Shown: positions 1-59,778 of the stretch, one piece after another | How the letters are laid out: the number at the start of each line of letters is the position of its first letter | Numbering within the stretch: the first letter of the stretch is position 1 | IMG/VR virus record: IMGVR_UViG_3300027296_000001 | Location: 1-59,778 of that record | Source of the DNA: a virus | Direction: 5' to 3' (one strand) | DNA: 59,778 nt | Notes under the pieces: generated by a model | What the model was told of the DNA's origin: nothing | Database searches by the model: none | Seen by the model: only the letters and a program-made list of their open reading frames with translations | Translations under genes and position numbers: made by a program

Positions 1-127
1 ACCGTTCTCGTTCGCCGTCTGTGCCGACTTTGCCGACCCATCGAATTGGCGGAAAACCCTATAAAACAAGGTAATCTCTGGTGCCGGCTGAGGGGATTGA
101 ACCCCCGACCTTCGGTTTACAAAACCG
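1..127. repeat. attL copy of a perfect direct repeat of at least 127 bp
   Basis: 1-127 is identical to 59652-59778 by direct comparison. It holds 78 bp downstream of the tRNA plus the tRNA 3' part. Confidence 0.95.
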
Positions 128-131
128 AAGG
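79..131 (-). pseudogene. tRNA-Thr(UGU) 3' fragment displaced to attL
   Basis: The reverse complement reads TCGGT-TTTGTAA-ACCGA (anticodon TGT), AGGTC, GGGGG-TTCAATC-CCCTC, AGCCGGC-A-CCA. The sequence where the 5' acceptor strand should lie (148-154) reads TGCAATT, which cannot pair with AGCCGGC. Confidence 0.8.
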
Positions 132-186
132 GGTCTCCACGATCGCAATTGCAAAAGTCGCTGTCTCACAACGGCTTTCTGTGTTT

Positions 187-1374
187 TTAGGCCTTGAGAA
201 CCGCAGGCCCAGTTCCTGAATTTGATCCTGTTTCGGTGCGGCCGAGCATGACGCGCTGCTTCTCCTCGGGCGTCAGATAGGCGAGGTACATCTCGGTTGT
301 TTTGACCGATGTGTGGCCCAGTCGCTGCTGTAAAACATAGATGGATCGGCCGCTTTTAAGCCACAGCACGGCGTGCAAATGCCGGAGATCGTGGAACGGG
401 AAGGGGCGGAAATCCTGTTCCTGTTTTTGGGCCTGTTGGGCGACGCGATCGACGAGGCGATCGAAGTTGAGCTGGGAATAGCGCTCTGCGGGCTGCTGGC
501 CGCGCCTGGAGCGTTTCTTTGCCTCCCGGCGGTGCCAGAACAGGGCCTTGGTTTCGATCGACGCCGGCAGCTTCGACAGGACGTCCCAGCCATAGTCCTC
601 GCCGCCATCGACGAGATCGATGACGCGTAGCTTGTTGCGCTTGCCGATAAGCGTGAGCTGCTTCCGGGGGCGGTCCAGGTGGGCCCGATCAGCCTTCTTG
701 ATCTCGTCGTAGCGGGCGCCGGTCTTGACGGCGGCGGTGATGAAGGCACCCTTGAGGCCCGGCGCCGCATCAATCACCATCTGGACGTGGCGGATGTCCG
801 GCAGCACGATCGGATCGCGGCGCTCCTTCAGGCGCGATTTGCGCCGGCCGCCGGGCTTGAGCCATGCGATGACGGGATTGTCGTCGCGCCATCCTTCGTC
901 GATGCAGAAATCCATGACCGAGGAGAGTGCGGTCAGATCCCGTTTGATGGTCGCGATGGTGGCGATGATGGGGTGCTTCTTACCGGCCGGCACCATGGCC
1001 GTTTCGCGACGCCATTTCACGATGTCGCCGATCAGGTCCCGGGTGACCTCGTCGAGATAGAGTCCTTCGAGCTTGGGCGCCAGCACGCCCAGCGAGCTCA
1101 TGTAGCGGGTGAAGGTCTTGCCGCTGACCTGCTCGACCTGGAAGGCGGCCCATGCGTCCATAGCCTCGGCGAGGGTGCGGCGGGCGTCGCCGTAGCGGAA
1201 GATCGCTACCTGGCGCTCACGCTCCGCGCGGCGGCGATCTTTCGCCACTTCTGGATCGTCTGTGCGTAATGACCACTTGACGTCGTTCCCGCCGACCTGA
1301 ATCCGGCCGTAGAGGGTATCGCCGCGCCAGAAACAACCTTTTGGAGCTTTCCGGCCTCGCTTGCCCTTTGGCAT
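187..1374 (-). CDS. int: Tyrosine integrase
   Basis: 395 aa. C-terminal motifs are HDLRHLHAV and LGHTSVKTTEMYLAY. It has a basic N-terminal arm-type region and lies next to attL. Confidence 0.95.
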   Translation of the reverse strand: MPKGKRGRKAPKGCFWRGDTLYGRIQVGGNDVKWSLRTDDPEVAKDRRRAERERQVAIFRYGDARRTLAEAMDAWAAFQVEQVSGKTFTRYMSSLGVLAPKLEGLYLDEVTRDLIGDIVKWRRETAMVPAGKKHPIIATIATIKRDLTALSSVMDFCIDEGWRDDNPVIAWLKPGGRRKSRLKERRDPIVLPDIRHVQMVIDAAPGLKGAFITAAVKTGARYDEIKKADRAHLDRPRKQLTLIGKRNKLRVIDLVDGGEDYGWDVLSKLPASIETKALFWHRREAKKRSRRGQQPAERYSQLNFDRLVDRVAQQAQKQEQDFRPFPFHDLRHLHAVLWLKSGRSIYVLQQRLGHTSVKTTEMYLAYLTPEEKQRVMLGRTETGSNSGTGPAVLKA

Positions 1375-1565
1375 ATTTCGGTCTCACGCGCCTGATTGTA
1401 CTGGTCGAGCAGGGCGGCATCGAAGGTCCAGATGCCGCGTGGTTTGGCCGCGCCTGGGATCTCCCCCCGGGCGGCCATGTCGCGCACTGTACGGGGCTCC
1501 AGCCCAAGGATCGAGACGGCCTGGGCGATTTTTACCCGTTTTCTTGGGAGATCCGGGCGGCTCAT
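1206..1565 (-). CDS. Excisionase / AlpA-like HTH protein
   Basis: Motif VSILGLEPRTVRDMAARGEIPGAAKPRGIWTF. ATG at 1565 (alternative start 1589). The 3' third overlaps the int start in another frame. Confidence 0.7.
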   Translation of the reverse strand: MSRPDLPRKRVKIAQAVSILGLEPRTVRDMAARGEIPGAAKPRGIWTFDAALLDQYNQARETEICQRASEAGKLQKVVSGAAIPSTAGFRSAGTTSSGHYAQTIQKWRKIAAARSVSAR

Positions 1566-1822
1566 GTGGCTGCCCTCGGCGCCCTGCACGTCTCGGCCTG
1601 GGCCGCCCCGCAGGCCATGCAGCTACCGTCCAGGTCGACCTCATTGGTCGCGCAGCGCCGCGGCGGGCTGTCGTCGTCGGCAGTGCCGCGCTCGATGGCG
1701 TGGATGCGGCCGAACATGCGGGCCACGATCGCTGCGCAATCGTCCAGGTCGATGTGGTGCACTCCGCGGGCGATGAGATCGCGCTGCAGGGCTCCGGCCA
1801 TAATGATGCCGATGGCGCTCAT
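1562..1822 (-). CDS. Hypothetical protein
   Basis: GGAG Shine-Dalgarno (SD) sequence before ATG 1822. ATGA overlap with the downstream xis-like gene. Confidence 0.5.
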   Translation of the reverse strand: MSAIGIIMAGALQRDLIARGVHHIDLDDCAAIVARMFGRIHAIERGTADDDSPPRRCATNEVDLDGSCMACGAAQAETCRAPRAAT

Positions 1823-1916
1823 TGCTGCTTGCTCCGTTCTGCGATCGCGACCAGCACGACTGCCCGCATCGCGACCAGGTCGCCGCGCTGTGCGTAGAGC
1901 CACAGCGGATCATCGG

Positions 1917-2246
1917 TCATGGCCGTGCCTTTCCGCATGCCGACATCACATCGTCTAAGGCGCGCCGGTAGACCTTCGGGTCGGCCTGAATTTCTTTCGC
2001 CCGATGAGCGAGGCGGATCAGCTTCACTCCCATCTCCTGCGAGATCGCCGGAGAACAGACAAATTTGGCGTACAGCTTGCCGTCAAGGCGAAGCCGGATG
2101 TTGACGCCGCAGCACGGGCACCAATCGATCTCGGCGTTATCCGCGACCTTGTAGGTCGTTGAGCACTCTTCCGTCATTTTGGCGACGATGTCGGCGATGA
2201 CGTCGTCGGGCACGGGTGTGATCTTCGACTTTGCGGCCTTAGTCAT
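1917..2246 (-). CDS. Hypothetical protein with a CPCC..C cluster
   Basis: 109-aa ORF in the leftward operon, containing WCPCCG. Confidence 0.55.
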   Translation of the reverse strand: MTKAAKSKITPVPDDVIADIVAKMTEECSTTYKVADNAEIDWCPCCGVNIRLRLDGKLYAKFVCSPAISQEMGVKLIRLAHRAKEIQADPKVYRRALDDVMSACGKARP

Positions 2247-2442
2247 GGAGCGCAGCCCTCAGGATCGGTAAAATCTCCATGTTGATCTCGTCTTCGTTCA
2301 AGGCCTCGAAGACTTCGATTGCCTGTTCGAGCGCGACGCGCATCCGCGCATTAGATTCGATCAAAAACAAAACCCTGGCCGGGCTTGCCGGCTCAGGTAC
2401 TTGACGTAGGGTGTCGATGACCTTGGTGGCTTTCTCGGTCAT
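2239..2442 (-). CDS. Hypothetical protein
   Basis: Start taken at MTEKATK (ATG 2442). Tightly packed in the operon. Confidence 0.5.
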   Translation of the reverse strand: MTEKATKVIDTLRQVPEPASPARVLFLIESNARMRVALEQAIEVFEALNEDEINMEILPILRAALHD

Positions 2443-2444
2443 CG

Positions 2445-2669
2445 TCAGTTCCCGCAGCAGAAGTCGCAGCACGACTGATCCGCCTTGCAATAAGGTGCGT
2501 CAGGGCGGGCCTCAGTCGGACCGCCTCGCGTAGGTTTTTCAGTTGGGATGAGAACGCGAGCGCGCTCTAGCAGAGCAATCGCTTCCTCGACGGCGAGCTG
2601 GTCTGCGACTTCGCCATCGCCTCCATCCCACGCGCGGATCTGCGCTAATCGGGCAAGATCAATCTTCAT
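2445..2669 (-). CDS. Hypothetical protein, Cys-rich C-terminus
   Basis: 74 aa ending CKADQSCCDFCCGN. Confidence 0.5.
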   Translation of the reverse strand: MKIDLARLAQIRAWDGGDGEVADQLAVEEAIALLERARVLIPTEKPTRGGPTEARPDAPYCKADQSCCDFCCGN

Positions 2670-2881
2670 GTGACCTTCTCCACGACCTTGCGAAGCGTGG
2701 CCTCAACCACATTCGCAAACTGAAGGCGCGACGGCTCCAAGTGCGAAGCCGCCATATAGCCGACGACAGCGCCGGTGATCTCATCGATACCGACCTTGGG
2801 TGCAGTTCCGTCACGAACGGCCTGGACCAACGCGGTGGCGACCGCACTCGCGATATAGGGAGTGTTGATTGCGACGGTCAT
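2666..2881 (-). CDS. Hypothetical protein
   Basis: ATG 2881 forms an ATGA overlap with the upstream gene's stop. Confidence 0.5.
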   Translation of the reverse strand: MTVAINTPYIASAVATALVQAVRDGTAPKVGIDEITGAVVGYMAASHLEPSRLQFANVVEATLRKVVEKVT

Positions 2882-3129
2882 GGCTCGCACATCTCCATCG
2901 CCACGACATGCTCGGCCGCAACCTGCCTCGCATCCTCAAGCAACGCATGAACCTCGAAGGGCGAGTAGCCGAACGACACCAGCACCGCGATGGAATCGCC
3001 GCGGTCGACGAAGGCGCCGGTCTCGACCAGTCGCGAGGCCATCTCGGCGACCTTCGCGATGCGCTGGGCCCGCACGGCATCGAGGCAGATCGGCCCGTCA
3101 GGCAGGGGATGAATGGTGATGACGGCCAT
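2878..3129 (-). CDS. Hypothetical protein
   Basis: Start taken at MAVITIH (ATG 3129). The upstream part of the 175-aa ORF looks non-genic. Confidence 0.5.
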   Translation of the reverse strand: MAVITIHPLPDGPICLDAVRAQRIAKVAEMASRLVETGAFVDRGDSIAVLVSFGYSPFEVHALLEDARQVAAEHVVAMEMCEP

Positions 3130-3134
3130 TTGCC

Positions 3135-3347
3135 CTAGCTCCAGAAGATGCGGGCGCAATGGCAGCAGACGACGTCGCCGCAAGATCCGATAGCGTGGTG
3201 CCGCCCGTCCGGGCTGAACGAGCAGCGTTCGGCGGTACCGAACGGATCCTCGACCGCGGCCATCACGGCGCCGATCTCGCGCTCGCTGATGAAGTGGACG
3301 ATCTTTGCAGTCTCGGCGTGGCGGGCCGGCTTGCGGGCGACATGCAT
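3135..3347 (-). CDS. Hypothetical protein, Cys-rich
   Basis: Start taken at MHVARKP. C-terminal motif CGDVVCCHC. Confidence 0.45.
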   Translation of the reverse strand: MHVARKPARHAETAKIVHFISEREIGAVMAAVEDPFGTAERCSFSPDGRHHAIGSCGDVVCCHCARIFWS

Positions 3348-3429
3348 ATCGAAATCCTCTCTGGCGGTTGAAGGGATCGCGGGGTGGGCGGCGGCGTTGC
3401 GCCACGTGCCGCCGCCCGGCCGCGCTTTG

Positions 3430-3849
3430 TCAGGCGAAAAGGTTCTGGGTGTCGTGACGGGCATGCGGCGCGCGATGCCCGCGGTAGGAATTCCGCTTTC
3501 TGGCCGCGCGTTTGATCGCGAGCTCGAGCGCCTCGCGCGTGGCCTCGTTGAACAATTCCGGATCGATGAAGCGCGGATGCAGGTTCTTCTGCTCGGCGAA
3601 AGCCTTCGACATCGTCGCGACCAGGATGCCGCGCTCGGACGGCTCCTCGAGCGTCACCATCGACTTCGGCACCCACACGGCCTTGCGGTAAATGCCGCAG
3701 TCGGAGACAAGGATGGCCTTGGCCGTCTGCTGATGACGGACGAGCACTAGGCAGGTCACGCCGGGGCTGGAGGGCGTGACCTGCCTGCGGTCGGAGCCAC
3801 GAGGGCGGCCGACGTAGACGATGCTGGATATCTGAAGCAGTTTACGCAT
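3430..3849 (-). CDS. Hypothetical protein
   Basis: Start taken at MRKLLQI (ATG 3849). Confidence 0.5.
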   Translation of the reverse strand: MRKLLQISSIVYVGRPRGSDRRQVTPSSPGVTCLVLVRHQQTAKAILVSDCGIYRKAVWVPKSMVTLEEPSERGILVATMSKAFAEQKNLHPRFIDPELFNEATREALELAIKRAARKRNSYRGHRAPHARHDTQNLFA

Positions 3850-3853
3850 GACG

Positions 3854-4153
3854 CTACTTTCCTTGCACTGGTTGAGACGAAGCGAGATTGAGCGCGATCC
3901 GGATCGATAGCGGCATTTTGCCGTTCTTGCTGAACATGCGAGCGGTCGCGCCTTCGCATTCCGGGCAATCGCAGGGGCCGTCGTCATAGGCCATCTCGTC
4001 CTCTTCATCAGAGAGACCGAGCTGACTGCGCAGATTGACGCCGCAGCGCCAGTCGTCGGAGCCGAAGGCCGCCGTTTCCCAGCCGCATTTGAAGCGGCGG
4101 GCGTATTCGATCGCGGCCGCGCGCGTCTCCGCCATGGTCGAAGCTTGCTTCAT
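3854..4153 (-). CDS. Hypothetical protein, acidic with a CDCPEC motif
   Basis: 99-aa ORF. ATGA-type overlap with the upstream gene. Confidence 0.55.
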   Translation of the reverse strand: MKQASTMAETRAAAIEYARRFKCGWETAAFGSDDWRCGVNLRSQLGLSDEEDEMAYDDGPCDCPECEGATARMFSKNGKMPLSIRIALNLASSQPVQGK

Positions 4154-5217
4154 GCGGCCTCCAGCTTCATGCGATGCTTCGCCATCAGCTCGGCGTAGCG
4201 GCCATGGATCGATGGGACGTCGAGATAAAGTGGCTCGATGTCGAGCAGGCGTCCGATGCGGCGGCGGGCGCGCGCGAGCATCTCGGCCTCTTCGTCGGTC
4301 AGCATCCGCGTCGGCCAGCCGCTGACGTAGCGCATGCCCTTGGTGATCTTGGATTCGATGGCGATGCGCTCCAGCGCCTTGATCTTGGCGTTGCGCAGCG
4401 CCTCAGCTCGACCTGGCAGAAGGATCTCAGGCCGGACGTCGCCGAGCCATCGGGTGCCCTGGAAAGCGAAGGTGCTGGCGATCTCCAGGTCGACCATGCG
4501 TCGGTAGAGCGGGGTGGCTTCCGGCACGAGCGAAGCGGCAGTCAGATCGGCCTCGCTCGACATGATGCAAAAGATGCAGGACACCCGCGACATGCCGAAG
4601 CGGCTATAAGCTTCGTGCGGCTGGAGACCGCTTTCCGAGATGAAGTCGAAAACCTCTGCTTCGCGCCAATCGAGGATGAGCCGCCAGTCGGCATTGCCGG
4701 CAGCGTCAAGGCTCGCGATTGGGCTCTTGGACCGCGCCGAGCTCTCCTCGCGACGAATGCCGGTCACGTTGATGAAAACGCACTTCTTGAAACGCCGCCG
4801 CAACTCGGCACGGATCGGGTGCGTCTTCAGCTCGCTGGTGCAGAAGCGCATCGATGGCGTTGACCAGGGCAGCACTAGGCAGACGGTCGACAATTCGATG
4901 TAGCGGCGCAAGCTGGACTGCCAGCGGGCCTCCCAGCGCTCCATGAGGCCGCCGGCAGCCCGTCGCACGACGATGAGCTCGGCGTCGAGATGCCGCGCCA
5001 AAGCCTCGCAGACGGGTAGGGAGGCTTTCCACTCAACTATGCCGAGATCTGCATGGACCAGCACGCGAGGGCCAGCGTGGCCCATTTTGTCGAGGTAACC
5101 GAAGGTTGCGAGCGCTGCGGCCTGGCTGTCCTTGCCGCCGGAGACGCCGACCGCAACAGGTGCACCCTGCGCGATCAGCGCGTCGATCTCGGGAGCGCAG
5201 GCAACCAGCGCCATCAC
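4150..5217 (-). CDS. PP-loop ATP pyrophosphatase, PAPS-reductase family
   Basis: The N-terminal VGVSGGKDS motif is a PP-loop. The length and a later CxFC motif fit phage PAPS-reductase/DndC-like proteins. Confidence 0.8.
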   Translation of the reverse strand: MMALVACAPEIDALIAQGAPVAVGVSGGKDSQAAALATFGYLDKMGHAGPRVLVHADLGIVEWKASLPVCEALARHLDAELIVVRRAAGGLMERWEARWQSSLRRYIELSTVCLVLPWSTPSMRFCTSELKTHPIRAELRRRFKKCVFINVTGIRREESSARSKSPIASLDAAGNADWRLILDWREAEVFDFISESGLQPHEAYSRFGMSRVSCIFCIMSSEADLTAASLVPEATPLYRRMVDLEIASTFAFQGTRWLGDVRPEILLPGRAEALRNAKIKALERIAIESKITKGMRYVSGWPTRMLTDEEAEMLARARRRIGRLLDIEPLYLDVPSIHGRYAELMAKHRMKLEAA

Positions 5218-5846
5218 GCTGCTTCCTTTGCCGCGAGATCGGCAAGCACCTTCGCCGCGCGTTCAGCGGCCGGAACGTTCGCATCGAAGCTGCGCCGCCA
5301 TGCGCGATCGACCTCGCGGGCGCGGTTATGGTCGCAATAGCTGACAGTGCGGTCGCTGATCGCGTGGTGCCGCAGCTTGGCGCGGGCCTTGAAGCTGTCT
5401 AGCGTGGCTGGGGTGCCTTTGCTGTCGAGGAACGCGAAGAAGCGCGCGAGATCACCGACCTGCCGGCCGTATTCGCGGAGCGTGTCGCGGGTGTGCTCGT
5501 CAGGGTCAACCCACTGGTGCGGGGTGTCGAGCGCATTGGCGACGTGCCGCGCGATGTAGCCTGCGATCTGGTCGCGCGTGCCGTGCGGGCCTTCGATGTT
5601 GCAGACCAGCCGATAATCGCGCGCCAGATCGCGCGCCTGGTTCATCAGCGAGGCAAGCCGCTGGGCGCCTTCGAGGGTCGCGCACCGCGTGATGTGCTCG
5701 TCCTGGGGCGAAAAGAAGCGGTCATCCAATGCGCCCGTCTTCAGGCGCACGCTGTAATCGTCGAAGCCTTTGTGGGCGAAATAATCGCCGATCTGTGGTC
5801 GCGGGGTTTCGGCTGGCTTTGAGCGGGATCGGTTGGCGGACGGCAT
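5214..5846 (-). CDS. Hypothetical protein, first gene of the leftward early operon
   Basis: 210 aa. SD GGGAG lies 6 nt before the ATG, and operator-like repeats lie upstream. Confidence 0.6.
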   Translation of the reverse strand: MPSANRSRSKPAETPRPQIGDYFAHKGFDDYSVRLKTGALDDRFFSPQDEHITRCATLEGAQRLASLMNQARDLARDYRLVCNIEGPHGTRDQIAGYIARHVANALDTPHQWVDPDEHTRDTLREYGRQVGDLARFFAFLDSKGTPATLDSFKARAKLRHHAISDRTVSYCDHNRAREVDRAWRRSFDANVPAAERAAKVLADLAAKEAA

Positions 5847-5880
5847 GGAGGGCTCCCGTGTCTGGACGGGAGAGATCGTT

Positions 5881-5925
5881 ACGCAAAACGCATAATCGTG
5901 TCAATGCATTTTGCATAATTTGCAT
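5881..5925 (-). promoter_or_regulatory. Leftward early promoter with operator-like repeats (OL analogue)
   Basis: ACGCAAAACGCAT (5881-5893), ATGCATTTTGCAT (5904-5916) and TTGCATAATTTGCAT (5911-5925). On the minus strand, TTGACA (5904-5899), 17 nt, then TAACGA. Confidence 0.55.
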
Positions 5926-5989
5926 CGGGCGCTTTGAGGTGAGCCCTGAAGGGCAGCTCAAGGATGCCGGAAAATGGCGGCTGTCGTCT

Positions 5990-6610
5990 TCAACGCGGCA
6001 CGAGGTTTTTGACCCTGGCGGCCCACTCGATGGCAACGTCGAGGATCGGCGGCTCAGTCTGAGATAGCAGATGAAATAGGCCGCGAGCCTTGGATTTCTG
6101 GATCTTCTTGATGAGGATACGGCCGTCATCGAGCCCCACGACGCAGAGCTCGTTGATCAGGTCAGGTGTGACAGGGCGGCGAACATCATCGTAAAAGACG
6201 AGCCATCGGTCGAAGAATGTGCCGAGGCTCTCGCCCCGGATCTCGACCGCGACGGTTGAAGCCGTGGAGCCGGCTGGGGCTGAAACCTCTTCGATCGGCG
6301 CGTCGTGTGGAAAGAAGTGCGTCGCAGCGCCGGCCCCGACATATCCGACGAGCGGAACGAGGCGTTCGGAAGCAGCGGCGGCCGGCGCAGCCTTGCCACG
6401 GTGCACGCCTTTGCCCGTCAGGAGCCATTCCAGCGAGACTCCGAACTTGCGGGCGTAGAGCTCGGCATTGGCCTTTTTGAAGCCGCGTGAGCCGTTTTCG
6501 TGGCCGAGATAAGTGGGCTGCTTGACCCCGAGCGCCTCCGCGGCCGCGGCGGCAGTGGGGTAGCCTGCATCTTTGCGGGCGGCGGCCAGTCGCTGGTGCA
6601 TTTCTTTCAT
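5990..6610 (-). CDS. cI-like repressor (XRE HTH plus S24 LexA-like autopeptidase)
   Basis: N-terminal HTH AAEALGVKQPTYLGHENG. Ala-Gly site in VGAGAA. GESL (Ser) and LIKKI (Lys) match S24 catalytic positions. Divergent from cro. Confidence 0.9.
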   Translation of the reverse strand: MKEMHQRLAAARKDAGYPTAAAAAEALGVKQPTYLGHENGSRGFKKANAELYARKFGVSLEWLLTGKGVHRGKAAPAAAASERLVPLVGYVGAGAATHFFPHDAPIEEVSAPAGSTASTVAVEIRGESLGTFFDRWLVFYDDVRRPVTPDLINELCVVGLDDGRILIKKIQKSKARGLFHLLSQTEPPILDVAIEWAARVKNLVPR

Positions 6611-6612
6611 TC

Positions 6613-6671
6613 ATGCAATTTGCATAGGAAAATTATGCAAGAGGCATTGACCGTTATTATGCAAAAGGCAT
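6613..6671. promoter_or_regulatory. cI-cro intergenic operators (OR analogue)
   Basis: ATGCAATTTGCAT (6613-6625, a perfect palindrome), ATGCAAGAGGCAT (6635-6647) and ATGCAAAAGGCAT (6659-6671). TTGACC and TATTAT elements lie between them. Confidence 0.65.
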
Positions 6672-6680
6672 AGTCGAGCC

Positions 6681-6887
6681 ATGGATGCGCAACTGATTCG
6701 CAAAGCTCGGGAACTCACCGGCGAAAGCCAGGCGACCTTTGGCGCGCGCTTCGGCGTCGACCAGAGCACCGTGCACCGCTGGGAAATCGGCGGGCCGCCC
6801 ACCCGGGGCGCCGCGAAGATCATGGTGACCCGCGAGGTCGAGGCGATCCTCGCTGCGCATGCGCCCAAAGATGGGGCATCGTCATGA
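6681..6887 (+). CDS. Cro-like HTH regulator
   Basis: 68 aa. RELTGESQATFGARFGVDQSTVHRWE is an XRE-type HTH. Divergent from the repressor. Confidence 0.8.
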   Translation: MDAQLIRKARELTGESQATFGARFGVDQSTVHRWEIGGPPTRGAAKIMVTREVEAILAAHAPKDGASS

Positions 6888-7089
6888 CCGCCTCCAGCAC
6901 CACAATCGTTGCCACCACCACAGCTCATGCGGTCGCACAGCTTCGCGGCGAGACTTGCGCACAGCGTCCTGGACCCGGTCTTCCGTTTTCGTCTGAACAG
7001 TTTGCTTCTGTGTCATTTGTTGCGTCCGGAGTTGCGTCATGTCGATTGCCGAATCGTGCACGTTGCCGGTTGCGAGGCCTAGGAGAACG

Positions 7090-7109
7090 CTTCGAACAAG
7101 TGTTCGAAG
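7090..7109. promoter_or_regulatory. Perfect 9-bp inverted repeat CTTCGAACA-AG-TGTTCGAAG
   Basis: Read directly. It lies 20 nt upstream of the TTG 7129 start candidate. Confidence 0.4.
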
Positions 7110-7128
7110 AGACCCGCAGGCCGAACGA

Positions 7129-7311
7129 TTGTCGAAATTCGGCCGCGTATGTCTCACGCTTTGGCCTGACCAGAAGGCGGACGTCATCCTGGCGCAGCGT
7201 ATCGGCTGCTCGGAGCGCGCGGCGCAATTCTACATCACCGGCGACCGCGAGCCTTCCTACGAAGCGCTCATGGTCGTGCTCGACGAACTACGGCCCCGCA
7301 AGCGGGCGTGA
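7129..7311 (+). CDS. Small HTH protein (Cro/CII-like); start uncertain
   Basis: ILAQRIGCSERAAQFYITGDREPSYEAL resembles an HTH. Third-position GC is high only from about 7129 onward (TTG). The ATG at 7039 is the alternative start. Confidence 0.5.
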   Translation: MSKFGRVCLTLWPDQKADVILAQRIGCSERAAQFYITGDREPSYEALMVVLDELRPRKRA

Positions 7312-7468
7312 GGTATCCCAAGCGAAAGCAACCGAAGGCAAAGCGGCGAGCACGGGCAATGCCATGATGGGGCCCGCGTCGAAGGGGTTGCGAGTAGGCG
7401 AGCCGGCGCGGACCGGAAGGCTGAGTTGGCCGGCCCAAGGGCGAACCTCAAACGTCAGCGAACGTGGC

Positions 7469-7781
7469 GTGACAGCTGGAGAGACAGCACGGAATTCACG
7501 GGCATCATCGCGCGAAAAGCGGAGACCAGACGCGAGCGGTGAGCTTCCTGGTACGGATCCGGAAACGTCATCTTCGCCGGGCCGTAAAATGGGCGGCGTA
7601 TACCGCAATCACGACGTGACGGCCGGGAGAGACCGGCAACCGAGCTTTGGCAGTGCCAATTCTTTTTCTGCCATCGGAAGCGCGAGAGGCACTAGCGCCA
7701 TGCTCCATCCCGGGGTCGTAGATGGGTCAACCGCATCAACCTTGCAGGCCGGGACAGCGGTGACAGCCGGAGAGACGGCAC
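7469..7781 (+). repeat. Three copies of GTGAC-R-stem-GAGAGA-stem (7469-7490, 7616-7640, 7760-7781)
   Basis: Stems are GCTG/CAGC, GCCGG/CCGGC and GCCG/CGGC. The loop and the GTGAC leader are invariant. Spacing is 147 and 144 nt. Confidence 0.7.
7647..7667 (+). terminator. Weak intrinsic-terminator-like hairpin plus T-run
   Basis: TTGGC-AGT-GCCAA followed by TTCTTTTT. The stem is short, so the call is tentative. Confidence 0.3.
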
Positions 7782-8053
7782 CTGTACTATCGCTTCGCGG
7801 CGGCGTGGGAAATCCGACAGACACGCAGGCTATGACGCGGCGCGCCGAGCCGCTGAGCTGCCTAGGTACGGCGGCGGGGTTGACGGTCCCGCCCGCGAGC
7901 AATTCGAAATTCGGTTCGGGCGACGGCCCTGGCATCCATCAGCCCGGGTCAATGACACGGGGCGGCGATCTACTCGCGACGGCTCCGTCGGGAAGGGCGC
8001 GTCAACGCGCTATGTGCCCCGCCGTCGGCCCGGAGCTTTGCGGGGAGGGCGGC

Positions 8054-8560
8054 ATGAGCGAAACCGACGGCGATATCAAGTTCGATCCCGTCAACATGGG
8101 GCAGGCGCTTGGCGTTCTCGCTGATGTGGTCAGTAGCTACGTCAGCGCGACGCACACTGCGGCCCTGGCCGACGACCGTAAGAAGTCCGCGCAGGTCAAC
8201 CTGGCCCTCTTCCTGCACAGCCTCTGCATGCGCTCGAAATACAAGGCCGAGACGGCCGATATCCTGGACATTATCAGCGCCCAGTTGCGGATGCAGGCGA
8301 ATGAGGAGGGCGCTGATCCCTCGACCACGGATCTCTTGAAGCCGACCGGCAATGACGGCGTCGTCAATGCCGAAATCTGCTTCAACTCGCTGCTGCTGAT
8401 GGGCGATGTCAACGTCACCCAAGAGCAGGTGGCGACCTGGTCGCAGGACCAGATGGACCGCGCCTATGACTGGGCGATGCGGGTTCACCTCCACGCCAGC
8501 GACAATCCGGGCGTCTTCGTGCCGGATCGCCCTGACTTTCTTCCGGGGAGGGTAGCGTGA
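8054..8560 (+). CDS. Hypothetical early protein
   Basis: SD GGGGAGGG precedes ATG 8054. Codon bias is gene-like from here on. Confidence 0.65.
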   Translation: MSETDGDIKFDPVNMGQALGVLADVVSSYVSATHTAALADDRKKSAQVNLALFLHSLCMRSKYKAETADILDIISAQLRMQANEEGADPSTTDLLKPTGNDGVVNAEICFNSLLLMGDVNVTQEQVATWSQDQMDRAYDWAMRVHLHASDNPGVFVPDRPDFLPGRVA

Positions 8561-8886
8561 GAACGCGCGACAAACTTGCTGCCGAGCTGCGCAAGGTTGG
8601 GTCGATGTCGGCGCAACACGGCGCCCTGTACGAGGCGTTCGCCAAGCGCGCCGAGACGGGCGAGTTCGACGACTACGCCGACACCTACGTCTGCCCGATT
8701 ACGCAGCTGCATCACGAACTGAGCTGTGCCGGCTTCACCAAGTTTGCCGCGCGCGTGGCCGCTGGCGAATTCGACGCGACCAAAGAAGAGAGTGACGAGT
8801 GGATGCGCAGTCCGGCAGGGCAAGAGGCCGCCAGGCGCCTATCGCCGGAGATGCGCAAGGTGCTCGGCATGGAAGTGATGAATTGA
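8557..8886 (+). CDS. Hypothetical protein
   Basis: GTG start in a GTGA overlap with the upstream stop. Confidence 0.55.
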   Translation: MRTRDKLAAELRKVGSMSAQHGALYEAFAKRAETGEFDDYADTYVCPITQLHHELSCAGFTKFAARVAAGEFDATKEESDEWMRSPAGQEAARRLSPEMRKVLGMEVMN

Positions 8887-8900
8887 GGGGGCTGGTCTCA

Positions 8901-9158
8901 GTGGCTGACATCAAGAATGTGTTGCTACGGGCGCAAAGCGAAATTCTGACGCTGCGTCATCGCAACGAAGTGCTGCAGGCCAAGGTCGACACGATGGACC
9001 TGTTCGCGCTCGTGCTGCGGACACAGCCCGCATACCAATCGGTCGGCATGGGCGAGGACGTCGCCTGGCTCATCGAAAAGGAAGTCGCAGAAATCAACCA
9101 CCGTGAAGCGGTGCCAGATCCGAAACCCGTTGAGGCCGTTCCACGCTCCGATAGCTGA
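8901..9158 (+). CDS. Hypothetical coiled-coil protein
   Basis: GTG 8901 with SD GAGGGGG upstream. Confidence 0.5.
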   Translation: MADIKNVLLRAQSEILTLRHRNEVLQAKVDTMDLFALVLRTQPAYQSVGMGEDVAWLIEKEVAEINHREAVPDPKPVEAVPRSDS

Positions 9159-9280
9159 TCCAAGCCTCGCACCCCGTTCTCAGTAAGCGTCACCAGCGTA
9201 TCCCGACATCACCTGCAGCTGCACCCGTTCGGTCATCTCCGGGCGTGAGCTTCTGCGTCCTTGCAACAGGAGGCAATCCG

Positions 9281-9520
9281 ATGCTTGCCGACCAACCGAT
9301 GCTGCGCGACGCGGTCACCGCGTTCCTGGTCTACATCATGATCGGAGCGCTGGTCTGGATGTTCGTCTATTGCCACGGCTGGCTTCGCCGCGTGTACTCG
9401 ACTGAGCTGACCGGATCGGGCGAGGTGCTCGATTTCATCGGCAATGCCCTGATCACCCTGGTGCTGATCGCCGGCTGGCCCGCGATGCTGATCGCGCTCC
9501 GCAAGGGCAAGCTGCAATGA
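9281..9520 (+). CDS. Small membrane protein
   Basis: SD AGGAGG precedes ATG 9281. Two hydrophobic segments. Confidence 0.55.
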   Translation: MLADQPMLRDAVTAFLVYIMIGALVWMFVYCHGWLRRVYSTELTGSGEVLDFIGNALITLVLIAGWPAMLIALRKGKLQ

Positions 9521-10065
9521 TCCGGATCATCGACATCCTGATGGTGCTGCTGCCCATCGTTCTGATCGCGATCGCGCTGCTGTTGGCGTGCGCGCTACGG
9601 GTCACCCGCTGGCGGAGGACCGTCGATCGACGAGCTGGCTTCGGCCGGGCCGCGGGTGACCCGTTTCAATATCCGTTCGGCGAGATGCCGCTCGTTCACA
9701 GCGAGCGCGTCTCGTTCGAGTACGGTCGCGGCGGGCGCATGCGCGACGCCAGCGACTTCCGCGCATGGGGCATCCCGCGATTTCATTCGGGCGGCTTCGT
9801 CGGATCGGAGCCAGGACCACTCGTAGGCGAACGCTGCGAGTCCTTTCCGATGACGCCGCGCCAGTACGAACGACTGGTTTCCGCGGGTGCCCTCCGGCGG
9901 AACGAGAGCGGCGGCCGTCCTGCATCCCTGTCGGGGACGGCCGTCGTTCTCACCTTTCCGCGCATGCTGAAGGCGGAGGAAGTCGATCAGATCAAAGCAG
10001 CGCGGCAGCATCAGATCGAGGAGATCGCGCGCGTGTTCGGCGGCTCCATGCAGAGGGATGCGTGA
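9517..10065 (+). CDS. Membrane-anchored hypothetical protein
   Basis: N-terminal hydrophobic helix. ATGA overlap with the upstream gene. Confidence 0.55.
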   Translation: MIRIIDILMVLLPIVLIAIALLLACALRVTRWRRTVDRRAGFGRAAGDPFQYPFGEMPLVHSERVSFEYGRGGRMRDASDFRAWGIPRFHSGGFVGSEPGPLVGERCESFPMTPRQYERLVSAGALRRNESGGRPASLSGTAVVLTFPRMLKAEEVDQIKAARQHQIEEIARVFGGSMQRDA

Positions 10066-10400
10066 TGCAGCAGCACCTCACCCGCGTCGAGCAGGCCAAC
10101 CTGATCGCCGGCCACGCCGTGTCGTACGCGACCGCGTTCCTCGACGATCGCCATTCGGTGCAGCAGCTCGCTGATAACGCCGATCGGCTCTTTCTCGATC
10201 TCATGGTGATCGAAGATGCGGAGACCACGTCTTTCCTGATCCCGGTGAAGCTGCTCGCCATCACCATGATGCGCACTGCACGCGTCGCGCGGGACCTCTC
10301 GCGATGGCCGTCGGCGGAGGATCGCTGGCACGCCGTCATGGCTGCGCTCGTCGAGCTCGTCATCAACGAAAGTCGCCAGCTTAATAAGGATCGCACATGA
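10065..10400 (+). CDS. Hypothetical protein
   Basis: TGATG overlap at 10063-10067. Confidence 0.55.
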   Translation: MQQHLTRVEQANLIAGHAVSYATAFLDDRHSVQQLADNADRLFLDLMVIEDAETTSFLIPVKLLAITMMRTARVARDLSRWPSAEDRWHAVMAALVELVINESRQLNKDRT

Positions 10401-10726
10401 AGCCGCTCTCCGAGCATCTGACGGCGCTGATTGCGACCGCCGAGGACATGATGCGGCGCCCGGTCTATCAGATCCCGACCCATTTGCCGCAGGGCTTCTC
10501 CGAGGTCGCTGCCGCCATCAAGCAGGCCGACAATTCGCCCTGCGACGCCGTCCGCGCCACTCGCGCCGGCATCGTGATGCTCACCGCGATCGAGGCCTAC
10601 TTCGCCGAGCCGCAATCGCAGGACTACTGGCAGATGCTGATCGGTGCGACGCTGCCGCTGCTCCGCCGCGCGGCCTGGCAGGCGCTCCGCAATGAACGGG
10701 CGGTGTCGGAGGAGACGCGGCGATGA
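10397..10726 (+). CDS. Hypothetical protein
   Basis: ATGA-coupled to the upstream gene. Confidence 0.55.
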   Translation: MKPLSEHLTALIATAEDMMRRPVYQIPTHLPQGFSEVAAAIKQADNSPCDAVRATRAGIVMLTAIEAYFAEPQSQDYWQMLIGATLPLLRRAAWQALRNERAVSEETRR

Positions 10727-10908
10727 ACGAAGTTGCGCGCCTTCGCGCCGAATACGCTGAGCTTCATCGCGAGGTCCTCGAACTTTCGCACGACGAGATG
10801 CGCAACCGTGCTGCGCTCGATCGCTTGCAACTCCGCGAACAGCAGATCGTGGATGCGCTCCGCAAGCACGGCACGTCGCTCTTTTCTGACGAGGCGAGGG
10901 CGCACTGA
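10723..10908 (+). CDS. Hypothetical coiled-coil protein
   Basis: ATGA-coupled, 61 aa. Confidence 0.5.
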   Translation: MNEVARLRAEYAELHREVLELSHDEMRNRAALDRLQLREQQIVDALRKHGTSLFSDEARAH

Positions 10909-11093
10909 TGTCGCTTGTCGAGGATCTCCAGAAACAGCAGCAAGAGGTCGATCGCCGGCTCGCCAAGGCGCTCGAGGATGTAGGCCGTAGCGCGCTCGGG
11001 ATGCCGTCAGCCGCCGACACCTTTCGCGCCATGCTCGATCGCGCGGGCCTCGCGCTGATGCTGAAGGCTAAACCGGAGGAGCCCCAGCGATGA
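10908..11093 (+). CDS. Hypothetical protein
   Basis: Coupled to the upstream gene, 61 aa. Confidence 0.5.
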   Translation: MSLVEDLQKQQQEVDRRLAKALEDVGRSALGMPSAADTFRAMLDRAGLALMLKAKPEEPQR

Positions 11094-11698
11094 GTAATAA
11101 GTCACGAAAGCCGCGAAAGCAGCGCTGGCAGAGCCTCAAGGGTATGACCGATGAGCAGCGGTGCAACCACGTTAGAGCGCTGTCTCGTGACAGGTACGCG
11201 CGTCAAGCCGCGATCCGGCGGGCAAGCCGCGCTGCCGATCCTTTGCATCTAATCGGCACGGTCGATCTCGCATACATGGCCGGCCTCATTGATGGGGAGG
11301 GGTCGATCTACTGCCTTGCTCACGGCGGTGGTAAGACGTGCTACCCGACGATCACCGTCGCGATGACCGATTTTGGCGTGATCGAATGGCTGGCCAGTAA
11401 ATGGCGGGTTAAGACCAGCAAGATGCCGCGCCGGGTCGCGACATATAAGCCCGCGGTCTTCGTGCGGCTGTCTGGAGAGCGAGCGCGACTGCTGTGCGAG
11501 CTCCTGCTGCCCTATCTCAAGGTGAAACGTGCTCAAGCGGCGCTTGTCCAAGAGTTCCCGTTAGACGCGCGTTCTGGCCCCGGAATCAAGGTCGGCGCGT
11601 CCGAGATCAATCGACGCCGTTTTGCGCTTCGAGATAAGATCAATGGCCTCAACCACGCTCCGAGAAATGCCAGTTATCGGCGTGGAGCGGCGGCATGA
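11090..11698 (+). CDS. LAGLIDADG-family homing endonuclease (single motif)
   Basis: LAYMAGLIDGEGSI motif. Basic N-terminus. ATGA-coupled on both sides. Confidence 0.8.
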   Translation: MSNKSRKPRKQRWQSLKGMTDEQRCNHVRALSRDRYARQAAIRRASRAADPLHLIGTVDLAYMAGLIDGEGSIYCLAHGGGKTCYPTITVAMTDFGVIEWLASKWRVKTSKMPRRVATYKPAVFVRLSGERARLLCELLLPYLKVKRAQAALVQEFPLDARSGPGIKVGASEINRRRFALRDKINGLNHAPRNASYRRGAAA

Positions 11699-12882
11699 CT
11701 GGCCAGAGTAAGATCGAGTGGACTGATCAAACTTGGAATCCGATCGTCGGTTGTTCGATAGTCTCACCTGGCTGCACCAACTGCTACGCGATGCGGCAGG
11801 CATGGCGGTTCAAAGCCTCATATCTTGGCCGCAAGGTTGCAGGCCCGGTCGCTGAGAATGTGGTGCGCAAGGTCAACGGCAATGCTGTCTGGACCGGACA
11901 GCTCGCGATGGCGCCTGACTATGCGTTCTTCGCGCCTCTCCACCGCAAGAAACCGACCAAATATTTCGTGAATTCGATGGGCGATCTTTTCCACGAAGAT
12001 TGTCCCGACGAGTGGATCGACCGCGTGTTCGCCGTCATAGCGCTGGCTCCGCAGCATACCTTTCAGGTGCTGACGAAGCGCGCGAAGCGGATGCGGGAGT
12101 ATCTCTGTGGCGATTGGGCTCATCGTTCCTACGGCATAGCAAAGGCGCTTCCGGGTTTCGCGTTGGGTAAGATCAACATTGTTAGCGGTTCGCTCCCGAA
12201 CGTCTGGCTGGGTGTCTCGGCAGAACGGCAGCCGGAAGCCGACGAGCGGATTCCGGAGCTGCTCGCCACGCCGGCGATGGTGCGCTTTGTCTCAATCGAG
12301 CCGCTGCTCGGGCCGATACGCCTCGATCGAGTTGAAGAAGACGTCGATGCGTTCGCTGATTGTGGCGGTCATCCAGATCCGCACTGGCCGCTCGATACGC
12401 AGGACGCCACTTGGCTGAACGCGCTGCGCGGGGTCATGGAGGCAGAAGCGCGTAGTCCTGCCGGAGAGAAGCTTGGCGATATCGATGTCGGCCTCAAGCA
12501 CGAAGGCGGAAAGCTCGATTGGGTGATCGTCGGCGGGGAGAGCGGCCGCGAAGCTCGCCCGATGCATCCCGACTGGGCGCGAGCACTGCGCGATCAATGC
12601 GCCGCGGCCAAGGTTGCGTTCTTCTTCAAGCAGTGGGGCGAATGGGCTCCCCAAATTGGCGCCGTCGATGGCTGGACGATAGCCGACAATCCGGAGATCA
12701 GCCGGCTCGATCATCGCGAATGGGAAGATGGCCGCTGGAGCGATGTCTTCCGCCCAATGTGGTGCGATTTCCAAGACGGCAACTACGACGAAGCCCAGAC
12801 GGTTTCGCGGATCGGCAAGAAGGGTGCCGGCCGCAAGCTCGATGGCGTCGAGCACAACGAATTCCCGCGGGTGCCGGCATGA
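11695..12882 (+). CDS. Phage Gp37/Gp68 family protein (DUF5131)
   Basis: N-terminal KIEWTDQTWNPIVGCSIVSPGCTNCYA. Internal DLFHED, and DWVIVGGESG..RPMHPDW..FFFKQWGEW. Confidence 0.85.
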   Translation: MTGQSKIEWTDQTWNPIVGCSIVSPGCTNCYAMRQAWRFKASYLGRKVAGPVAENVVRKVNGNAVWTGQLAMAPDYAFFAPLHRKKPTKYFVNSMGDLFHEDCPDEWIDRVFAVIALAPQHTFQVLTKRAKRMREYLCGDWAHRSYGIAKALPGFALGKINIVSGSLPNVWLGVSAERQPEADERIPELLATPAMVRFVSIEPLLGPIRLDRVEEDVDAFADCGGHPDPHWPLDTQDATWLNALRGVMEAEARSPAGEKLGDIDVGLKHEGGKLDWVIVGGESGREARPMHPDWARALRDQCAAAKVAFFFKQWGEWAPQIGAVDGWTIADNPEISRLDHREWEDGRWSDVFRPMWCDFQDGNYDEAQTVSRIGKKGAGRKLDGVEHNEFPRVPA

Positions 12883-14081
12883 GCCCCCTGCGTACCATCG
12901 ACCCCAAGCCGTTCCTGGCCCGTCTGCCTCGCGGCCCGAAGTCCGAGGTGGGCGAGCGGCCCGAGCTGCAATGGTTGAAGATCTCAAAGCTGCGCATCGA
13001 TCCGCGCTACCAGCGCGAGATTGGCCGCCGCGGGGCCGACAATATCATCGCCATCGTGCCGCAGTTCAAATGGGCGAAGTTTACGCCCGTGGTGGTGGCG
13101 CCGATCGGCGAGGGTCTGTTCGCCATCATCGACGGCCAGCACCGCACGACGGCGGCGGCCGCGCGCGGTTTCGAGGCCGTTCCTTGCGTCATCATCCAGG
13201 TCGACCAAGCCGACCAGGCGGACGCCTTCGTCGCCATCAACGCCAACGTCACGGCGATGTCGCCGTTGCAGCTGCACGCCGCGCGCCTCGCCGCCGGCAG
13301 CAAGGCCGCTGCCGAGCTGACGGAAGCCTGTCAGGAGGCTGGCGTCACGATCTGCCGCTACCCCGTGCCGGCGAACAAGATGCAGCCGGGCGAGACGCTC
13401 GCCGTTGCAATGCTGCAGTCGGCGCTTGAGAAATTCGGCCGTGACGTCCTGGTCGCGGCGCTCTGCTGCATCACGAAGACCCGCCGCGGCAATCCCGGCA
13501 TGATCCGCAAAGCGATCGTCCAGGCGCTGTGCGCCGTGCTCGAGGCGGAGCGCTCCTGGCTTGCCGATCGGCCGCGGCTGATCTTTGCTATGCAGACGTT
13601 CGATTTCGCTGCCCAGTTCACGGCGGCCTCGGCCCGGTCGATCGAGACCGGAGATAGTGTGGCGAGCACACTGGTCGAGGCCATTGCGGACCATCTCGAC
13701 GGCAAGGTCGAGATGTCGCCGCCCGCGGCCGCTACGCCAGCCCCGGCGGCCGCGAAGTCACCTGCGGCCCCGCCGGCGCGACCGTTGCCCGCGAAGACCG
13801 CGGCCCATGGTCCGCTGTCGATCGGCCGCGACGAGATCAGCCGCAATGGGCGGCGCCTGCGCGTTGCCCCACGCGCCGCGCTTCTGCTGCAAGCCTTGGC
13901 CAAGGCACAGCCGAACTGCGTCGGCGATGAGTGGCTCGTCTCGAAACTCTGGACCGCACGACCGCCGAACGCCCTCGACCTGATCGACCAGATGATACGC
14001 GGGCTTGAAGGGCTGAAGGATCTCGGCCTCGAGATCCGCACACACCGCGGCGTCGGCCGCCAGCTGATCGAGGTGGCATGA
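12879..14081 (+). CDS. ParB N-terminal-domain (DGQHR motif) protein with a C-terminal winged-helix-like region
   Basis: IDPRYQREIG...FAIIDGQHRTTAAAA. C-terminal LLLQALAKAQPNCVGDEWLVSKLW...GVGRQLIEV resembles an OmpR-type wing. Confidence 0.8.
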   Translation: MSPLRTIDPKPFLARLPRGPKSEVGERPELQWLKISKLRIDPRYQREIGRRGADNIIAIVPQFKWAKFTPVVVAPIGEGLFAIIDGQHRTTAAAARGFEAVPCVIIQVDQADQADAFVAINANVTAMSPLQLHAARLAAGSKAAAELTEACQEAGVTICRYPVPANKMQPGETLAVAMLQSALEKFGRDVLVAALCCITKTRRGNPGMIRKAIVQALCAVLEAERSWLADRPRLIFAMQTFDFAAQFTAASARSIETGDSVASTLVEAIADHLDGKVEMSPPAAATPAPAAAKSPAAPPARPLPAKTAAHGPLSIGRDEISRNGRRLRVAPRAALLLQALAKAQPNCVGDEWLVSKLWTARPPNALDLIDQMIRGLEGLKDLGLEIRTHRGVGRQLIEVA

Positions 14082-15130
14082 CCCTGCTTGCCGCTTACGA
14101 TCGCGCCCGCGTCGCGCTAGCTGAGGCCACCAAGGTCGGCGAGGTCATGGCCGTTCGCGACGAGCTCGAGCACGTCAAGCTTTACGCGCGCCAGATTCAG
14201 GACCGCGCGCTGCTCGCCGATGCGACCGTGTTCCAGATGCGGGCCGAGCGGCGCCTGGGCGTGCTGCTCGCCGCAGCCAAGGAGGCGGGCCAGATCGCCG
14301 AGGGCCGCAAGCGCAAGGATGATGCCGGCGATCGTGTCACGCTGCCGGAAATCGGCGTCGACCGTAAGCTGTCCGCCAAGGCGCAGAAGGCGGCCGCCCT
14401 AGATGATGATGCCTTCGAGCAGCTGACCGAATCCGCCCGCGATAAGATAAAGAGTGGCGGCGCCATCCTCGTGGATCCGATTCAAGCCGCGGCCAAGGAT
14501 GCCGAGATCGCTGGCCGGCGCACGGCGCATGCGGCGCGGACGGAGAAGGGCGGCTGCGTTGCCGATCTCGGCGCGCTGGCGCTGACCGGCAAGAGGTTCG
14601 GCTCAATCGGCTCGGATCCTCAGTGGAAATTCCTGACGCGCTCGGCCGCCGGCGAGGGCCGGTCGGCGAACATCCACTACAAGACCGAGGAGGTCGACAA
14701 GATCAAGGACCTCCCGGTCAACGAGCTGCTCGCCGACGACGGCGCCTTCTATATGTGGATGGTCGACTGGTGCCCGCAGGATGCGCTCGATCTTCTGGCG
14801 CATTGGCGCCTGAAGCACGTCACCACCGCATTCACTTGGGTCAAGCAGAACGCGTCCGGCGAGGGCTGGCACATGGGCCAGGGGTATTGGACCCGCGCTA
14901 ATCCTGAGCAGTGCTGGCTCGCCACCAAGGGCAACCCCAAGCGGCTCTACGCCGACGTGCGCCAATTGATCGTCGCCCCGGTGATGGAGCATTCGCGCAA
15001 ACCCGATGAATGGCTCGATCGTATCGAGCGCCTCACTGAGGGTGATTACCTCGAGCTCCAGGCAAGGCGGCCCAGAAAGGGTTGGGTTTCCTGGGGGGAC
15101 GAGCTCGAATGGACGGGGGTGGCAGCATGA
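14078..15130 (+). CDS. MT-A70 family N6-adenine DNA methyltransferase
   Basis: DPQWKF (a DPPW variant), FYMWMV and EHSRKPDE motifs. Confidence 0.85.
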   Translation: MTLLAAYDRARVALAEATKVGEVMAVRDELEHVKLYARQIQDRALLADATVFQMRAERRLGVLLAAAKEAGQIAEGRKRKDDAGDRVTLPEIGVDRKLSAKAQKAAALDDDAFEQLTESARDKIKSGGAILVDPIQAAAKDAEIAGRRTAHAARTEKGGCVADLGALALTGKRFGSIGSDPQWKFLTRSAAGEGRSANIHYKTEEVDKIKDLPVNELLADDGAFYMWMVDWCPQDALDLLAHWRLKHVTTAFTWVKQNASGEGWHMGQGYWTRANPEQCWLATKGNPKRLYADVRQLIVAPVMEHSRKPDEWLDRIERLTEGDYLELQARRPRKGWVSWGDELEWTGVAA

Positions 15131-15465
15131 CGTCTCGCTCCAAAGGGGAAAATCGCGAGTACATGCGCGATTACATGCGTGATCGCCGCACCAAGGAGCG
15201 CCTCGCGGGGCGCAAGCGCAACACTGCAGCCGATCGTGCCTACAAGCGCGCCGAATACAAATCAGAGGCACCCGGCGTCCACACCAAGGGCGACTTCGTC
15301 CGCCGCGAACTCGCACTCTATGACCCGCGACGCGACAAGCCCTTGCACCACGCCGACCTGACCGCACTGGTGATGGGCGACCCTCCGATCGGTCGTCGCG
15401 CGATCGATCGGCACCAGGCGCGTACTGGCATCCGCTCGACATCGCTGGCGGGAGTGCAGCCATGA
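15127..15465 (+). CDS. Hypothetical basic protein
   Basis: ATGA-coupled. Confidence 0.55.
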   Translation: MTSRSKGENREYMRDYMRDRRTKERLAGRKRNTAADRAYKRAEYKSEAPGVHTKGDFVRRELALYDPRRDKPLHHADLTALVMGDPPIGRRAIDRHQARTGIRSTSLAGVQP

Positions 15466-15965
15466 CAATCACCGCCGAAGATGCCGAGCGGGCATGGAAA
15501 GAGTGGGGCTGCAACTGCGGCCCGGCGGCGCTTGCCGCCATCATGGGAATGACACTCGACGAGGTGCGCTCGCACATGGGCGACTTTGAGCGCAAGCGCT
15601 ATACCAATCCGACGCTAATGTGGGAGTCGCTCGATCGCGTCGGCGCGCGCTGGAAGAATCATGGCCGCCGGTGCGATTGGCCAGTTCACGGCCTCTGCCG
15701 CATCCAGTGGGAAGGCCCCTGGACGGCGCCCGGCGTTCCAGCTCGCGCGGCCTACCGTCACACCCATTGGATCGCGGTGAAGCATGCGGGCGGCTCGCCT
15801 AACGTTGGCATCTTCGACATCAACTGCACGAACAACGGCACGGGATGGGTTTCCGAGAACGACTGGCGCAACCAGGTCGTCCCCTGGATCTTGCAAGAGT
15901 GCGTTCCGCGCGCGAACGGATGCTGGCATATCACCCATCATGTTGAGGTGGAGGCGCGCTCATGA
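15462..15965 (+). CDS. Hypothetical protein; possible papain-fold (C39-like) Cys peptidase
   Basis: WGCNCGPAALAAIMG followed later by HTHWIAV. The Cys...His spacing is like the C39_2 family. Weak call. Confidence 0.5.
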   Translation: MTITAEDAERAWKEWGCNCGPAALAAIMGMTLDEVRSHMGDFERKRYTNPTLMWESLDRVGARWKNHGRRCDWPVHGLCRIQWEGPWTAPGVPARAAYRHTHWIAVKHAGGSPNVGIFDINCTNNGTGWVSENDWRNQVVPWILQECVPRANGCWHITHHVEVEARS

Positions 15966-16306
15966 CCCGACGTCACCGCCTCGCCGCCCGCCGGCGCCAC
16001 GAGACCATCGCGATTGAGCATGAAGGGCAGAATTACAAGGTCGGGCTTGGCCGGGAGATGGTGTGCGATGGCAGCTGCGGGGGATCGGTGCGTTTTGGCC
16101 CGGTCGCTGAGGTCTTTATCAGCGCGCAGAAGGTCAACACACAGGCAGATGTGCTCGCAAAGGACGGCGCCATCCTGATGTCGCTGGCGCTGCAGTTCGG
16201 CTGCCCGCCCGACGTCATCGCGCACGCCATGAAGCGCAACCCGGATGGCTCGCCAGCGTCGCCGCTGGGGCGGGCCGCGGCTTACCTGGTCGAGGGCGAC
16301 CGATGA
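15962..16306 (+). CDS. TSCPD-domain-like protein (resembles the C-terminal piece of class II ribonucleotide reductase)
   Basis: AEVFISAQKV..DVLAKDGAILMSLALQFGCPPDVIAHAM pattern. Confidence 0.55.
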   Translation: MTRRHRLAARRRHETIAIEHEGQNYKVGLGREMVCDGSCGGSVRFGPVAEVFISAQKVNTQADVLAKDGAILMSLALQFGCPPDVIAHAMKRNPDGSPASPLGRAAAYLVEGDR

Positions 16307-16638
16307 GCACGGCGCTGCATCAAAGAATGCTTGCGTATGACTATGGCGATGCGGATCGCAGCGGTTTGATGGAGCGCGTCTGGCGCGACACGCCGTGGAT
16401 GGTCGACGTTTATAGCGGCGGCTACTCGCGAGACCGGGATCGCGAGCACGACATCCTGACGTGGTGCTACGAACAATTCGGGGACCAGCATTCGGCTATC
16501 CACAACCGGCCAGGTCGCTGGCAGCGTGGCTCGGCCACGGTTCACGGTTGGACCTGGTTCGGATTCTCGACCGAGGCCGAGATGAAAGCTTTTGTTGATC
16601 GATGGCCCGCGCCCGAAGGCGTGAGCGTACCGCAATGA
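16303..16638 (+). CDS. Hypothetical protein
   Basis: ATGA-coupled. Confidence 0.55.
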   Translation: MSTALHQRMLAYDYGDADRSGLMERVWRDTPWMVDVYSGGYSRDRDREHDILTWCYEQFGDQHSAIHNRPGRWQRGSATVHGWTWFGFSTEAEMKAFVDRWPAPEGVSVPQ

Positions 16639-16796
16639 CCGACATCGAGCGCCAGATCCTGCTCAACCAGATCGCCATCCTGGAAGCGCTGATCCCACTC
16701 GGATCGCGCGGCCCGGACGGCACCCGCGAGATCTTGCGCAAGCGTTACCGCGAGAGCGCTGAACTCATTCGTCAACATTCGCCCAACAAAACCTGA
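16635..16796 (+). CDS. Hypothetical small protein
   Basis: ATGA-coupled, start at MTDIERQ. Confidence 0.5.
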   Translation: MTDIERQILLNQIAILEALIPLGSRGPDGTREILRKRYRESAELIRQHSPNKT

Positions 16797-16810
16797 AGGA
16801 TCCCACCGCC

Positions 16811-18748
16811 ATGGATATCAAGGTCCCGCTGAAGATGCTCAAGTTCGGCCACGAAGACGGCGAGGGCATCAATGCCCGCGTCGCCGGCCGGGAAGACGGC
16901 ATCGCCGCGCTCGCGGCCAATATTTTTGCCAACCGCTCCGACGACAATCCGTCCGGTTTGATCGAGAACTTGGTCGTGAAGGATGCCGGCGAGGGCTTCT
17001 ATTCGGTCGCCAACGGCAACCGCCGCCTGGCAGCGCTGCGCATGATCGAGGCCGAAGGCTCGGAATTGCCGATCCCGTGCACCATGCACCAGGTCGACGA
17101 GACCAAGGCCTTCGAATATTCGCTGACCACCGCCATCACCGCCGAGCAGCTGCACCCGGTCGACCAGTACGAGGCGTTCGCCCGGCTCGAGGAGCACGGC
17201 AAGACGCAGGACGAGATCGCCCAGCAATACGGCATGAAGGCGCGGCAGGTGCAACAGGCGTTGGCGCTGGGGCGGCTCAGCCCGAAGATCCGCGACGCCT
17301 GGCGCAGGGGTGACATCAAGGCGGAGGTCGCCCAGGCCTTCACGCTGGCACTCGACCACGCCACGCAGGACAAGCTCTTCGCCAAGCTCGACAAGGCCCA
17401 TGCCATTACGGTCCACAACGTCAAGCGTGAGCTCGGCGCCTACGCCACGGACGAGGAGATCACCCAGCTGCTGAACGTCGTCGGCACAGAGGCCTATCGG
17501 TCGGCTGGCGGCCACGTCACCGAAGATCTGTTCGGCACGTCGCACATCATCAGCGATGAGGCGCTGCTGAAGCACATGGCGCGCATGCTTCTGATCTCGA
17601 AGTGCGAGGAGTTCACCGCCTCGGGCTGGGGCTGGGCCGAGATCCTGTCCGATCTGCCGAACGGTGCGCGTTTCTGGCCAGTCTCGGAAGTGAAGACGAA
17701 GATCTTCGAGGGTGACGAGGAACAGCGTCTCGAACAGATCCGGGCGCGGCTGACGGCGATCGACGACAGCGACGAGATGATCACCGACGAAATCGAGCAG
17801 GAGCAAGATCGGCTCGCGGGTGAGGCGGACGCGATCGAGCAAGCTGTGAAGTTGCGCAGCTACACCGACAAGAAGCGCAAGCAGCTCGGCTGCATCGTCA
17901 CGATCGAGGACGGCAGGCTGGTCGTGCTTGCCGGCATCAAGCGACCTGAGGAGGCGAGGGCACCAGCCCGTGACGATGACGACGCTAGCGGGACGGGATC
18001 GAGCAAGCCAGCAGCGCCGGCAAAGCTGGCTCCCGAGGAGCCGGAGATCTCGAACGCGCTGCTGCACCGCCTCTCGGTCCAGCTCACCCAGGCGGCCGCC
18101 ACTGCGCTGATCCAGGACACGCCGCTGGCGCTCGCGGTGCTGCTCGCCGGCTTCGACACCTATGGCGGCAACGGCGTCAAGGTGTCCGTCAGCGGCCTCG
18201 GCATGGGGGGCTCACCGGGCAAGCTGTTCGGCCAGCCCGACGATCTGCCGCGCACGCTGGCGCTCGCATCGAAGCTGAAGCCGGCTGAGAAGCTGGACCT
18301 CCTCGTCCAGGTCGCTGCCGGCGCGTTGGACTTCCAGAACGCCGGCCTCAACGGCGGCGCCGACGAACACGACTCCGTCGTCTCGATCTGTAACGCCATC
18401 GAGCCGAAGGTGCTGAACGCCGCGCTGCGCGGTGCCTTCGATGCGAAGGATTACTTCGCCGGCGTCAACAAGGCGCTCTGCCTTAAGGCGATCGGGGAAG
18501 CGCTGGGCGCCGATGTTGCGCGACAGCAGGCCAAGAACTCGAAAGGTGAGATCGCAGCATTTGCGGCCGAGAACGTGCCACCGACCAACTGGCTGCCCCT
18601 GCAGCTGCGCGCCAAGGGCTATGACGGCCCGCCGGTGAAGAAGCCATCCGGCAAGGTCGCGCGCTCGGTGAAGGCGAAGAAGCCGGTCAAATCTGCCGCA
18701 AAGAAGGCCGCGAAGAAGCCCGCCAAAAAGCCGGCAAAGAAGAAGTAG
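16811..18748 (+). CDS. ParB/Spo0J-like N-terminal-domain protein with a Lys/Ala/Pro-rich tail
   Basis: VANGNRRLAALRM (GxRRxxA box) and an HTH region QDEIAQQYGMKARQVQQAL. The C-terminus is KKPVKSAAKKAAKKPAKKPAKKK. Confidence 0.8.
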   Translation: MDIKVPLKMLKFGHEDGEGINARVAGREDGIAALAANIFANRSDDNPSGLIENLVVKDAGEGFYSVANGNRRLAALRMIEAEGSELPIPCTMHQVDETKAFEYSLTTAITAEQLHPVDQYEAFARLEEHGKTQDEIAQQYGMKARQVQQALALGRLSPKIRDAWRRGDIKAEVAQAFTLALDHATQDKLFAKLDKAHAITVHNVKRELGAYATDEEITQLLNVVGTEAYRSAGGHVTEDLFGTSHIISDEALLKHMARMLLISKCEEFTASGWGWAEILSDLPNGARFWPVSEVKTKIFEGDEEQRLEQIRARLTAIDDSDEMITDEIEQEQDRLAGEADAIEQAVKLRSYTDKKRKQLGCIVTIEDGRLVVLAGIKRPEEARAPARDDDDASGTGSSKPAAPAKLAPEEPEISNALLHRLSVQLTQAAATALIQDTPLALAVLLAGFDTYGGNGVKVSVSGLGMGGSPGKLFGQPDDLPRTLALASKLKPAEKLDLLVQVAAGALDFQNAGLNGGADEHDSVVSICNAIEPKVLNAALRGAFDAKDYFAGVNKALCLKAIGEALGADVARQQAKNSKGEIAAFAAENVPPTNWLPLQLRAKGYDGPPVKKPSGKVARSVKAKKPVKSAAKKAAKKPAKKPAKKK

Positions 18749-18755
18749 CGCCGCT

Positions 18756-19022
18756 ATGGCAGGCGAGGCGCACGACGGCATTGTCACCTTCGAGCCTCTG
18801 ACGCTCGGCCGCGAAGCCGTGCTGCTCGGCAAGGTGAGGGTCGGTGAGATCATTCCGCTCGATGGCGGCCGGCACCAGGCCTGCTTCCGCCTGACCTTGC
18901 CCGATGCGAGTGCAAGCATCGCCTGGTGGCCTGTCGCCGACATCTCCGACGCGCGGCGGCTGGCGGCGAGCAAGATCAATGACTGGATGCTAGCGGCCGG
19001 CCTGGTGCCGGCGGGAGGGTGA
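18756..19022 (+). CDS. Hypothetical protein
   Basis: 88-aa ORF in the operon. Confidence 0.5.
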   Translation: MAGEAHDGIVTFEPLTLGREAVLLGKVRVGEIIPLDGGRHQACFRLTLPDASASIAWWPVADISDARRLAASKINDWMLAAGLVPAGG

Positions 19023-19023
19023 C

Positions 19024-19311
19024 GTGACATCGATTTTGAGAATGATTAGGCGCGCTGCTTTCGCTTACGCCGTGATCGGCCTGCTCACTTGGGCTGACTG
19101 GCATTTTGTCTGGCTCAAGGACGACAAGATGCCGCCTCCGTGGGATCGCGCCACTGTTTCGATGACGTTCGGTCCGTTCATAGCCCTGAGTTGGCCTTGG
19201 CAGTGGATGGCCTTCTATGAGCTCGGCACGTGGTCGTGGATGCCACCGACCCCGGACCAACTATACGGCTGCACGATTGAGCAACGGGCCCCGAACGGAG
19301 AATGTCAATGA
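19024..19311 (+). CDS. Hypothetical Trp-rich membrane protein
   Basis: GTG start. Has a hydrophobic segment. Confidence 0.5.
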   Translation: MTSILRMIRRAAFAYAVIGLLTWADWHFVWLKDDKMPPPWDRATVSMTFGPFIALSWPWQWMAFYELGTWSWMPPTPDQLYGCTIEQRAPNGECQ

Positions 19312-20522
19312 CTAACGAGTTTCACTGGCGCGATGGCTGGTATTTTGAGCGGACCCAGGACGGGGGCGTTCGGGTCCGAAATGACGCTATTGTTGAGTTT
19401 GTTATCCCCGCTAGCGAGTGGCCATCAATTGTAGCTGCAGTCTCGTCCCAAGGATCAAGTGGCGATGCTTACCGGCTAGCAACTGATCTCCATAACAATG
19501 GGGGCGGCGACGAATTAAGAGGCGCGTTCGCCTGCCCGATTTGCGGTAAGAATACGCCTCACCACCACACGTCTGATGAGGCCAAGCAGAACCGCCGCCC
19601 CACTATCGCGGCTATAATTGCCGATTGTCGCGAAGCGGCCGGACACTATCGTAAATACTTCGCGGCCGGAATGACCGTATCGGTTGAGTCCGTCGCAGAC
19701 ATCTACGAACGCTTAGTCGGCAACCTGGAGCGTGCGGCAGCCTCTCAGTCCCCGGCAGAGGGCGCGGCGGCAGATGTCATCGAACGGGTAGCGCGTGAGA
19801 ACGTCTCAGACCCGGCAACGGATGACCTGACCGTTCCGCTTGCGATCAAACTGGCCGAGGTCGAGGCCGAGCGAGACAAGTGGCACCGTGTTGCCATGGA
19901 GGCCGGTGCGGTTACGTGCCAGGGCGGCGGTCACATCTACCCGCTCCGCGATCGGGTCAAACAGTTGGAAGCACAGGTCGAGAGTGCGAAGTGGCGCGGC
20001 ATCAAGACAGCTCCACCGCGGGAAGCTTCACACCTCGAACTGCTGCGCCTTAGTATCGAGGAGCAATACCGCGACCGCCCGACGGGTTGTGGCACATCGT
20101 TCGGTGAAATTCTCTGTTGGGAGATTCACTCAAGAGGCATGACGTTTGTGTGGCTCGCTGAGAAGTGGGGCGTTGGCCTCGCCACGCTCGGTGAATTGGT
20201 GTGGGACCACTGCAAGCGTCTAGAAAGCGTGCCGGTCGTCAACCACGACTACCCGGCGCCGGAAACGACCGAGGGTGAGAAGTGGCAGGATATCGCAACC
20301 TTCGAGCCGCCTCCGTTCGATAAGGAACGCTGGTATCAGGACGTTTTTAGCTGTCTCGGCGCGAACGGCAATCACTTCATGGGCCAGATTTTCTACCGTT
20401 ATACACAGTGCGGCGAGGGGCGCTGGAAGGACGAGCGCGGATGTGTCTGCAAGCCAACGCACTGGATGCCCAGCCCCTCGCTCCCATCGACAATGCTCGG
20501 ATCTGTGGAGGGCGGCAAATGA
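19308..20522 (+). CDS. Multidomain protein with a DUF551-like C-terminus
   Basis: C-terminal W.DI....PTHWMPSP pattern. N-terminal FHWRDGWYFER module. The SD favours ATG 19308 over 19302. Lower GC than the flanks. Confidence 0.6.
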   Translation: MTNEFHWRDGWYFERTQDGGVRVRNDAIVEFVIPASEWPSIVAAVSSQGSSGDAYRLATDLHNNGGGDELRGAFACPICGKNTPHHHTSDEAKQNRRPTIAAIIADCREAAGHYRKYFAAGMTVSVESVADIYERLVGNLERAAASQSPAEGAAADVIERVARENVSDPATDDLTVPLAIKLAEVEAERDKWHRVAMEAGAVTCQGGGHIYPLRDRVKQLEAQVESAKWRGIKTAPPREASHLELLRLSIEEQYRDRPTGCGTSFGEILCWEIHSRGMTFVWLAEKWGVGLATLGELVWDHCKRLESVPVVNHDYPAPETTEGEKWQDIATFEPPPFDKERWYQDVFSCLGANGNHFMGQIFYRYTQCGEGRWKDERGCVCKPTHWMPSPSLPSTMLGSVEGGK

Positions 20523-20959
20523 TCAAACAGCGCATCCCGACCGACTGCGCGATCTGCACCATCGCGATGGCTATCGAGCGGCCATACGAAGACGTAATGG
20601 AAGCAGCGATGAATTCTGATGCGTGGCACCCGGAGAAGGGAATGCGCGCAGAATTCAAGGTGCTTGAGCATTTCGGCTTTAAGCAGATGGTGAACTTCAG
20701 GGTAATGCATCGCGGCCCATTGGCGCCGGAATACTTCCTGCATTTTTCATGGGGTCGTCCCGCCATCTTGGCTGTCCCGAGCCTCAACATCGAGGGCATG
20801 TTTCATTCGGTATATTGGAGCGGTACAGAACTGCATGATCCTTGCACCTCAAAAACCTATTCTGAGTGGAAGGAGCTAAGGCCAGACGAGATCATTCTGT
20901 TTGGCGCTTCCCCGCTGACGCGCCCCGCACACTCTTCAACGGAGCGCGAACATGGATGA
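20519..20959 (+). CDS. Hypothetical protein; possible papain-fold (C39-like) Cys peptidase
   Basis: QRIPTDCAICTIAMAI followed later by FHSVYWSG. ATGA-coupled. Confidence 0.5.
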   Translation: MIKQRIPTDCAICTIAMAIERPYEDVMEAAMNSDAWHPEKGMRAEFKVLEHFGFKQMVNFRVMHRGPLAPEYFLHFSWGRPAILAVPSLNIEGMFHSVYWSGTELHDPCTSKTYSEWKELRPDEIILFGASPLTRPAHSSTEREHG

Positions 20960-21251
20960 ACTCAACAACAAGCCGCGTAGGCGCGTTGTCTTCATCGCCA
21001 AGATCGAAGCCGACGATTGGGCTCGTCTAAGCGACGAGCTTGCCCATATGTCCCGCGAAGTTGATCGCGGCTTCATGCGCAGCGTGTCCATCTCTGGCGG
21101 CTATTCGTGCGGGCACATCGTTGTCGCGTCGGAAGACGGCTCGATGGACCATGACAAGTGGTCCAAGGATCTGAACGAATATCTCGAACGCGAGCGCGCC
21201 GCTGCTTCCGAGCATTCTCCGGAAGTGCTTCAACCTGAGGATCGCAAATGA
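20952..21251 (+). CDS. Hypothetical protein
   Basis: 99-aa ORF. Confidence 0.5.
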   Translation: MDELNNKPRRRVVFIAKIEADDWARLSDELAHMSREVDRGFMRSVSISGGYSCGHIVVASEDGSMDHDKWSKDLNEYLERERAAASEHSPEVLQPEDRK

Positions 21252-21739
21252 CCGAACTAGAACAGGCGCAAGCCGACTTGGATGCCGCAATCGCCGAGCA
21301 GAAGGCGGCTGAGCGCGCCGTCGATTCCAAAATATCCAAGGTCAACGCCGCTCGATCGCGCCTGATTGAGGCCAAACGAAAGGTCGCTGCGGCTATTCCC
21401 GTTGATCGTTCCGCCCGCACGCTGACGGACGGTAGTCCCGTCACCGCAGATCACCGCGAGATCAACCCAGCGACCGGCCTACAGAAGGGCTACGTCGTCC
21501 TGAGCGAACAGGAGAGAGCAAAGGGTTTCGTCAGGCCCTATCGGGACGCTTACCGACACAGCAAGTGCGGCGCCATCACCACCATGAGCCGACCGCTCGC
21601 CGAGACATATGCGCGCGACCCCGAATTCTACAGCGCTACATTCTGCTCCACCTGCCGATCCCATTTCCCGGTCGGCGAGGACGGCGAGTTTACTTGGTAC
21701 GAGATGGACGGCACCGAAGGGCCGAAGGTGGGCACATGA
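21248..21739 (+). CDS. Hypothetical protein, coiled coil plus a Cys cluster
   Basis: KCGAITTM....FCSTCRSHF. Confidence 0.55.
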   Translation: MTELEQAQADLDAAIAEQKAAERAVDSKISKVNAARSRLIEAKRKVAAAIPVDRSARTLTDGSPVTADHREINPATGLQKGYVVLSEQERAKGFVRPYRDAYRHSKCGAITTMSRPLAETYARDPEFYSATFCSTCRSHFPVGEDGEFTWYEMDGTEGPKVGT

Positions 21740-21990
21740 GCGTCCGCCTCGCGAAGCCTGAGCATGAAGTGCTCTATCAGGATCTAGTGAAGCTGCTGGG
21801 CCGCCACGCCGATAAAGTGACGTCCGAAGAGGTGCTGGCGATCGGCGCCAACATGCTCGGCAAGCTCCTGGCCTACCAAGACCAGCGCACGATGACCCGC
21901 GAGCGCGGCCTGGACATCATCATCAAGAACATCGAGGAGGGCAATCAGCAGGCCGTCGCCGAGCTGATGAAGAGCCGGGGGCGTGCATGA
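21736..21990 (+). CDS. Hypothetical protein
   Basis: ATGA-coupled. Confidence 0.55.
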   Translation: MSVRLAKPEHEVLYQDLVKLLGRHADKVTSEEVLAIGANMLGKLLAYQDQRTMTRERGLDIIIKNIEEGNQQAVAELMKSRGRA

Positions 21991-22072
21991 ACCGCCCCGA
22001 TCAGATCTCGACGGATAGCATGGGCGCGAACCGCCAGCAGAACACGTCAGACCGCTCGAAGGGCGGATCCTG

Positions 22073-22537
22073 ATGGTTGCTTATTCCTACAAAGGCCGCT
22101 TCGTCGCCCCGATCCGTGTAGGCCTCGGCTTGGCGGTCCGAGACGAAGACCGCGAGCTCGGCAGCTACCAGCCCGGCCAGATCATCAAGCCGAAGAGGCA
22201 GACGGTCCGCTCCAACGGCAAGAAGCGCCACGCGCGGCCGGGTGAAACCGTGCAGCTGTACCATGCCCAGCGGTCGCCGAAGTGCTTCAAGATCGGCGAG
22301 GGCAGGTGCTCTCAAACGAGCGCGATCAGGATCTTCGTCGAGGCCGGCCGGATCGTCATCAATCCGAACTGTGATCACGAGGTCGTCTACAGCAGGGCGA
22401 AACAGCTGGATTCGTTCGCGCAGAGTGACGGCTTCCAGGATTGGCCGGACATGCAAGCCTTCTGGCGCGACGAACATGGTGATCTGAAGAAGCTCGGGCC
22501 GTTCGTCGGGGTGCTGATCGAATGGGTGCCTCTATGA
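22073..22537 (+). CDS. ASCH/PUA-like domain protein (tentative)
   Basis: K.QTVR...G..V.L......C.....I.I...A.SDGF pattern. Confidence 0.5.
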   Translation: MVAYSYKGRFVAPIRVGLGLAVRDEDRELGSYQPGQIIKPKRQTVRSNGKKRHARPGETVQLYHAQRSPKCFKIGEGRCSQTSAIRIFVEAGRIVINPNCDHEVVYSRAKQLDSFAQSDGFQDWPDMQAFWRDEHGDLKKLGPFVGVLIEWVPL

Positions 22538-22821
22538 CCTCCAATTTCGATCTGCCCAAACACGCTTCCGACAAGGTAACGCGCGCTCTTAAAGACGTCC
22601 TGCAACTCACGGATGACCCTGGTGAGCATTTGCGCATCTGCCTGCTCGCGTCAGGTGTGTGCATCGGGGGCGCAGGGCAGGCAATGGCCCAACTCGCGAA
22701 AAACGACGGCGAGCAGATCTCCGACGTGGATGCAAAACTCGAGATCGTGAAGCTGCTCGAGGTGCTCGTGTCCAAGGGCGCCGACGCTGCGGTGAAGTAC
22801 CTGGAGGGCAGCGGAGAATGA
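22522..22821 (+). CDS. Hypothetical protein
   Basis: 99-aa ORF. Alternative start at 22534. Confidence 0.5.
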   Translation: MGASMTSNFDLPKHASDKVTRALKDVLQLTDDPGEHLRICLLASGVCIGGAGQAMAQLAKNDGEQISDVDAKLEIVKLLEVLVSKGADAAVKYLEGSGE

Positions 22822-23237
22822 AGCCTTCAGACAAGATCGCCCAGCTGCAGATAGAGCGAGACGAGGCGGACCGCGCCGCCGGCGCGGCGATGCGAAGGAT
22901 TGCCACTCTCGAAGACAATGAGCGCAAATCAGCGATGTGGCTCTCGGAGGCTAAGCGGGCAGAGGGCTATTCCGACAACACCTCGTTCGACGACGTTTGG
23001 GCAGCTGTCCGCGCCGAGCGCGATCGCCTGCGGGCGCTGGTCGCCTCAGATCCGGTTAAGGCTGACACCGATCGGCTTGATTGGCTCGACGCGGTGAACC
23101 AGCGCGCCAACGCGCGCAACGGTTCGAAGTATGGCTGGAAATTCGACATCAACCACAATCGCGCGGCGCTGACGGATAACAACATCCCGGCGCTGTCCAT
23201 ACGCGTCGCGATCGATTCCGCGCGCGACAAAAGGTGA
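22818..23237 (+). CDS. Hypothetical coiled-coil protein
   Basis: ATGA-coupled. Confidence 0.55.
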   Translation: MKPSDKIAQLQIERDEADRAAGAAMRRIATLEDNERKSAMWLSEAKRAEGYSDNTSFDDVWAAVRAERDRLRALVASDPVKADTDRLDWLDAVNQRANARNGSKYGWKFDINHNRAALTDNNIPALSIRVAIDSARDKR

Positions 23238-23247
23238 GCTTGGTCCG

Positions 23248-23553
23248 ATGAAACCGCCCGGCAAAACCACGCTCGCCCGCATGCAGCACACAGCCATGTC
23301 CGAGGCCGAGCGGATCGAGATCACCCAAGACTATTGGGTTAAGGATGGCCGCATCAAGGAGCCTGAGCCCCATCTCGTCGCGCGCCGAGATGACTTCGTA
23401 GGCATAGTCCGGTTGATCGACGCCATCAACAGCGATCAGGACCTCCTCGATCGCGTAAAGCGGCGTATGGCGGCCCAGGCAGCGGACGCCGCGGCCGCGT
23501 CGGCGGCGCCGCCCGCAGATGACGCAACGGACGATACCGAGGCCGCCGACTGA
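23248..23553 (+). CDS. Hypothetical protein, acidic Ala-rich tail
   Basis: 101-aa ORF. Confidence 0.5.
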   Translation: MKPPGKTTLARMQHTAMSEAERIEITQDYWVKDGRIKEPEPHLVARRDDFVGIVRLIDAINSDQDLLDRVKRRMAAQAADAAAASAAPPADDATDDTEAAD

Positions 23554-24770
23554 TGGCCCGTATCACGGACGACGAACTCGACGACATCCGCGCCCGCAAC
23601 CCGATCTCGGACATCGCCTCGGGCTATACGAAGCTGCGACGCGCCGGCGGGCGCACGGTCGGCGCGTGCCCGCTTTGCGGAGGCCGGGTGTCGTCCTCGC
23701 GCTTCGAAGTCTTCGAGAAGGATCAAGGTTGGGCCTGCGCGGCCTGTCATGAGGGCGGCGACGTGATCCGCCTGGTCGAGAAGGTCGAGGGCTGCGACTT
23801 CCGCGCCGCGATCGAGCGTCTCGGCGGCCGCACCGCAATCGACGCCGCTCGTGCCAAGGAACTGTTCGAGCAGCGCGAGCGCAAGCGCCTGGCGCGGGAG
23901 AAGACCTCGGCCGACTATCGCGAGGTCGAGCGGAAGCGGCTGCACCGGCTGTGGAAGCTGCAGGGCAGCAAGGGCGGCGGACAGAGCCTTCCGATTCACG
24001 GCACCATCGCCGCGCGCTACCTCGAAGGTCGCGGCTTGATGTTGCCAGAGCATTGTCCCGGTCTGCGTTTCATTCCCTTGATGCCATACTGGCACGGCGA
24101 GACCATCGACGAGCACGGCCGCAAGGCGGGCCCGCGCAAGATCCACGAAGGGCCAGCGATGGTCGGCGCCTTCATCCGGCCGGACGGCAAGTTCGGCGGG
24201 CTGCATCTGACCTGGCTGAACGTCATTATGTCACCCGATGACGTAACGCCGCCGGCGCCGACCAAGGCCGAGATCCTCGATCCCGATTCCGGCGAGATCC
24301 TCAACGCCAAGAAGATGCGCGGCTCCAAGACTGGTGCGTACATCGCCATTGTGATGCACGCCGCGCCGCGGCGTCTGGTGATTGGCGAGGGGATCGAGAC
24401 CGTGCTCTCGGTCTGGACCGCGATGCACCAGGCCGGCCGCGAGCTCGACGACATGGCTTTCTGGGCCGCCGGCGACCTCGGCAACCTCGCCGGCCGGGCG
24501 AACAAGACGATCAACCACCCGACCTTGAGGCGGCCGAACGGCCAGCCCCAGAAGGTGCCCGATCGCTTCCCGGATCTGGAAGACCCTGGCTTGTCGATCC
24601 CCGATTCCGTCGAGGAACTGATCCTGCTCGGCGACGGCGACAGCGAGAGGGTGCTGACCGAGAACGCCATGGAACGCGCCGCGCGCCGTTACGCGCGGGA
24701 GGGGCGCGTGATCCGGATTGCGTTCGCGCCGTCCGGACTAGACTTCAATGATTTGCTGAGGGCGGCATGA
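23553..24770 (+). CDS. DNA primase (CHC2 zinc finger plus Toprim)
   Basis: CPLCGG...ACAACHEGGDVI zinc finger. Toprim motifs VIGEGIETVLS and LILLGDGDSE. Confidence 0.85.
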   Translation: MARITDDELDDIRARNPISDIASGYTKLRRAGGRTVGACPLCGGRVSSSRFEVFEKDQGWACAACHEGGDVIRLVEKVEGCDFRAAIERLGGRTAIDAARAKELFEQRERKRLAREKTSADYREVERKRLHRLWKLQGSKGGGQSLPIHGTIAARYLEGRGLMLPEHCPGLRFIPLMPYWHGETIDEHGRKAGPRKIHEGPAMVGAFIRPDGKFGGLHLTWLNVIMSPDDVTPPAPTKAEILDPDSGEILNAKKMRGSKTGAYIAIVMHAAPRRLVIGEGIETVLSVWTAMHQAGRELDDMAFWAAGDLGNLAGRANKTINHPTLRRPNGQPQKVPDRFPDLEDPGLSIPDSVEELILLGDGDSERVLTENAMERAARRYAREGRVIRIAFAPSGLDFNDLLRAA

Positions 24771-24976
24771 GGGGGGCGAAGATACAAGCGATGGCGCGAA
24801 TTGCGCGCGAGACAGACGCACTGGGCTTTAGTGAGTTTCCAAATTACATGCTCCCGAATATGCGCCAGTGGGCGGAGGATGGGCTCGTTGATCTCAGCAC
24901 GGGCCCGACCGGCAATCGTGCAGTGATCACGGAAGCCGGCCGCGCTCTCGCCAGAAAGGCGATTGCGCCCAAATGA
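24767..24976 (+). CDS. Hypothetical small protein
   Basis: ATGA-coupled between the primase and the helicase. Confidence 0.5.
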   Translation: MRGAKIQAMARIARETDALGFSEFPNYMLPNMRQWAEDGLVDLSTGPTGNRAVITEAGRALARKAIAPK

Positions 24977-27288
24977 CCCTCGAAGCCGTCCTCGACCTGG
25001 TCGACAACGCCCCCGCGTTCGTCGACGTCGACCCCGCAACCCTCGCGCAGGCTGAACGCAAGTTCGGACTCGATCAGCTCAACGCCGGCCTGGCACAGGT
25101 CCGCGACGCGGAGGGCGACGATCGTCTGCCGGCGCTGTCGGCGATCGCCGAGCAGCTCGGCCAGCTTGCGGCCGCCGGCGCGATCGACGAGCGGCTCGCC
25201 AAGGCCTCGCTCGAGGACGCCGCCGCCGGCGCCGGCTTGATCGGCGATCTCGGCGCCAAGCCAGTCAAGAGCGCAATTGCCGCCGGCCTGAAGCTGGGCA
25301 AGAAATCTCCCCGGGATCTGACCGAGGTGCGACGCGCCGCTTCAGCGGCGCTTGGAGCACCTCACATCAATGGGCGCCCGCGAGAGGCGGGCGACCGCAC
25401 GATCTCTTCCCCCGCCTTAGCTTCCCCGCCGTCCCCGCCTCCCGGCGACGCAGACGATTCCGATCAAACCCTCGAATCTTCTTCATCTTTCGCTTCGTTC
25501 TCCCCCCGCACCCCCTCAGGGGAAGAAAAGGAGCTCGACGAAACCCTCGAAGACCATGAGGACGACGATAATCAAGGTCCTCCCGATGACACGATCAGCG
25601 ATGAGACGTTCCGGGAGTGCGCTGGCCTTGATCAATCTGACGTCGACAACGGCAAGCGCCTGATCGCCTATTTTGGCCGCGACCTGATGGTGCGGCAGGA
25701 AGACGATGTTGCGGCCGGACAGATGCTCGCCTGGACCGGCACGCACTGGGATCTCGCCGGCGGCGAAGCGCTGGCGCACCTGATCGGTCAGCGCGTTGGC
25801 GATCTAATCAAGCTGGAAGCGGCCTACATCGAGTTCTCGAATTCGGAGGCGCGCGCGGTCAATGCGGCCGAGGCGGCGGCCAAGGAGCTGAAAGACCTCG
25901 TTCCTGATGACACACCCGAACAGCTTGCGAGGGTTGAGGAACTGACGGCGCTCGTCGCTGCGGGGAAAAAGGCGCGGACAGCGCTCTCGACGCGGCGCGC
26001 CAACCGCAAGAAGTGGGGCATCTCGACCAAGAATGCCGGCCGCATCGCCGCAATGATCAAATGCGCGGCGCCTCACCTTCGCCGGCACCCGGACGCCTTT
26101 AACGCCGATCCGCTCAAGGTCGCCACGAAGACCCACACGCTGTCGTTCGTGCCGGTGATGGACCCGGAGAACCCTGATCCTGATGGGAAGCGGCCGCTGA
26201 TCAAGGATGGTCGCGTCCAGTACGAGCTCGTCGCCAAGCCTGGCCACGATCGCGAGGACCTGCTGACTGCGGTCATTCCCTATGCGTACGAGAAGGGCGC
26301 GACGGCGCGCGAATTCAACATCTTCCTAGATCTGTTCCAGCCTGAGGCGGAGAAACGTCGTACCGTGCAGCAGTACTCCGGCATGAGCCTGACGGCCCAG
26401 CCGGTGCAGCGCGTGATGTTCCACACCGGCACCGGCGGCAACGGCAAGAGCGTCTTCCTCGAGGTGCTGGCGCGCGTGTTCGGCGACGGACTGTCGGTCG
26501 GTGTGCCGGCGGAAACCGTCTCCGGCGTAGTGGCGAACAATCCGAGCGCGCCCACGCCGGACATCGCGCGCTGTTATGCGAAGCGCTACTTGAGAATCGC
26601 CGAGCTCCCGAAGGATGCTCCGCTCAAGATGGAAACCATCAAGAAGCTCACGGGCGGCGAGCGCTGGCCGGTGCGAACGATGTACAAGGGCTATTTCGAA
26701 TTCAAGCCGACGGCCAAGCCTCATATGAGCGGCAATGGCGAGCCGAAGTTCGATGGCTCGGACGGCGGCATGCGCAGGCGTCTTGCGATCGTCGAGTGGT
26801 CAGTCACGCTACCGCCTGAGAGGCACCGCGATTTCGAAGATGTGGTTTCCGAGATCGTCGCCGAAGGCCCCGGCATCCTCAACTGGCTGATCGCTGGTGC
26901 GCTCGATTTTCTCAACAACGGCTTCATCCTGTCCGAGGATGTGCTGCAGACCACGGCGGAGCACTTCGCCGAGATGGACCCCGTCGGCCAGTTTGCCGAC
27001 GCGCATGTGAAAGCCGACGCGGGCGGACCGGGCGTGCCGGCGCGCCAGATGTTCCTTGCCTACAAAGCGTGGAGCGAAGCCAACGGCAAGGCGCACATGC
27101 ACGAAACGCGGTTCGGCAGAACGATGAAGAAGAAGTTCAAGCGCGATGATAGCGGTCGCATCCATCGCTACGTCGACGTCGCACTGCACGACGTGCCCGA
27201 AAGCCCAACTCAACCGGGCTCGCAATCTTCACCTCCCAATGATGGTTATCAGCCGCCGACCAACTATCCCGGCGATGAGGAAATCTAA
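24973..27288 (+). CDS. P4/D5-type SF3 replicative helicase (phage/plasmid primase C-terminal family)
   Basis: NGKRLIAYFG..WTGTHWD module. Walker A HTGTGGNGKS. Acidic low-complexity N-terminal third. Confidence 0.85.
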   Translation: MTLEAVLDLVDNAPAFVDVDPATLAQAERKFGLDQLNAGLAQVRDAEGDDRLPALSAIAEQLGQLAAAGAIDERLAKASLEDAAAGAGLIGDLGAKPVKSAIAAGLKLGKKSPRDLTEVRRAASAALGAPHINGRPREAGDRTISSPALASPPSPPPGDADDSDQTLESSSSFASFSPRTPSGEEKELDETLEDHEDDDNQGPPDDTISDETFRECAGLDQSDVDNGKRLIAYFGRDLMVRQEDDVAAGQMLAWTGTHWDLAGGEALAHLIGQRVGDLIKLEAAYIEFSNSEARAVNAAEAAAKELKDLVPDDTPEQLARVEELTALVAAGKKARTALSTRRANRKKWGISTKNAGRIAAMIKCAAPHLRRHPDAFNADPLKVATKTHTLSFVPVMDPENPDPDGKRPLIKDGRVQYELVAKPGHDREDLLTAVIPYAYEKGATAREFNIFLDLFQPEAEKRRTVQQYSGMSLTAQPVQRVMFHTGTGGNGKSVFLEVLARVFGDGLSVGVPAETVSGVVANNPSAPTPDIARCYAKRYLRIAELPKDAPLKMETIKKLTGGERWPVRTMYKGYFEFKPTAKPHMSGNGEPKFDGSDGGMRRRLAIVEWSVTLPPERHRDFEDVVSEIVAEGPGILNWLIAGALDFLNNGFILSEDVLQTTAEHFAEMDPVGQFADAHVKADAGGPGVPARQMFLAYKAWSEANGKAHMHETRFGRTMKKKFKRDDSGRIHRYVDVALHDVPESPTQPGSQSSPPNDGYQPPTNYPGDEEI

Positions 27289-27321
27289 TCAAGGAGGACA
27301 TCTCTGTTGCAAATAGGTCAC

Positions 27322-27651
27322 CGAGGGTCGCGGCTTTTGCGAGGGTTTGACGAGGGTTCGTTTCGTTCGGTCGTAAACCCTCGTCATTCGACATGTGCTT
27401 GTGCCGCAATGGCTTTTGCTATCGCGTCGAGGGTTTCGAGGGTCTCGCGCGCGCATACACATGCGAGAGAGGAAGAGGACGCACATGGCGTCGCGAGACA
27501 ATGGTGACCAGTAAATGGATGGAATGGACTCAGGCGTTACACGGATAAACCCTCGATACCCTCGCGCTCTCCATCTAACCATCGAAGATCATTTACCGAA
27601 TTAAGATCTAGACTCTCTACCAAACCCTCTCTCAACCCTCGCAAACCCTCG
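27322..27651. repeat. Iteron array, putative origin of replication
   Basis: CGAGGGT at 27322, 27340, 27351, 27428 and 27437. Its complement ACCCTCG at 27377, 27549, 27558, 27635 and 27645 (a degenerate copy at 27624). The region is non-coding, directly after the helicase gene. Confidence 0.6.
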
Positions 27652-27727
27652 AAAGAAACAGAAATGCATAAACTCTAACGTTTTTCCTGTTCGAAGCTCT
27701 GGGCAGGCTTTCGAACTACACACACCG

Positions 27728-27756
27728 GAAAACTGTACCAATCGGGTACAGTTTTC
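27728..27756 (+). promoter_or_regulatory. Perfect 12-bp stem hairpin / inverted repeat
   Basis: GAAAACTGTACC-AATCG-GGTACAGTTTTC, about 48 nt upstream of the NusG-like gene. Confidence 0.5.
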
Positions 27757-27804
27757 TGACGGCCAGCAAATCGACAGGGAAAATCGAGATGTTGGAGCTA
27801 TCGA

Positions 27805-28461
27805 ATGAAACCGATCGCGGAAGCGTTCGAAGATCTATCGCCAGAGGTGCGTGCAGAACTGCTCCGGCCTGCGCAGTCGCGTGATCCGCGCTATGCCGAA
27901 ATCGTCGAAGGGTTGGTCCCGAGGTGGTACGTCGTTGAGGTTTTCGCTTCGGCGCAAGCCGAGGTGGCCGAGACGCTGATCGGCCATCGCTTTGGGGTGT
28001 ATGTGCCGGAAGTCGAGGAGACCGTCGTCAGGCGCGGTCGCAAGTTCGATCGGTGCGTGCCGATGTTCTCTGGCTATCTCTTCGTGTTCATGTGGTACAG
28101 CGACGCGCACTGGCAGTGCATCAGCAGCATTCCGGGTGTCGTCGAGATCGTCGGCTCATTGACCGATGCCGAGATCGATGTCGTTCGAGCCATGGAAAAC
28201 TTGAAGCGACCCGTGATCATCGACGTCGAGCCAGAGCCCGAACCGGCGCCGGTCGTGCGAGCGAAGTCCAAGAAAAAGCGGCGCTGGAAGAACCGCAAGG
28301 GCGCCAAGGCCAAGGCGCAGGTGAAGCCGAAGGTGATCACCGAGGCCTATCTACGGTCCCAGATCGTAACTACCCGTGCATGGTCGGCGTTCGATGACGT
28401 ACTACAGCTTGACAGTGAGGGAAGGAATCAGACCTTGATGCGCGCCTTGGGCCTGTCCTAG
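27805..28461 (+). CDS. NusG/RfaH-like NGN-domain protein without a KOW domain, with a basic tail
   Basis: RWYVVEVFASAQAEV...VPMFSGYLFVFM...IPGVVEIVG matches the NGN pattern. The C-terminal part is a K/R-rich linker with no KOW-like GxxVxV motif. Confidence 0.8.
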   Translation: MKPIAEAFEDLSPEVRAELLRPAQSRDPRYAEIVEGLVPRWYVVEVFASAQAEVAETLIGHRFGVYVPEVEETVVRRGRKFDRCVPMFSGYLFVFMWYSDAHWQCISSIPGVVEIVGSLTDAEIDVVRAMENLKRPVIIDVEPEPEPAPVVRAKSKKKRRWKNRKGAKAKAQVKPKVITEAYLRSQIVTTRAWSAFDDVLQLDSEGRNQTLMRALGLS

Positions 28462-28557
28462 TACCGACCGCATCACACGGAACGCCGGAACGGACGCCCA
28501 TCGAAGCAGAGGTGATGCTTCACAAATCCGGCAATGTGCCCAAAGCAATCTATCCGA

Positions 28558-28593
28558 AGCCCCGAGGCGGAAACGTCCGGGGCTTTCGTGTTT
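28558..28593 (+). terminator. Intrinsic terminator t1
   Basis: AGCCCCG..GGCG-GAAA-CGTC..CGGGGCT stem (11 bp, one bulge, GAAA tetraloop), followed by TTTCGTGTTT. Confidence 0.65.
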
Positions 28594-28661
28594 GCGTAGG
28601 TTGTGCGGTAGCTGGTTGTGCAGTTACCGCTGCCCTCCTTGGGCGTTTCCTCCCTAGACTT

Positions 28662-28697
28662 GGGCCGCTTCCTGATCGGAGCGGCCCAATCTTTTGT
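28662..28697 (+). terminator. Intrinsic terminator t2
   Basis: GGGCCGCT-N10-AGCGGCCC followed by AATCTTTTGT. It lies 10 nt before the SD of the HNH gene. Confidence 0.7.
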
Positions 28698-28706
28698 AGG
28701 TGATCG

Positions 28707-29063
28707 ATGGCTGGAAGGTTGCGTGTACTCGGCCAGAAGCTGGCGTCATCGACCCGCCACAGGCTGAGCCTACCGGGCAAGAAGGTCGACGGGTTCTACA
28801 CGTCGCCGGCTTGGCGTCTGCTCTGCGACGAGATCAAGCGGGAGCGCTGGCCGATGCTGCTGCAGCGTCAGGGTCATTGCTGCGAAGATATCGATTGCCG
28901 TGCGAGGCACACGCCGACCACCCGCATCTTCTTCGATCACATCAAGGAGCGACGTGACCGTCCGGACCTCGAGCTGGTCAAGTCCAACATCATGGGCCGC
29001 TGTGGCTCATCGCACAGCAAGAAGACCGCCATCGAGCGCGCCAAACGTTATCAGCAGGGATAG
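28707..29063 (+). CDS. HNH endonuclease (terminase-associated type)
   Basis: FFDHIKERRDRPDLELVKSNIMGRCGSSHSKKT. Several Cys and His residues. Position upstream of terS. Confidence 0.8.
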   Translation: MAGRLRVLGQKLASSTRHRLSLPGKKVDGFYTSPAWRLLCDEIKRERWPMLLQRQGHCCEDIDCRARHTPTTRIFFDHIKERRDRPDLELVKSNIMGRCGSSHSKKTAIERAKRYQQG

Positions 29064-29132
29064 GGGGTTTAATTCCCTCGAGACACCTCCTCGTAACCGC
29101 ACATCCCCTCATACGCGTAAAATTTTTATTCT

Positions 29133-29155
29133 GGGCTGTAGGTTTGAATCAGCCC
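29133..29155 (+). other. Hairpin in the AT-rich spacer upstream of terS (possible cos/terminase recognition region)
   Basis: GGGCTG-N11-CAGCCC, preceded by TAAAATTTTTATT. The location is the only argument for function. Confidence 0.25.
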
Positions 29156-29178
29156 CGATTAATCAATGGAAATCAAAC

Positions 29179-29814
29179 GTGGCTGAAACGGCAGTGAAAA
29201 CAGCGAAGGACGGGTCTCGCCGCGGCGGGGCACGGCCCGGTGCTGGCCGGAAGAAGCGGGAGCTGTCGGCGCCGACGTCTCTGTCCGAGCTCGAGCTCAA
29301 GGCGTTACTCGCCGAGCCTGCTCCGGAGGAGATCGATGGCCTGGCGCAGCGTCATGCAGACCTCGCCATCGAGACGCTGGCGCGGCTGATGATCTATGGC
29401 GGCAGCGAGGCCGCGAAGATCACGGCCGCGAAAGAGATCCTCGACCGCGGCTATGGCAAGCCAGCCGTCGAGATCGGCGGCGACGCTGCCATGCTGCCGT
29501 TCATGATGGCGCCGCAGGCTGCGCCATCGCTAACAGACAACGTCCGCACGCAGGCGCGCAAGTACGCGTCCGTTGCTGTCGCCGTGCTGCGCAAGATCGC
29601 GCAGGACGGCCAGAGTGAGACCGCGCGCGCCGGCGCTTCCAAGGCGCTGCTCGATCGCGGCCTTGGTACAGTCGGCAAGGCCCGCATGCCTGACGAGCAG
29701 CGTGATCGTCCGCTCGGCAAGAAGGAGGAGGCCGCGCAAGCCGCAGCAGCCGCGGCGACCGGCCGCCTCGCGACGCCACGTCCGCCGCGTGCGGTGACTG
29801 ATCAGCTGCAGTGA
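29179..29814 (+). CDS. terS: Terminase small subunit
   Basis: GTG start. N-terminal GGARPGAGRKK motif. Lies immediately upstream of terL and is coupled to it. Confidence 0.65.
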   Translation: MAETAVKTAKDGSRRGGARPGAGRKKRELSAPTSLSELELKALLAEPAPEEIDGLAQRHADLAIETLARLMIYGGSEAAKITAAKEILDRGYGKPAVEIGGDAAMLPFMMAPQAAPSLTDNVRTQARKYASVAVAVLRKIAQDGQSETARAGASKALLDRGLGTVGKARMPDEQRDRPLGKKEEAAQAAAAAATGRLATPRPPRAVTDQLQ

Positions 29815-31598
29815 CGCCGAGTTGGACGACCGCGTGTCCGGATTGGGCACAGCGCATTGTCAATCGACAGTCGCTGCTGCCGTTCGATCCGCTTTTTCCG
29901 GAGGAGGCCGAGGCCGCGCTCGCGATCTATCGGGATCTCATCCTGGTCGACGTGGCCGGCAAGCCGACGATGGAGCAGGCCTGCTTGCCGTGGGCCTTCG
30001 ATCTGCCGCGCGCGCTGTTCGGCTCCTACGATCCGGATTCCGGCCGCCGGCTGATCCGGTACTATTTCGAGTTCGTGGCGAAGAAGAACGCCAAATCCAC
30101 CCGCGCCGCGGGCATCATGGTGACGGCGCTGATCCGCAATTGGCGGGAGTCCGGCGAGTTCTACATCCTCGCGCCCACCAAGGAGATCGCCGACAATTCG
30201 TACATCCCGGCGCGCGACGCCATCATGGCCGATCCGGGTCTAAAGGCGATCCTAAAGCCCAGCGCCGGCCGCATTATCGAACATCGCAACACTGGCGCCT
30301 TCCTGAAGGTGGTGGCGGCGGACAGCGAAACGGTCACCGGCAAGAAGACGATCGGGCTCCTGGTCGACGAGCTCTGGCTGTTCGGCCATCGCAGCGGCTC
30401 CGAGACCATGCTGAACGAGATCGAGGGCGGTCTCGCATCGCGGCCGGAAGGCTTCGTGATTTATCTGTCGACCCAGTCGAACCGGAAGCCTGCCGGCATC
30501 TTCGAGCAGAAGCTGAACCGTTTCCGCGATATTCGCGACGGCAAGCTGGTCGATCCGACCAGCCTGCCGCTCCTGCACGAGTTTCCAAAGAATCTGCTCG
30601 AAAGCGGCGAGTACAAGAAGCCGGAAAACTGGCACATCCCGAATCCGAACCTGACCAAGTCGGTCGATGTCGAGTACATCCGCCACAAGCTCAGCGAGGC
30701 CGCGCGTTCCGGCAAGGCCTCCGTCATCGACATTGAGGCCAAGCACCTCAACGTCCAGGTCGGCACGGCGTCTGGCGTTGACGGCTGGGCCGGCGCCGAG
30801 ATTTGGGATGAGGGCGTTGAGGAGGTTTTAACCCTTGACGAGATCTTGAACCGATCGGAAGTCGTCACCATCGGCGTCGATGGCGGCGGTCTCGATGACC
30901 TGCTCGGGGTAGGGGTCATCGGGCGAGAGAAGGGCACACAGCGCTGGCTCGGCTGGGCGTGTGGCCTGATCTCGACGATCGGCATCAAGCGCCGCAAGGT
31001 CAACGCGACCGAGTATGTGAAGTTCAAGCGTGCCGGCGAATTGATTGTGTTTCGGTTCGCCGGCGAGGTCGATGGCGTGAGGACCTTTGAGGAAGATGAG
31101 AGCCCCGAGATCGCCGAGCTCGCGGAGGGTGCGCTCGAACCCTCGATCGAACCTGGCGCGTTGCCGCCCGACATCCAGTTCGTGGTCAACCTGGTCAAAC
31201 GCATCCAGGAGCGCGGACTGCTCGCGCAGGTGGGCGTCGACGCCGCCGGTATCGGTGCCATTGTCGACGCGCTCGCCAAGATCGGCGTGACACAGGATGC
31301 GGAGACTCTCGACGCGGTCCGCCAGGGCATTGCGCTGATGGGCGCGATCAAGACCATCGAGCGGAAGCTCGCCGATCGCAGCTTTGTTCACGGGGATCTG
31401 CAGCTGCTCGCATGGTGCGTTGGCAATCTGAAGATCGTACCGACGCCAACCGCGATGCGCGTCGCTCGCGACGAATCCGGTTTCGGAAAAGTTGACCCGG
31501 CGATGGCGCTGTTCAACGCGTCGCATCTGATGAGCCTCAATCCCGAGAGCAATACCAAGCGCTCGGCCTATGAGGATCGCAATCTCTTGGTGGTTTGA
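29811..31598 (+). CDS. terL: Terminase large subunit (Terminase_1 / HK97-like)
   Basis: 595 aa. GTGA-coupled. Layout and position match Terminase_1 family proteins. Confidence 0.9.
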   Translation: MTPSWTTACPDWAQRIVNRQSLLPFDPLFPEEAEAALAIYRDLILVDVAGKPTMEQACLPWAFDLPRALFGSYDPDSGRRLIRYYFEFVAKKNAKSTRAAGIMVTALIRNWRESGEFYILAPTKEIADNSYIPARDAIMADPGLKAILKPSAGRIIEHRNTGAFLKVVAADSETVTGKKTIGLLVDELWLFGHRSGSETMLNEIEGGLASRPEGFVIYLSTQSNRKPAGIFEQKLNRFRDIRDGKLVDPTSLPLLHEFPKNLLESGEYKKPENWHIPNPNLTKSVDVEYIRHKLSEAARSGKASVIDIEAKHLNVQVGTASGVDGWAGAEIWDEGVEEVLTLDEILNRSEVVTIGVDGGGLDDLLGVGVIGREKGTQRWLGWACGLISTIGIKRRKVNATEYVKFKRAGELIVFRFAGEVDGVRTFEEDESPEIAELAEGALEPSIEPGALPPDIQFVVNLVKRIQERGLLAQVGVDAAGIGAIVDALAKIGVTQDAETLDAVRQGIALMGAIKTIERKLADRSFVHGDLQLLAWCVGNLKIVPTPTAMRVARDESGFGKVDPAMALFNASHLMSLNPESNTKRSAYEDRNLLVV

Positions 31599-31602
31599 GA
31601 AC

Positions 31603-31821
31603 ATGTTGCTGCAGAGATTACGATCGGCTTCGCGCCGCACCGGCGCGGCACTGGTGCGAGTGGCCGCGGCGCTCGCGTCGCCGATCGGCTTTCGCGAACT
31701 CATGCTATTCGCCGGCGCGGGTCTGATCGGCTTCGGCGCTGCCCAGATCTATCCGCCGGCGGGGTGGGCGTTGCCCGGCCTGATCCTCGCCGGCGTTGCT
31801 ATCTTCGGGGTGCGTAGCTGA
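31603..31821 (+). CDS. Small membrane protein
   Basis: Two hydrophobic segments. Lies between terL and the portal gene. Confidence 0.45.
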   Translation: MLLQRLRSASRRTGAALVRVAAALASPIGFRELMLFAGAGLIGFGAAQIYPPAGWALPGLILAGVAIFGVRS

Positions 31822-33194
31822 TGGGTGGACTGGTCACCTTCGCGCCGTCGCGACTCGAGGTCACCCGCTCGGATGAGTTTTCGCGCGGATTTCTGCCGGC
31901 GCTTGGCGGTATGGTGTCATCGGCGGGGGTGAACATCACCCAGTCGACGGCGATGAGCATCTCGACGGTGTTCGCCTGCGTTTCGATCCGCTCCAAGGAT
32001 GTCGCGCGCTGCCTGCCTCGCCTCGTGAAGGAGGACTCGGCGCGCAGCGAGAAGCCGGTTAAGGATCACCCGGTCGCGAAGCTATTCCTGCGGCCGAACT
32101 GGATCCAGACCTGGGCCGAGTTCGCGCTGCAGATGAACGCGGCCTATTTGCTTCGCGGCAACGCCTATGCGGTGATCCTGCGCAATGCCAAGCAGCAGCC
32201 GGTGGCGTTGATCCCGGTCAATCCGGATTGCGTCACGCTGCTCGAAGCTGTTGACGGCTCGCTGTTCTACCAGGTCACGCGATCCGGTCTGTTCCAGATG
32301 GCGGCGTTGCGTGGTCAGCCGATCGCAATCCCGGAGGAGGACGTCTTCCACCTGCGCGGCATGTCCTTCAACATGCTGCTCGGCATCTCCATCATCAGCA
32401 TCGCGCGGGACAGTCTCGGCCTCGCGATGGGGCTGGAGCAACAGGCCTCGCGCTTCATGAAGAACGGGGCGCGGCCGTCGGGTGTGCTGCAGTCGGATAA
32501 GACGCTGTCGGAGGCCGCGGCGAAGCGGCTGCGCACCCAGTGGGAAAATCTGCGGGCTGGCCTCGACAATGTCGGCCGCACCGCGATCCTCGAGGATGGC
32601 GTCAAATGGAATGCAATGCAGCTCTCGTCGGTGGATCTCGAGTTCATCGCGCAGCGCAATTTCAGCGTCGGAGAGATCGCCCGCTGGTACGACATGCCGC
32701 TCTATAAGCTGGGCGTGCCGCAGGAGATGGCCCGCATCAAGTTCGACGATGCCGATCAGGCCTACGTCAATACCACGATCATGCCGGACCTCGATCTGTG
32801 GGAACAGAAGTTCGTCCAGAAGTTCGACCTGGACGAGGAGGGGCTGACAGCGGACTTCGATGAGCGCCGGCTGCTCCGCGCCGCCGAGGCGACACGAGTC
32901 AACAACCAGCGTCTCAAAATCATGTCGGGAATTTCAACGCAAAATGAATGCCGCGCCGAGAACGGTGATCCGCCGCTGGAAGGCGGCGATGTGCTGCTAA
33001 CGCCGGTGAACCTGGCGGCGTCGGGCTCCGATATGACAGGGAGCGCGCCGGATGGCGCGGGGCGCCCGTCGAACGGCACGGCGCCCGATCCCGGCGCGCC
33101 GAACGCGACGCCGAAGAAAGTCGTGCCGTACCTGGTCAAGGACCAGAGCACGGCTGTCCAGCATCTCCTTGCATCTCCGGAACCGCAGCAATGA
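31821..33194 (+). CDS. Portal protein, HK97 family
   Basis: 457 aa. Position and pattern: FACVSIRSKD..LLRGNAYAVIL..ARWYDMPLYKLG. Confidence 0.9.
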   Translation: MGGLVTFAPSRLEVTRSDEFSRGFLPALGGMVSSAGVNITQSTAMSISTVFACVSIRSKDVARCLPRLVKEDSARSEKPVKDHPVAKLFLRPNWIQTWAEFALQMNAAYLLRGNAYAVILRNAKQQPVALIPVNPDCVTLLEAVDGSLFYQVTRSGLFQMAALRGQPIAIPEEDVFHLRGMSFNMLLGISIISIARDSLGLAMGLEQQASRFMKNGARPSGVLQSDKTLSEAAAKRLRTQWENLRAGLDNVGRTAILEDGVKWNAMQLSSVDLEFIAQRNFSVGEIARWYDMPLYKLGVPQEMARIKFDDADQAYVNTTIMPDLDLWEQKFVQKFDLDEEGLTADFDERRLLRAAEATRVNNQRLKIMSGISTQNECRAENGDPPLEGGDVLLTPVNLAASGSDMTGSAPDGAGRPSNGTAPDPGAPNATPKKVVPYLVKDQSTAVQHLLASPEPQQ

Positions 33195-34570
33195 CGATCT
33201 ACAAGGCATTGTCCGCGAACGTCGAGCCCGTCGGCGATCGTCAGGTGCGCGTGATCTGCTCGACCGGCGAGGAGGACCGCGCCGGCGACATCGTCGTCCA
33301 GGAGGGCGGTGATCTCACGGCTTATCGCGAGAATCCGGTCGTGCTCTGGGGCCATGACATCAGCAAGCCGGCGTTGGCCCGCGCGATCGAGATCGACGTC
33401 GTGGACGGCAAGCTGCAGTCACTGGTCGATTTCGGGCCGGAAGGCATCGATCCGCTGGCGGAGATGGTTCTCGCCAAGGTCAAGGCCCGCATTCTGAACG
33501 CGGTCTCGATCGGCTTCACGCCGCTGAAATCCGAGCCGCTCGATCCCGGCAATCCGAAGAAGGGACCGCAACGGTACACCATGTGGGAGCTTGGCGAATT
33601 CTCGTTCGTCAACGTTCCCGCCAACGCAGGAGCTCTCACGGTGGCACGCTCGAACTCGGCAGCATCGGCGCAGTGGAAGGTCGGTGCCTCGCGCAATCTC
33701 CCGGTCCTCGCCACCAAGGCCCAGACGCGCGACATCGCGGCGAAATCGATCCTGGATCATGCGGAATTCTCGGGCGATCACCCGAACTCGGCTTTCGCGC
33801 GCAAGGGTTTCCTGGTTTACGACGCGGCCGATGCGGAGAGCGACGGCGCCTATCGGATTCCGTTCGCCGATGTTGTCGACGGCCGGCTCAGCGTCACCGC
33901 CGCCGGTCTGGCGGAGGCGAAGGCACTGCTCGCAAAATCCGATCTCCCTGACGACGTCGCCGCGAAGGCGGCCGCGGTTCTCGATCATTATGAGGCAAAA
34001 ATGAGCAAGACAGCCGAGACGGAAGGCGCGACGACGGTCACCAAGGATAGCAAGACCCCCGTGATCAAGAGCCTCTATGACGTCGCCTCGCTGGCCTACG
34101 CGCTTTCGAATCTCGGTTATCTGCAGTTCAGCGCTGCATGGGAAGCCGAGGCAGAGGGCGACGGCTCCGGCGTGCCGGCGATGCTTGCGGAGGCGTGCCG
34201 CCAGGTCGGCGATGCGCTCGTCGCGATGACCGCCGAGGAGGTCGGCGAGCTGCTGGCCCAGATGGTGCCTGAGAGCGACGATGCGGTCGCCAAGGGGCTC
34301 TGCACCAAGGATGCGAAGCCGCTGGTCAAGGCGCTCGCGATCGTCGAGGTCAAGGCCGGTGCGACCTTCTCCGCGGCCAACCGCAAGATCATCAAGGGCG
34401 TGCATGCAGCGCTGGTCGAACAGTGCTCCGCCCTCAACGACATGCTCGGCGATAGCGAGGACAGCTCGGCCGCCGATGACACTAGCGCGTCCGACAAGGA
34501 CAAGTCGGCGGACGAGCTTCGACAGAAGCGCCTCCGCGAAGTCGATCAGTTGGCCATCACGCCCGTCTGA
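33191..34570 (+). CDS. Prohead serine protease (S78/U35) with a C-terminal extension of about 250 aa
   Basis: EEDRAGDIV...NPVVLWGHD...SIGF...GEFSFVNVPANAGA. Confidence 0.85.
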   Translation: MTIYKALSANVEPVGDRQVRVICSTGEEDRAGDIVVQEGGDLTAYRENPVVLWGHDISKPALARAIEIDVVDGKLQSLVDFGPEGIDPLAEMVLAKVKARILNAVSIGFTPLKSEPLDPGNPKKGPQRYTMWELGEFSFVNVPANAGALTVARSNSAASAQWKVGASRNLPVLATKAQTRDIAAKSILDHAEFSGDHPNSAFARKGFLVYDAADAESDGAYRIPFADVVDGRLSVTAAGLAEAKALLAKSDLPDDVAAKAAAVLDHYEAKMSKTAETEGATTVTKDSKTPVIKSLYDVASLAYALSNLGYLQFSAAWEAEAEGDGSGVPAMLAEACRQVGDALVAMTAEEVGELLAQMVPESDDAVAKGLCTKDAKPLVKALAIVEVKAGATFSAANRKIIKGVHAALVEQCSALNDMLGDSEDSSAADDTSASDKDKSADELRQKRLREVDQLAITPV

Positions 34571-34655
34571 TCGGTCCGTTCTCTGCCGGCGACATGTCGG
34601 TCCTGCCCATCATCACCGGCTCCTGGGCAAGGCCTCATTCACAGGATTTTTGACC

Positions 34656-36206
34656 ATGAAACTTCGAATGTTCCATCTGGTGGCGTTCGCCGCCATCGTC
34701 GCGATCGCGACCGTCGCAGTGATCGGTTTCGACATCACCCCGCTCGCGCATGCTCACGGCGTCTCGCAGTTCGTCGCCGAAGCCGGCGCCGCGGCCCTGC
34801 AGGTCAAGATGACCGATCTGCTCAAGAAACGGAACGAGGCCTATGAGGCGTTCACCGCGATCGCCACCAAGGCGGATTTCAATCCGGCCACCGACCAGGC
34901 CGATTACGATGCCAAGAAGAAGGCCGTGACCGACCTCGATTCCGAGATCACGCGCGCCAAGGACGCGCAAGAGCTCGCAGCCAAGTCGGCGAAGCCCGTC
35001 GCCGGTCAGGAGCGGGAGACCGTCCCGGCCTCGGTCGAAACCGACAAGTACGTCAAGGAGAAGTCGTTGCTGCTCGGCGGCGTCGCCAAGATGATTGGCG
35101 TCGGTGGCGGCAACATCTTCGGTGCCCGTCAGGCCGCGACCGAGATCTATGGCGAGAGCCACCCGGTCACGCGCGCGCTCGTCACCTCGCAGGGTGCCTC
35201 CGGCGGCTTCCTGGTGCCGCCCGACGTCATGAACGAAGTGATCCCGTTGCTGCGCGCCAAGGCTATGGTGCGCAGCGCCGGCCCGCGCGTGATCCCCATG
35301 CCCCGCGGCACCATGACGCTTCCCGGCGCTGCTTCGGCAGCAACCGCCGGCTATGGTCCGGAGGGCGGTCGCATTTCGGCCTCGCAGCAGTCGCTCCGCT
35401 CCATCGTCGCCAGCTTCAAGAAGCTGACCGCCCTGGTGCCGGTGTCGAATGACATGATGCGCTATGCCGATCCGGCGATCGACGCCTTCGTGCGCGATGA
35501 CCTGGTGCTGGTGATGGCGCTGGCCGAGGACAAGAACTTCATCCTGTCCGACGGCACTCAGGATACCCCGCGCGGCTTCCTGTCCTTCGCCAATGGTCAC
35601 GTCGCGGCCAATGGCGGCACCGCCGGCGTCTGGAGCACCTCGGCCAACTCGGTCTTCGCGGTGAACGGCGCTGACCCGGCCAATGGCACCGGCGGCAACT
35701 TCATCACCTCGAACCAGACCTATACGCTCGCAACCGTTGCCGCGGAGCTGGGCGGGGCCGTCAACCGGCTCGACCAAGCCAACGTGCCGGAGAACAAGCG
35801 CGTCTGGTTCATGAATCCGCGCTCCTGGAACTATCTGAACAACGTCCAGAATTCGCTGGGCGTCTACGTCTACCGCGACGAGCTCAGCAAGGGCCTGCTG
35901 CTCGGCTATCCCGTCAAGAAGTCGACCCAGATCCTCACCACGTATTGGAATGCCGATGGCTCCAACAAGGATCTGTCCTTCGTCTTCCTGGTCGAGATGA
36001 CCGAGGACATCCTCCTAGACTCGATGCAGCTCGAGCTCGCCGTGTCCCGGGAAGGCATGTACGTCGCCGCCGATGGCTCGACGCGCTCGGCATTCCAGAA
36101 CGACGAGACGCTGATCCGCGCCATCGCCGAGCACGATCACCAGATGCGGCACCAGGCCTCGGTCGCCGTGATCCAGGCAGTGCGCTGGGCGCCGGCGATC
36201 TCCTGA
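34656..36206 (+). CDS. Major capsid protein, HK97 family (start uncertain: 34656 or 34809)
   Basis: ASGGFLVPPDVMNEVIPLLR core. The 51 codons upstream have gene-like third-position GC and encode a hydrophobic segment. Confidence 0.9.
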   Translation: MKLRMFHLVAFAAIVAIATVAVIGFDITPLAHAHGVSQFVAEAGAAALQVKMTDLLKKRNEAYEAFTAIATKADFNPATDQADYDAKKKAVTDLDSEITRAKDAQELAAKSAKPVAGQERETVPASVETDKYVKEKSLLLGGVAKMIGVGGGNIFGARQAATEIYGESHPVTRALVTSQGASGGFLVPPDVMNEVIPLLRAKAMVRSAGPRVIPMPRGTMTLPGAASAATAGYGPEGGRISASQQSLRSIVASFKKLTALVPVSNDMMRYADPAIDAFVRDDLVLVMALAEDKNFILSDGTQDTPRGFLSFANGHVAANGGTAGVWSTSANSVFAVNGADPANGTGGNFITSNQTYTLATVAAELGGAVNRLDQANVPENKRVWFMNPRSWNYLNNVQNSLGVYVYRDELSKGLLLGYPVKKSTQILTTYWNADGSNKDLSFVFLVEMTEDILLDSMQLELAVSREGMYVAADGSTRSAFQNDETLIRAIAEHDHQMRHQASVAVIQAVRWAPAIS

Positions 36207-36232
36207 GCGGCGCCCTAGGCACCGCTCTCCAC

Positions 36233-36263
36233 GCGCCGGCGCAGCGCTTGGCCGCCGGCGCGT
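36233..36263 (+). promoter_or_regulatory. 10-bp GC hairpin just after the capsid gene (no T-run)
   Basis: CGCGCCGGCG-N11-CGCCGGCGCG. Confidence 0.4.
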
Positions 36264-36301
36264 AAGTCTCCGCAACCTCATTCCCGAAGGGATCATCAGC
36301 A

Positions 36302-36772
36302 ATGAACACGATTGTTCTCCAGCGCGACGTCGGCTCGCTCGGCGCGATGAAGCGCCTCACGGCGGCCGCCTCCGCGACCGCAGCCTCGACCGGCGATTCC
36401 ACCACCACCACGGGCGCGACCATCGACCGTATGGGCTTCGGCGCCGGTTCTATGCCGAATACGCTGGCCGCCGCGGTCGCGTGGGAAGCGACGCTGGCCA
36501 CCGGCAAGACCTTGTCGATCGGCTATGCCTGCCAGGACTCGGCCGACGGCAACAACTGGTCGGATTACCAGACCGGTACCTATGCCGCGGTCGCGACCGG
36601 TTCGACGGCCGCCTCGGCCCTGGCCGGTGAGTTCGAGGTCTCGGTCAACCTGACCTCTGCGCGCCGCTATGTGCGGTTCAACTTCGCCGAGGATCTCTCG
36701 GCGACCCAGACCGACACTTCCGCCGCCCGCGCTGTGGGCTTCTTTGCCGGCTTCGATCGCCTGCCGGCCTGA
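36302..36772 (+). CDS. Hypothetical structural protein, Ser/Thr/Ala-rich
   Basis: 156 aa. Lies between the capsid and glycosyltransferase genes. Confidence 0.55.
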   Translation: MNTIVLQRDVGSLGAMKRLTAAASATAASTGDSTTTTGATIDRMGFGAGSMPNTLAAAVAWEATLATGKTLSIGYACQDSADGNNWSDYQTGTYAAVATGSTAASALAGEFEVSVNLTSARRYVRFNFAEDLSATQTDTSAARAVGFFAGFDRLPA

Positions 36773-37569
36773 TGAGCGCGACCTCTCAACCGGGCGGGCC
36801 GGCCACGGCCGTCTCGCCCGAGATCGCGGCGCGCCTCGAGCGTGCGCGTCAGCGCTCGGTCATGATCTGCACGCCGGTGGCCCGCAACCCGGTCTGGCAG
36901 TATACGGCATCGCTGGCCTCGACGCTGCTGTTCCTCAAGGAGCAGGGCATTCGCTGCACCTTCCAGTTCGTCGTCGGCGGCTCCGTCATTCACAAGGCCC
37001 GCAACGAACTCTGCGCTCACTTCCTGATGAGCGACTATACCGATCTGCTGTTCGTCGATGACGATATGGAATGGTCTCCGAACAGCGTGCTGCGCGTGCT
37101 GGCTTCCGACAAGCCTGTCATCGGCGCGGTGGGGCGCATGCGCGTCCAGAAGCCGAATTCCGATCCGGCCGTGTGGTGCTGGCGGCCGCTCCATCAGGCC
37201 AGGGCGCTCAACCAGGATGAGATGGGCGCGATTGAGGTGAAGGGCGTTGGCGCTGCCTTTCTGCTGATCAATCGCGGCGTGCTGTTCGAGATGGCGAAGC
37301 AGCGCCCGAGCTGGAAGCGCGCTGGCGCGCATGACTGGCCGCAGGAGCTGCGCGATCATTATTTCGAGTTCTTCCGGACCGGCGAGGAGGGCTCCGACGC
37401 CGAGATCGGGGAGGACTACCTCTTCTGCAATCGGTGGCGCGCGATGGGCGGTTCGGTCTGGGTCGACCCGACCATCGCGCTCGGCCACGTGGGTTCATTC
37501 AATTATCGCGGCTCGATCGAGGAGCTGCTCGCAGCGGCTCCGGAGGAGGGAAACAATGTCCATTCGTGA
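36772..37569 (+). CDS. GT-A-fold glycosyltransferase-like protein
   Basis: VMICTP...KARNEL...LLFVDDDMEW...GVGAAFLLI...GEDYLFCNRW..G..VWVDP....GHVG. Confidence 0.7.
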   Translation: MSATSQPGGPATAVSPEIAARLERARQRSVMICTPVARNPVWQYTASLASTLLFLKEQGIRCTFQFVVGGSVIHKARNELCAHFLMSDYTDLLFVDDDMEWSPNSVLRVLASDKPVIGAVGRMRVQKPNSDPAVWCWRPLHQARALNQDEMGAIEVKGVGAAFLLINRGVLFEMAKQRPSWKRAGAHDWPQELRDHYFEFFRTGEEGSDAEIGEDYLFCNRWRAMGGSVWVDPTIALGHVGSFNYRGSIEELLAAAPEEGNNVHS

Positions 37570-37867
37570 TCTGCTCGAGGCCAAGGCCCATGCGCTCGCC
37601 GAAGAGATGGCGACCGCGCCGACTGTGCTGCATCTGCAGGCGGCCGCCCATCATCTGACCGTCGAGCTGCGGCGCGAGCTCGACACGTTGATTGCAGACT
37701 TTCGCCCCGCCGGCGCCGAAGTGAAGCGCGAGACGGCTCCGGCGCCTGCCGAGGCGCCGGCGGCAGAGGCTGCGCAAAGCGACGCCGCGGCGCCGCCGAC
37801 CGCTGCCATCGAGCAGGCCGGGCCCGCTATCGTTGAACCCGCTGCCGCCGCGGAGGTCGCGTCGTGA
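37556..37867 (+). CDS. Hypothetical protein, Ala/Pro-rich tail
   Basis: SD GGAGGAGGG precedes ATG 37556. Confidence 0.5.
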   Translation: MSIRDLLEAKAHALAEEMATAPTVLHLQAAAHHLTVELRRELDTLIADFRPAGAEVKRETAPAPAEAPAAEAAQSDAAAPPTAAIEQAGPAIVEPAAAAEVAS

Positions 37868-38091
37868 TCGGCGTCCGTTTCATCCGCGCTGTGCGTCCCT
37901 ACGGGGCGGGCGACATAGCGATGTTGCCGGATGATGCCGCCCAGGCTGTTATCGACGCCGGCGATGCCGAGCTCGCCGAGCTGCCCAACGCCCCTCACGC
38001 CCATGAGGCCGGTTATCGCCCTGCCGTCACCAAGCCGCTTCAGCCGGCTTCCGCCGGCCGCCAGGGCTATCAGACCAAGAAGGGACGCTGA
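37864..38091 (+). CDS. Hypothetical protein
   Basis: GTG start, GTGA-coupled. Confidence 0.45.
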   Translation: MIGVRFIRAVRPYGAGDIAMLPDDAAQAVIDAGDAELAELPNAPHAHEAGYRPAVTKPLQPASAGRQGYQTKKGR

Positions 38092-38094
38092 GCC

Positions 38095-38358
38095 ATGGCC
38101 GATCCGTACAAGAACGCTGGCGGCGATCTGCAGAGCTTCGGCCGTCGAGGCAAGGTGATCACGCCTGGGGCCAGTGATCTCACCGACGTGGCGAAGGGAA
38201 TTGTTGTGCTTGCAGCCGGTGATGCGACAGTCATTCCCGTCGACAATGCCGATGCCGGCACGCTCACCTTCACGGGTCTGTCGGCTGGCCAAATCATTCC
38301 CTTCCAGGTGCGCCGCGTGACCGCGGCGACCGCAACGCTTGCCACGATCGAGGGCTGA
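38095..38358 (+). CDS. Head-spike-base-like protein (resembles the RcGTA rcc01079 family)
   Basis: 87 aa with ...TLTFTGLSAGQIIPFQVRRVTAATATLATIEG. The family assignment is recalled from memory, not searched. Confidence 0.5.
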   Translation: MADPYKNAGGDLQSFGRRGKVITPGASDLTDVAKGIVVLAAGDATVIPVDNADAGTLTFTGLSAGQIIPFQVRRVTAATATLATIEG

Positions 38359-38363
38359 GACCC

Positions 38364-39647
38364 GTGCCGTCGCTAGGGTTGAAACTTTCACTCCCAGCCA
38401 GAGGCCTTGGGTTAGTGAACAACGTGCCGTCGTGGGTGCTGCGCTCCAGCGGCATCGCGGCGGCTGCCGATCTGGATTTCCAGAACGGTCAATATTACGG
38501 CGGCCAGCTCGCTTCGTTGCTGACATGCTCGCGGGCTTCTACAGGTTACGCGAAGAACAGCGGCGGTCTGCTTATCTCATTCGCGAACGACGCTCTTCGC
38601 ATTACCGATCTTGGGCTCCTCATGGAGGAGAGCAGAACCAACGCGCTGGCGTGGAGCAATAATCCGCCGAATTGGAGTATTCCGCAGGTGGGCTGTTCCG
38701 CCGCCCAGAACGTAGTCGGACCGACAGGTACGGCGAACGAAGCGTGGACCATCACTCAGACCGGGGCGAACGCTTCGGACAGTCGATATCAGAACAACGC
38801 TGCGGTAACGAGCAGTTCGAACACCTACAGGATTTCATGCTTCGTCAAGAAGCAAGCCTCAGTGGCTGCATATCCCGCCTTAAAGGCTTTGTTCACGGGT
38901 GGGACGCAAGTTGATACAGGCATCGTCATTGATGTCGTCAATGGTGCGGCGACTGCACTGAACGGATCAGCCACCAACATTTCGGTTGAAGATTACGGAA
39001 GCTTCTGGCGGGCGTCGTTTTCTGTGGCCGATAATGCGACTGGTAACACGCTGCTCGCATATTCATTTTATCCGGCCTGGAACGCTAGCTACAGCATCAC
39101 AAAAAACACGGTTAGCGGAGCAGCGAACGTCTTTGCGTTCGGGCAGCGGGAGCTTGGAGCGTTTACAACCTCTTACATCCCGACGACTTCATCGAGCGCG
39201 TCAAGGTCAGCTGATGTAATTAATGTCGCTGGCTCGCTGGCTTCTTTGCTCGCGAATTCTTCGAGCGGCTCGGCTTATGGCTCAGCCGCTGGGTTGCCTA
39301 CGACCAGAACCGGCAACGCCGCGATCCTATCATCGTCGCCCGCGCTACCGTTGTTCATCAATGCGACCGGAACGGGCAAAGCAGCAACGTTTAACGGCAC
39401 CAATTCCATCACGCTCGCCAACGCGAACACTTGGAGCGCGGGTGCAAAGGCAGTGCTCGGCTGGGATGGGTCTGGCCGGTCGATAGTCTCTACCGGCAAT
39501 TCGCTGTTGAGTGATGCCAACACAATCGGCTTGGGCGCCAGCGTTTCTCTGGCTTCTGGCGGCAATGCGTTGAACGGATATCTGCGGAGACTGGCCGTCT
39601 GGTCGTCTCGCCTCTCTGACACAAACCTAACCGCGCTAGCAGCGTAA
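38364..39647 (+). CDS. Head-spike fibre / LamG-jelly-roll-like protein
   Basis: 427 aa, Ser/Asn/Thr-rich, ending GYLRRLAVWSSRLSDTNLTALAA. GC is lower than the flanks. Confidence 0.5.
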   Translation: MPSLGLKLSLPARGLGLVNNVPSWVLRSSGIAAAADLDFQNGQYYGGQLASLLTCSRASTGYAKNSGGLLISFANDALRITDLGLLMEESRTNALAWSNNPPNWSIPQVGCSAAQNVVGPTGTANEAWTITQTGANASDSRYQNNAAVTSSSNTYRISCFVKKQASVAAYPALKALFTGGTQVDTGIVIDVVNGAATALNGSATNISVEDYGSFWRASFSVADNATGNTLLAYSFYPAWNASYSITKNTVSGAANVFAFGQRELGAFTTSYIPTTSSSASRSADVINVAGSLASLLANSSSGSAYGSAAGLPTTRTGNAAILSSSPALPLFINATGTGKAATFNGTNSITLANANTWSAGAKAVLGWDGSGRSIVSTGNSLLSDANTIGLGASVSLASGGNALNGYLRRLAVWSSRLSDTNLTALAA

Positions 39648-39657
39648 AGGACGAACC

Positions 39658-40017
39658 ATGAAGCTTCATTTGATGCAATTCGACACTGAGCAGGCTGCAA
39701 TCGACGACGGCTCGGTCGGCGCGTTCCATGCGCCTTACCAGAACGAATTTTTCCCCGGTGGATGGGACCAGAGCCGCACTTTCCCGAATACGTCGGTCTT
39801 TATCACTCAGGCACTCCAAGCCGGGTTCTGGATCATCATCGCGCTCGATGACAGCAACACGACGCTGGCGCAGCACTCCGGTTGCCGTCTCGCGTGGGAC
39901 AACGAAAGCGCCGTGATCCTCGGCGGCACCTATACCGGCAACGATATGTCAGCGTTGTTCGTCTCGCCCGTGCCGGCCGGCGCGTACAATCCTTGGAACG
40001 GCGCTGCGCCGGAGTAG
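39658..40017 (+). CDS. Hypothetical protein
   Basis: 119 aa, lower GC. Confidence 0.5.
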   Translation: MKLHLMQFDTEQAAIDDGSVGAFHAPYQNEFFPGGWDQSRTFPNTSVFITQALQAGFWIIIALDDSNTTLAQHSGCRLAWDNESAVILGGTYTGNDMSALFVSPVPAGAYNPWNGAAPE

Positions 40018-40066
40018 TCCACTCCCTCAGGGTTGGCGGCCGCTCCCTGGACGCTCCGCGACATCA

Positions 40067-40210
40067 TCATCGCTGGCGGTTGACGACAAGGTACCAACCG
40101 ATCGCCGCGACCGCTGCGACGGCCAAGGTTGGGATGAGCGGCTCTCCCTCCACGACCGCGAGAGTCGCGCCGGTTGCGATCAAAATCGCGACGGCCCAGA
40201 AGTCATCCAT
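40067..40210 (-). CDS. 47-aa hydrophobic membrane peptide
   Basis: MDDFWAVAILIATGATLAVVEGEPLIPTLAVAAVAAIGWYLVVNRQR. It overlaps the stop of the upstream RHH gene by 8 nt. Confidence 0.45.
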   Translation of the reverse strand: MDDFWAVAILIATGATLAVVEGEPLIPTLAVAAVAAIGWYLVVNRQR

Positions 40211-40388
40211 GGTTCTTGGCTGCCTTCTCTTGTCGATCGAGCTCGTGCTCGACGGCGTCACGGATGAACTGAGCCATGCCGCGATCGCCGACCAGCGCGC
40301 GTATGCGTTCGCGGAGATCTTCGGTGAGGCGCACGTTGGTAGGTTGAGCGCCGAGGGAAGGGCGGCCGACAGTCCTCTTCTTCGCCAT
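40203..40388 (-). CDS. Ribbon-helix-helix (CopG-like) DNA-binding protein
   Basis: MAKKRTVGRPSLGAQPTNVRLTEDLRERIRALVGDRGMAQFIRDAVEHEL. Confidence 0.65.
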   Translation of the reverse strand: MAKKRTVGRPSLGAQPTNVRLTEDLRERIRALVGDRGMAQFIRDAVEHELDRQEKAAKNHG

Positions 40389-40453
40389 GGTTGAGCAGCT
40401 CCATAAAATTGCAGCGAATCTGGCAAGCATCTATCTACCACGGTTAAGCAATA

Positions 40454-40495
40454 ACGGCGCCGTTTATTGCGGTGATTTACGGCGCCGTTTATTGC
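40454..40495. repeat. Two perfect 17-bp direct repeats ACGGCGCCGTTTATTGC (40454-40470, 40479-40495)
   Basis: Read directly. The first is part of the near-palindrome GCAATAACGGCGCCGTTTATTGC. They lie in the divergent RHH/recombinase promoter region. Confidence 0.8.
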
Positions 40496-40502
40496 TTTGC
40501 GG

Positions 40503-41531
40503 ATGAAGCTGCGAAAGCTCATCCGCCGATATCAGAATGACCCGCTGTCGAGCTGGCACAAGCTGCGCTACGCTACCCGGCAGAACCATCGCAACCTTCT
40601 GCGCCAGATCGATCGCCGCTACGGCCATGTCCGGCTGAAGAAGATCAAGGGCCGCACGCTGCTGAAATGGCATGCGCAGTGGCTCGACGGTACCAAGTTC
40701 TCGGCGGCCCGCGCCTTCATCAAGAAGATCCGCGTTCTGTTCGGCTACGGGCTCACCATCCTCGAGGACAGGGAGTGTGCGCGTATCCGGCAGGTGATGA
40801 CGGCGATGCGCTTTCCCGGCTCGCCCAGGCGCAAGCAGCGCATTACCTTGGAGCAAGCAAGCGCGATCATCCGTACGGCACATCGCGTGCGCGACGGCGC
40901 GGTGGCCTTGGCGCAGGCCTTCCAGTTTGAGCTGATGCTCCGGCAGAAGGATGTGATCGGCGAATGGATGCCGATCGACGAGGAGGGTGAGGGCTACGTT
41001 GTCGACGGTGACGAGACCTGGTCGCGCGGCCTGCTCTGGGAGGAGATCGACGACGACCTGGTGCTGCGTCATCGCACCAGCAAGACCGGCAAGATCGCCG
41101 TTTTCGACCTGAAGCTCGCCCCGCTGGTCCTGGCCGAGCTGAGGCGCAGGAACCGGCCGGAGTGCGGCCCGATCATCGTCTCGCCGGCGACAGGCCAGCC
41201 CTATCGGGCGCATCAATTCCGCCGCGCCTGGCGCGAGATCGCGCGCGATGCCGGCGTTCCCGACGACGTCTTCAACATGGACAGCCGCGCCGGCGCCATC
41301 AGCGAGGCCTTTGATGCGGAGGCGGATCCGGACTTCATCCGCACGGCCGCCACCCACAGCGAGCTCGCCACCACGCAAGGCTACAACCGCGGTGATGAGC
41401 TCGCCCGATCGCGCAAGGTGGCGCGAGCACGGATCCGGAAACGGCCGGCGACAACGCAGCGCCGCACAACAAGGGTAGGGGCCCGACGTCCCGCACAACG
41501 ATCGCGCGGCGCCCTCGCGGCTGCCGCATGA
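40503..41531 (+). CDS. Tyrosine-recombinase-like protein (second integrase-family gene)
   Basis: LRQKD (Arg I), SKTGK, FNMDSRAG (Arg II, but the usual His is replaced) and ATHSELATTQGYNR (His and Tyr). Confidence 0.7.
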   Translation: MKLRKLIRRYQNDPLSSWHKLRYATRQNHRNLLRQIDRRYGHVRLKKIKGRTLLKWHAQWLDGTKFSAARAFIKKIRVLFGYGLTILEDRECARIRQVMTAMRFPGSPRRKQRITLEQASAIIRTAHRVRDGAVALAQAFQFELMLRQKDVIGEWMPIDEEGEGYVVDGDETWSRGLLWEEIDDDLVLRHRTSKTGKIAVFDLKLAPLVLAELRRRNRPECGPIIVSPATGQPYRAHQFRRAWREIARDAGVPDDVFNMDSRAGAISEAFDAEADPDFIRTAATHSELATTQGYNRGDELARSRKVARARIRKRPATTQRRTTRVGARRPAQRSRGALAAAA

Positions 41532-41546
41532 CAATGACGAGGCACG

Positions 41547-42200
41547 ATGCCTTACAAGATTATCACGACGGTGCTGGCGTCGGCGAAGAGCTACGAATTC
41601 ACCGATCTCGCAACGGTGAAGGCCGAGCTCGAGCTGACCGACGGCAAGTCGGACGCGCGGCTGAAGCGCTATATCAAGGCCGCCTCGGCCGCGGCCGCGC
41701 AATATTGCAACCGCCGCGGCTTTCAGATCGAGACCGTCCAGGACGCGATCTTTCCGCAAAAGGATCCGCATCTGCCCGGCTCGTTTGAGACGCTGCAGCT
41801 GTCGAGCTGGCCGATCGGCGCGATCGTGTCGCTCACCGAGAATGGCAACACGCTGGTCGTCGATATCGACTTCAGCGTCGACGCCGATGTCGGCCAACTG
41901 ATCCGGCTCGACATGGCCGGCAACCGCTGCCTCTGGAACGCACTGCCGAAGGTCGCGCAGTTTACGGCTGGTTTCAGTGGCAGGGATGGCTTTGGTGGGA
42001 TTCCCGCGGACATTGAGGACGCCGTCATCAAGATGGTGACACGGCGTTACCTGGCGCCGAAGGACCCGAACCTGATGCAGCAGACCGTCCCCGGGGTGCT
42101 CGAGCAGCGCTGGTGGATCGCGAGCAACAGCGAGACCGGCAACATGTCGCCTGACATTACCGACGTTCTCGACAATTACCGCGTGCCTGTGGTCGCCTGA
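41547..42200 (+). CDS. gp6-like head-tail connector protein
   Basis: DLATVKAELELTDGKSDARLKRYIKAASAAAAQYCNR pattern. Confidence 0.7.
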   Translation: MPYKIITTVLASAKSYEFTDLATVKAELELTDGKSDARLKRYIKAASAAAAQYCNRRGFQIETVQDAIFPQKDPHLPGSFETLQLSSWPIGAIVSLTENGNTLVVDIDFSVDADVGQLIRLDMAGNRCLWNALPKVAQFTAGFSGRDGFGGIPADIEDAVIKMVTRRYLAPKDPNLMQQTVPGVLEQRWWIASNSETGNMSPDITDVLDNYRVPVVA

Positions 42201-42208
42201 AGGAGCTG

Positions 42209-42613
42209 ATGATGGATAATGCCGGCACCTACGATCTCGCCGTCCTGGACTCCAGCGCCTTTCCGGCGAGCGGCATCCTCTCTGCGATCACGAGCCTCGA
42301 TGGCATGTCGTCGGTCTCGCTCGAGGCCGTGTTCAAGCAGGGCTCGGGCGGCGCGACCTTGTCGGCGATCGTGATGACGAGTTTCGACGGCGGCCAGTCC
42401 TGGCGCCACATCGCCCGCTTCGATTTCACGACGTCATCGGCGACCAAGCTTGCCAACATCCAGGCGAGCGCCGCCAAGGCAGTGACGGCCTATGCCGATC
42501 TCGCCGCTGAAGGCGTCAATGACGGCATGCTGGGCGATCAGCTCGCGGTCAAGATCCTGACCAACGGCAGCTACAGCAACGCCTCGCTCTCGATCCGCGC
42601 CGCTGTCAGGTGA
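42209..42613 (+). CDS. Hypothetical structural protein
   Basis: 134-aa ORF. Confidence 0.5.
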   Translation: MMDNAGTYDLAVLDSSAFPASGILSAITSLDGMSSVSLEAVFKQGSGGATLSAIVMTSFDGGQSWRHIARFDFTTSSATKLANIQASAAKAVTAYADLAAEGVNDGMLGDQLAVKILTNGSYSNASLSIRAAVR

Positions 42614-42614
42614 C

Positions 42615-43040
42615 ATGGACCGCCTGACGTTCTTCGTCGCCTCCAACCACCTCAAGGTCAGGCTGCAGCGCCTGGCCCTTCATCCCGATCTTTGGAAATA
42701 CGGACAGGGGACCATCATGACGCCAACCTTCAAGGGTCTTGGCTCGGCGCTCGCCAAGCTGAAGCACGACCTCGATCTGCAGGCCGGGCCGCTGATGGCC
42801 GACATCGAGGACCTCGCCGGTACCGCGCCGCAGCTGTTGAAACAGGCGCAGGCGGAGGTTGCCCGAACCAAGCAGGCCGTCGCGGACATCAAGGACTTCG
42901 TCGACGGCCTCACCGGCAGCAACGGGGCGCCCCCTTTGGAAGACTCCTCGCGTTCGTCCGCAGCTTCGCCGGCTGAGGCGGCAGGCGGTAGCGCAGGCGG
43001 CGAGGCGCGCCTGACGGTCAACGGCGTTCAGGCGGGCTGA
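42615..43040 (+). CDS. Hypothetical structural protein
   Basis: Gene-like third-position GC from 42615 onward. Confidence 0.5.
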   Translation: MDRLTFFVASNHLKVRLQRLALHPDLWKYGQGTIMTPTFKGLGSALAKLKHDLDLQAGPLMADIEDLAGTAPQLLKQAQAEVARTKQAVADIKDFVDGLTGSNGAPPLEDSSRSSAASPAEAAGGSAGGEARLTVNGVQAG

Positions 43041-43435
43041 TGTCCGGCCTTATCGCCGCCCTCGACCAGGCGCTGAAGGTTGGCAAGAGCGAATGGGTCT
43101 GGCTTCGTCGGCGCGTCGGGGAGGGACCGAACCAGACCTTCGTCCAGGTCAAATGCCTGGCGAGTGTCGACGCGATCGATTCCACGCAGAACCCGGCGGG
43201 CATTCGCCTGTCGGAATTCTCGATCATCATGTCGCCGACGCAGATCAATGAAGCGCAGTGGCCTGGTGGCTCGATTCCTGTGCCGCCGCCGTTCGATCTC
43301 GATCCGCGGATTCCCCGCGTGAATGATACCGATGATGTCATCATCCGTGGTCAGCAGCCGCGGGTGATAACCTTCTGTGATCCGAAGATCGTCGGCGGCG
43401 AGCTCGTCCGTCTCAATCTCAAGGTCGTTGCCTAA
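43040..43435 (+). CDS. Putative head-tail joining protein
   Basis: The call rests on position and size only. Confidence 0.45.
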   Translation: MSGLIAALDQALKVGKSEWVWLRRRVGEGPNQTFVQVKCLASVDAIDSTQNPAGIRLSEFSIIMSPTQINEAQWPGGSIPVPPPFDLDPRIPRVNDTDDVIIRGQQPRVITFCDPKIVGGELVRLNLKVVA

Positions 43436-43444
43436 AGGCTATCC

Positions 43445-43858
43445 ATGCTGACCGATCCGACCTCAGCAATCTGGGATGCCGTCAAGGCGCGTCTGCTCAG
43501 CGATCCCGATATCGCGTCGGTCTTTGCTGATCGTGTCTATGACAAGATCCAGAACACGCCGACCTTCCCTTATATTTCATTGGGCGAAGTGCAGGTCCTT
43601 CCCGAACTGGGCGAGGGGACCGACGCCGCGGAAGTGTTTCTGACCCTCAATAGCTGGACCCGTTTCACAGGCTCCGATGCCCTGCGGTCCGGCGGCAAGT
43701 ACGTCATCGCTGCGTTGCACGATGAGGAGCTGCAGATCGAAGGCGGCGCAGTGCTGTCCATCCTGCTCGAGTCGTCTCGCACCATTCCGGATCCGGATGG
43801 GGTCACCAAGCACGGCGTTTACACCTTCCAGATCCTGACGGACGCCAATGTGCTCTGA
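43445..43858 (+). CDS. DUF3168-like tail completion protein
   Basis: AVKARLLSDPDIASVFADRVYD....PYISLGE......AEVFLTLNSW pattern. Confidence 0.6.
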   Translation: MLTDPTSAIWDAVKARLLSDPDIASVFADRVYDKIQNTPTFPYISLGEVQVLPELGEGTDAAEVFLTLNSWTRFTGSDALRSGGKYVIAALHDEELQIEGGAVLSILLESSRTIPDPDGVTKHGVYTFQILTDANVL

Positions 43859-43868
43859 TTGCATCGGC

Positions 43869-43957
43869 CGAGAGTGAGGGTCGCCAAGGAGCTTTTGGCG
43901 GCTGCCGGCGGGCACAGCGTAGGGTCCGGGTCGCTCCGGTGCGCTGCTTCACTCTCG
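43869..43957 (+). other. Long-range 11-bp helix enclosing smaller hairpins in a 150-nt intergenic gap
   Basis: CGAGAGTGAGG (43869-43879) pairs with CTTCACTCTCG (43947-43957). The inner hairpin is GCCAA-GGAGCTT-TTGGC. Confidence 0.35.
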
Positions 43958-44010
43958 CCCAGTGCAATTTCGTGTCTCTCGCGTCCCTCTCTCAAACCCT
44001 GGAGTCTTCC

Positions 44011-44511
44011 ATGACGTCTCTCAACACCATCGTGCGTGCCTCGATCGCGGCCGTGAACAAGAAAACCCTCGATGGCCGTGACGTCGTCGACCGCATGCCG
44101 GATGCCACCGACATCCAGCTCAGCAGCGGCACCGGCTACGGCAAGGCCGACATCGCGTTCATGGATACCCGCACGCTCGCGGCTTCGACCAGCGAGAATC
44201 TCGATCTCGCCGGCGTCCTCGTCGATGCCTTCGGCGCCACCATCAATGCCGCCAAGGTCAAGGCGATCATGATCGAAAACCCCGAGGCCTCGCTCTCGAC
44301 CCTGACGGTCGGCGCTGCGGCTTCCAATACCTTCAACGGCCCGTTCTCCGGCGCCACCCACTCGGTCGACATCAAGCCGGGCGATCGCGTGCTGTTCGTC
44401 AGCCGCACCGGCTGGCCCGTGACCGCGGGCACCGGCGACATCCTCAAGGTCGCCAACGGCGCCGGCGGCAGCGTCAATTACAACGTCGAAATCATCGCCG
44501 CGTCGGCCTAG
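44011..44511 (+). CDS. Hypothetical structural protein (beta-rich)
   Basis: SD GGAG precedes ATG 44011. Confidence 0.5.
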   Translation: MTSLNTIVRASIAAVNKKTLDGRDVVDRMPDATDIQLSSGTGYGKADIAFMDTRTLAASTSENLDLAGVLVDAFGATINAAKVKAIMIENPEASLSTLTVGAAASNTFNGPFSGATHSVDIKPGDRVLFVSRTGWPVTAGTGDILKVANGAGGSVNYNVEIIAASA

Positions 44512-44560
44512 GCGGCTGCTGTTCCGTTGCGGCCCGGTTGATTGACGAAAGGAAAAATCG

Positions 44561-44974
44561 ATGACGAAAGCGCAGACCAAAAAGTTTTCCGAGTTTCTCG
44601 TCCAAATCGAGACTTCGCCTGGCGTATTCTCGGCTCCTTGCGGCCTCAATTCGAGGGGGTGGAATCGGACCTCGAATGCGAATGAGACCAATGTGCCGGA
44701 CTGCGACGATCCCGACGCACCATCCGATGTCGAGCGGGACATCGTTTCCAAGTCGAAATCCATTTCAGGTGCCGGCGTCGTCGCCGACGAGGATTTTGAT
44801 ATTTGGGACGAGTGGGAGGACTCCGGCGACAGCAAAAATATCAAGATCACGCTGGGGCTGCGGGTCTGGATTGGTCTGTACAAGTGCACCAAGCTCAACG
44901 TCACCGGGCAGCGCGGCAGCCGCGTGACATTCGATACGACGCTCGACAGCGATGGCCCGACGGTTCGTCAGTAA
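44561..44974 (+). CDS. Major tail protein, TP901-1/GTA type
   Basis: FSAPCGLNSRGWNRTSNANETNVPDCDDPDAP...SISGAG pattern. Confidence 0.75.
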   Translation: MTKAQTKKFSEFLVQIETSPGVFSAPCGLNSRGWNRTSNANETNVPDCDDPDAPSDVERDIVSKSKSISGAGVVADEDFDIWDEWEDSGDSKNIKITLGLRVWIGLYKCTKLNVTGQRGSRVTFDTTLDSDGPTVRQ

Positions 44975-45366
44975 TGGCTTCGCCCGACGACCAGCTGCAG
45001 GACTGGTTTTCGGGCCTGTCCTACAAGACCAAGCGGAAGCTCGCCGGCGATCTCAAGGACATCACCGGCAGCGCCGCCGTCCAGATCCAGGCTGCGGCGC
45101 CGGAGCTGTCTGGCAAGCTGAAGGGGACTGTCAAAGTCCGCCGCAAGCGCAACGATCTCGACCTCGAGATCACGGCAGGCGGGCCGGAGACCACCAAGGA
45201 GATCCGCGCGGGCTCCGGAGTTGAATACGATTACGCGCTCGCCGGCGAATACGGCACCGTCAACGAAGAGGCGCAGCCGTGGTTCTTTCCGACCTGGCGG
45301 CAGATTCAGGGCGATGTCCGACAGGAAATCGAGGATGCCGTCAATGACGCTATCGACAACGGTTAG
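44974..45366 (+). CDS. HK97 gp10-family protein
   Basis: APELSGKLKGTV....YDYALAGEYGTVNEEAQPWFFP. Confidence 0.6.
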   Translation: MASPDDQLQDWFSGLSYKTKRKLAGDLKDITGSAAVQIQAAAPELSGKLKGTVKVRRKRNDLDLEITAGGPETTKEIRAGSGVEYDYALAGEYGTVNEEAQPWFFPTWRQIQGDVRQEIEDAVNDAIDNG

Positions 45367-45593
45367 GTGCGCGTGAGCTTGACGCGGAAATGACGGCGCA
45401 CGGGCTGGCTTTCGATCAGGGCCTGGATCAGGATCGCGCCAGGCCCGGATACCCCATTGCGCTCCCATTTCCGCCAGGCTGCTCCGTCGTTGAGACCGAC
45501 AAGGATGGCGGCCTCCGAGGCCGACAGCCCGAGGGATGAGCGAGCTGCTCGGACGGTTGCGGCGTCCAGTGTCGCACGCGGAGCATCGCTCAT
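45363..45593 (-). CDS. Small HTH (XRE-like) protein, antisense to the tail operon
   Basis: RSSLGLSASEAAILVGLNDGAAWRKWERNG. Confidence 0.6.
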   Translation of the reverse strand: MSDAPRATLDAATVRAARSSLGLSASEAAILVGLNDGAAWRKWERNGVSGPGAILIQALIESQPVRRHFRVKLTRT

Positions 45594-45730
45594 CAGATCA
45601 TCCGCTTCGGGGCAACCAGTTCGCCCGCCTTGGCTTGGGCGATCAGCATTTGAAGCAAGGGTGTTGAACCATTCTTCGCGATCAGGGCTTCGAGCTTCGC
45701 GATCGTTTCGGCTTGCTGCTGCTTGGTCAT
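45593..45730 (-). CDS. 45-aa ORF upstream of, and coupled to, the HTH gene
   Basis: My own translation: MTKQQQAETIAKLEALIAKNGSTPLLQMLIAQAKAGELVAPKRMI. Its stop overlaps the HTH ATG by 1 nt. It is below the ORF-track length cut-off. Confidence 0.4.
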   Translation of the reverse strand: MTKQQQAETIAKLEALIAKNGSTPLLQMLIAQAKAGELVAPKRMI

Positions 45731-45821
45731 CGGCTTGCTCCGTTCTGATGTCACTAAGGATAGGTGCAATGGACCTAGTTGTCAACATGCTTTCTCGAGA
45801 ATTTCTGGAGATTTTTGCAAG

Positions 45822-46283
45822 ATGAGCGCTCCGGGTACGCGCACCATCGCCTGGGCCAACGGCGAGGATCAATTCTGCTTGTCCAAAGTGGGGCTGATCT
45901 TCGACCTGGAGTCCAAATGCAATGCCGGCATCGCCACCATTCTGCGGCGGTTGGCGGAAAAGGAATTCTATCTCAACGACGTGCGGGAGACGATCCGTCT
46001 CGGCCTGATCGGCGGCGGCATGGCGTCAGACAAGGCGATGGCTGCAGTCAAGCATCACGTCGATCTCAATGAGAACGGCCTCGCGCCCTCCGTGCTGCTC
46101 GCTTACGCGATCATCGAGGCCGTACTGGTGGGCGTACCTGAGGATCCCTTGGGAAAAGCGGCGCCGGCGGCGGATCAGACAACGGCCGGCATCTCTTCCT
46201 CGACGACGGACGCCTCTGCCGCTCCGAAGTCATCGGCCTCGGAGCGGGCCTCGGATGGACGCCCCGCGAAACGGAAGACGTAG
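45822..46283 (+). CDS. Tail assembly chaperone (GTA-type, G-like product)
   Basis: IAWANGEDQFCLSKVGLIFDLE...LRLGLIGGG pattern. Lies directly upstream of the tape measure gene. Confidence 0.75.
   Translation: MSAPGTRTIAWANGEDQFCLSKVGLIFDLESKCNAGIATILRRLAEKEFYLNDVRETIRLGLIGGGMASDKAMAAVKHHVDLNENGLAPSVLLAYAIIEAVLVGVPEDPLGKAAPAADQTTAGISSSTTDASAAPKSSASERASDGRPAKRKT
46151..46157 (+). other. Candidate -1 slippery heptamer G GGA AAA
   Basis: In the chaperone frame it reads L-G-K as TTG GGA AAA. The -1 frame is open from 46142 to 46408. Confidence 0.6.
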
Positions 46284-46408
46284 CGCTCTGGGAGATCGTT
46301 GCCGCGATCGAGGGCCACAATCGCGTGCATGGCGGCGAGGCCAAGATCGAGCCGATGAGCGACGACAGGTTCGATGAGCTTCTCGAAGACAATGGATTGC
46401 TGAACTGA
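46157..46408 (+). CDS. -1 frame extension of the tail assembly chaperone (GT-like product)
   Basis: 83 codons: ...GLGWTPRETEDVALWEIVAAIEGHNRVHGG...LLN. The stop overlaps the tape-measure ATG. Confidence 0.6.
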   Translation, partial: SGAGGGSDNGRHLFLDDGRLCRSEVIGLGAGLGWTPRETEDVALWEIVAAIEGHNRVHGGEAKIEPMSDDRFDELLEDNGLLN

Positions 46409-48471
46409 TGCCTGCGCCTGCCTTACGCATTCCCGTCTCGCTGAACATGGACGAGTTCGACAAGGGCGTCGAGCGTGCCAAGGTCGGCACGCGGCAGGCG
46501 ACGCAGTTCGTGCTCAAGCAGTTCGCGGAGATGAACGCCTCGCTGGGCGGGCCCGCGGCAGCTGGCCTTTTCGCCGGCGTTGGCGCCTCGGTGCTGCAGC
46601 TGGTCGGCGTCTTCGGTGCCGTGGTGACGGCGGCCAAGCTCGTTGGCATGGCGATCGACGGTGTCCGCGGCGATCTCGCGGAGATGGTCAGGGTCGCAGA
46701 GGGCGCGCAGCGCACCGGCCTGACGCCGCAGTTTTTCCAGGCTTTCATTGCCGGCGCCAAGGGGGCCGAGGAGCAGGTCGAGACCTTCACTGCGGCGCTG
46801 GATAAGGCGTTCCAGGCAACCAAGCCGGTTCTCAATCCTGACTGGTCGGTCTGGGACCAGGGCATCACCAAGATCAGCTCGGTCGAGAAGGCGTTGACCG
46901 AGATGCGCGAGCTGTTCTCGACCAGCGACAAGTTTACGGCGCTCGATCTGTTCCGGCAGTCTGGAAGCCAGGATGATCGCATCCGTGCCGTCATTACCGG
47001 CATGAAAGAGCTGAACGCGATTGGGCAGCAGGTCGCGGCGCTTGACCTCGGTGAGAAGATGTTCGGCGCCAAGTTCGTCGACGGACTGCGTCAGGGCAAG
47101 ACGACGATCGACGATATCGCCCGCACCATCGAGACCAAGCTGCAGGCCTCGGACATCATCTCCAATGCCAGTGCGATGCGGGCCAAGGAAATCGACGATC
47201 GGCTCAACGATGCCTGGAACACCATCACCAACAATTTGAAGCCGAGCTGGCAGGATCTCGATGGCATCGCGCTGAGGATCAAGGACACCTGGGCGTCAAT
47301 CGTCGGCCTTATCGCTGAGGCCTCGGCCGCGGGCCCCCGGGCGCGTGACCGCGTGCAACAGCTGCAAGATCAGGCGGATTCTGTTGCCTCCCAATTCGAT
47401 AATCCCGAAAGTGCCGTCTTCGTCAATCCGAACCTGTTGCGTCAGCGGCGCCGGATGCTCGCTGCACGCGGCCAGCCTTTCTCGGCTGCGCCGCCCGGCA
47501 TGTTTTCCGAGTTTACCGATTTTCCCGGCATTCCGAAGGACGAGGAGGCCTATCCGCGCGCCCCCAATGGCGCGGCGCTTATGCCGCGGCCCCGTCCATC
47601 TGACGCGCCCAAGCCACCAGAGGCGCGCGAGGAGCAGCGCGACCAGTTCGATGTGTCGATCGACAGCATCAACAAGCATATCGCCACGCTGAATGCCGAT
47701 ACGGCTGCGATGTTTCAAAACAATGCGACCCGCGCGCAGCTGCGCGCCGAATTCCAGGCGCTGACCGCGATTATGCGCGACGAGGGCGAGGTTACCCAGG
47801 AGCAGATCGACAAATACCAGAAGCTTCGTCAGTCGATGTCGGCGCAGCAGGCGCTGGAGGCGTCCGGCATTCAGCTCACCAAAGAGCACTCCGAGGCGTT
47901 TCTTGCGGCGTCTCGCAACATCAAGCAGGCTGCTGAGCAGCACGATTCTGCCGCGACCAGCCTTCAGAAGCTCAACAGTGCCTCTGCGACGATCGGCAGC
48001 GCGCTTGAGACGGCGTTCGCCGATGCGGTGGTCGAGGGCAAGAACCTGAATGACGTCCTCTCCAGCCTCCTCAAGACTCTGGAAAAGGCAGCGATCAACT
48101 CGCTGTTCGCATCGTTCTTCAATGCGCCGGCTTCCGGCGGACTGTCGCCGTTCGCGTCGTTTATCAAGGGCATCATTCCCGGCTTCGCCGAGGGCACCGA
48201 TTCCGCGCCCGGCGGCCTCGCCTGGGTCGGCGAGCGCGGGCCGGAGTTGATGAATGTGCCCAAGGGGGCGCAGATCCTGCCGGCGGACATCTCGCGGCAG
48301 GTGGCTTCTGGCGGCGGCGCCATCCAGTACATCTTCCATGTCGCCGGCGACGTGTCGCCAGGCACCATCGATCAATTGAAGGCGGCCGTGATCGCCGCGC
48401 ATCGCAAAGTCGATAGCGTCTCGCGCGTCATGGTGTCGTCGCAGCGCATGCAGGCGACGGGGGTGAGCTGA
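46408..48471 (+). CDS. Tail tape measure protein
   Basis: 687 aa, helical and Ala/Gln-rich. Position after the chaperone pair. Confidence 0.85.
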   Translation: MPAPALRIPVSLNMDEFDKGVERAKVGTRQATQFVLKQFAEMNASLGGPAAAGLFAGVGASVLQLVGVFGAVVTAAKLVGMAIDGVRGDLAEMVRVAEGAQRTGLTPQFFQAFIAGAKGAEEQVETFTAALDKAFQATKPVLNPDWSVWDQGITKISSVEKALTEMRELFSTSDKFTALDLFRQSGSQDDRIRAVITGMKELNAIGQQVAALDLGEKMFGAKFVDGLRQGKTTIDDIARTIETKLQASDIISNASAMRAKEIDDRLNDAWNTITNNLKPSWQDLDGIALRIKDTWASIVGLIAEASAAGPRARDRVQQLQDQADSVASQFDNPESAVFVNPNLLRQRRRMLAARGQPFSAAPPGMFSEFTDFPGIPKDEEAYPRAPNGAALMPRPRPSDAPKPPEAREEQRDQFDVSIDSINKHIATLNADTAAMFQNNATRAQLRAEFQALTAIMRDEGEVTQEQIDKYQKLRQSMSAQQALEASGIQLTKEHSEAFLAASRNIKQAAEQHDSAATSLQKLNSASATIGSALETAFADAVVEGKNLNDVLSSLLKTLEKAAINSLFASFFNAPASGGLSPFASFIKGIIPGFAEGTDSAPGGLAWVGERGPELMNVPKGAQILPADISRQVASGGGAIQYIFHVAGDVSPGTIDQLKAAVIAAHRKVDSVSRVMVSSQRMQATGVS

Positions 48472-49220
48472 TGGCGCTGGTGCCGGAATTCCCGCGCGCG
48501 CTGCTGCGGGAAAAGAGCCATGCCTGGAATTTGGCCGGCGCCGCGGTCGCCGGCGGCCAAACCGCGTTTGGGTTGTCGACCCTGGTTCGCTCCGATGGTG
48601 GCGGCTTCTGGGTCTGCAATATGTCCGACGTCTCGCTGTCGGGCCGCAATGGGTCGGCCGATCGCGGTCGCGACCGGCAGAAGCTGTCGACCCTGCTTTG
48701 GCGCGCCGTGCGGCAGATCGCCGATGGCGGCGTTAATCAGCTCATCGTGCCGCGCAATGATGCGCTGTTCCGACCTTGGCCGGATGGCGTGGCACCGGAC
48801 GCCGGCACCGACATCACGCACGACGACGGCAGCCTGTTCGATGATGGTGTCGGCTATTATTCCCCGACGATCGACATCACGTGTGTGGGGGCGACGCTGC
48901 GTGCGACCTCGCTCGACATCAGCGTCGTTCGCGCCGGCGCGCTGATGGGCGGCGAAGCGTTCTCGATCGAGCATCCGACCTATGGCTGGCGCATGTATGA
49001 GATCGCGACCGTCGAGATGGATACTGAGACGAGCGGCACCATCACGTTCAACCCGCCGCTGCGCGAAGCGGTGACCGACGGCACCCAGCTCGAATTTGAC
49101 CGGCCGCGCTGCATGATGCGCCTGGTCAGTCCCGGTGCCATGAACCTCACGGTGCAGCCCTGGACGTTCAATCCGGCCAGCGTCGATTTCGTCGAGGATC
49201 TGCGCACGGTGCCGGCATGA
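48471..49220 (+). CDS. Distal tail protein (by position)
   Basis: First gene after the tape measure. No motif recognised. Confidence 0.45.
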   Translation: MALVPEFPRALLREKSHAWNLAGAAVAGGQTAFGLSTLVRSDGGGFWVCNMSDVSLSGRNGSADRGRDRQKLSTLLWRAVRQIADGGVNQLIVPRNDALFRPWPDGVAPDAGTDITHDDGSLFDDGVGYYSPTIDITCVGATLRATSLDISVVRAGALMGGEAFSIEHPTYGWRMYEIATVEMDTETSGTITFNPPLREAVTDGTQLEFDRPRCMMRLVSPGAMNLTVQPWTFNPASVDFVEDLRTVPA

Positions 49221-49831
49221 CCTTGAACGATGCGGAGCTGGCCGCGCTCGCAAGCGGCGTCGTGCGCTTCGGTGATCTGTTCCGGCTCGAGACTGATCCC
49301 GTGGTGCGGCTGTGGCTGGGCGTCGGCGATCTCGCCGTCGAGGCCAACGTGCTGGACGTGTCGGGCGGCACCTATCTCGGCCTCGGCGATGTTGGCGAAT
49401 TGCCGGAGATCGACGTCATGATCAACGGAGCGGCCAGCCGTGTCGAGTTCACGATGTCCGGCGTCTCCGGCACCGTCGCGGCGAAGGCTGCCGCGCATGA
49501 CACCGACAGCGTCAAGGGCAAGCGGACCTCGCTGGGTTTTGTGATCTTCGACCAGGGCTGGCAGATGCTGGGGCCGCCGCGCTGGTATGCGCATTATCGC
49601 GCCGATTATCTCAGCGTCGATCGGCAGCCGGTGACAGATCTCGATAGCAAGACGGTGCTGATGCGTAGCATCCGGTTGTCCTGCGGCTCGCTGATGACGA
49701 CGAGGCGACGGCCGGCGCGCAGCTATTTTTCCGATGCCGACCAGCAGGCGCGCCATCCTGGCGACATGTTCTGCTCGCTGGTGCCGAAATACGCCAACGG
49801 CTTTTCCAAGCAATGGCCGGTGTTCTCGTGA
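49217..49831 (+). CDS. Tail hub/baseplate-like protein (by position)
   Basis: ATGA-coupled. No motif recognised. Confidence 0.4.
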   Translation: MTLNDAELAALASGVVRFGDLFRLETDPVVRLWLGVGDLAVEANVLDVSGGTYLGLGDVGELPEIDVMINGAASRVEFTMSGVSGTVAAKAAAHDTDSVKGKRTSLGFVIFDQGWQMLGPPRWYAHYRADYLSVDRQPVTDLDSKTVLMRSIRLSCGSLMTTRRRPARSYFSDADQQARHPGDMFCSLVPKYANGFSKQWPVFS

Positions 49832-50286
49832 CAAGCCTTGGGCATTATCTCGCCGGCGTGACGCGGCGGCGCTGGGGCTATGGCAGCCTCGATTGTTGCA
49901 CCTTCATGGCCGACTGGCTGATGGCGCGGGGGCTGCCTGACGCGATGGCCGATCGCCGCGGCACCTATGCGAGCCGCCGCGAGTATCGCGCGGCCATCCG
50001 CAGCGAAGGTGGTATCGTCGCCTCCTGCCGCGCGCGCTTTGCGCGGCTCGGCCTGGTCGAGACGGCGCAGCCCGGCCATGGCGACGTCGCCCTGGTGCTG
50101 GCGCCGTTCGCGGTTCGTCGTGACGGCCGGGTGGTCTCTGCGCCGGTCGGGGCGATCTGTCTCGGTCGCGGCGCGCGCGCCGTGGTCACGCCGGACAAGG
50201 GGCTGGTGATCTATCCGCTCGCCACGGTCGCCGCATGGCGCGTCGCTGGCGTTGCCGATGACCTTGGGGGCAGCAGCCATGGCTGA
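49828..50286 (+). CDS. NlpC/P60-type tail-associated cell wall peptidase
   Basis: RRRWGYGSLDCCTFMADWL ... PGHGDVAL, as in GTA g14-type peptidases. GTGA-coupled start (alternative ATG at 49813). Confidence 0.65.
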   Translation: MTSLGHYLAGVTRRRWGYGSLDCCTFMADWLMARGLPDAMADRRGTYASRREYRAAIRSEGGIVASCRARFARLGLVETAQPGHGDVALVLAPFAVRRDGRVVSAPVGAICLGRGARAVVTPDKGLVIYPLATVAAWRVAGVADDLGGSSHG

Positions 50287-51781
50287 GACCATTGGTCTCC
50301 TCATACTCGAAGCTGCCGGCGCGACCGCTTCTGTGACCGGTTTCGGCTCAGCGGCAATCACGATCTCGGTTGCCGGGGCCACCATCAGCGCTGCATCTGT
50401 GGTCGGCGCGGCGGCGATCACGGCGGCTGCGATCGGATTGCAGTACGCTCTGGCGCCATCGCCGAGTGTGCCGAAGCCGGAGAGTGGCTCGCAGGCGATC
50501 AGGCAATCGGCGCCGCCGCGGATTCGCGGTTATTGGATCAATCGCCTCGCCGGCAGCTATATGATGTTCGAGGCCGGCGGCCCGCTGCCGAACACCTCCT
50601 ATGACGTGATCGCGTTCCATCACGGCAAGATCGACACCGTTCTCGGCCTGTATCTGAGCGATGACGAGGTGACGACCGCCATCAGCCTGGATCATTTTGG
50701 CACTATCCTGGCGGTTCAGCCGACGCCTGACGGCTATTACGGCAGTCAGGTCAATGTGGAGCTCTGGCAGGGCATCGATCCACAGCCGGCCTCGACCTTC
50801 CTAACAGGCGATAGCGCGATCAACTCCCTTTGGACGTCGGCTTTCCATGGCCACGGCATCGCCTACCTGGTGATGAAGTGTACGGGGACGACAGATCCGG
50901 CGGCCTTTACCAAGAAGTTTCCACGCAATAAGCCGGAAGCCTCGGTCGTCGCCCGCTGCTCGCCGGTCTGGGATCCGCGCGATGGCGCGCAATCGCGATC
51001 CAATCCCGCGACCTGGACTACGTCGCCGAATCCGGTGCTGCACCTGATCGATTATCTGACTGGCGATCCTCTCAATACGGGCGGTCCCGGTCTCGACTAC
51101 GACACGGCGATCGCGCCGGTGCTGACCGACTGGATGGCCGAGGCCGAGCTCTGCGACGCTCTGGTCGACGACGATCCTCGCTATCAATGCGCCGGCTGGT
51201 ATCGGCTCGACAACAATCCGGAGGATGTCGTCGGCAAGCTGCTGTCGACCTGCGACGGCTGGCTGTCCGAGAACGGTGACGGCACGCTGTCGCTGGTGAC
51301 GGGCTATTACCGTGCGCCGGACGACCCGCCGCTGACGGGTGAGCACATTGTCGGCGCCTCGGTTGATTACGGCATCGCCGACGAGAGCGTCATCAATCAG
51401 CTCACCATCACCATCACGGATCCCAACAACAAATATGTTTCGCTGCAGCTCCAGCCCTACGCGGATGAGGCGTCGGTTGCGATCTACGGTGTACGCGACC
51501 AGCCGCTTGATCTGACCTGGGTGCAATGGCCGGCACAGGCCGGGCGCCTGGCACGGCGCGCGATGCTGCGGGTCAATCCGGCGATGCAAGGCTCGTTGAT
51601 CACCACGCTGTACGGCTTCCGCTATCTCGGCAAGCGCTGGACCAGGGTGCAATACCCTGAAATTGCCGGCCTCGAGGATGCGGTGATTGAGATCCAATCG
51701 GCCAAGATCCAGCGCTCGGCCGGCCAGATCGTGTTTGGCTGGAAGCTGGTCGATCCCGACGCGCTGCTCGCGCTGCAGTGA
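50279..51781 (+). CDS. Host-specificity / central tail protein (GTA g15-like N-terminal type)
   Basis: Hydrophobic Gly/Ala-rich N-terminus, size and position. Alternative starts at 50252 and 50258. Confidence 0.5.
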   Translation: MAETIGLLILEAAGATASVTGFGSAAITISVAGATISAASVVGAAAITAAAIGLQYALAPSPSVPKPESGSQAIRQSAPPRIRGYWINRLAGSYMMFEAGGPLPNTSYDVIAFHHGKIDTVLGLYLSDDEVTTAISLDHFGTILAVQPTPDGYYGSQVNVELWQGIDPQPASTFLTGDSAINSLWTSAFHGHGIAYLVMKCTGTTDPAAFTKKFPRNKPEASVVARCSPVWDPRDGAQSRSNPATWTTSPNPVLHLIDYLTGDPLNTGGPGLDYDTAIAPVLTDWMAEAELCDALVDDDPRYQCAGWYRLDNNPEDVVGKLLSTCDGWLSENGDGTLSLVTGYYRAPDDPPLTGEHIVGASVDYGIADESVINQLTITITDPNNKYVSLQLQPYADEASVAIYGVRDQPLDLTWVQWPAQAGRLARRAMLRVNPAMQGSLITTLYGFRYLGKRWTRVQYPEIAGLEDAVIEIQSAKIQRSAGQIVFGWKLVDPDALLALQ

Positions 51782-51812
51782 TTTTCTAGGAACCGTTAAT
51801 AGAGGTTGAGCG

Positions 51813-54092
51813 ATGGGGCTTTTGCATACGGCTGCAGAGATTTGGCGCAGATACGTCACTGCCGGCGTGCCGGCGTCCGGCGAATATCGGCCTGAAAAGG
51901 CTGAGATCATCGCCTGGGGCACCTTCCTGGAGACGATGATCGGCGCCGGCGTGCCGGGACTTGCCTATGCGACGCTCGCGACGCTGGCGGCGGATCTCGC
52001 GCATGGCGCCAATTCGACTGCCGTTGTCTATAACGACGCGACCGCGGCTAACAACGGCTGGTATGTCAAGTCCGGCGCCTCCGGCGTAGGCTCGTGGTCG
52101 CGCATCGGCGATCTGCCCAACGTCATCGTGCCGCTTACGGTGACCGGCGGGACGGCGAACGCGCTCGTTGCGACGGGGCCGGAGACGCCGCAGCAGCCGG
52201 GGCGCAAGCTGTTCCTGCTCACGCCGACGGCCAACAACACCGGCGCGACCACGCTGGATTATAACAACCAGGGCGCACTACCGGTCCGTTCGGCCTTCGG
52301 CACCGCCCTGATCGGCGGCGAGCTCCTCATCAATTCGCCGATCCTGCTGCTCGGCGCCTCGGATCATTTCACGCTGCTGCTGTCGACCAATGTCGATGCT
52401 TCCGGCATTCTCGCCTCGGCGCAGGCGGCGCAGACGGCGGCGGCGAGTTCGGCGACCGCAGCCGCCAACAGTGCGACCCTTGCGCAAGGCTACGCGGCCG
52501 CGGCAAGCCCGATCACGCGGCCCGCCTATGGTCCTGTGGCCTCGCCGTGGCCGTATTTCATCGGCGACAGCCTGTTCACCAATGCTCATGCCTCGCCTGC
52601 GCTGCCGGCGCTGATCCAGACGGCCAAGGGCTGGGGAACGATCGTTTCCAACGCCGTGTCCGGCGCAACGGTCGCCGATCAGGCGTCGATCTACGGCTGG
52701 CAGCGTTCGCCCTCGATCGCCAACCCGTCCTTCGTCTGGCTCCTAACCAACGATTGTATCTTGGACGGAAGCGATAATCGCAAGACCGAGCAGACCTCGC
52801 TGGAGGGCTTGCGGGCGCTGCTATGTCATCTCGCCATCCCGACCTCCAAGCGCGTTACCGGCCAGGCGATGAGCGTTTCCGCCGGCACCTGGTCGAATAT
52901 AGGCAGCTCGCTCGATCCGGGCGGAACGACGACGACCACCAACGGCGCCGTCAAGCGCGCGACGGTGTTCGGCCGGCATGTCGTGGTCGCCGGCTGGGCC
53001 AATCTGAGCTCCAATGGCATCGGCGCCGTGACCATCGGCAACGCCAACCACTCGGCGCCGATCATCGAGAACACCATCTCCTTCAAGCGCTCGGCGATCC
53101 TGACCAATTCGCCCGGCGGCACCCCGACGCAGACCATCCCATTCGTCCGGATCTACAAGAACGTTGGGATTGACGACAATTCCAAACTGGAGGTCTCGGT
53201 CGCAAACCTCGCCGCCACCGGCGCCGGCAACGACATCTTCATCAGCTATGTGGCCGGCCTGTCCGGCGCGCAGGATGAGGCGATGCCGCTGGTGAACGTG
53301 TTCAACCTGCACCATTTCACGGTGGCGGGCGAGACGGCGCAGGGTACCAATGCGGCGCGGCGCGATCGTCTCAATGTCGGCATTGCCAACATCATGGATG
53401 AGCTGGTCGGGCTCGGCCTTTGGGTGGTGCCGGTCGACGCCAAGAGCGTGCTGTGGGACACGTCATTGCTGGATACCGATGGTGTGCACCCGATCAATTC
53501 CGGGAACGCGGCGCTGTCGACCGAAGCGGTTGCCGCGCTCGACAGTGCGCAGAGCTATTACAAAAAGCGGCTGTCGCAGCGAAGCGCGTCGGATGTGATC
53601 GACACGGTCGGATCCAACGTGTTCCGGAGTGGCGCGATGGTGTTCGAGGAATTCCGTCGCGTCGCGCGACCGGCGAATGCGGTGGGGTCCGGGTTTGCGG
53701 CGCATAACAACGGGACCAATCAGGGCGTTGCCGCGTCGACCCTGACCACGCTTTCGTTTGCGACCGAGGTCTTCGATATTGCCGGCGACTACGCCTCGAG
53801 CACCTGGACGCCCGGCGCCCGCAAAATACAGATTCGCGCGGCGGCGACATTCCAGGCGACGGCCGATCAGGCGCGATACGAACTGTGGGTCTATAGGAAT
53901 GGCGTCGCGCTGTACCGCCTGGATGCCAAGCACGCTTCGGGCACCGGCGAACTGCAGGTCGGCGGCGTAATGTTCGATGTGGCCGATGAGGGCGACACCT
54001 ACACTATCCGCGCGTACCAGACCTCTGGCGGTGCCGCCACCGTCGATGGGCAGAGCACCAAGACCTATTTCATGGGGATCAGCGCGCACTGA
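51813..54092 (+). CDS. Tail fibre with an SGNH/GDSL esterase domain
   Basis: FIGDSLF (GDSL block), LLTNDC and TDGVHP (DxxH block). The N-terminal third is fibre-like. Confidence 0.7.
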   Translation: MGLLHTAAEIWRRYVTAGVPASGEYRPEKAEIIAWGTFLETMIGAGVPGLAYATLATLAADLAHGANSTAVVYNDATAANNGWYVKSGASGVGSWSRIGDLPNVIVPLTVTGGTANALVATGPETPQQPGRKLFLLTPTANNTGATTLDYNNQGALPVRSAFGTALIGGELLINSPILLLGASDHFTLLLSTNVDASGILASAQAAQTAAASSATAAANSATLAQGYAAAASPITRPAYGPVASPWPYFIGDSLFTNAHASPALPALIQTAKGWGTIVSNAVSGATVADQASIYGWQRSPSIANPSFVWLLTNDCILDGSDNRKTEQTSLEGLRALLCHLAIPTSKRVTGQAMSVSAGTWSNIGSSLDPGGTTTTTNGAVKRATVFGRHVVVAGWANLSSNGIGAVTIGNANHSAPIIENTISFKRSAILTNSPGGTPTQTIPFVRIYKNVGIDDNSKLEVSVANLAATGAGNDIFISYVAGLSGAQDEAMPLVNVFNLHHFTVAGETAQGTNAARRDRLNVGIANIMDELVGLGLWVVPVDAKSVLWDTSLLDTDGVHPINSGNAALSTEAVAALDSAQSYYKKRLSQRSASDVIDTVGSNVFRSGAMVFEEFRRVARPANAVGSGFAAHNNGTNQGVAASTLTTLSFATEVFDIAGDYASSTWTPGARKIQIRAAATFQATADQARYELWVYRNGVALYRLDAKHASGTGELQVGGVMFDVADEGDTYTIRAYQTSGGAATVDGQSTKTYFMGISAH

Positions 54093-54106
54093 GCTGCGCC
54101 GGTCCT

Positions 54107-54271
54107 TTAGAAAAAGTGAACTCGTCCCGTCGCTTCGCCGTAGCCGATCATGGTTGCGGCCAGCGCAGCGAGGCCGCCCACGACGAATAGCCAGCTCTTA
54201 ACGGCTTGCTGAACCTCCTCCTCAGTCGGTGCCGGCTCGTTCGGGTCGGGAGGCGTTTCCATTGAGGACAT
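54107..54271 (-). CDS. 54-aa single-pass membrane ORF (tentative)
   Basis: My own translation: MSSMETPPDPNEPAPTEEEVQQAVKSWLFVVGGLAALAATMIGYGEATGRVHFF. Convergent with the tail fibre gene. Confidence 0.3.
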   Translation of the reverse strand: MSSMETPPDPNEPAPTEEEVQQAVKSWLFVVGGLAALAATMIGYGEATGRVHFF

Positions 54272-54451
54272 GGTGCGGGTCGGCCTTCTTTACATCGCCG
54301 GCGTCTGTCGGCGTGCGTGTCTTATCGGCGCAACCATTCCGAGAATCAACCGCAAATTGGGGTGAGAGCTCTAGGGCCCACTCAAATGAGGGGGGCTCGG
54401 GGGTGGGCCTGCCAGCCGAAAACGTCTCCACAGCGACAAAGGACTGTCCAC

Positions 54452-55675
54452 ATGCTCGACCTGCATGGCATTTCGCGTGCCGCGTTCGATCTCGTCATTG
54501 CGTCCGAGGTGACGAGCCAGACCGTCTATGAGCGGAAATACCGCCGCGTGCTCGAGCATCCGAGCGATGAGAGCGGGCCGACCGGCGGCATCGGCTACGA
54601 TTTCGGCACGCAAACGCGGGCGCAGATCGCGGCCGATTGGGGCGACAAGGTTTCGGCCGCCATGCTCAAGATCCTGTGTGGGGCCGCTGGCCTGCGCGGC
54701 GAAAAGGCCGAGGCGTATTCGCGCAAGACCCGCGGGCTGGTCGACATCCCCTGGGACGTCGCGCTCGACGTCTTCTGCAATCACGACCTGCCGCGCTATC
54801 TGTCGATCCTGGAGCGCTATTGTCCGGGTGCTTCGCTGCTCGGGCCGGACTGCAAGGGCGTGTTGTGGTCAATCGCCTTTAATCGCGACGCCTCCGGCTT
54901 CGCCAAGGCTGGGCCGCGCTATGCCGAAATGCGCGAGATCCGCGCCTGTGTTGCCAAGGGCGAGCTGGTGCGCATCCCCGGTCTGATCCGCTCGATGCAG
55001 CGGCTCTGGCCCAAGACCTCCGGCCTCTACGCGCGGCGCGAGGCCGAGGCGCGGCTGTTCGAGAGGGGGCTTGCCGAGTGCCATCCGGAGGCGCACGCCA
55101 AGCTCGATGCTACGCCGCCGGCGCCGGATCCCGACGTTGTGGTGCAGGTCCAGACGCGATTGCGCGAGCTCGGCTATTACGACGCCGGCGCCGTCGACGG
55201 CCAGCTGGTGCCAAAGGGGCGGACCGAGGCGGCGATCCTGGCGTTCCGGCATGAGCATGGCCTCCCGCTGGTGCCTGCGATCGACGACGAGCTGCTCGCC
55301 GCGCTCGCCCGCGCTGAGCCGCGCCAGGTCTCCGAGGTCCGGAGTAGCGCAACCGCGCAGGATCTGCGCGAGCAGGGCTCCGAGACGATTGCCATCACCG
55401 ACCAGGCCAAGGGATGGGCGGGTAAGATCTTCGGCAGCAGCTCCGGCCTCGGCGTCGGTGGCGTCCTGGCCTGGATCACCGACAAAGCGACCGCCGTCTC
55501 CGGCGCGAAGGACGCGGTCGGCGGGCTCGGTCTGTCGCCGCAGCTAATCGCTTGGCTGTTGGCTGCCGTCGTTGTGCTCGCGATCGTCGCCGGCCTCGGC
55601 GTGCTGATCTGGTTTGTCGCGCACAAGATCGAGGCGAAGCGCGTCGCCGACTATCGCACGGGCAAGAACACATGA
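54452..55675 (+). CDS. Endolysin: lysozyme-like domain, PG_binding_1 domain and a C-terminal transmembrane helix
   Basis: SEVTSQTVYE...PTGGIGYDFG, then VQVQTRLRELGYYDAGAVDG...AILAFRHEHGLP, then the C-terminal LIAWLLAAVVVLAIVAGLGVLIWFVA. Confidence 0.75.
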   Translation: MLDLHGISRAAFDLVIASEVTSQTVYERKYRRVLEHPSDESGPTGGIGYDFGTQTRAQIAADWGDKVSAAMLKILCGAAGLRGEKAEAYSRKTRGLVDIPWDVALDVFCNHDLPRYLSILERYCPGASLLGPDCKGVLWSIAFNRDASGFAKAGPRYAEMREIRACVAKGELVRIPGLIRSMQRLWPKTSGLYARREAEARLFERGLAECHPEAHAKLDATPPAPDPDVVVQVQTRLRELGYYDAGAVDGQLVPKGRTEAAILAFRHEHGLPLVPAIDDELLAALARAEPRQVSEVRSSATAQDLREQGSETIAITDQAKGWAGKIFGSSSGLGVGGVLAWITDKATAVSGAKDAVGGLGLSPQLIAWLLAAVVVLAIVAGLGVLIWFVAHKIEAKRVADYRTGKNT

Positions 55676-56178
55676 GCGCCATCCTCGCTGCGATCGTGCA
55701 GCTCGCCGGGCTTGCCGGCGTCAAGCTGTCGCCATTCAAGGCCGGCGCACTGGTCGCCGGCATCATCGCACTCGCGATCGGCATCAGCGCCGTCGCCGCC
55801 GGCGTGCATCTCTACAACGCAGGTTATGCGGCCGCGGACGGCGCCTGGCGCGAGAAGGCGCTCGAGTCGCAGCTCGCGGCCATGCGGGCCGATCGCGACG
55901 CGGCGCGAGTTGCGGCTGCCGATGCGGCGCTCCGCGCCGTGGCGATCACTCAACGGGCGGACCAGGAGAGGGCGGGGACCGATGCCTATGTCGACGAATT
56001 GCAGAAACAGAACGCCGCACTTGCGGCGGCCGGCAAGCCTAACGCTTGCGGCCTTACTTGCGATGATCTGCGCGGGATGCGCATCCAATCCGCTGCCTGC
56101 GCACCTCAGTCGCGAGCTGCCGCCGGCGCCGGCGCAGATCTTCGCGCCCGTTGGCGATCCCTCCGCAAAATTCCGTGA
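55672..56178 (+). CDS. Inner-membrane spanin (Rz-like)
   Basis: N-terminal hydrophobic region, then a coiled coil. ATGA-coupled to the endolysin. Confidence 0.6.
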   Translation: MSAILAAIVQLAGLAGVKLSPFKAGALVAGIIALAIGISAVAAGVHLYNAGYAAADGAWREKALESQLAAMRADRDAARVAAADAALRAVAITQRADQERAGTDAYVDELQKQNAALAAAGKPNACGLTCDDLRGMRIQSAACAPQSRAAAGAGADLRARWRSLRKIP

Positions 56179-56299
56179 CGATGCGCGGGAGCGCCTGGCG
56201 CGCACGCGCGATGCGCTGAAAGAGGCGAACGACCGGCTCGAGGCCGGTCGCGCCTGGTACGACGCGGTTCGGAAATCCTACGGCGAGGAGGCGAAGTGA
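56021..56299 (+). CDS. Outer-membrane lipoprotein spanin (Rz1-like), overlapping the i-spanin 3' end in the +1 frame
   Basis: From TTG 56021: RRPASLTLAALLAMICAGC/AS is a lipobox-like signal. The start codon is uncertain. Confidence 0.5.
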   Translation: MRRPASLTLAALLAMICAGCASNPLPAHLSRELPPAPAQIFAPVGDPSAKFRDDARERLARTRDALKEANDRLEAGRAWYDAVRKSYGEEAK

Positions 56300-56655
56300 G
56301 CGACGCTGTGACATGGGGCGCCGTCGCGGTCGCGATCGGGTCGCTGATTTCGATCGTGACATTCTGGACGCGTTACTCGGATCGGCTGACGGCAGCAAAA
56401 GCCAAGGCCGACGAGGCAATCAAGGAGGCCGACGAGGCCAAGCAGGTTGCGGCCGCGGCGAATGCGCGGGCCGAGGCGCTCGCTGGAAAGCTCTACCAGG
56501 TCGAGATCTGGGCGCGCGACGAATTCGTCCGCAAGTCGAGCTTTGAGACGGTCGTGTCGCGCGTCGAGCGCGGCTTTGCCGATCTCAAGTCGGAGATCTC
56601 GATCCGGCTCGACAAGATGTCCGACAAGATGGACCACATGGGGCAGAAGTCATGA
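56296..56655 (+). CDS. Membrane-anchored coiled-coil protein (holin or lysis accessory candidate)
   Basis: GTGA-coupled. One N-terminal transmembrane segment. Confidence 0.5.
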   Translation: MSDAVTWGAVAVAIGSLISIVTFWTRYSDRLTAAKAKADEAIKEADEAKQVAAAANARAEALAGKLYQVEIWARDEFVRKSSFETVVSRVERGFADLKSEISIRLDKMSDKMDHMGQKS

Positions 56656-57176
56656 AGCTCGAGCCGCAGATCCTGCGTCACGGGCTCGAGGCCGCAGCGC
56701 TCGGCGCCGCCGCGATCGAGATCCTGATCGGCATGGCCGTCATCGTTGCGCTGTGCACGGCGATGGCGGCGCTGTCCGAACTGCGTCGCGGCATCTCGGC
56801 CGCGGTCGGCTGGCTCGCGCTCGGGCTGGTCGGCGCTGTCCTGGCCGCGGCCTTTGCTGTGCACGCGGCAATGCCGGCCGGCGCCTGCGAGCGGCGCTTC
56901 GTCGGCGTCGCGTCCTACTATTCCAACGGCGAGAGCGGCAGCCGCACGGCCTCCGGCGCGCGCTTCAACGATGCGTTGCCGACCGCGGCGCATCGCTGCC
57001 TGCCGTTCGGCACCCGGCTGCGCGTCAGCCGGGCGGGGCGCTCCGTCATCGTCACCGTGAACGATCGCGGCCCGTTCATTCGCGGCCGCGTGCTCGACCT
57101 GGCGCGGGCGCCGGCGGCGCAGCTCGGCCTGCTCGGCGCCGGCGTCGCGCAGGTTGAGGCCGAGGTCGTCGACTAG
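56652..57176 (+). CDS. RlpA-like double-psi beta-barrel (DPBB) protein with N-terminal transmembrane segments
   Basis: VGVASYYSNGESGSRTASGARF...TAAHRCLPFGTRLRV...VTVNDRGPFIRGRVLDLARAPAAQLG. Confidence 0.8.
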   Translation: MKLEPQILRHGLEAAALGAAAIEILIGMAVIVALCTAMAALSELRRGISAAVGWLALGLVGAVLAAAFAVHAAMPAGACERRFVGVASYYSNGESGSRTASGARFNDALPTAAHRCLPFGTRLRVSRAGRSVIVTVNDRGPFIRGRVLDLARAPAAQLGLLGAGVAQVEAEVVD

Positions 57177-57231
57177 AGATCCGCGCCGGGCGGTTTCCCG
57201 GCATTTGTGCAATCAGCTACGGAGGACTCGA

Positions 57232-57528
57232 GTGAGTTATTCATTCCAGGTGACGGCGCCGACGAAGGCGGCCGCGAAAGAGGCTGTCGCAGCCAAATTC
57301 GACGAGATCGTTGCGAGCCAAGCAATTCATGCCCGCGACAAGGCTGCGGCCCTCGCCAACGCCAATGCTGCGATCGATCTGCTCGTCGACGATGCCGCGA
57401 GCCACGTTGCGGTGTCCTGCAGCGGCTATGTGGGTTGGCGTGAGGTTCTTCGCGACGATGCCGGCAACGATCTGCATTCGGCATCGGTGTCCGCCAGTGC
57501 CAGCCTTGTGGCGCCGCCTGCGATCTGA
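57232..57528 (+). CDS. Hypothetical protein, last gene of the late operon
   Basis: SD GGAGGA precedes GTG 57232. Confidence 0.5.
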   Translation: MSYSFQVTAPTKAAAKEAVAAKFDEIVASQAIHARDKAAALANANAAIDLLVDDAASHVAVSCSGYVGWREVLRDDAGNDLHSASVSASASLVAPPAI

Positions 57529-57593
57529 GTTCGTCCGCGAGGCCTCCCGCGGGCGATGATCGCCTGATCGAATGTCCCCTCGACGGGTGATCC

Positions 57594-57634
57594 AGGCCCG
57601 GCTCGGATGTCCTCCGACGCCGGGCCTTTTCATT
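57594..57634 (+). terminator. Intrinsic terminator ending the late operon
   Basis: AGGCCCGGC-N16-GCCGGGCCT followed by TTTTCATTT. Confidence 0.75.
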
Positions 57635-57676
57635 TGAACTCGCGGCTCATCGTCGGATGCGTAGCGCTCGCACCAA

Positions 57677-58057
57677 CTACGCCCCTTTCGCGCTGATCTT
57701 GTCGAGCGCGTTAGCGAGCGTGGTTAGAAACACTTTGCGGCGCCAATCGTCACTCAAGTCTCTTGAGGTCTCCTCCGCGAGCGGATCATCGGTCGGCATC
57801 TGCCATTCCCCAAGGCTGGCGACGTAGCGCGTCAAGGCTATGGCCCCTGCCATTGTCGTCGGTTCACACCTGATCAGCGACGCCCCGCATGCCTTAAGAT
57901 CCTCCGCTCTCGCGCTAGAAACCGTGTCGGCGGCCTCGAATTCGGGGCCGTTCACGAGCTTGCCCGAAACGGCCATCGCGGCGGCAAGTCGTGCTGAAAA
58001 TTCACGGTGGCGTTCGATAGCCGAAAAAATTGGATCCGCATCGGCTTGCTCGGTCAT
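57677..58057 (-). CDS. Hypothetical cargo protein
   Basis: 126-aa ORF, convergent with the late operon. Confidence 0.5.
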   Translation of the reverse strand: MTEQADADPIFSAIERHREFSARLAAAMAVSGKLVNGPEFEAADTVSSARAEDLKACGASLIRCEPTTMAGAIALTRYVASLGEWQMPTDDPLAEETSRDLSDDWRRKVFLTTLANALDKISAKGA

Positions 58058-58107
58058 CGCTAGTTCTCCTGTACCGTTGGTTTGATGTCTGAGTAATCCG
58101 AACCAGC

Positions 58108-58521
58108 TTACGTGCCTTGAGGCTCGGCCTCGAGGTCGGAATTCTGGTGGGCGACCCAGTTGCGCCCCTGCGTCTGGCGCCAGCCGTGATCCTGGTTCAT
58201 CAGGCGGTCGAAGCTCCCGAGCGAGGGCTCGTCCTCATCGCCGGAGAGCTCGTCGTCAACGTTGGGTTCGCGCCCGTCGTGCTCGTCCTCGCGATCGTCG
58301 CGCGGGCCTTTGGCCCAGCCAACTTGCGCGCCGTCATTGGCCGCGCCGAGCCAGGGCTCGGCATCGCCGGCGTCTTCCAGATCGTCGCTCTCCTCGAGAT
58401 CGGCATCGCCATCGAGATCGTCGACGAAGCTGATCAGCTGCTCGATCGCGGCCGCCGCCGATTCACGCAAGTGCCGCGCGGTGCGAGGTTTCGATGATGG
58501 CCGATTTGAACGTGAACGCAT
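58108..58521 (-). CDS. Highly acidic hypothetical protein
   Basis: Start taken at MRSRSNR. About 30 D/E residues in the central 82 or so, with DEPSLG-type segments. Confidence 0.5.
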   Translation of the reverse strand: MRSRSNRPSSKPRTARHLRESAAAAIEQLISFVDDLDGDADLEESDDLEDAGDAEPWLGAANDGAQVGWAKGPRDDREDEHDGREPNVDDELSGDEDEPSLGSFDRLMNQDHGWRQTQGRNWVAHQNSDLEAEPQGT

Positions 58522-58693
58522 GCTACCCCCGGTCAATTGCCAGACTTCTAAATGCACGGTCTGGAGACATCATCCAAGCATCACAACCTGAGTTTTCCTA
58601 GCGCCTTGGTGTTCATTTTGGACACCTTGAAAGCGCGGAAAATCGGCGTCGCTCCACCCACAAACGCAGCCTTTCGACGCCGGATTCATGCCT

Positions 58694-59026
58694 CTAGCGC
58701 AGCCGGCCTGAGGTGGTGCGCACCAGCTTGATCAGGCCCGCATGCTCGCTGCGGGCGAGCTGCGCGAGGCGCTTTTGCGGAGTGCGATAGGCGGTGCCGA
58801 CGCGCTCGACCGAGCCGCCGCGGGACAGAATGCGCAGGCGCCGGATCACCGTGGGTCTTGGCATGCCGACATAGGCGGCGAGCTTGCTGGCCGTGAGCGG
58901 GCGCCCCTCGATGGTGCCGAGGAACACGGCTGCGGCAATCAGCAGCAGGACGGTGCGCGATCCGAACTCCTGCTGCCTGTCGGGTGCGACAGCCTTGTGC
59001 AAGGCGGGCGTCATCTCCACCCACAT
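58694..59026 (-). CDS. Winged-helix transcriptional regulator-like protein
   Basis: GRPLTASKLAAYVGMPRPTVIRRLRILSRGGSVERVG. Confidence 0.6.
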   Translation of the reverse strand: MWVEMTPALHKAVAPDRQQEFGSRTVLLLIAAAVFLGTIEGRPLTASKLAAYVGMPRPTVIRRLRILSRGGSVERVGTAYRTPQKRLAQLARSEHAGLIKLVRTTSGRLR

Positions 59027-59261
59027 CCGGGTGACATGGTAGATTTTGGACAGTGGTTGCGGCGGTCGCAGGGCACGCCTCCCTGCCGCTGGCTGGCTTA
59101 TGCCGGACGCACGCCGCCGCGCGCGAGCCGAGATCGTATCAGATTGGAGAGTGGTTAAAAGAGTATTAAAGCTGACGGATCAGATCGCTGATCTGCACCG
59201 CGAGGCTTACTGACGCTGGAAAGATAGCCGTGGAAGCCTGAATGCGAATTAATCAGGATGG

Positions 59262-59588
59262 TCAGCGTTTGTGCCAGGGCCGCGGCCGGTCCCCCTCGAT
59301 CGCGCGGGCTTCCCGGATCTGGGCGTAGCTGACCTCGGCTTGCAGCTCGGTCCAAGCCGCGCGGAACTGCGCCTTGGCTGCCTCCAGGCTGCCGGCGCGG
59401 CCGCGGTGATGGCTGCGCTGGGGAACGTTGGGCAGGAAGCAGGTCCACGACCAGGCGTGATGGCCCCCGACGTCGATGGTCTTTTGGATGCGGCCGATGG
59501 AAAGATCGTCCCAGATCACGATGTAATCGTCGGGTGCGGTCTCGCCGCCGACGCGGGTGGGGCGAAGGGTGAGGTCGTTGTCGGGCAT
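59262..59588 (-). CDS. Hypothetical protein next to attR
   Basis: 108-aa ORF with ..AWSWTCFLP......GRAGSLEAAKAQFRAAW. Confidence 0.55.
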   Translation of the reverse strand: MPDNDLTLRPTRVGGETAPDDYIVIWDDLSIGRIQKTIDVGGHHAWSWTCFLPNVPQRSHHRGRAGSLEAAKAQFRAAWTELQAEVSYAQIREARAIEGDRPRPWHKR

Positions 59589-59651
59589 GGGTCTGGTTTA
59601 TGCCGCGAGAACGCCCCCGGAACAACTGATCCTGTTTGTGTGCCTGTCGAA

Positions 59652-59778
59652 ACCGTTCTCGTTCGCCGTCTGTGCCGACTTTGCCGACCCATCGAATTGG
59701 CGGAAAACCCTATAAAACAAGGTAATCTCTGGTGCCGGCTGAGGGGATTGAACCCCCGACCTTCGGTTTACAAAACCG
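59652..59778. repeat. attR copy of a perfect direct repeat of at least 127 bp (cut by the window edge)
   Basis: Identical to 1-127. The true repeat end cannot be seen because the window stops here. Confidence 0.95.
59730..59778 (-). tRNA. tRNA-Thr(UGU), 3' portion only; the gene runs off the right window edge
   Basis: Same T-arm, acceptor, CCA and anticodon-loop sequence as 79-127. It is presumed to be the intact copy, because the left copy is broken. Confidence 0.6.

Follow-up and report, generated by a model that had tools for sequence, protein, structure and literature searches.

The immunity region of the temperate phage studied here raises the question of what is served by some 740 nt that lie between its cro side and the early genes, and in particular by three GAGAGA-loop hairpins within this stretch. 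In the window, by which we mean the whole 59,778-nt stretch of viral DNA that was analyzed, a cI-like repressor gene is located on the minus strand (5990 to 6610; PHROG phrog_4, transcriptional repressor, E = 4e-19; Pfam HTH_3). On the plus strand, a candidate PR-like sigma-70 promoter (6647 to 6674, TTGACC-16-CATAGT, with 9 of 12 positions matching the consensus, which is its only basis) lies 5′ of a cro-like helix-turn-helix gene (6681 to 6887; Pfam HTH_31 and HTH_3, PHROG transcriptional regulators). The ORF list then contains a small plus-strand ORF of 90 amino acids (7039 to 7311; GC content by codon position 0.62/0.53/0.71), whose arginine-rich N-terminus reads ...ARPRRTLRTSVRRDPQAERL, which has no Pfam or PHROG match, and whose end abuts the leader. 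The first gene-like ORF past the leader, encoding 168 amino acids (8054 to 8560, plus strand; GC content by codon position 0.63/0.40/0.82), has no Pfam or PHROG match and an N-terminus that is not arginine-rich. The segment in between, 7312 to 8053 on the plus strand, is the leader of the phage's early-right operon and is untranslated. It opens with a conserved block (7315 to 7344, plus strand) that matches positions 5103 to 5132 of L021 exactly over 30 nt and is identical in the close relative L053. In L053, unrelated sequence takes the place of ORF 7039-7311, yet the leader is kept, with 93.5% identity over 7314 to 7777 compared to 83% for the gene downstream. A BLAST search of the leader against phage and plasmid collections gave no match.

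A 558-codon open frame, 6884 to 8560, runs through the leader, and its conceptual translation at the three motifs is VTAGET, VTAGRD, and VTAGET, as had been pointed out in a reading of the sequence alone. However, GC content by codon position in this frame is flat over 7313 to 8053 (0.64/0.67/0.65). The sequence-only reading had likewise seen no coding signature, and in this respect it was right, but the hand-counted values on which it relied (57% for third and 75% for second codon positions) were wrong. The 34 substitutions that separate the leader from that of L053 are distributed 8/12/14 over the three codon positions and are accompanied by a 2-nt indel. Codon-like substitution in homologues, named earlier as grounds for giving up an RNA interpretation, was thus looked for against L053, and no third-position bias was found. 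Around 237 instances of the motif, the frame stays open for a median of 81 nt upstream and 96 nt downstream, and in low-GC genomes for 45 and 60 nt, respectively. The flat GC content, the substitution pattern, and the failure of homologues to keep the frame open led us to reject a protein-coding repeat in ORF 6884-8560, and the caveat that this frame might be translated was dismissed with it; 7312 to 8053 is not coding. In high-GC genomes annotation pipelines lay spurious ORFs over stretches carrying the motif, examples being a 1,980-nt "hypothetical protein" of Bradyrhizobium phage ppBdUSDA122-1 and ORF 6884-8560 itself.

The pattern GTGACRGCN{2,3}GAGAGAN{2,3}GCA matches exactly three times in the window, always on the plus strand (7469 to 7489, 7616 to 7638, and 7760 to 7780, at spacings of 147 and 144 nt), and not once in 100 dinucleotide shuffles of the window. 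The three GTGAC-R-stem-GAGAGA-stem motifs noticed earlier are therefore present, and the stems of copies 1, 2, and 3 are those that had been described (GCUG/CAGC, GCCGG/CCGGC, and GCCG/CGGC). When a covariance model, R1, was run over every position and both strands of the 59.8-kb window, it recovered only these three copies, with 47.7, 15.8, and 40.4 bits; the next-best match had 8.3 bits (E = 0.78).

Comparison with homologues showed that the hairpin is real but makes up just the 3′ half of a small structured RNA, a unit of ~40 to 80 nt that also contains a long-range helix, often within a pseudoknot. The order of elements in the unit is a conserved A, a 5-bp helix P1 (5′-ACNNN ... NNNGU-3′), a GAC-R linker, hairpin P2, and a 3′ A. 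P2 consists of 4 to 5 bp closed by G-C, and its hexaloop, GARAGA, is near-invariant. The 5′ strand of P1 is often located within the loop of a short upstream stem (S1), resulting in an H-type pseudoknot. About 24 nucleotides, located in the junctions and the loop, are near-invariant, and positions +21 to +27 are A/U-rich and G-poor.

In copy 1 (7451 to 7489, plus strand; E = 1.5e-11 with R1), P1 pairs 7452-7456 with 7466-7470 (ACGUC/GGCGU, including one G-U pair) and is followed by the linker GACA (7471 to 7474), by P2 (7475-7478 with 7485-7488) with its loop GAGAGA (7479 to 7484), and by the 3′ A at 7489. The minimum-energy fold of this copy contains both P1 and P2, and its pair U7477-A7486 is G-U in L053. 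Copy 2 (7559 to 7638, plus strand), delimited by the pattern match and a search for the P1 partner, has a long insert within P1, and the R1 match covers its 3′ part. A candidate S1 (7559-7562 with 7577-7580) precedes P1 (7565-7569 with 7613-7617, ACGUC/GACGU), the linker GACG (7618 to 7621), a 5-bp P2 (7622-7626 with 7633-7637) with its loop at 7627 to 7632, and the 3′ A at 7638; this unit is kept in L053. In copy 3 (7724 to 7780, plus strand; E = 1.5e-9 with R1, 5′ part from the P1 partner search), the corresponding elements are a candidate S1 (7724-7727 with 7739-7742, GGGU/ACCU), P1 (7730-7734 with 7757-7761, ACCGC/GCGGU), the linker GACA (7762 to 7765), P2 (7766-7769 with 7776-7779), the loop (7770 to 7775), and the 3′ A at 7780. 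Homologues of this unit are found in L038, L062, and L108.

Both helices covary strongly in the homologues; a covariation check of this kind had been proposed from the sequence. P2 was complementary in 237 of the 244 exact-pattern matches, and its variable pair occurred as five of the six possible pair types, G-U included. In divergent copies the whole P2 stem is exchanged (CUCUG/CAGAG, CCUCG/CGGGG, GGGCG/CGCUC, and GUCGG/CCGGC) or a pair is gained by paired insertion. A P1 partner was present in 100 of 120 instances, compared to 47.5 ± 4.1 in permutations, with more than 15 covarying combinations. In the viral loci, 99% of the cells were paired and 94 double-sided changes were counted (19.6 ± 3.5 in shuffles), and genome loci outside model building gave similar values (98.6% paired; 90 double-sided changes versus 18.5 ± 4.1). 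The pseudoknot stem S1 had a mean length of 3.04 bp versus 2.29 ± 0.087 bp in controls (z = 8.7), and a free-loop scan returned GAGAGA (73 matches) and GAAAGA (13 matches) as the only recurrent loops. An additional helix P0, in which an A-rich segment before the 3′ strand of P1 would pair with a U-rich tail 3′ of P2, received no support, as pairing was not in excess (z = 0.9), and the minimum-energy z-scores of the units were around 0. The structural signal of the units is covariation, not thermodynamic stability.

The covariation counts were made on real sequences aligned by R1 and not on the trimmed seed alignment of this model. The seed consists of units in which the interior of P1 was cut back to 8 nt, as a search device only, because MAFFT left the P1 strands of natural units unaligned due to the variable length of the insert. 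RNAalifold on the model-made alignment recovered P2 only, because the P1 columns were gapped. The earlier view that these hairpins are helices under selection and belong to a structured RNA, not to a repeat in a protein, is strongly supported by hundreds of independent homologues, and the unit is very probably a selected RNA structure.

The unit is not a local feature of the window but a phage motif that crosses phyla. It was found in more than 120 IMG/VR contigs and in more than 120 bacterial species from more than 10 phyla with a near-identical core, often as arrays of two to three copies. It is present in 436 of 5,426 E. coli genomes (8% of the complete genomes) and in about 10 cultured phages, including phages of Morganella, Stenotrophomonas, and Pseudomonas. 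Among 72,556 plasmid records, the only occurrences were one in Morganella morganii and a weak match of 89.7%. A literature search with the exact sequence found no paper with the motif, and the main text of two catalogue papers (PMC5737381, PMC10690425) contains no description of it.

The motif occupies untranslated phage regions, namely early leaders, leaders of structural operons, tRNA clusters, and sites 3′ of capsid genes. In the window the copies lie 3′ of cI/cro and of the PR-like promoter candidate. In E. coli prophages the motif is situated in a noncoding gap of ~0.9 to 1 kb that extends from a cI-like gene to the early-left genes, and it occurs in only one early operon per prophage. 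In E. coli strain 4/1-1 tandem copies start ~30 nt past a PL-like promoter (a consensus match only) and are located 5′ of the first gene and of a terminator-like site; this early-left region contains no gene for an N-like protein. In E. coli UPEC85 the operators are followed first by a terminator-like site and only then by the motif. The leader 5′ of the terminase genes contains the motif in Pseudomonas phage Itty13 and Morganella phage IME1369_02, in Morganella-type phages the unit is followed by a terminator-like hairpin, and several copies are placed directly 3′ of major capsid genes.

Since naive ORF calling is unreliable in high-GC loci, orientation and spacing statistics were taken from lower-GC subsets. 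The downstream gene was on the motif strand in 30 low-GC loci and on the opposite strand in 9. About 17% of the motifs have a Shine-Dalgarno (SD)-preceded ORF start within 40 nt, with a peak of starts 20 to 40 nt downstream; the sequence and spacing from the unit to the SD and start codon vary. About 20% of the copies directly abut a downstream gene. No conserved neighboring gene was found, the 202 downstream genes falling into 169 clusters. Terminator-like sites on the same strand downstream of the motif occurred at the background level (0.025 to 0.035 per 50 nt) and were not enriched. A tRNA on the same strand starts 1 to 11 nt past the motif in 9 of 244 cases and in none at 12 to 77 nt; in ~20 cases a same-strand tRNA lies 32 to 290 nt upstream. 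In L053 the third unit is followed by a tRNA-Met, and in the window ARAGORN detected no tRNA or tmRNA. The motif lies beside true tRNAs without overlapping them, and a tRNA or tRNA-like identity was rejected, as neither ARAGORN nor the Rfam tRNA model gave a cloverleaf at the motif.

A comparison with Rfam by Infernal, suggested earlier, was carried out with Rfam 15. The cmscan search of positions 6000 to 9000 and 7300 to 7800 of the window found no family overlapping any motif copy (E ≤ 10), and no match over the motif was obtained at eight other loci (E ≤ 1), on Itty13 (E ≤ 5), or on the E. coli leader (E ≤ 1). The GAGAGA hairpins are copies of a recurrent small folded RNA that has no Rfam 15 counterpart. 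Mimicry of, or complementarity to, rRNA was rejected, as matches were at chance level (best 14 of 21), and a 7-of-8 resemblance of GGAGAGAC to 23S rRNA GGAAAGAC at position 2056 was regarded as fortuitous.

The closest functional parallel is offered by the put elements of phage HK022, which act in cis and render RNA polymerase resistant to termination via the beta′ zinc-binding domain. They need no phage protein, and HK022 carries put in both early operons. putL is located just past PL and putR ~270 nt past the PR start; each comprises ~70 nt with two stem-loops and suppresses both intrinsic and Rho-dependent termination (PMC9378689). The motif resembles put in its size, in having two helical domains, and in its early-leader sites after PL and cro, in E. 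coli prophages and in the window. It differs in its fold, which is a pseudoknot plus a hexaloop hairpin, whereas put has two long stem-loops arranged in a V, with a triplex. Unlike put, the motif spans many phyla, occurs in tRNA clusters and after capsid genes, and often forms two to three tandem copies. An unfiltered search of the complete HK022 genome with R1 gave a best match of 6.3 bits (E = 2.4) outside the put sites. Identity with put was rejected, as there is no sequence or covariance-model similarity and direct inspection of the putR region revealed nothing similar. By placement, the likeness to nut or put sites noted in the sequence-only reading remains the best-fitting idea, but membership in either family does not hold, with no boxA, no downstream N-like protein, and no similarity to put.

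We tentatively favor the explanation that the unit may be a put- or nut-like cis element directed against transcription termination. The leader transcript would presumably start at the PR-like promoter and pass through cro and the small ORF. Each unit might then act in cis on the RNA being transcribed, as HK022 put does, that is, with nut-like logic but without an N protein. It would fold as it emerges from RNA polymerase and attach to a component of the elongation apparatus conserved in bacteria, be it the polymerase or a universally present elongation factor. The near-identity of the motif core across phyla would fit a partner that all bacteria possess. The bound elongation complex could resist Rho-dependent and intrinsic termination, so that polymerase might cross the 740-nt leader, including the terminator-like hairpin at 7647 to 7669, and reach the early genes from 8054 on; several copies would increase the fraction of modified polymerases. 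Such a role is consistent with the placement next to cI/cro and a PR-like promoter in the window and next to a PL-like promoter in E. coli prophages, and the terminase-gene leaders of Itty13 and IME1369_02 were also counted in its support, as was the predominance of motif-strand downstream genes in the low-GC loci. The untranslated leader RNA would share with lambda nut and rrn boxA the logic of protecting untranslated RNA from Rho.

Some observations do not point toward antitermination. The downstream regions are not enriched in terminators, and in UPEC85 the terminator-like site precedes the motif. Placement immediately before tRNAs, at SD-ORF starts, or 3′ of capsid genes is not obviously needed for this purpose, and the motif is confined to one early operon per prophage, in contrast to put in HK022. 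Processive antitermination is found in plasmids and integrative conjugative elements as well, and the motif is nearly absent from plasmids.

A different role, which we consider possible but on balance doubtful, is that of an RNA-processing module, either a new self-cleaving ribozyme or a target of a universal RNase, for example RNase P or RNase E, by which polycistronic phage RNA is cut. Cleavage would define or insulate the 5′ end of the next mRNA or pre-tRNA, or the 3′ end of the preceding unit. Near-invariant junctions and loop together with a pseudoknot are a profile typical of catalytic RNAs, and the phage self-cleaving ribozymes (hammerhead, twister, twister-sister, pistol, hatchet, and HDV-like/theta) are likewise compact and pseudoknotted with many invariant unpaired nucleotides. 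They are also gene-independent, intergenic, sometimes clustered, and in some cases located beside tRNAs; known small phage ribozymes are, like the motif, phage-specific and arrayed. The diversity of the downstream genes, the tight coupling to tRNA 5′ ends, the peak of SD-ORF starts at 20 to 40 nt, and the RNase E site-like composition of positions +21 to +27 are all in line with processing. However, no Rfam ribozyme family matches the motif, and its P2 sequence is unusually conserved, too much so for a purely structural ribozyme helix. In E. coli the unit lies so close to the presumed transcript start (~30 nt) that little upstream RNA could be removed, only the ~20% of copies mentioned above abut a downstream gene, and new ribozyme classes are rare, which lowers the prior.

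That the motif represents a new functional RNA class, with its ~24 invariant nucleotides over more than 10 phyla, being either a new self-cleaving ribozyme or a direct binder of RNA polymerase or the elongation complex, i.e., a universal protein-independent put-like antiterminator, appears plausible to us, though not yet probable. If the unit is put-like, RNA-only antitermination would be no curiosity of HK022 but a general phage strategy across phyla, and synthetic biology would gain a compact building block that does not depend on the host; should the unit prove to be a ribozyme, it would represent a new class of catalytic RNA. With a ribozyme and a put-like element alike, the motif would explain a recurrent long noncoding stretch in prophage immunity regions. 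Because 8% of the complete E. coli genomes carry it, the motif is directly testable in this species, and cultured phages of Morganella, Stenotrophomonas, and Pseudomonas offer the same possibility.

Less likely is a discrete trans-acting sRNA that would be excised from a precursor in a tRNA-like manner and serve as decoy, sponge, or regulator of a host factor that is conserved and may have to do with translation or tRNA biology, with three copies simply raising the dose. The units look like extra genes in same-strand tRNA clusters, as with the tRNA-Met after the third unit of L053. The multicopy arrays, the terminator-like hairpin after the unit in Morganella-type phages, as expected for a stand-alone sRNA gene, and an exposed invariant GARAGA loop that together with the GUGAC segment could form a binding surface agree with this. 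A similarity also exists to the RNase P-processed C4 RNA of P1/P7 and CI RNA of P4, which are small structured RNAs in the untranslated leader of their own operon, and the adjacency to tRNAs makes a link of the motif to the tRNA-processing machinery plausible. The Rfam C4 and IsrK models gave no match to the motif, and unlike C4 and CI RNA it has no visible complementary target repeats, its three copies being self-contained direct repeats. Most copies are located away from tRNAs, and for most no dedicated promoter or terminator is evident, terminators not being enriched downstream; no conserved complementary target was found, rRNA matches being at the chance level given above, and the loop is not of the CsrA type (ANGGAN).

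A protein-dependent nut site, in which the hairpin would be a boxB analogue for an arginine-rich, N-like phage protein, possibly the product of ORF 7039-7311 with its arginine-rich N-terminus, is very unlikely. The motif shares with lambda nut the hairpin with a GC stem and purine-rich loop in an untranslated early leader, and the E. coli loop variant GAAAGA comes closer still to the lambda loops GAAGA and GAAAA. In contrast to the 5-nt GNRA-like boxB loop, the motif loop has six nucleotides (GARAGA) in essentially all copies, and the unit needs in addition the long-range helix P1 or a pseudoknot. N proteins diverge quickly, whereas the motif core is invariant across phyla next to unrelated flanking genes, and L053 keeps the leader although the upstream gene differs. 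The first genes past the leaders of E. coli and the window encode no arginine-rich N-terminus. A boxA (CGCUCUUA-like) was not found either, as GCTCTT and CTCTT are absent from 6888 to 8053 and GCTCTT within 100 nt of the motif occurs in 3 of 237 cases upstream and 5 of 237 downstream, compared to 3 in a control interval.

Even more improbable is a riboswitch aptamer, in tandem, that would sense a universal metabolite or signal and control the downstream genes. Its size, pseudoknot, and conservation across phyla resemble small aptamers, as do the 5′ untranslated sites and the occasional tandem arrangement. However, no Rfam riboswitch family matches, a consistent expression platform is lacking with terminators not enriched and a variable path to the SD sequence, and the unit also occurs directly upstream of tRNAs and after capsid genes.

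The least credible proposal, a DNA-level site (operator, origin, packaging, or recombination) or a translated VTAGET repeat, can appeal to the in-frame motifs, to variable motif positions that coincide with third codon positions of GTG ACA GCC GGA GAG ACG GCA, and to terminase genes near the motif in some phages, but it fails on the coding data given above, on stem-length variants that shift the frame by 2 nt, on P1 and P2 G-U pairs that would be A-C mismatches on the other strand, on an orientation that follows the flanking genes, and on long-range covariation unfit for a duplex DNA site.

Two further hairpins accompany the units in the leader. The weak hairpin with a U-run that had been noticed after copy 2 is present 9 nt past this copy (7647 to 7669, plus strand); its stem, TTGGCAGTGCCAA at 7647 to 7659, is followed by TTCTTTTTCT, which makes it intrinsic-terminator-like, as a consensus match only. 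A companion hairpin, GCGUG-GGAAAUCCGACAGA-CACGC (7803 to 7826, plus strand), represents a second recurrent leader module that is also found on the motif strand in L249, L065, L016, and L122.

The window (G+C 63.6%) contains a temperate phage immunity region, in which the gene for a cI-like repressor (minus strand, 5990-6610) is divergent from that for a cro-like HTH protein (plus strand, 6681-6887) and a consensus match gives a candidate PR-like promoter at 6647-6674 (plus strand). A small ORF of 90 aa (7039-7311, plus strand) directly precedes the leader, and no gene-like sequence was found between this ORF and 8054. Within the leader, the pattern GTGACRGCN{2,3}GAGAGAN{2,3}GCA was found at 7469-7489, 7616-7638 and 7760-7780, its only three matches in the window, all on the plus strand, and in none of 100 shuffles. 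The sequence-only reading had placed three GAGAGA-loop hairpins after cro, which this search bears out; the stem sequences and the hairpin with U-run (7647-7669) are likewise present as described. Copy 1 (7451-7489) has a simple P1 hairpin (7452-7456/7466-7470) and the P2 stem GCUG/CAGC, copy 2 (7559-7638) a 5-bp P2 and a 43-nt insert inside P1 (7565-7569/7613-7617), and copy 3 (7724-7780) the P2 stem GCCG/CGGC, P1 at 7730-7734/7757-7761 and a candidate pseudoknot stem, S1, at 7724-7727/7739-7742. A covariance model of the unit, scored at every position, found no further copy in the window.

In L053, a locus of a close relative, the segment corresponding to leader 7314-7777 is 93.5% identical and the downstream gene 83%, and the upstream gene is unrelated. 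Copy 1 of L053 has G-U in place of the U-A pair of P2, and copy 3 is replaced by a variant with a 5-bp stem and a GAAAGA loop, directly followed by a tRNA-Met(CAU) (L053 3767-3844). The window sequence aligned with this tRNA (~7788-7900) is unrelated and non-coding, and no tRNA was found anywhere in the window. The first 30 nt of the leader (7315-7344, TATCCCAAGCGAAAGCAACCGAAGGCAAAG) are identical in L053 and in the phage contig L021 (5103-5132). The genes upstream differ between the contigs sharing this block, which marks a conserved left boundary of the leader module. The small ORF before the leader is rich in arginine at its N-terminus (ARPRRTLRTSVRRDPQAERL), matches nothing in Pfam or PHROG, is only moderately gene-like in composition and has an uncertain true start.

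The motif is a selected, strand-specific RNA structure. Among the 244 pattern matches listed, P2 was complementary in 237, its variable pair being C-G (189), G-C (20), G-U (11), A-U (10) or U-A (7). In divergent copies from the covariance-model search the whole stem was swapped (CUCUG/CAGAG, CCUCG/CGGGG, GGGCG/CGCUC, GUCGG/CCGGC, ACCG/CGGU), and in some P2 was lengthened by a paired insertion, as in copy 2 of the window. The loop-closing pair was always G-C and the loop GAGAGA, less often GAAAGA. When the six loop bases were left free, these loops accounted for 73 and 13 of the matches listed; in the other 34 each loop was seen once or twice with unrelated flanks, the pattern expected of chance matches. 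In P1, the trinucleotide that precedes GUGAC and the GU of GUGAC itself are paired to an ACNNN further upstream, usually preceded by A, across an interior of typically 8-25 nt and up to about 90 nt. The partner was present in 100 of the 120 instances listed, compared to 47.5 ± 4.1 with permuted trinucleotides, in more than 15 covarying combinations (e.g., ACGUC/GACGU, ACCGC/GCGGU, ACACC/GGUGU, ACGAU/AUCGU). In alignments fitted to the structure, 99% of cells were paired in the viral loci, with 94 double-sided changes versus 19.6 ± 3.5 after shuffling, and 98.6% in genome loci outside the model, with 90 versus 18.5 ± 4.1. The 5′ strand of P1 is enclosed by a short additional stem, S1 (loops of 1-3 and 0-2 nt), which averaged 3.04 bp compared to 2.29 ± 0.087 bp in controls (z = 8.7), with an excess in both data sets. 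This makes many of the units H-type pseudoknots, seen most clearly in a chromosomal copy of Morganella morganii, GGCAGC-A-ACGUC-A-GCUGCC ... GGCGU (L162). The seven bases past the final A are G-poor and A/U-rich; a helix between the two flanks of the unit was tested and rejected.

The exact pattern GTGACRGCNGGAGAGACNGCA occurs in at least 120 IMG/VR contigs and at least 120 stretches of bacterial species genomes, with mutually unrelated flanks among the matches listed. The hairpin noted in the sequence-only reading is real and far more general than could be seen there. The genome matches listed include Alpha-, Beta- and Gammaproteobacteria, Clostridiales, Bifidobacteriaceae, Acidobacteriota, Verrucomicrobiota, Planctomycetota, Nitrospira, Bacteroidota, Lentisphaeria, Bdellovibrio-like bacteria and Parcubacteria, and conservation of the junction and loop nucleotides across phyla is extreme. 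In E. coli, 436 of 5,426 complete genomes carry the motif, always chromosomal and in unannotated DNA, so that its function is directly testable there. About ten cultured phages carry it; 72,556 plasmid records gave one real match (a 39-kb Morganella morganii record) and one weak match.

The home of the motif is untranslated phage regions. In the low-GC loci listed, where simple ORF calls are reliable, it lay within an ORF in 7 of 45 cases, and the downstream neighbour was on the motif strand in 30 cases versus 9 on the opposite strand. ORF-free gaps with the motif had a median of 199 nt versus 16 nt for other gaps. No gene family was tied to it (169 clusters among 202 downstream ORFs at the loci listed), and intrinsic terminators were not enriched downstream. 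Arrays of two or three copies recur (loci L207, L194, L218, L151, L017 and L115, and Pseudomonas phage Itty13).

No Rfam 15 family, known ribozymes, riboswitches, C4/IsrK and catalogued phage motifs included, matched any copy from the window or other loci at permissive thresholds, and the literature searched contained no paper with the exact core sequence; the motif seems to represent an RNA family that has not been catalogued. Its constancy from host to host points to a partner shared by all bacteria, or to catalysis. Nut sites of the lambda and rrn type require boxA and have a boxB pentaloop, whereas the motif lacks boxA and has a hexaloop. The closest analogue in logic is the put RNA of HK022, about 70 nt with two stem-loops. 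It is encoded immediately downstream of PL and, on the right, some 270 nt from the PR start; without the help of any phage protein it counteracts both intrinsic and Rho-dependent termination, acting via the β′ zinc-binding domain (PMC9378689). The covariance model had no match in HK022; the motif is therefore not a put homologue, and that candidate was ruled out.

By this analogy, the motif may keep RNA polymerase processive on untranslated RNA, a reading that we rank first, if only tentatively, because of where the motif is found: in prophages that lack an N gene it closely follows early promoters, and it also precedes structural operons and occurs within tRNA clusters. In E. coli prophages it sits in a 0.9-1 kb non-coding gap between a cI-like gene and early-left genes (kil, recE and others); in E. 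coli strain 4/1-1, two tandem GAAAGA-loop copies lie within about 30-40 nt downstream of a candidate PL-like promoter (TTGACC-17-TAAAGT), followed by further variants, a terminator-like site and the first gene. In Stenotrophomonas phage phiSHP3 the motif separates the major capsid gene from the gene that follows it, and in Morganella phage IME1369_02 it lies between lysis and terminase genes. In Itty13 it occurs twice before the small terminase gene, where one copy starts a roughly 0.9-kb unannotated stretch and the other lies in an annotated opposite-strand ORF just upstream.

Close behind, and doubtful by itself, is a ribozyme or RNA-processing module, which is favoured by the pseudoknotted invariant core, by the independence from any gene and by how closely the motif abuts tRNAs and start codons. 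A same-strand tRNA began 1-11 nt past the last A in 9 of the 244 motifs listed and 12-77 nt past it in none, and lay 32-290 nt upstream in about 20 more; an SD-preceded ORF began within 40 nt downstream in about 17% of motifs at the loci listed. An excised small RNA acting in trans is less probable again. An N-dependent boxB, a riboswitch and a DNA site are each unlikely; the first genes after the E. coli prophage leaders showed no arginine-rich N-terminus.

A coding repeat is also unlikely. Frame 6884-8560 is open for 558 codons; within 7313-8053 its three codon positions hardly differ in GC (0.64/0.67/0.65), compared with 0.63/0.40/0.82 in the gene at 8054-8560. Window 7314-7777 differs from L053 by 34 substitutions, spread 8/12/14 over codon positions, and one 2-nt indel. 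Among the 237 homologous instances listed, the median open stretch of the VTAGETA frame is only 81 nt on the upstream side and 96 nt on the downstream side (45 and 60 nt in low-GC genomes), and the +2-nt variants of P2 would shift this frame. The variable motif positions coincide with third codon positions because they comprise the R position and the single base pair that covaries freely. Flat GC, substitutions, indel and short open frames rule out coding in 7312-8053, in line with the earlier view that the leader lacks a coding signature. In Bradyrhizobium phage ppBdUSDA122-1, a CDS of 1,980 nt annotated as a hypothetical protein (L245 1760-3739) contains the motif. As with window 6884-8560, this CDS is probably a spurious ORF in high-GC DNA that spans a non-coding leader.

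Several further features were observed. In the 4/1-1 prophage (L248), 3571-3742 matches, at 70-77% identity, DNA from many enterobacterial phages (SPN1S, Tyrion, mEp390, SJ46, D6) that is for the most part unannotated, and 3816-3926 gave a sub-threshold RprA-like match (37.4 bits versus a gathering score of 70). This match has a terminator at its end and coincides in part with a tRNA-like T-arm and acceptor end. The Itty13 copies are separated by an array of long hairpin units (L247 2700-3650) with GGCUGCAUCGGA ... CC(C/A)AUGCAG as their boundaries. One of the units encloses D and T arms like those of a tRNA, together with an insertion, and is called by neither ARAGORN nor the Rfam tRNA model. 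The early region of the window (11090-12882) carries an HNH endonuclease gene (phrog_5046) and then a DUF5131 gene (phrog_2045), a pair common in phages and unrelated to the motif. Another hairpin module that recurs, GCGUGG(G)AAA...GACACGC, is present at 7803-7826, 23 nt past copy 3, and on the motif strand also in an E. coli prophage leader (L249 3653-3674) and in loci L065, L016 and L122; this module and the motif may be partners in one system.

Follow-up and report, generated by a model that had tools for sequence, protein, structure and literature searches.

Rare events of illegitimate or homologous recombination are thought to be how temperate phages acquire morons and exchange host-range modules. 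In ordinary phage mosaicism, genomes are joined illegitimately, and selection then retains those junctions that fall at gene boundaries. Morons and PeSL cassettes place accessory genes at the gene boundaries of late operons, with a conserved short stem-loop-containing sequence between small ORFs, and in T4-type phages the PeSL cassettes, which are repeated and regulatory, shuffle small genes. Neither morons nor PeSL cassettes are known to carry a recombinase. Could a phage dedicate a site-specific enzyme to this kind of exchange? We analysed a late-operon island whose module borders likewise coincide with a short palindromic motif but which, unlike morons and PeSL cassettes, ends in a conserved recombinase accompanied by its own putative repressor. 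A search of the literature found no description of such a recombinase-island arrangement.

Among described enzymes, lambda Int is the best structural match to the core-binding and catalytic fold of this recombinase, in which R, K, R, H and Y are likewise in place. Unlike lambda Int, the window recombinase has no N-terminal arm domain, and its first active-site His is replaced by Met. Classical lambda-type integrases adjoin tRNA genes, as do the full-length members of the clade defined below; in contrast, the window gene lies away from att and tRNA, in the late operon, as a second integrase gene beside a canonical one. Its size and two-domain architecture are those of Cre/loxP, XerC/D and IntI, which act on short core sites without arm sites, and a similar mode of action would be expected here. 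The IntI gene, moreover, diverges from small ORFs, as does the gene studied here, and in some of our loci an imperfect palindrome is repeated between ORFs. Cre, Xer and IntI nevertheless show no detectable sequence relationship to the recombinase and rank below lambda Int structurally. The first His of the RKHRH pentad is less conserved in the IntBPP-1 subgroup (Smyshlyaev et al. 2021, PMC8138268), and the paper, which covers the IntBPP-1 and IntTn916 subgroups of arm-binding tyrosine recombinases, also describes a catalytic domain with an inserted beta-strand. Our model of the recombinase similarly has extra strands at residues 166-174, and Tn1549 Int is among its top matches. IntBPP-1 was described from gamma- and betaproteobacteria (PMC8138268), whereas the clade described here is alphaproteobacterial (Rhizobiales), and one long member searched with Pfam, P0101, matched Phage_integrase only, no DUF3596 arm domain being detected.

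The window, by which we mean the whole 59,778-nt stretch of viral DNA analysed (IMGVR_UViG_3300027296_000001), has bases 1-127 identical to 59652-59778; the assembly is therefore circular, and the genome measures 59,651 bp. The phage that carries it is of Bradyrhizobium type, temperate, and 59.65 kb in size, assembled as a circle. The original prediction had assumed an integrated prophage with int and xis at attL, which does not hold: the circular genome has an attP instead, bearing a tRNA 3' fragment and adjoined by a canonical integrase gene (187-1374, minus strand). When compared, the sequences of this integrase and of the armless recombinase proved unrelated. No close DNA relatives were found among GenBank phages, and the connector protein, used as a probe, retrieved no relatives from GTDB genomes or IMG/VR. 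Rfam has no family at 40018-41546 or at the boundary motif, and the surroundings of 40018-41546 contain neither a tRNA nor a fragment of one. All features listed in the original prediction were recovered where it had placed them (Table 1), and the ORFs of the recombinase, the RHH-like protein and the 47-aa peptide are all annotated as genes in the source assembly.

Table 1. Features of the island and its flanks, in window coordinates.
Feature	Position	Strand	Remark
75-aa late gene, left flank	37864-38091	+	directly followed by connector gene in relatives
Accessory island, 3,455 bp (~3.5 kb)	38092-41546	.	indel between two late genes
87-aa gene, conserved left end of island	38095-38358	+	phrog_12296 'tail fiber protein', E = 3.4e-7
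427-aa fibre-like gene	38364-39647		phrog_5939 'tail protein', E = 1e-27
Variable island interior	38375-40214	.	427-aa gene, 119-aa gene, motif, 47-aa ORF
119-aa gene	39658-40017		homologue in L254
Boundary motif GTCCACTCCCTCAGGG	40017-40032	+	palindromic, marks module border
Hydrophobic ORF, 47 aa, orphan cargo	40067-40210	-	no homologue
RHH-like DNA-binding protein, 61 aa, putative repressor	40203-40388	-	sub-threshold RHH matches
Promoter-like site TCGCCA-16-TAAAAT	40382-40409	+	sequence
Divergent control region, 114 bp	40389-40502	.	conserved elements across loci
Operator repeat 1 (putative), ACGGCGCCGTTTATTGC	40454-40470	+	exact repeat; inside near-palindrome 40448-40470
Operator repeat 2 (putative), ACGGCGCCGTTTATTGC	40479-40495	+	exact repeat, 25 bp from repeat 1
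Armless tyrosine recombinase, 342 aa	40503-41531	+	phrog_1, fold, invariant catalytic set
Catalytic codons R147; K194; M259	40941-40943; 41082-41084; 41277-41279	+	recombinase
Catalytic codons R262; H285; Y294	41286-41288; 41355-41357; 41382-41384	+	recombinase
Recombinase tail, residues 318-342	41454-41528	+	variable, disordered, Arg-rich; abuts connector gene
gp6-like head-tail connector, right flank	41547-42200	+	Phage_connect_1 27.2 bits; phrog_442 E = 1.1e-22

The recombinase ORF has an alternative TTG start at 40497, and an in-frame stop immediately 5' makes further upstream extension impossible. Its third-position GC (0.83) is the same as that of nearby late genes, and the gene runs unbroken into the connector gene. 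Is this a genuine second integrase-family gene, as had been proposed? A PHROG match to phrog_1 'integrase' (E = 4.6e-13) and the integrase fold of an AF2 model (pLDDT 85.2) establish that it is. The Phage_integrase profile PF00589 scored 19.6 bits, below its gathering cut-off of 27.1; the clade member P0101 reaches 39.3 bits, and many homologues have a precomputed PF00589 match. NCBIfam and PADLOC offered no family for the recombinase, and a PDB sequence search returned chance matches only. Foldseek comparison of the model with the PDB placed residues 75-356 of lambda Int first (1z19, 1p7d; TM 0.60-0.74), followed in order by Tn1549 Int, XerA, IntI and Cre, with a probability of 1.00 for all of these and for XerH. 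The structural alignment begins at lambda Int residue 75, and the N-terminal extension of ~80 aa found in long clade members is missing; the model shows a core-binding and a catalytic domain without an arm-binding domain. All 24 family members share the same residue at six positions, R147, K194, M259, R262, H285 and Y294, whose equivalence to catalytic residues is based on the Pfam alignment range and on this invariance. The active-site pattern, with Met in place of the first His, is as originally read. The protein is a stripped-down phage integrase and a putative strand-exchange enzyme.

We assign the recombinase to a clade of Rhizobiales phage integrases with an R-K-M-R-H-Y site. Full-length homologues measure ~400 aa and have an extra N-terminal domain; at ~26 of 47 full-length genome loci a tRNA gene lies on the opposite strand, ~20-160 nt past the protein match, while none of the nine armless loci scanned has an adjacent tRNA. 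This adjacency, in full-length members that share the same R-K-M-R-H-Y residues, argues that the set works, and the same chemistry probably operates in these relatives. The armless recombinase is 45-50% identical to the tRNA-targeting integrases.

At all 16 armless loci, which span at least six backbone types, the gene is intact, encodes a protein 49-89% identical to that of the window, and is co-oriented with the late genes. The subfamily always lies inside late operons or heads them, in phages whose structural genes are of siphovirus, myovirus or podovirus type. Every member begins with the same N-terminus, MKLRKLI..., and dN/dS is 0.05-0.37 for all scorable gene pairs (64/66); the armless subfamily is evidently under purifying selection. 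Six loci have the gene directly 5' of a gp6-like connector; its other 3' neighbours are a portal gene (L006, L282), a protease gene (L009), a head-tail joining gene (L093) and terminase genes (L252). Comparable blocks, with the recombinase at the right end, occupy other late-gene junctions in unrelated backbones and carry fibre-like proteins, SGNH esterases, an acyltransferase or a beta-helix protein. For most pairs of loci, homology is confined to the recombinase gene and a leader of at most 125 nt, and ends near codon 312 (~41440 in the window), where the conserved part of the protein stops. Between the window and L005 only the RHH-recombinase stretch is common, at 82.7% nucleotide identity (dS 0.55), and the connector proteins of the two phages are 26% identical. 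This match of 83%, to a phage with unrelated flanks, counts in favour of the original interpretation. Cargo families also recur beside the recombinase in unrelated backbones, a 119-aa gene in the window and L254 and a 164-aa gene in L009 and L252, which we count as horizontal spread. Because the RHH-recombinase unit recurs in unrelated Bradyrhizobium phages, it probably helps to move host-surface genes between them.

How does the island itself sit in the genome? Its boundaries run exactly from the stop of the 75-aa gene to the start of the connector gene, and on the right it closes with ~1.5 kb that form a conserved unit, comprising the motif, the RHH gene (minus strand), the 114-bp control region and the recombinase gene (plus strand). 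Four relatives of the capsid lineage, L285, L288, L290 and L291, have neither the island nor the motif; the late operon is genuinely interrupted, as had been claimed. Their 75-aa homologues stop 1-42 nt short of the start codon of the connector gene (L285, L290 and L291; L288 by sequence reading), and these empty-site relatives are 40-66% identical at the protein level, with the junction not mappable to the nucleotide. The comparison shows an indel that is wider than the 40018-41546 of the original prediction and starts 272 bp upstream of its alternative limit at 38364. L282 offers a parallel: two genes, the motif, RHH and the recombinase separate a gpW-family gene from the portal gene, which are adjacent in L252.

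In the closest relative, L250, the island lies at the identical position. The 87-aa protein, 92% identical there, is the best-conserved protein of the region; homology then ends at 38374 and restarts at 40215, and the L250 interior consists of 4.8 kb of different genes. L250 has kept RHH and the recombinase in place and has exchanged the cargo of the interior. The unit in L250 has diverged to a degree similar to that of the flanking structural genes, which fits vertical descent within this lineage and argues that the module is not a recent insertion. Of the three options in the original prediction, a nested element comes closest, as 38092-41546 is missing from four relatives, although not in the sense of a recent arrival. 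The 119-aa protein is 73% identical to the product of the gene directly 5' of motif and recombinase in L254, an unrelated phage. As first reported, flanking repeats are missing: neither the unit nor the island has ends that share a direct or inverted repeat, and there is therefore no attL/attR anatomy. A search of 12-13 loci for att-like ends, motif side against recombinase 3' side, by exact k-mers and local alignments with shuffle controls, yielded nothing consistent. An inversion switch (shufflon, Gin/Cin-like) was rejected: no significant inverted repeats flank nearby segments, and the 17-bp repeats are direct and adjacent.

The RHH-like character of the 61-aa protein, named in the original prediction, draws on two profiles, Pfam RHH_1 (18.9 bits, cut-off 20.5, E = 1.5e-3) and NCBIfam YlcI/YnfO (YlcI_YnfO_N; 23.9, cut-off 30, E = 3.2e-5), both of which stay below the curated cut-offs. 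Against the PDB, a CopG-family regulator was matched at E = 0.67. A single-chain, single-sequence AF2 model has helices at residues 23-33 and 36-59 after an unstructured N-terminus, and its fold search was non-significant. In size, GRPxLG N-terminus, beta-strand and two helices, the protein resembles CopG/Arc/Mnt and YlcI/YnfO of E. coli cryptic prophages. Homologues occur in L250 (84% identity) and L005 (66%), and also in L171, L282 and L281. RHH repressors bind repeated operators in divergent promoter regions, and the same arrangement is putatively present here; unlike theirs, these putative operators join TTTATTG to a palindromic core, which makes them asymmetric, and are arranged as direct repeats 25 bp apart, and the partner gene is a recombinase.

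The two perfect 17-bp direct repeats reported earlier, the first within a 23-bp near-palindrome, GCAATAACGGCGCCGTTTATTGC, are both present. ACGGCGCCGTTTATTGC has no match elsewhere in the window even at three mismatches (0.23 expected). L250 has the same repeat pair, and a pair is kept in six loci: direct and spaced by 25-26 bp in five, inverted in L171. As read from the printed sequences, L250, L282, L281 and L005 retain this spacing despite differing cores. Cores CGGCGCCG, CGGCACCG, CGGTACCG and CGATATCG pair with RHH beta-strands TNVRL, TNVRL, TQVRL and TVIRL, respectively. Such co-variation points to RHH, not to the recombinase, as the protein that would recognise the repeats, and they are likely RHH operators. 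CCATAAAATT and a TTTACCAT-like element of the control region are also conserved between loci. The remaining 10 of the 16 armless loci are devoid of such repeats and have an unrelated leader instead.

Homology breakpoints between loci coincide with the boundary motif or adjoin it. Within the window, GTCCACTCCCTCAGGG occurs as a single exact copy, which overlaps the 119-aa gene by one base (the G of that gene's TAG stop is also the initial G of the motif), and a degenerate second unit extends to ~40052; at other loci the motif is an imperfect palindrome of ~25 bp, GTCCACTCCCTT-C-AAGGCAGTGAAC. It was found on the plus strand within 600 nt 5' of the recombinase at 13 of 15 loci, compared with 10 of 686 control windows. 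We rejected a ribosome-binding site, as the distance to start codons varies from 16 to 125 nt, and a promoter, as there is no consistent -10/-35 geometry. Of 25 motif matches in IMG/VR, ~8 lie inside coding sequence and look like chance (a rough estimate puts the exact matches expected by chance in such a collection at ~20); ~17 are genuine phage contigs that have no tyrosine recombinase in the retrieved flanks, as searched with five different integrase queries. The notion of the motif as a strict partner of the recombinase is weakened; the motif may act as a terminator or mark a regulatory boundary.

Our preferred reading, held tentatively at a probability of about 0.45, is that an RHH-repressed, arm-independent recombinase terminates a horizontally mobile cargo island in the late operon. 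RHH would bind the two repeats and hold its own promoter and that of the recombinase low in the lysogen; the recombinase would be made from its own promoter or by late read-through. It would then recombine DNA site-specifically in the simple manner of Cre, Xer or IntI, independently of arm sites, inserting or exchanging the island or its cargo between phage genomes, with the boundary motif as its most likely DNA partner. Several of the results above weigh against this: the missing terminal repeats, the distance of the empty-site relatives, the fit of L250 with vertical descent, the motif copies that have no recombinase nearby, the Met in place of the first His, and the Pfam, NCBIfam and PDB sequence searches that stay below threshold. 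In addition, the stop of the recombinase ORF is finely fitted to the start of the next gene, with an ATGA overlap in L282, which speaks for long residence; and ordinary phage mosaicism alone could give equally sharp borders without this enzyme. What sets the locus apart from the rare recombination events invoked for temperate phages is a dedicated, conserved and probably tightly regulated armless recombinase at the edge of a variable block, in many Bradyrhizobium phages. Should the enzyme be what inserts or exchanges the cargo, phage mosaicism and changes of host range in an agriculturally important symbiont would have a site-specific route. It would then also be a simple recombinase that works independently of arm sites and whose active site is of a new kind, with Met for His.

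A bolder version, which we consider doubtful, likens the system to an integron. The armless recombinase and the GTCCACTCCC...palindrome would form a capture-and-exchange platform in phage late operons, recombining motif copies so that cassettes are taken up, exchanged or duplicated among Bradyrhizobium phages that co-infect or reside together, with RHH as a safety catch. The cassettes would encode fibres, SGNH esterases, acyltransferases and small proteins, that is, host-range and surface-modification genes. Arrays resembling this are seen in L008, with ~9 motif copies, and in L005, L006 and L252, with two or three each; the motif, however, also occurs without the recombinase. The window itself has no attC-like cassette array, only one motif and two minus-strand ORFs including the conserved RHH gene. 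IntI (2a3v) is a mid-ranking structural match.

Could the enzyme instead serve the phage itself? A housekeeping recombinase of Cre/loxP or Xer/dif type, acting on a simple site by its own gene (for example 40448-40470), might close incoming genomes into circles or resolve the multimers that replication leaves; the island would then be a moron block that lies beside it by chance. The two-domain architecture, like that of Cre, Xer and IntI, would suit this role, and GCAATAA-CGGCGCCG-TTTATTGC resembles two inverted arms around an 8-bp spacer; the assembly is circular, and there is also a contig roughly two genome units long. But the second repeat copy has no left arm, the repeats are direct, most armless loci have only the unrelated leader, and the core follows the RHH beta-strand. 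The phage, furthermore, already has a canonical integrase and attP, and its capsid-lineage relatives manage without the gene. We regard this as unlikely, and no positive evidence emerged for the dimer-resolution or plasmid-state recombinase of the original prediction.

Somewhat harder to sustain is the view that the integrase fold has been kept as a DNA-binding factor and not as a strand-exchange enzyme, serving either as a decoy on the core sites of rival full-length integrases of the same clade or as a regulator of downstream late genes. In favour are the loss of the arm-binding domain, the resemblance to tRNA-targeting integrases, the tight, possibly translationally coupled junction to the next late gene, and a leader hairpin that, on reading the sequence, appears to sequester the ribosome-binding site in loci without RHH. 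Preservation of an active site is not what one expects of a protein that only binds DNA, yet all six positions, including the Tyr nucleophile, are invariant in a gene under purifying selection.

We give little credence to an inactive relic, left after a full-length integrase fused two phage genomes at a secondary site, its gene truncated and since kept by hitch-hiking. The att site (tRNA) of full-length relatives does lie just past the 3' end of the gene, armless homology likewise stops at the 3' end, and the tails are read-through of variable sequence, which in L005 and L008 crosses the connector gene out of frame. Against this stand the low dN/dS, intact genes in every armless locus and backbone type, an identical and hence not randomly truncated N-terminus, and the conservation of dedicated control elements.

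The 47-aa ORF overlaps the RHH ORF by 8 nt. Compared with 5.8 billion protein clusters, it matched only itself, and Pfam, PHROG, NCBIfam and PADLOC gave nothing. We looked for it beside five other RHH-recombinase pairs, and it was absent from all; in L250, L005 and L171 no more than ~30 nt separates the motif from the stop codon of RHH, with no ORF of this type. RHH must on this account have a role independent of the peptide, and we infer that the ORF is passenger DNA of one lineage and not a partner of RHH. That RHH is the antitoxin or repressor of a toxic membrane peptide (exclusion or abortive infection), the pair travelling with its own recombinase as first proposed, is therefore very improbable, even though the overlap of RHH stop and peptide start suggests coupling, the peptide reads as two hydrophobic segments, its third-position GC is ~0.78 (hand count of codons), and the source database annotates it as a gene. 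A type II toxin-antitoxin or abortive-infection pair is likewise not supported, as the putative toxin is not co-conserved with RHH and PADLOC has no match. As for the recombinase clade, most of its source names in the protein search read 'hypothetical protein', and with the sub-cut-off Pfam score this means that integrase-based finders of prophages and mobile elements may miss it.

Why does this phage carry a second recombinase gene within its late operon? Our preferred reading, to which we assign a probability of roughly 0.45, is that an armless recombinase, repressed by a divergent RHH protein, ends a mobile island of cargo genes; the readings weighed below leave part of the probability unassigned. 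The predicted 47-aa ORF, RHH gene and recombinase gene, with their 8-nt overlap and 114-bp divergent region, were all recovered, and the source assembly calls genes for all three; the identity of the locus parts is well supported. Two exact copies of ACGGCGCCGTTTATTGC are likewise present, as predicted, and are the only matches in 59.8 kb even at three mismatches (0.23 expected).

Coordinates of features in the window and in compared loci
Locus	Feature	Position	Strand
Window	Identical ends, 127 nt	1-127 = 59652-59778	
Window	tRNA 3' part	~80-130 (= 59733-59778)	
Window	Canonical integrase	187-1374	-
Window	RF00519 match	28625-28702	+
Window	Capsid gene to island	36302-38091	
Window	75-aa gene	37864-38091	+
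Window	Cargo island, 3,455 bp	38092-41546	
Window	87-aa gene	38095-38358	+
Window	427-aa fibre-like gene	38364-39647	+
Window	Interior swapped in L250	38375-40214	
Window	119-aa gene	39658-40017	+
Window	Boundary motif	40017-40032	+
Window	47-aa ORF	40067-40210	-
Window	RHH gene, 61 aa	40203-40388	-
Window	Promoter-like site	40382-40409	+
Window	Divergent control region	40389-40502	
Window	ACGGCGCCGTTTATTGC copies	40454-40470; 40479-40495	
Window	Second recombinase, 342 aa	40503-41531	+
Window	gp6-like connector	41547-42200	+
Window	Four tail-proximal genes	42212-43858	
L009	Four tail-proximal genes	15669-17084	
L008	Motif array	6600-9860	
L008	Duplicated cassette	6993-7224; 9618-9849	
L252	Region with Xer-like recombinase	3601-4832	
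L254	Xer-like recombinase	5546-6478	

A capsid-alignment search of IMG/VR identified four head-lineage relatives of the window (L285, L288, L290, L291), in which the homologue of the 75-aa gene stops 1-42 nt before the connector gene. The 87-aa gene, fibre-like genes, RHH, recombinase and boundary motif (a short palindrome bordering the RHH-recombinase unit) are absent from all four; the island is therefore an indel that falls precisely between two genes. L250, the closest relative, shows 74-77% nucleotide identity on both island sides and keeps in place the 87-aa gene (92% amino acid identity), RHH (84%) and recombinase (79%), with 4.8 kb of other genes replacing the interior. At other loci the recombinase gene is closely preceded by genes for, among others, fibre-like proteins, SGNH/GDSL esterases, an acyltransferase_3, a beta-helix protein and methyltransferases, and some cargo families accompany it repeatedly across unrelated backbones. 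The 119-aa gene is common to the window and L254 (73%), a 164-aa gene to L009 and L252 (65%). Between the gpW-family and portal genes, contiguous in L252, L282 carries two genes, motif, RHH and recombinase.

The genes from capsid to island are common to the window and the empty-site relatives, and include a 265-aa glycosyltransferase-like protein (Anp1-like, phrog_1574) that may act in capsid or surface glycan modification. Past the connector, four tail-proximal genes share 84-98% protein identity with L009, a strain SEMIA (CP046601) prophage with unrelated head genes; this mosaic junction lies one gene past the connector, away from the recombinase.

The armless gene is co-oriented with downstream late genes at 16/16 loci examined. 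It stands directly before the gp6-like connector (window, L005, L008, L092, L250, L251), before a lambda-type portal (L006, L282), the prohead protease (L009), a head-tail joining gene (L093) or terminase genes (L252), or in other accessory positions (L010, L254, L281). The DNA that most pairs of loci share is limited to the armless gene and at most 125 nt of leader. Between the window and L005 the RHH-recombinase stretch is 82.7% identical in nucleotides, whereas the connector proteins are just 26% identical; the unit therefore moved between backbones far later than the backbones diverged. Sequence comparison shows both that the segment is an island and that the RHH-recombinase unit has spread horizontally. 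Self-mobility is argued against because no att-type terminal repeats were found, because the unit occupies the same position in L250, and because the recombinase junction with the next gene is finely fitted. Homology among armless genes ends near codon 312, and their variable, Arg-rich C-terminal tails reach the next gene or overlap it out of frame. A few kb upstream, L252 and L254 each encode a further, distinct recombinase of Xer-like type (309-310 aa), which in L252 adjoins an Acb2/Tad1-type anti-defence gene.

As predicted, the plus-strand gene encodes an integrase-family protein: it matches PHROG 'integrase' (E = 4.6e-13) and scores 19.6 bits against Pfam, under the cut-off of 27.1. Among 5.8 billion protein clusters searched, 841 relatives were found, mostly unnamed; since source names were mostly 'hypothetical protein', annotation has largely missed this clade. 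The AF2 model (pLDDT 85.2, residues 318-342 disordered) best matches lambda Int residues 75-356, comprising the core-binding and catalytic domains, then Tn1549 Int, XerA, IntI and Cre. A Cre/Xer-like housekeeping role for the armless recombinase seems unlikely. Among 24 aligned relatives R147, K194, M259, R262, H285 and Y294 are invariant. The predicted replacement of the first His by Met thus holds throughout, and is a family trait rather than a lesion; that His is reported to be weakly conserved in the IntBPP-1 subgroup (Smyshlyaev et al., PMC8138268). We infer an active recombinase with a DNA site, and give somewhat less credence than to housekeeping to a non-catalytic DNA binder or decoy.

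The family has two forms. Long-form proteins (~400 aa, an additional N-terminal domain, 35-50% identity to the window protein) are encoded at early-operon ends or contig ends of Rhizobiales phages, and in ~26/47 genome loci an opposite-strand tRNA gene lies ~20-160 nt past the protein-match end, an arrangement classically seen with working integrases. The tRNA targets (genome loci L021-L086, ~11,020-11,310) are most commonly Gly-CCC, then Asn, Phe, Lys, Arg and Leu. The armless form, which includes the window protein, has ~320-360 aa, the N-terminus MKLRKLI and a mainly Bradyrhizobium distribution; none of nine loci scanned has an adjoining tRNA. Armless genes show dN/dS of 0.05-0.37 in all scorable pairs, and we regard an inactive relic as improbable.

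How might the recombinase be controlled? The RHH protein has sub-threshold matches to RHH_1 and YlcI/YnfO. Homologues are divergent from the recombinase gene at six loci (window, L250, L005, L171, L282, L281), each with two copies of a palindromic-core site. The copies are inverted in L171; at the other five loci they are direct repeats spaced 25-26 bp apart, each leading into a TTTATTG-like extension. Core CGGCGCCG accompanies RHH beta-strand TNVRL in the window and L250, CGGCACCG TNVRL in L282, CGGTACCG TQVRL in L281 and CGATATCG TVIRL in L005. These pairings point to the repeats being read by the RHH protein, rather than the recombinase. We infer RHH binding; protein and repeats would form an autoregulated divergent switch holding the recombinase low. 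A plus-strand promoter-like site is present.

At the other ten armless loci RHH is absent and the upstream region differs. A conserved leader of ~190 nt precedes the recombinase in RHH-free L006, L008, L009, L092 and L251; the arrangement GTTTACC...GTTCTGAATCA...GTTGACC...GCTGATTCCCT-loop-AGGGAAT is common to these and L093, most of the RHH-free loci. The last hairpin in these six appears, as read from sequence, to sequester the ribosome-binding site, which would be an alternative means of limiting recombinase expression; apparent compensatory changes occur between loci.

The original prediction also offered a toxic membrane peptide controlled by the RHH protein. This toxin-antitoxin reading is unsupported and very improbable, because the 47-aa ORF recovered only itself in the protein-cluster search, had no family or defence-system match, and has no counterpart after RHH at the five other RHH loci. 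At three of these (L250, L005, L171) no more than ~30 nt separate the RHH stop codon from the boundary motif. The ORF is probably lineage-specific passenger DNA.

The boundary motif, GTCCACTCCCTCAGGG, begins with the last base of the 119-aa gene's stop codon; at other loci it is a ~25-bp imperfect palindrome. At 13/15 loci a plus-strand copy is present in the 600 nt preceding the recombinase gene, against 10/686 control windows. Arrays occur between small minus-strand ORFs (~9 copies in L008; two or three each in L005, L006 and L252), those of L008 encoding 44-102 aa, mostly predicted helical. The motif coincides with homology breakpoints, for example in the L008 232-nt duplication (85% identity, both ends in motif) and in the window-L254 and L005-L250 comparisons. 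An exact-pattern IMG/VR scan gave 25 matches, ~17 apparently genuine, typically just past a large fibre-like ORF's stop codon and facing convergent genes. No tyrosine recombinase lay within the retrieved flanks of these ~17; the motif could thus serve as a terminator or mark a regulatory boundary, and also be a hot spot for recombination. Several contigs of soil phages (IMG/VR L256, L259, L265, L267, L269, L273, L279) have a longer conserved element, GTCCACTCCCTTCAAGGGACCGGATCGGTAGTGGCTCAGGG, after the stop codons of large fibre-like ORFs; HNH-endonuclease-like genes often converge on it, and no Rfam family matched.

The premise of a prophage with int at attL proved wrong. Because its two ends are identical, the window represents a genome of 59,651 bp assembled as a circle. 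The same recombinase protein is encoded on another contig of 119,507 nt, about two unit lengths. The canonical integrase (Pfam 49.9 bits), which shows no sequence relationship to the second recombinase, adjoins an attP whose tRNA 3' portion corresponds to positions 27-71 of the Rfam tRNA model. ARAGORN found no complete tRNA there; the fragment is the tRNA-type attP of a free phage genome. The phage genome also contains a regulatory sRNA of the host's alphaproteobacterial type: Rfam RF00519 (suhB/mmgR) is matched over its full length (62.3 bits, gathering score 41).
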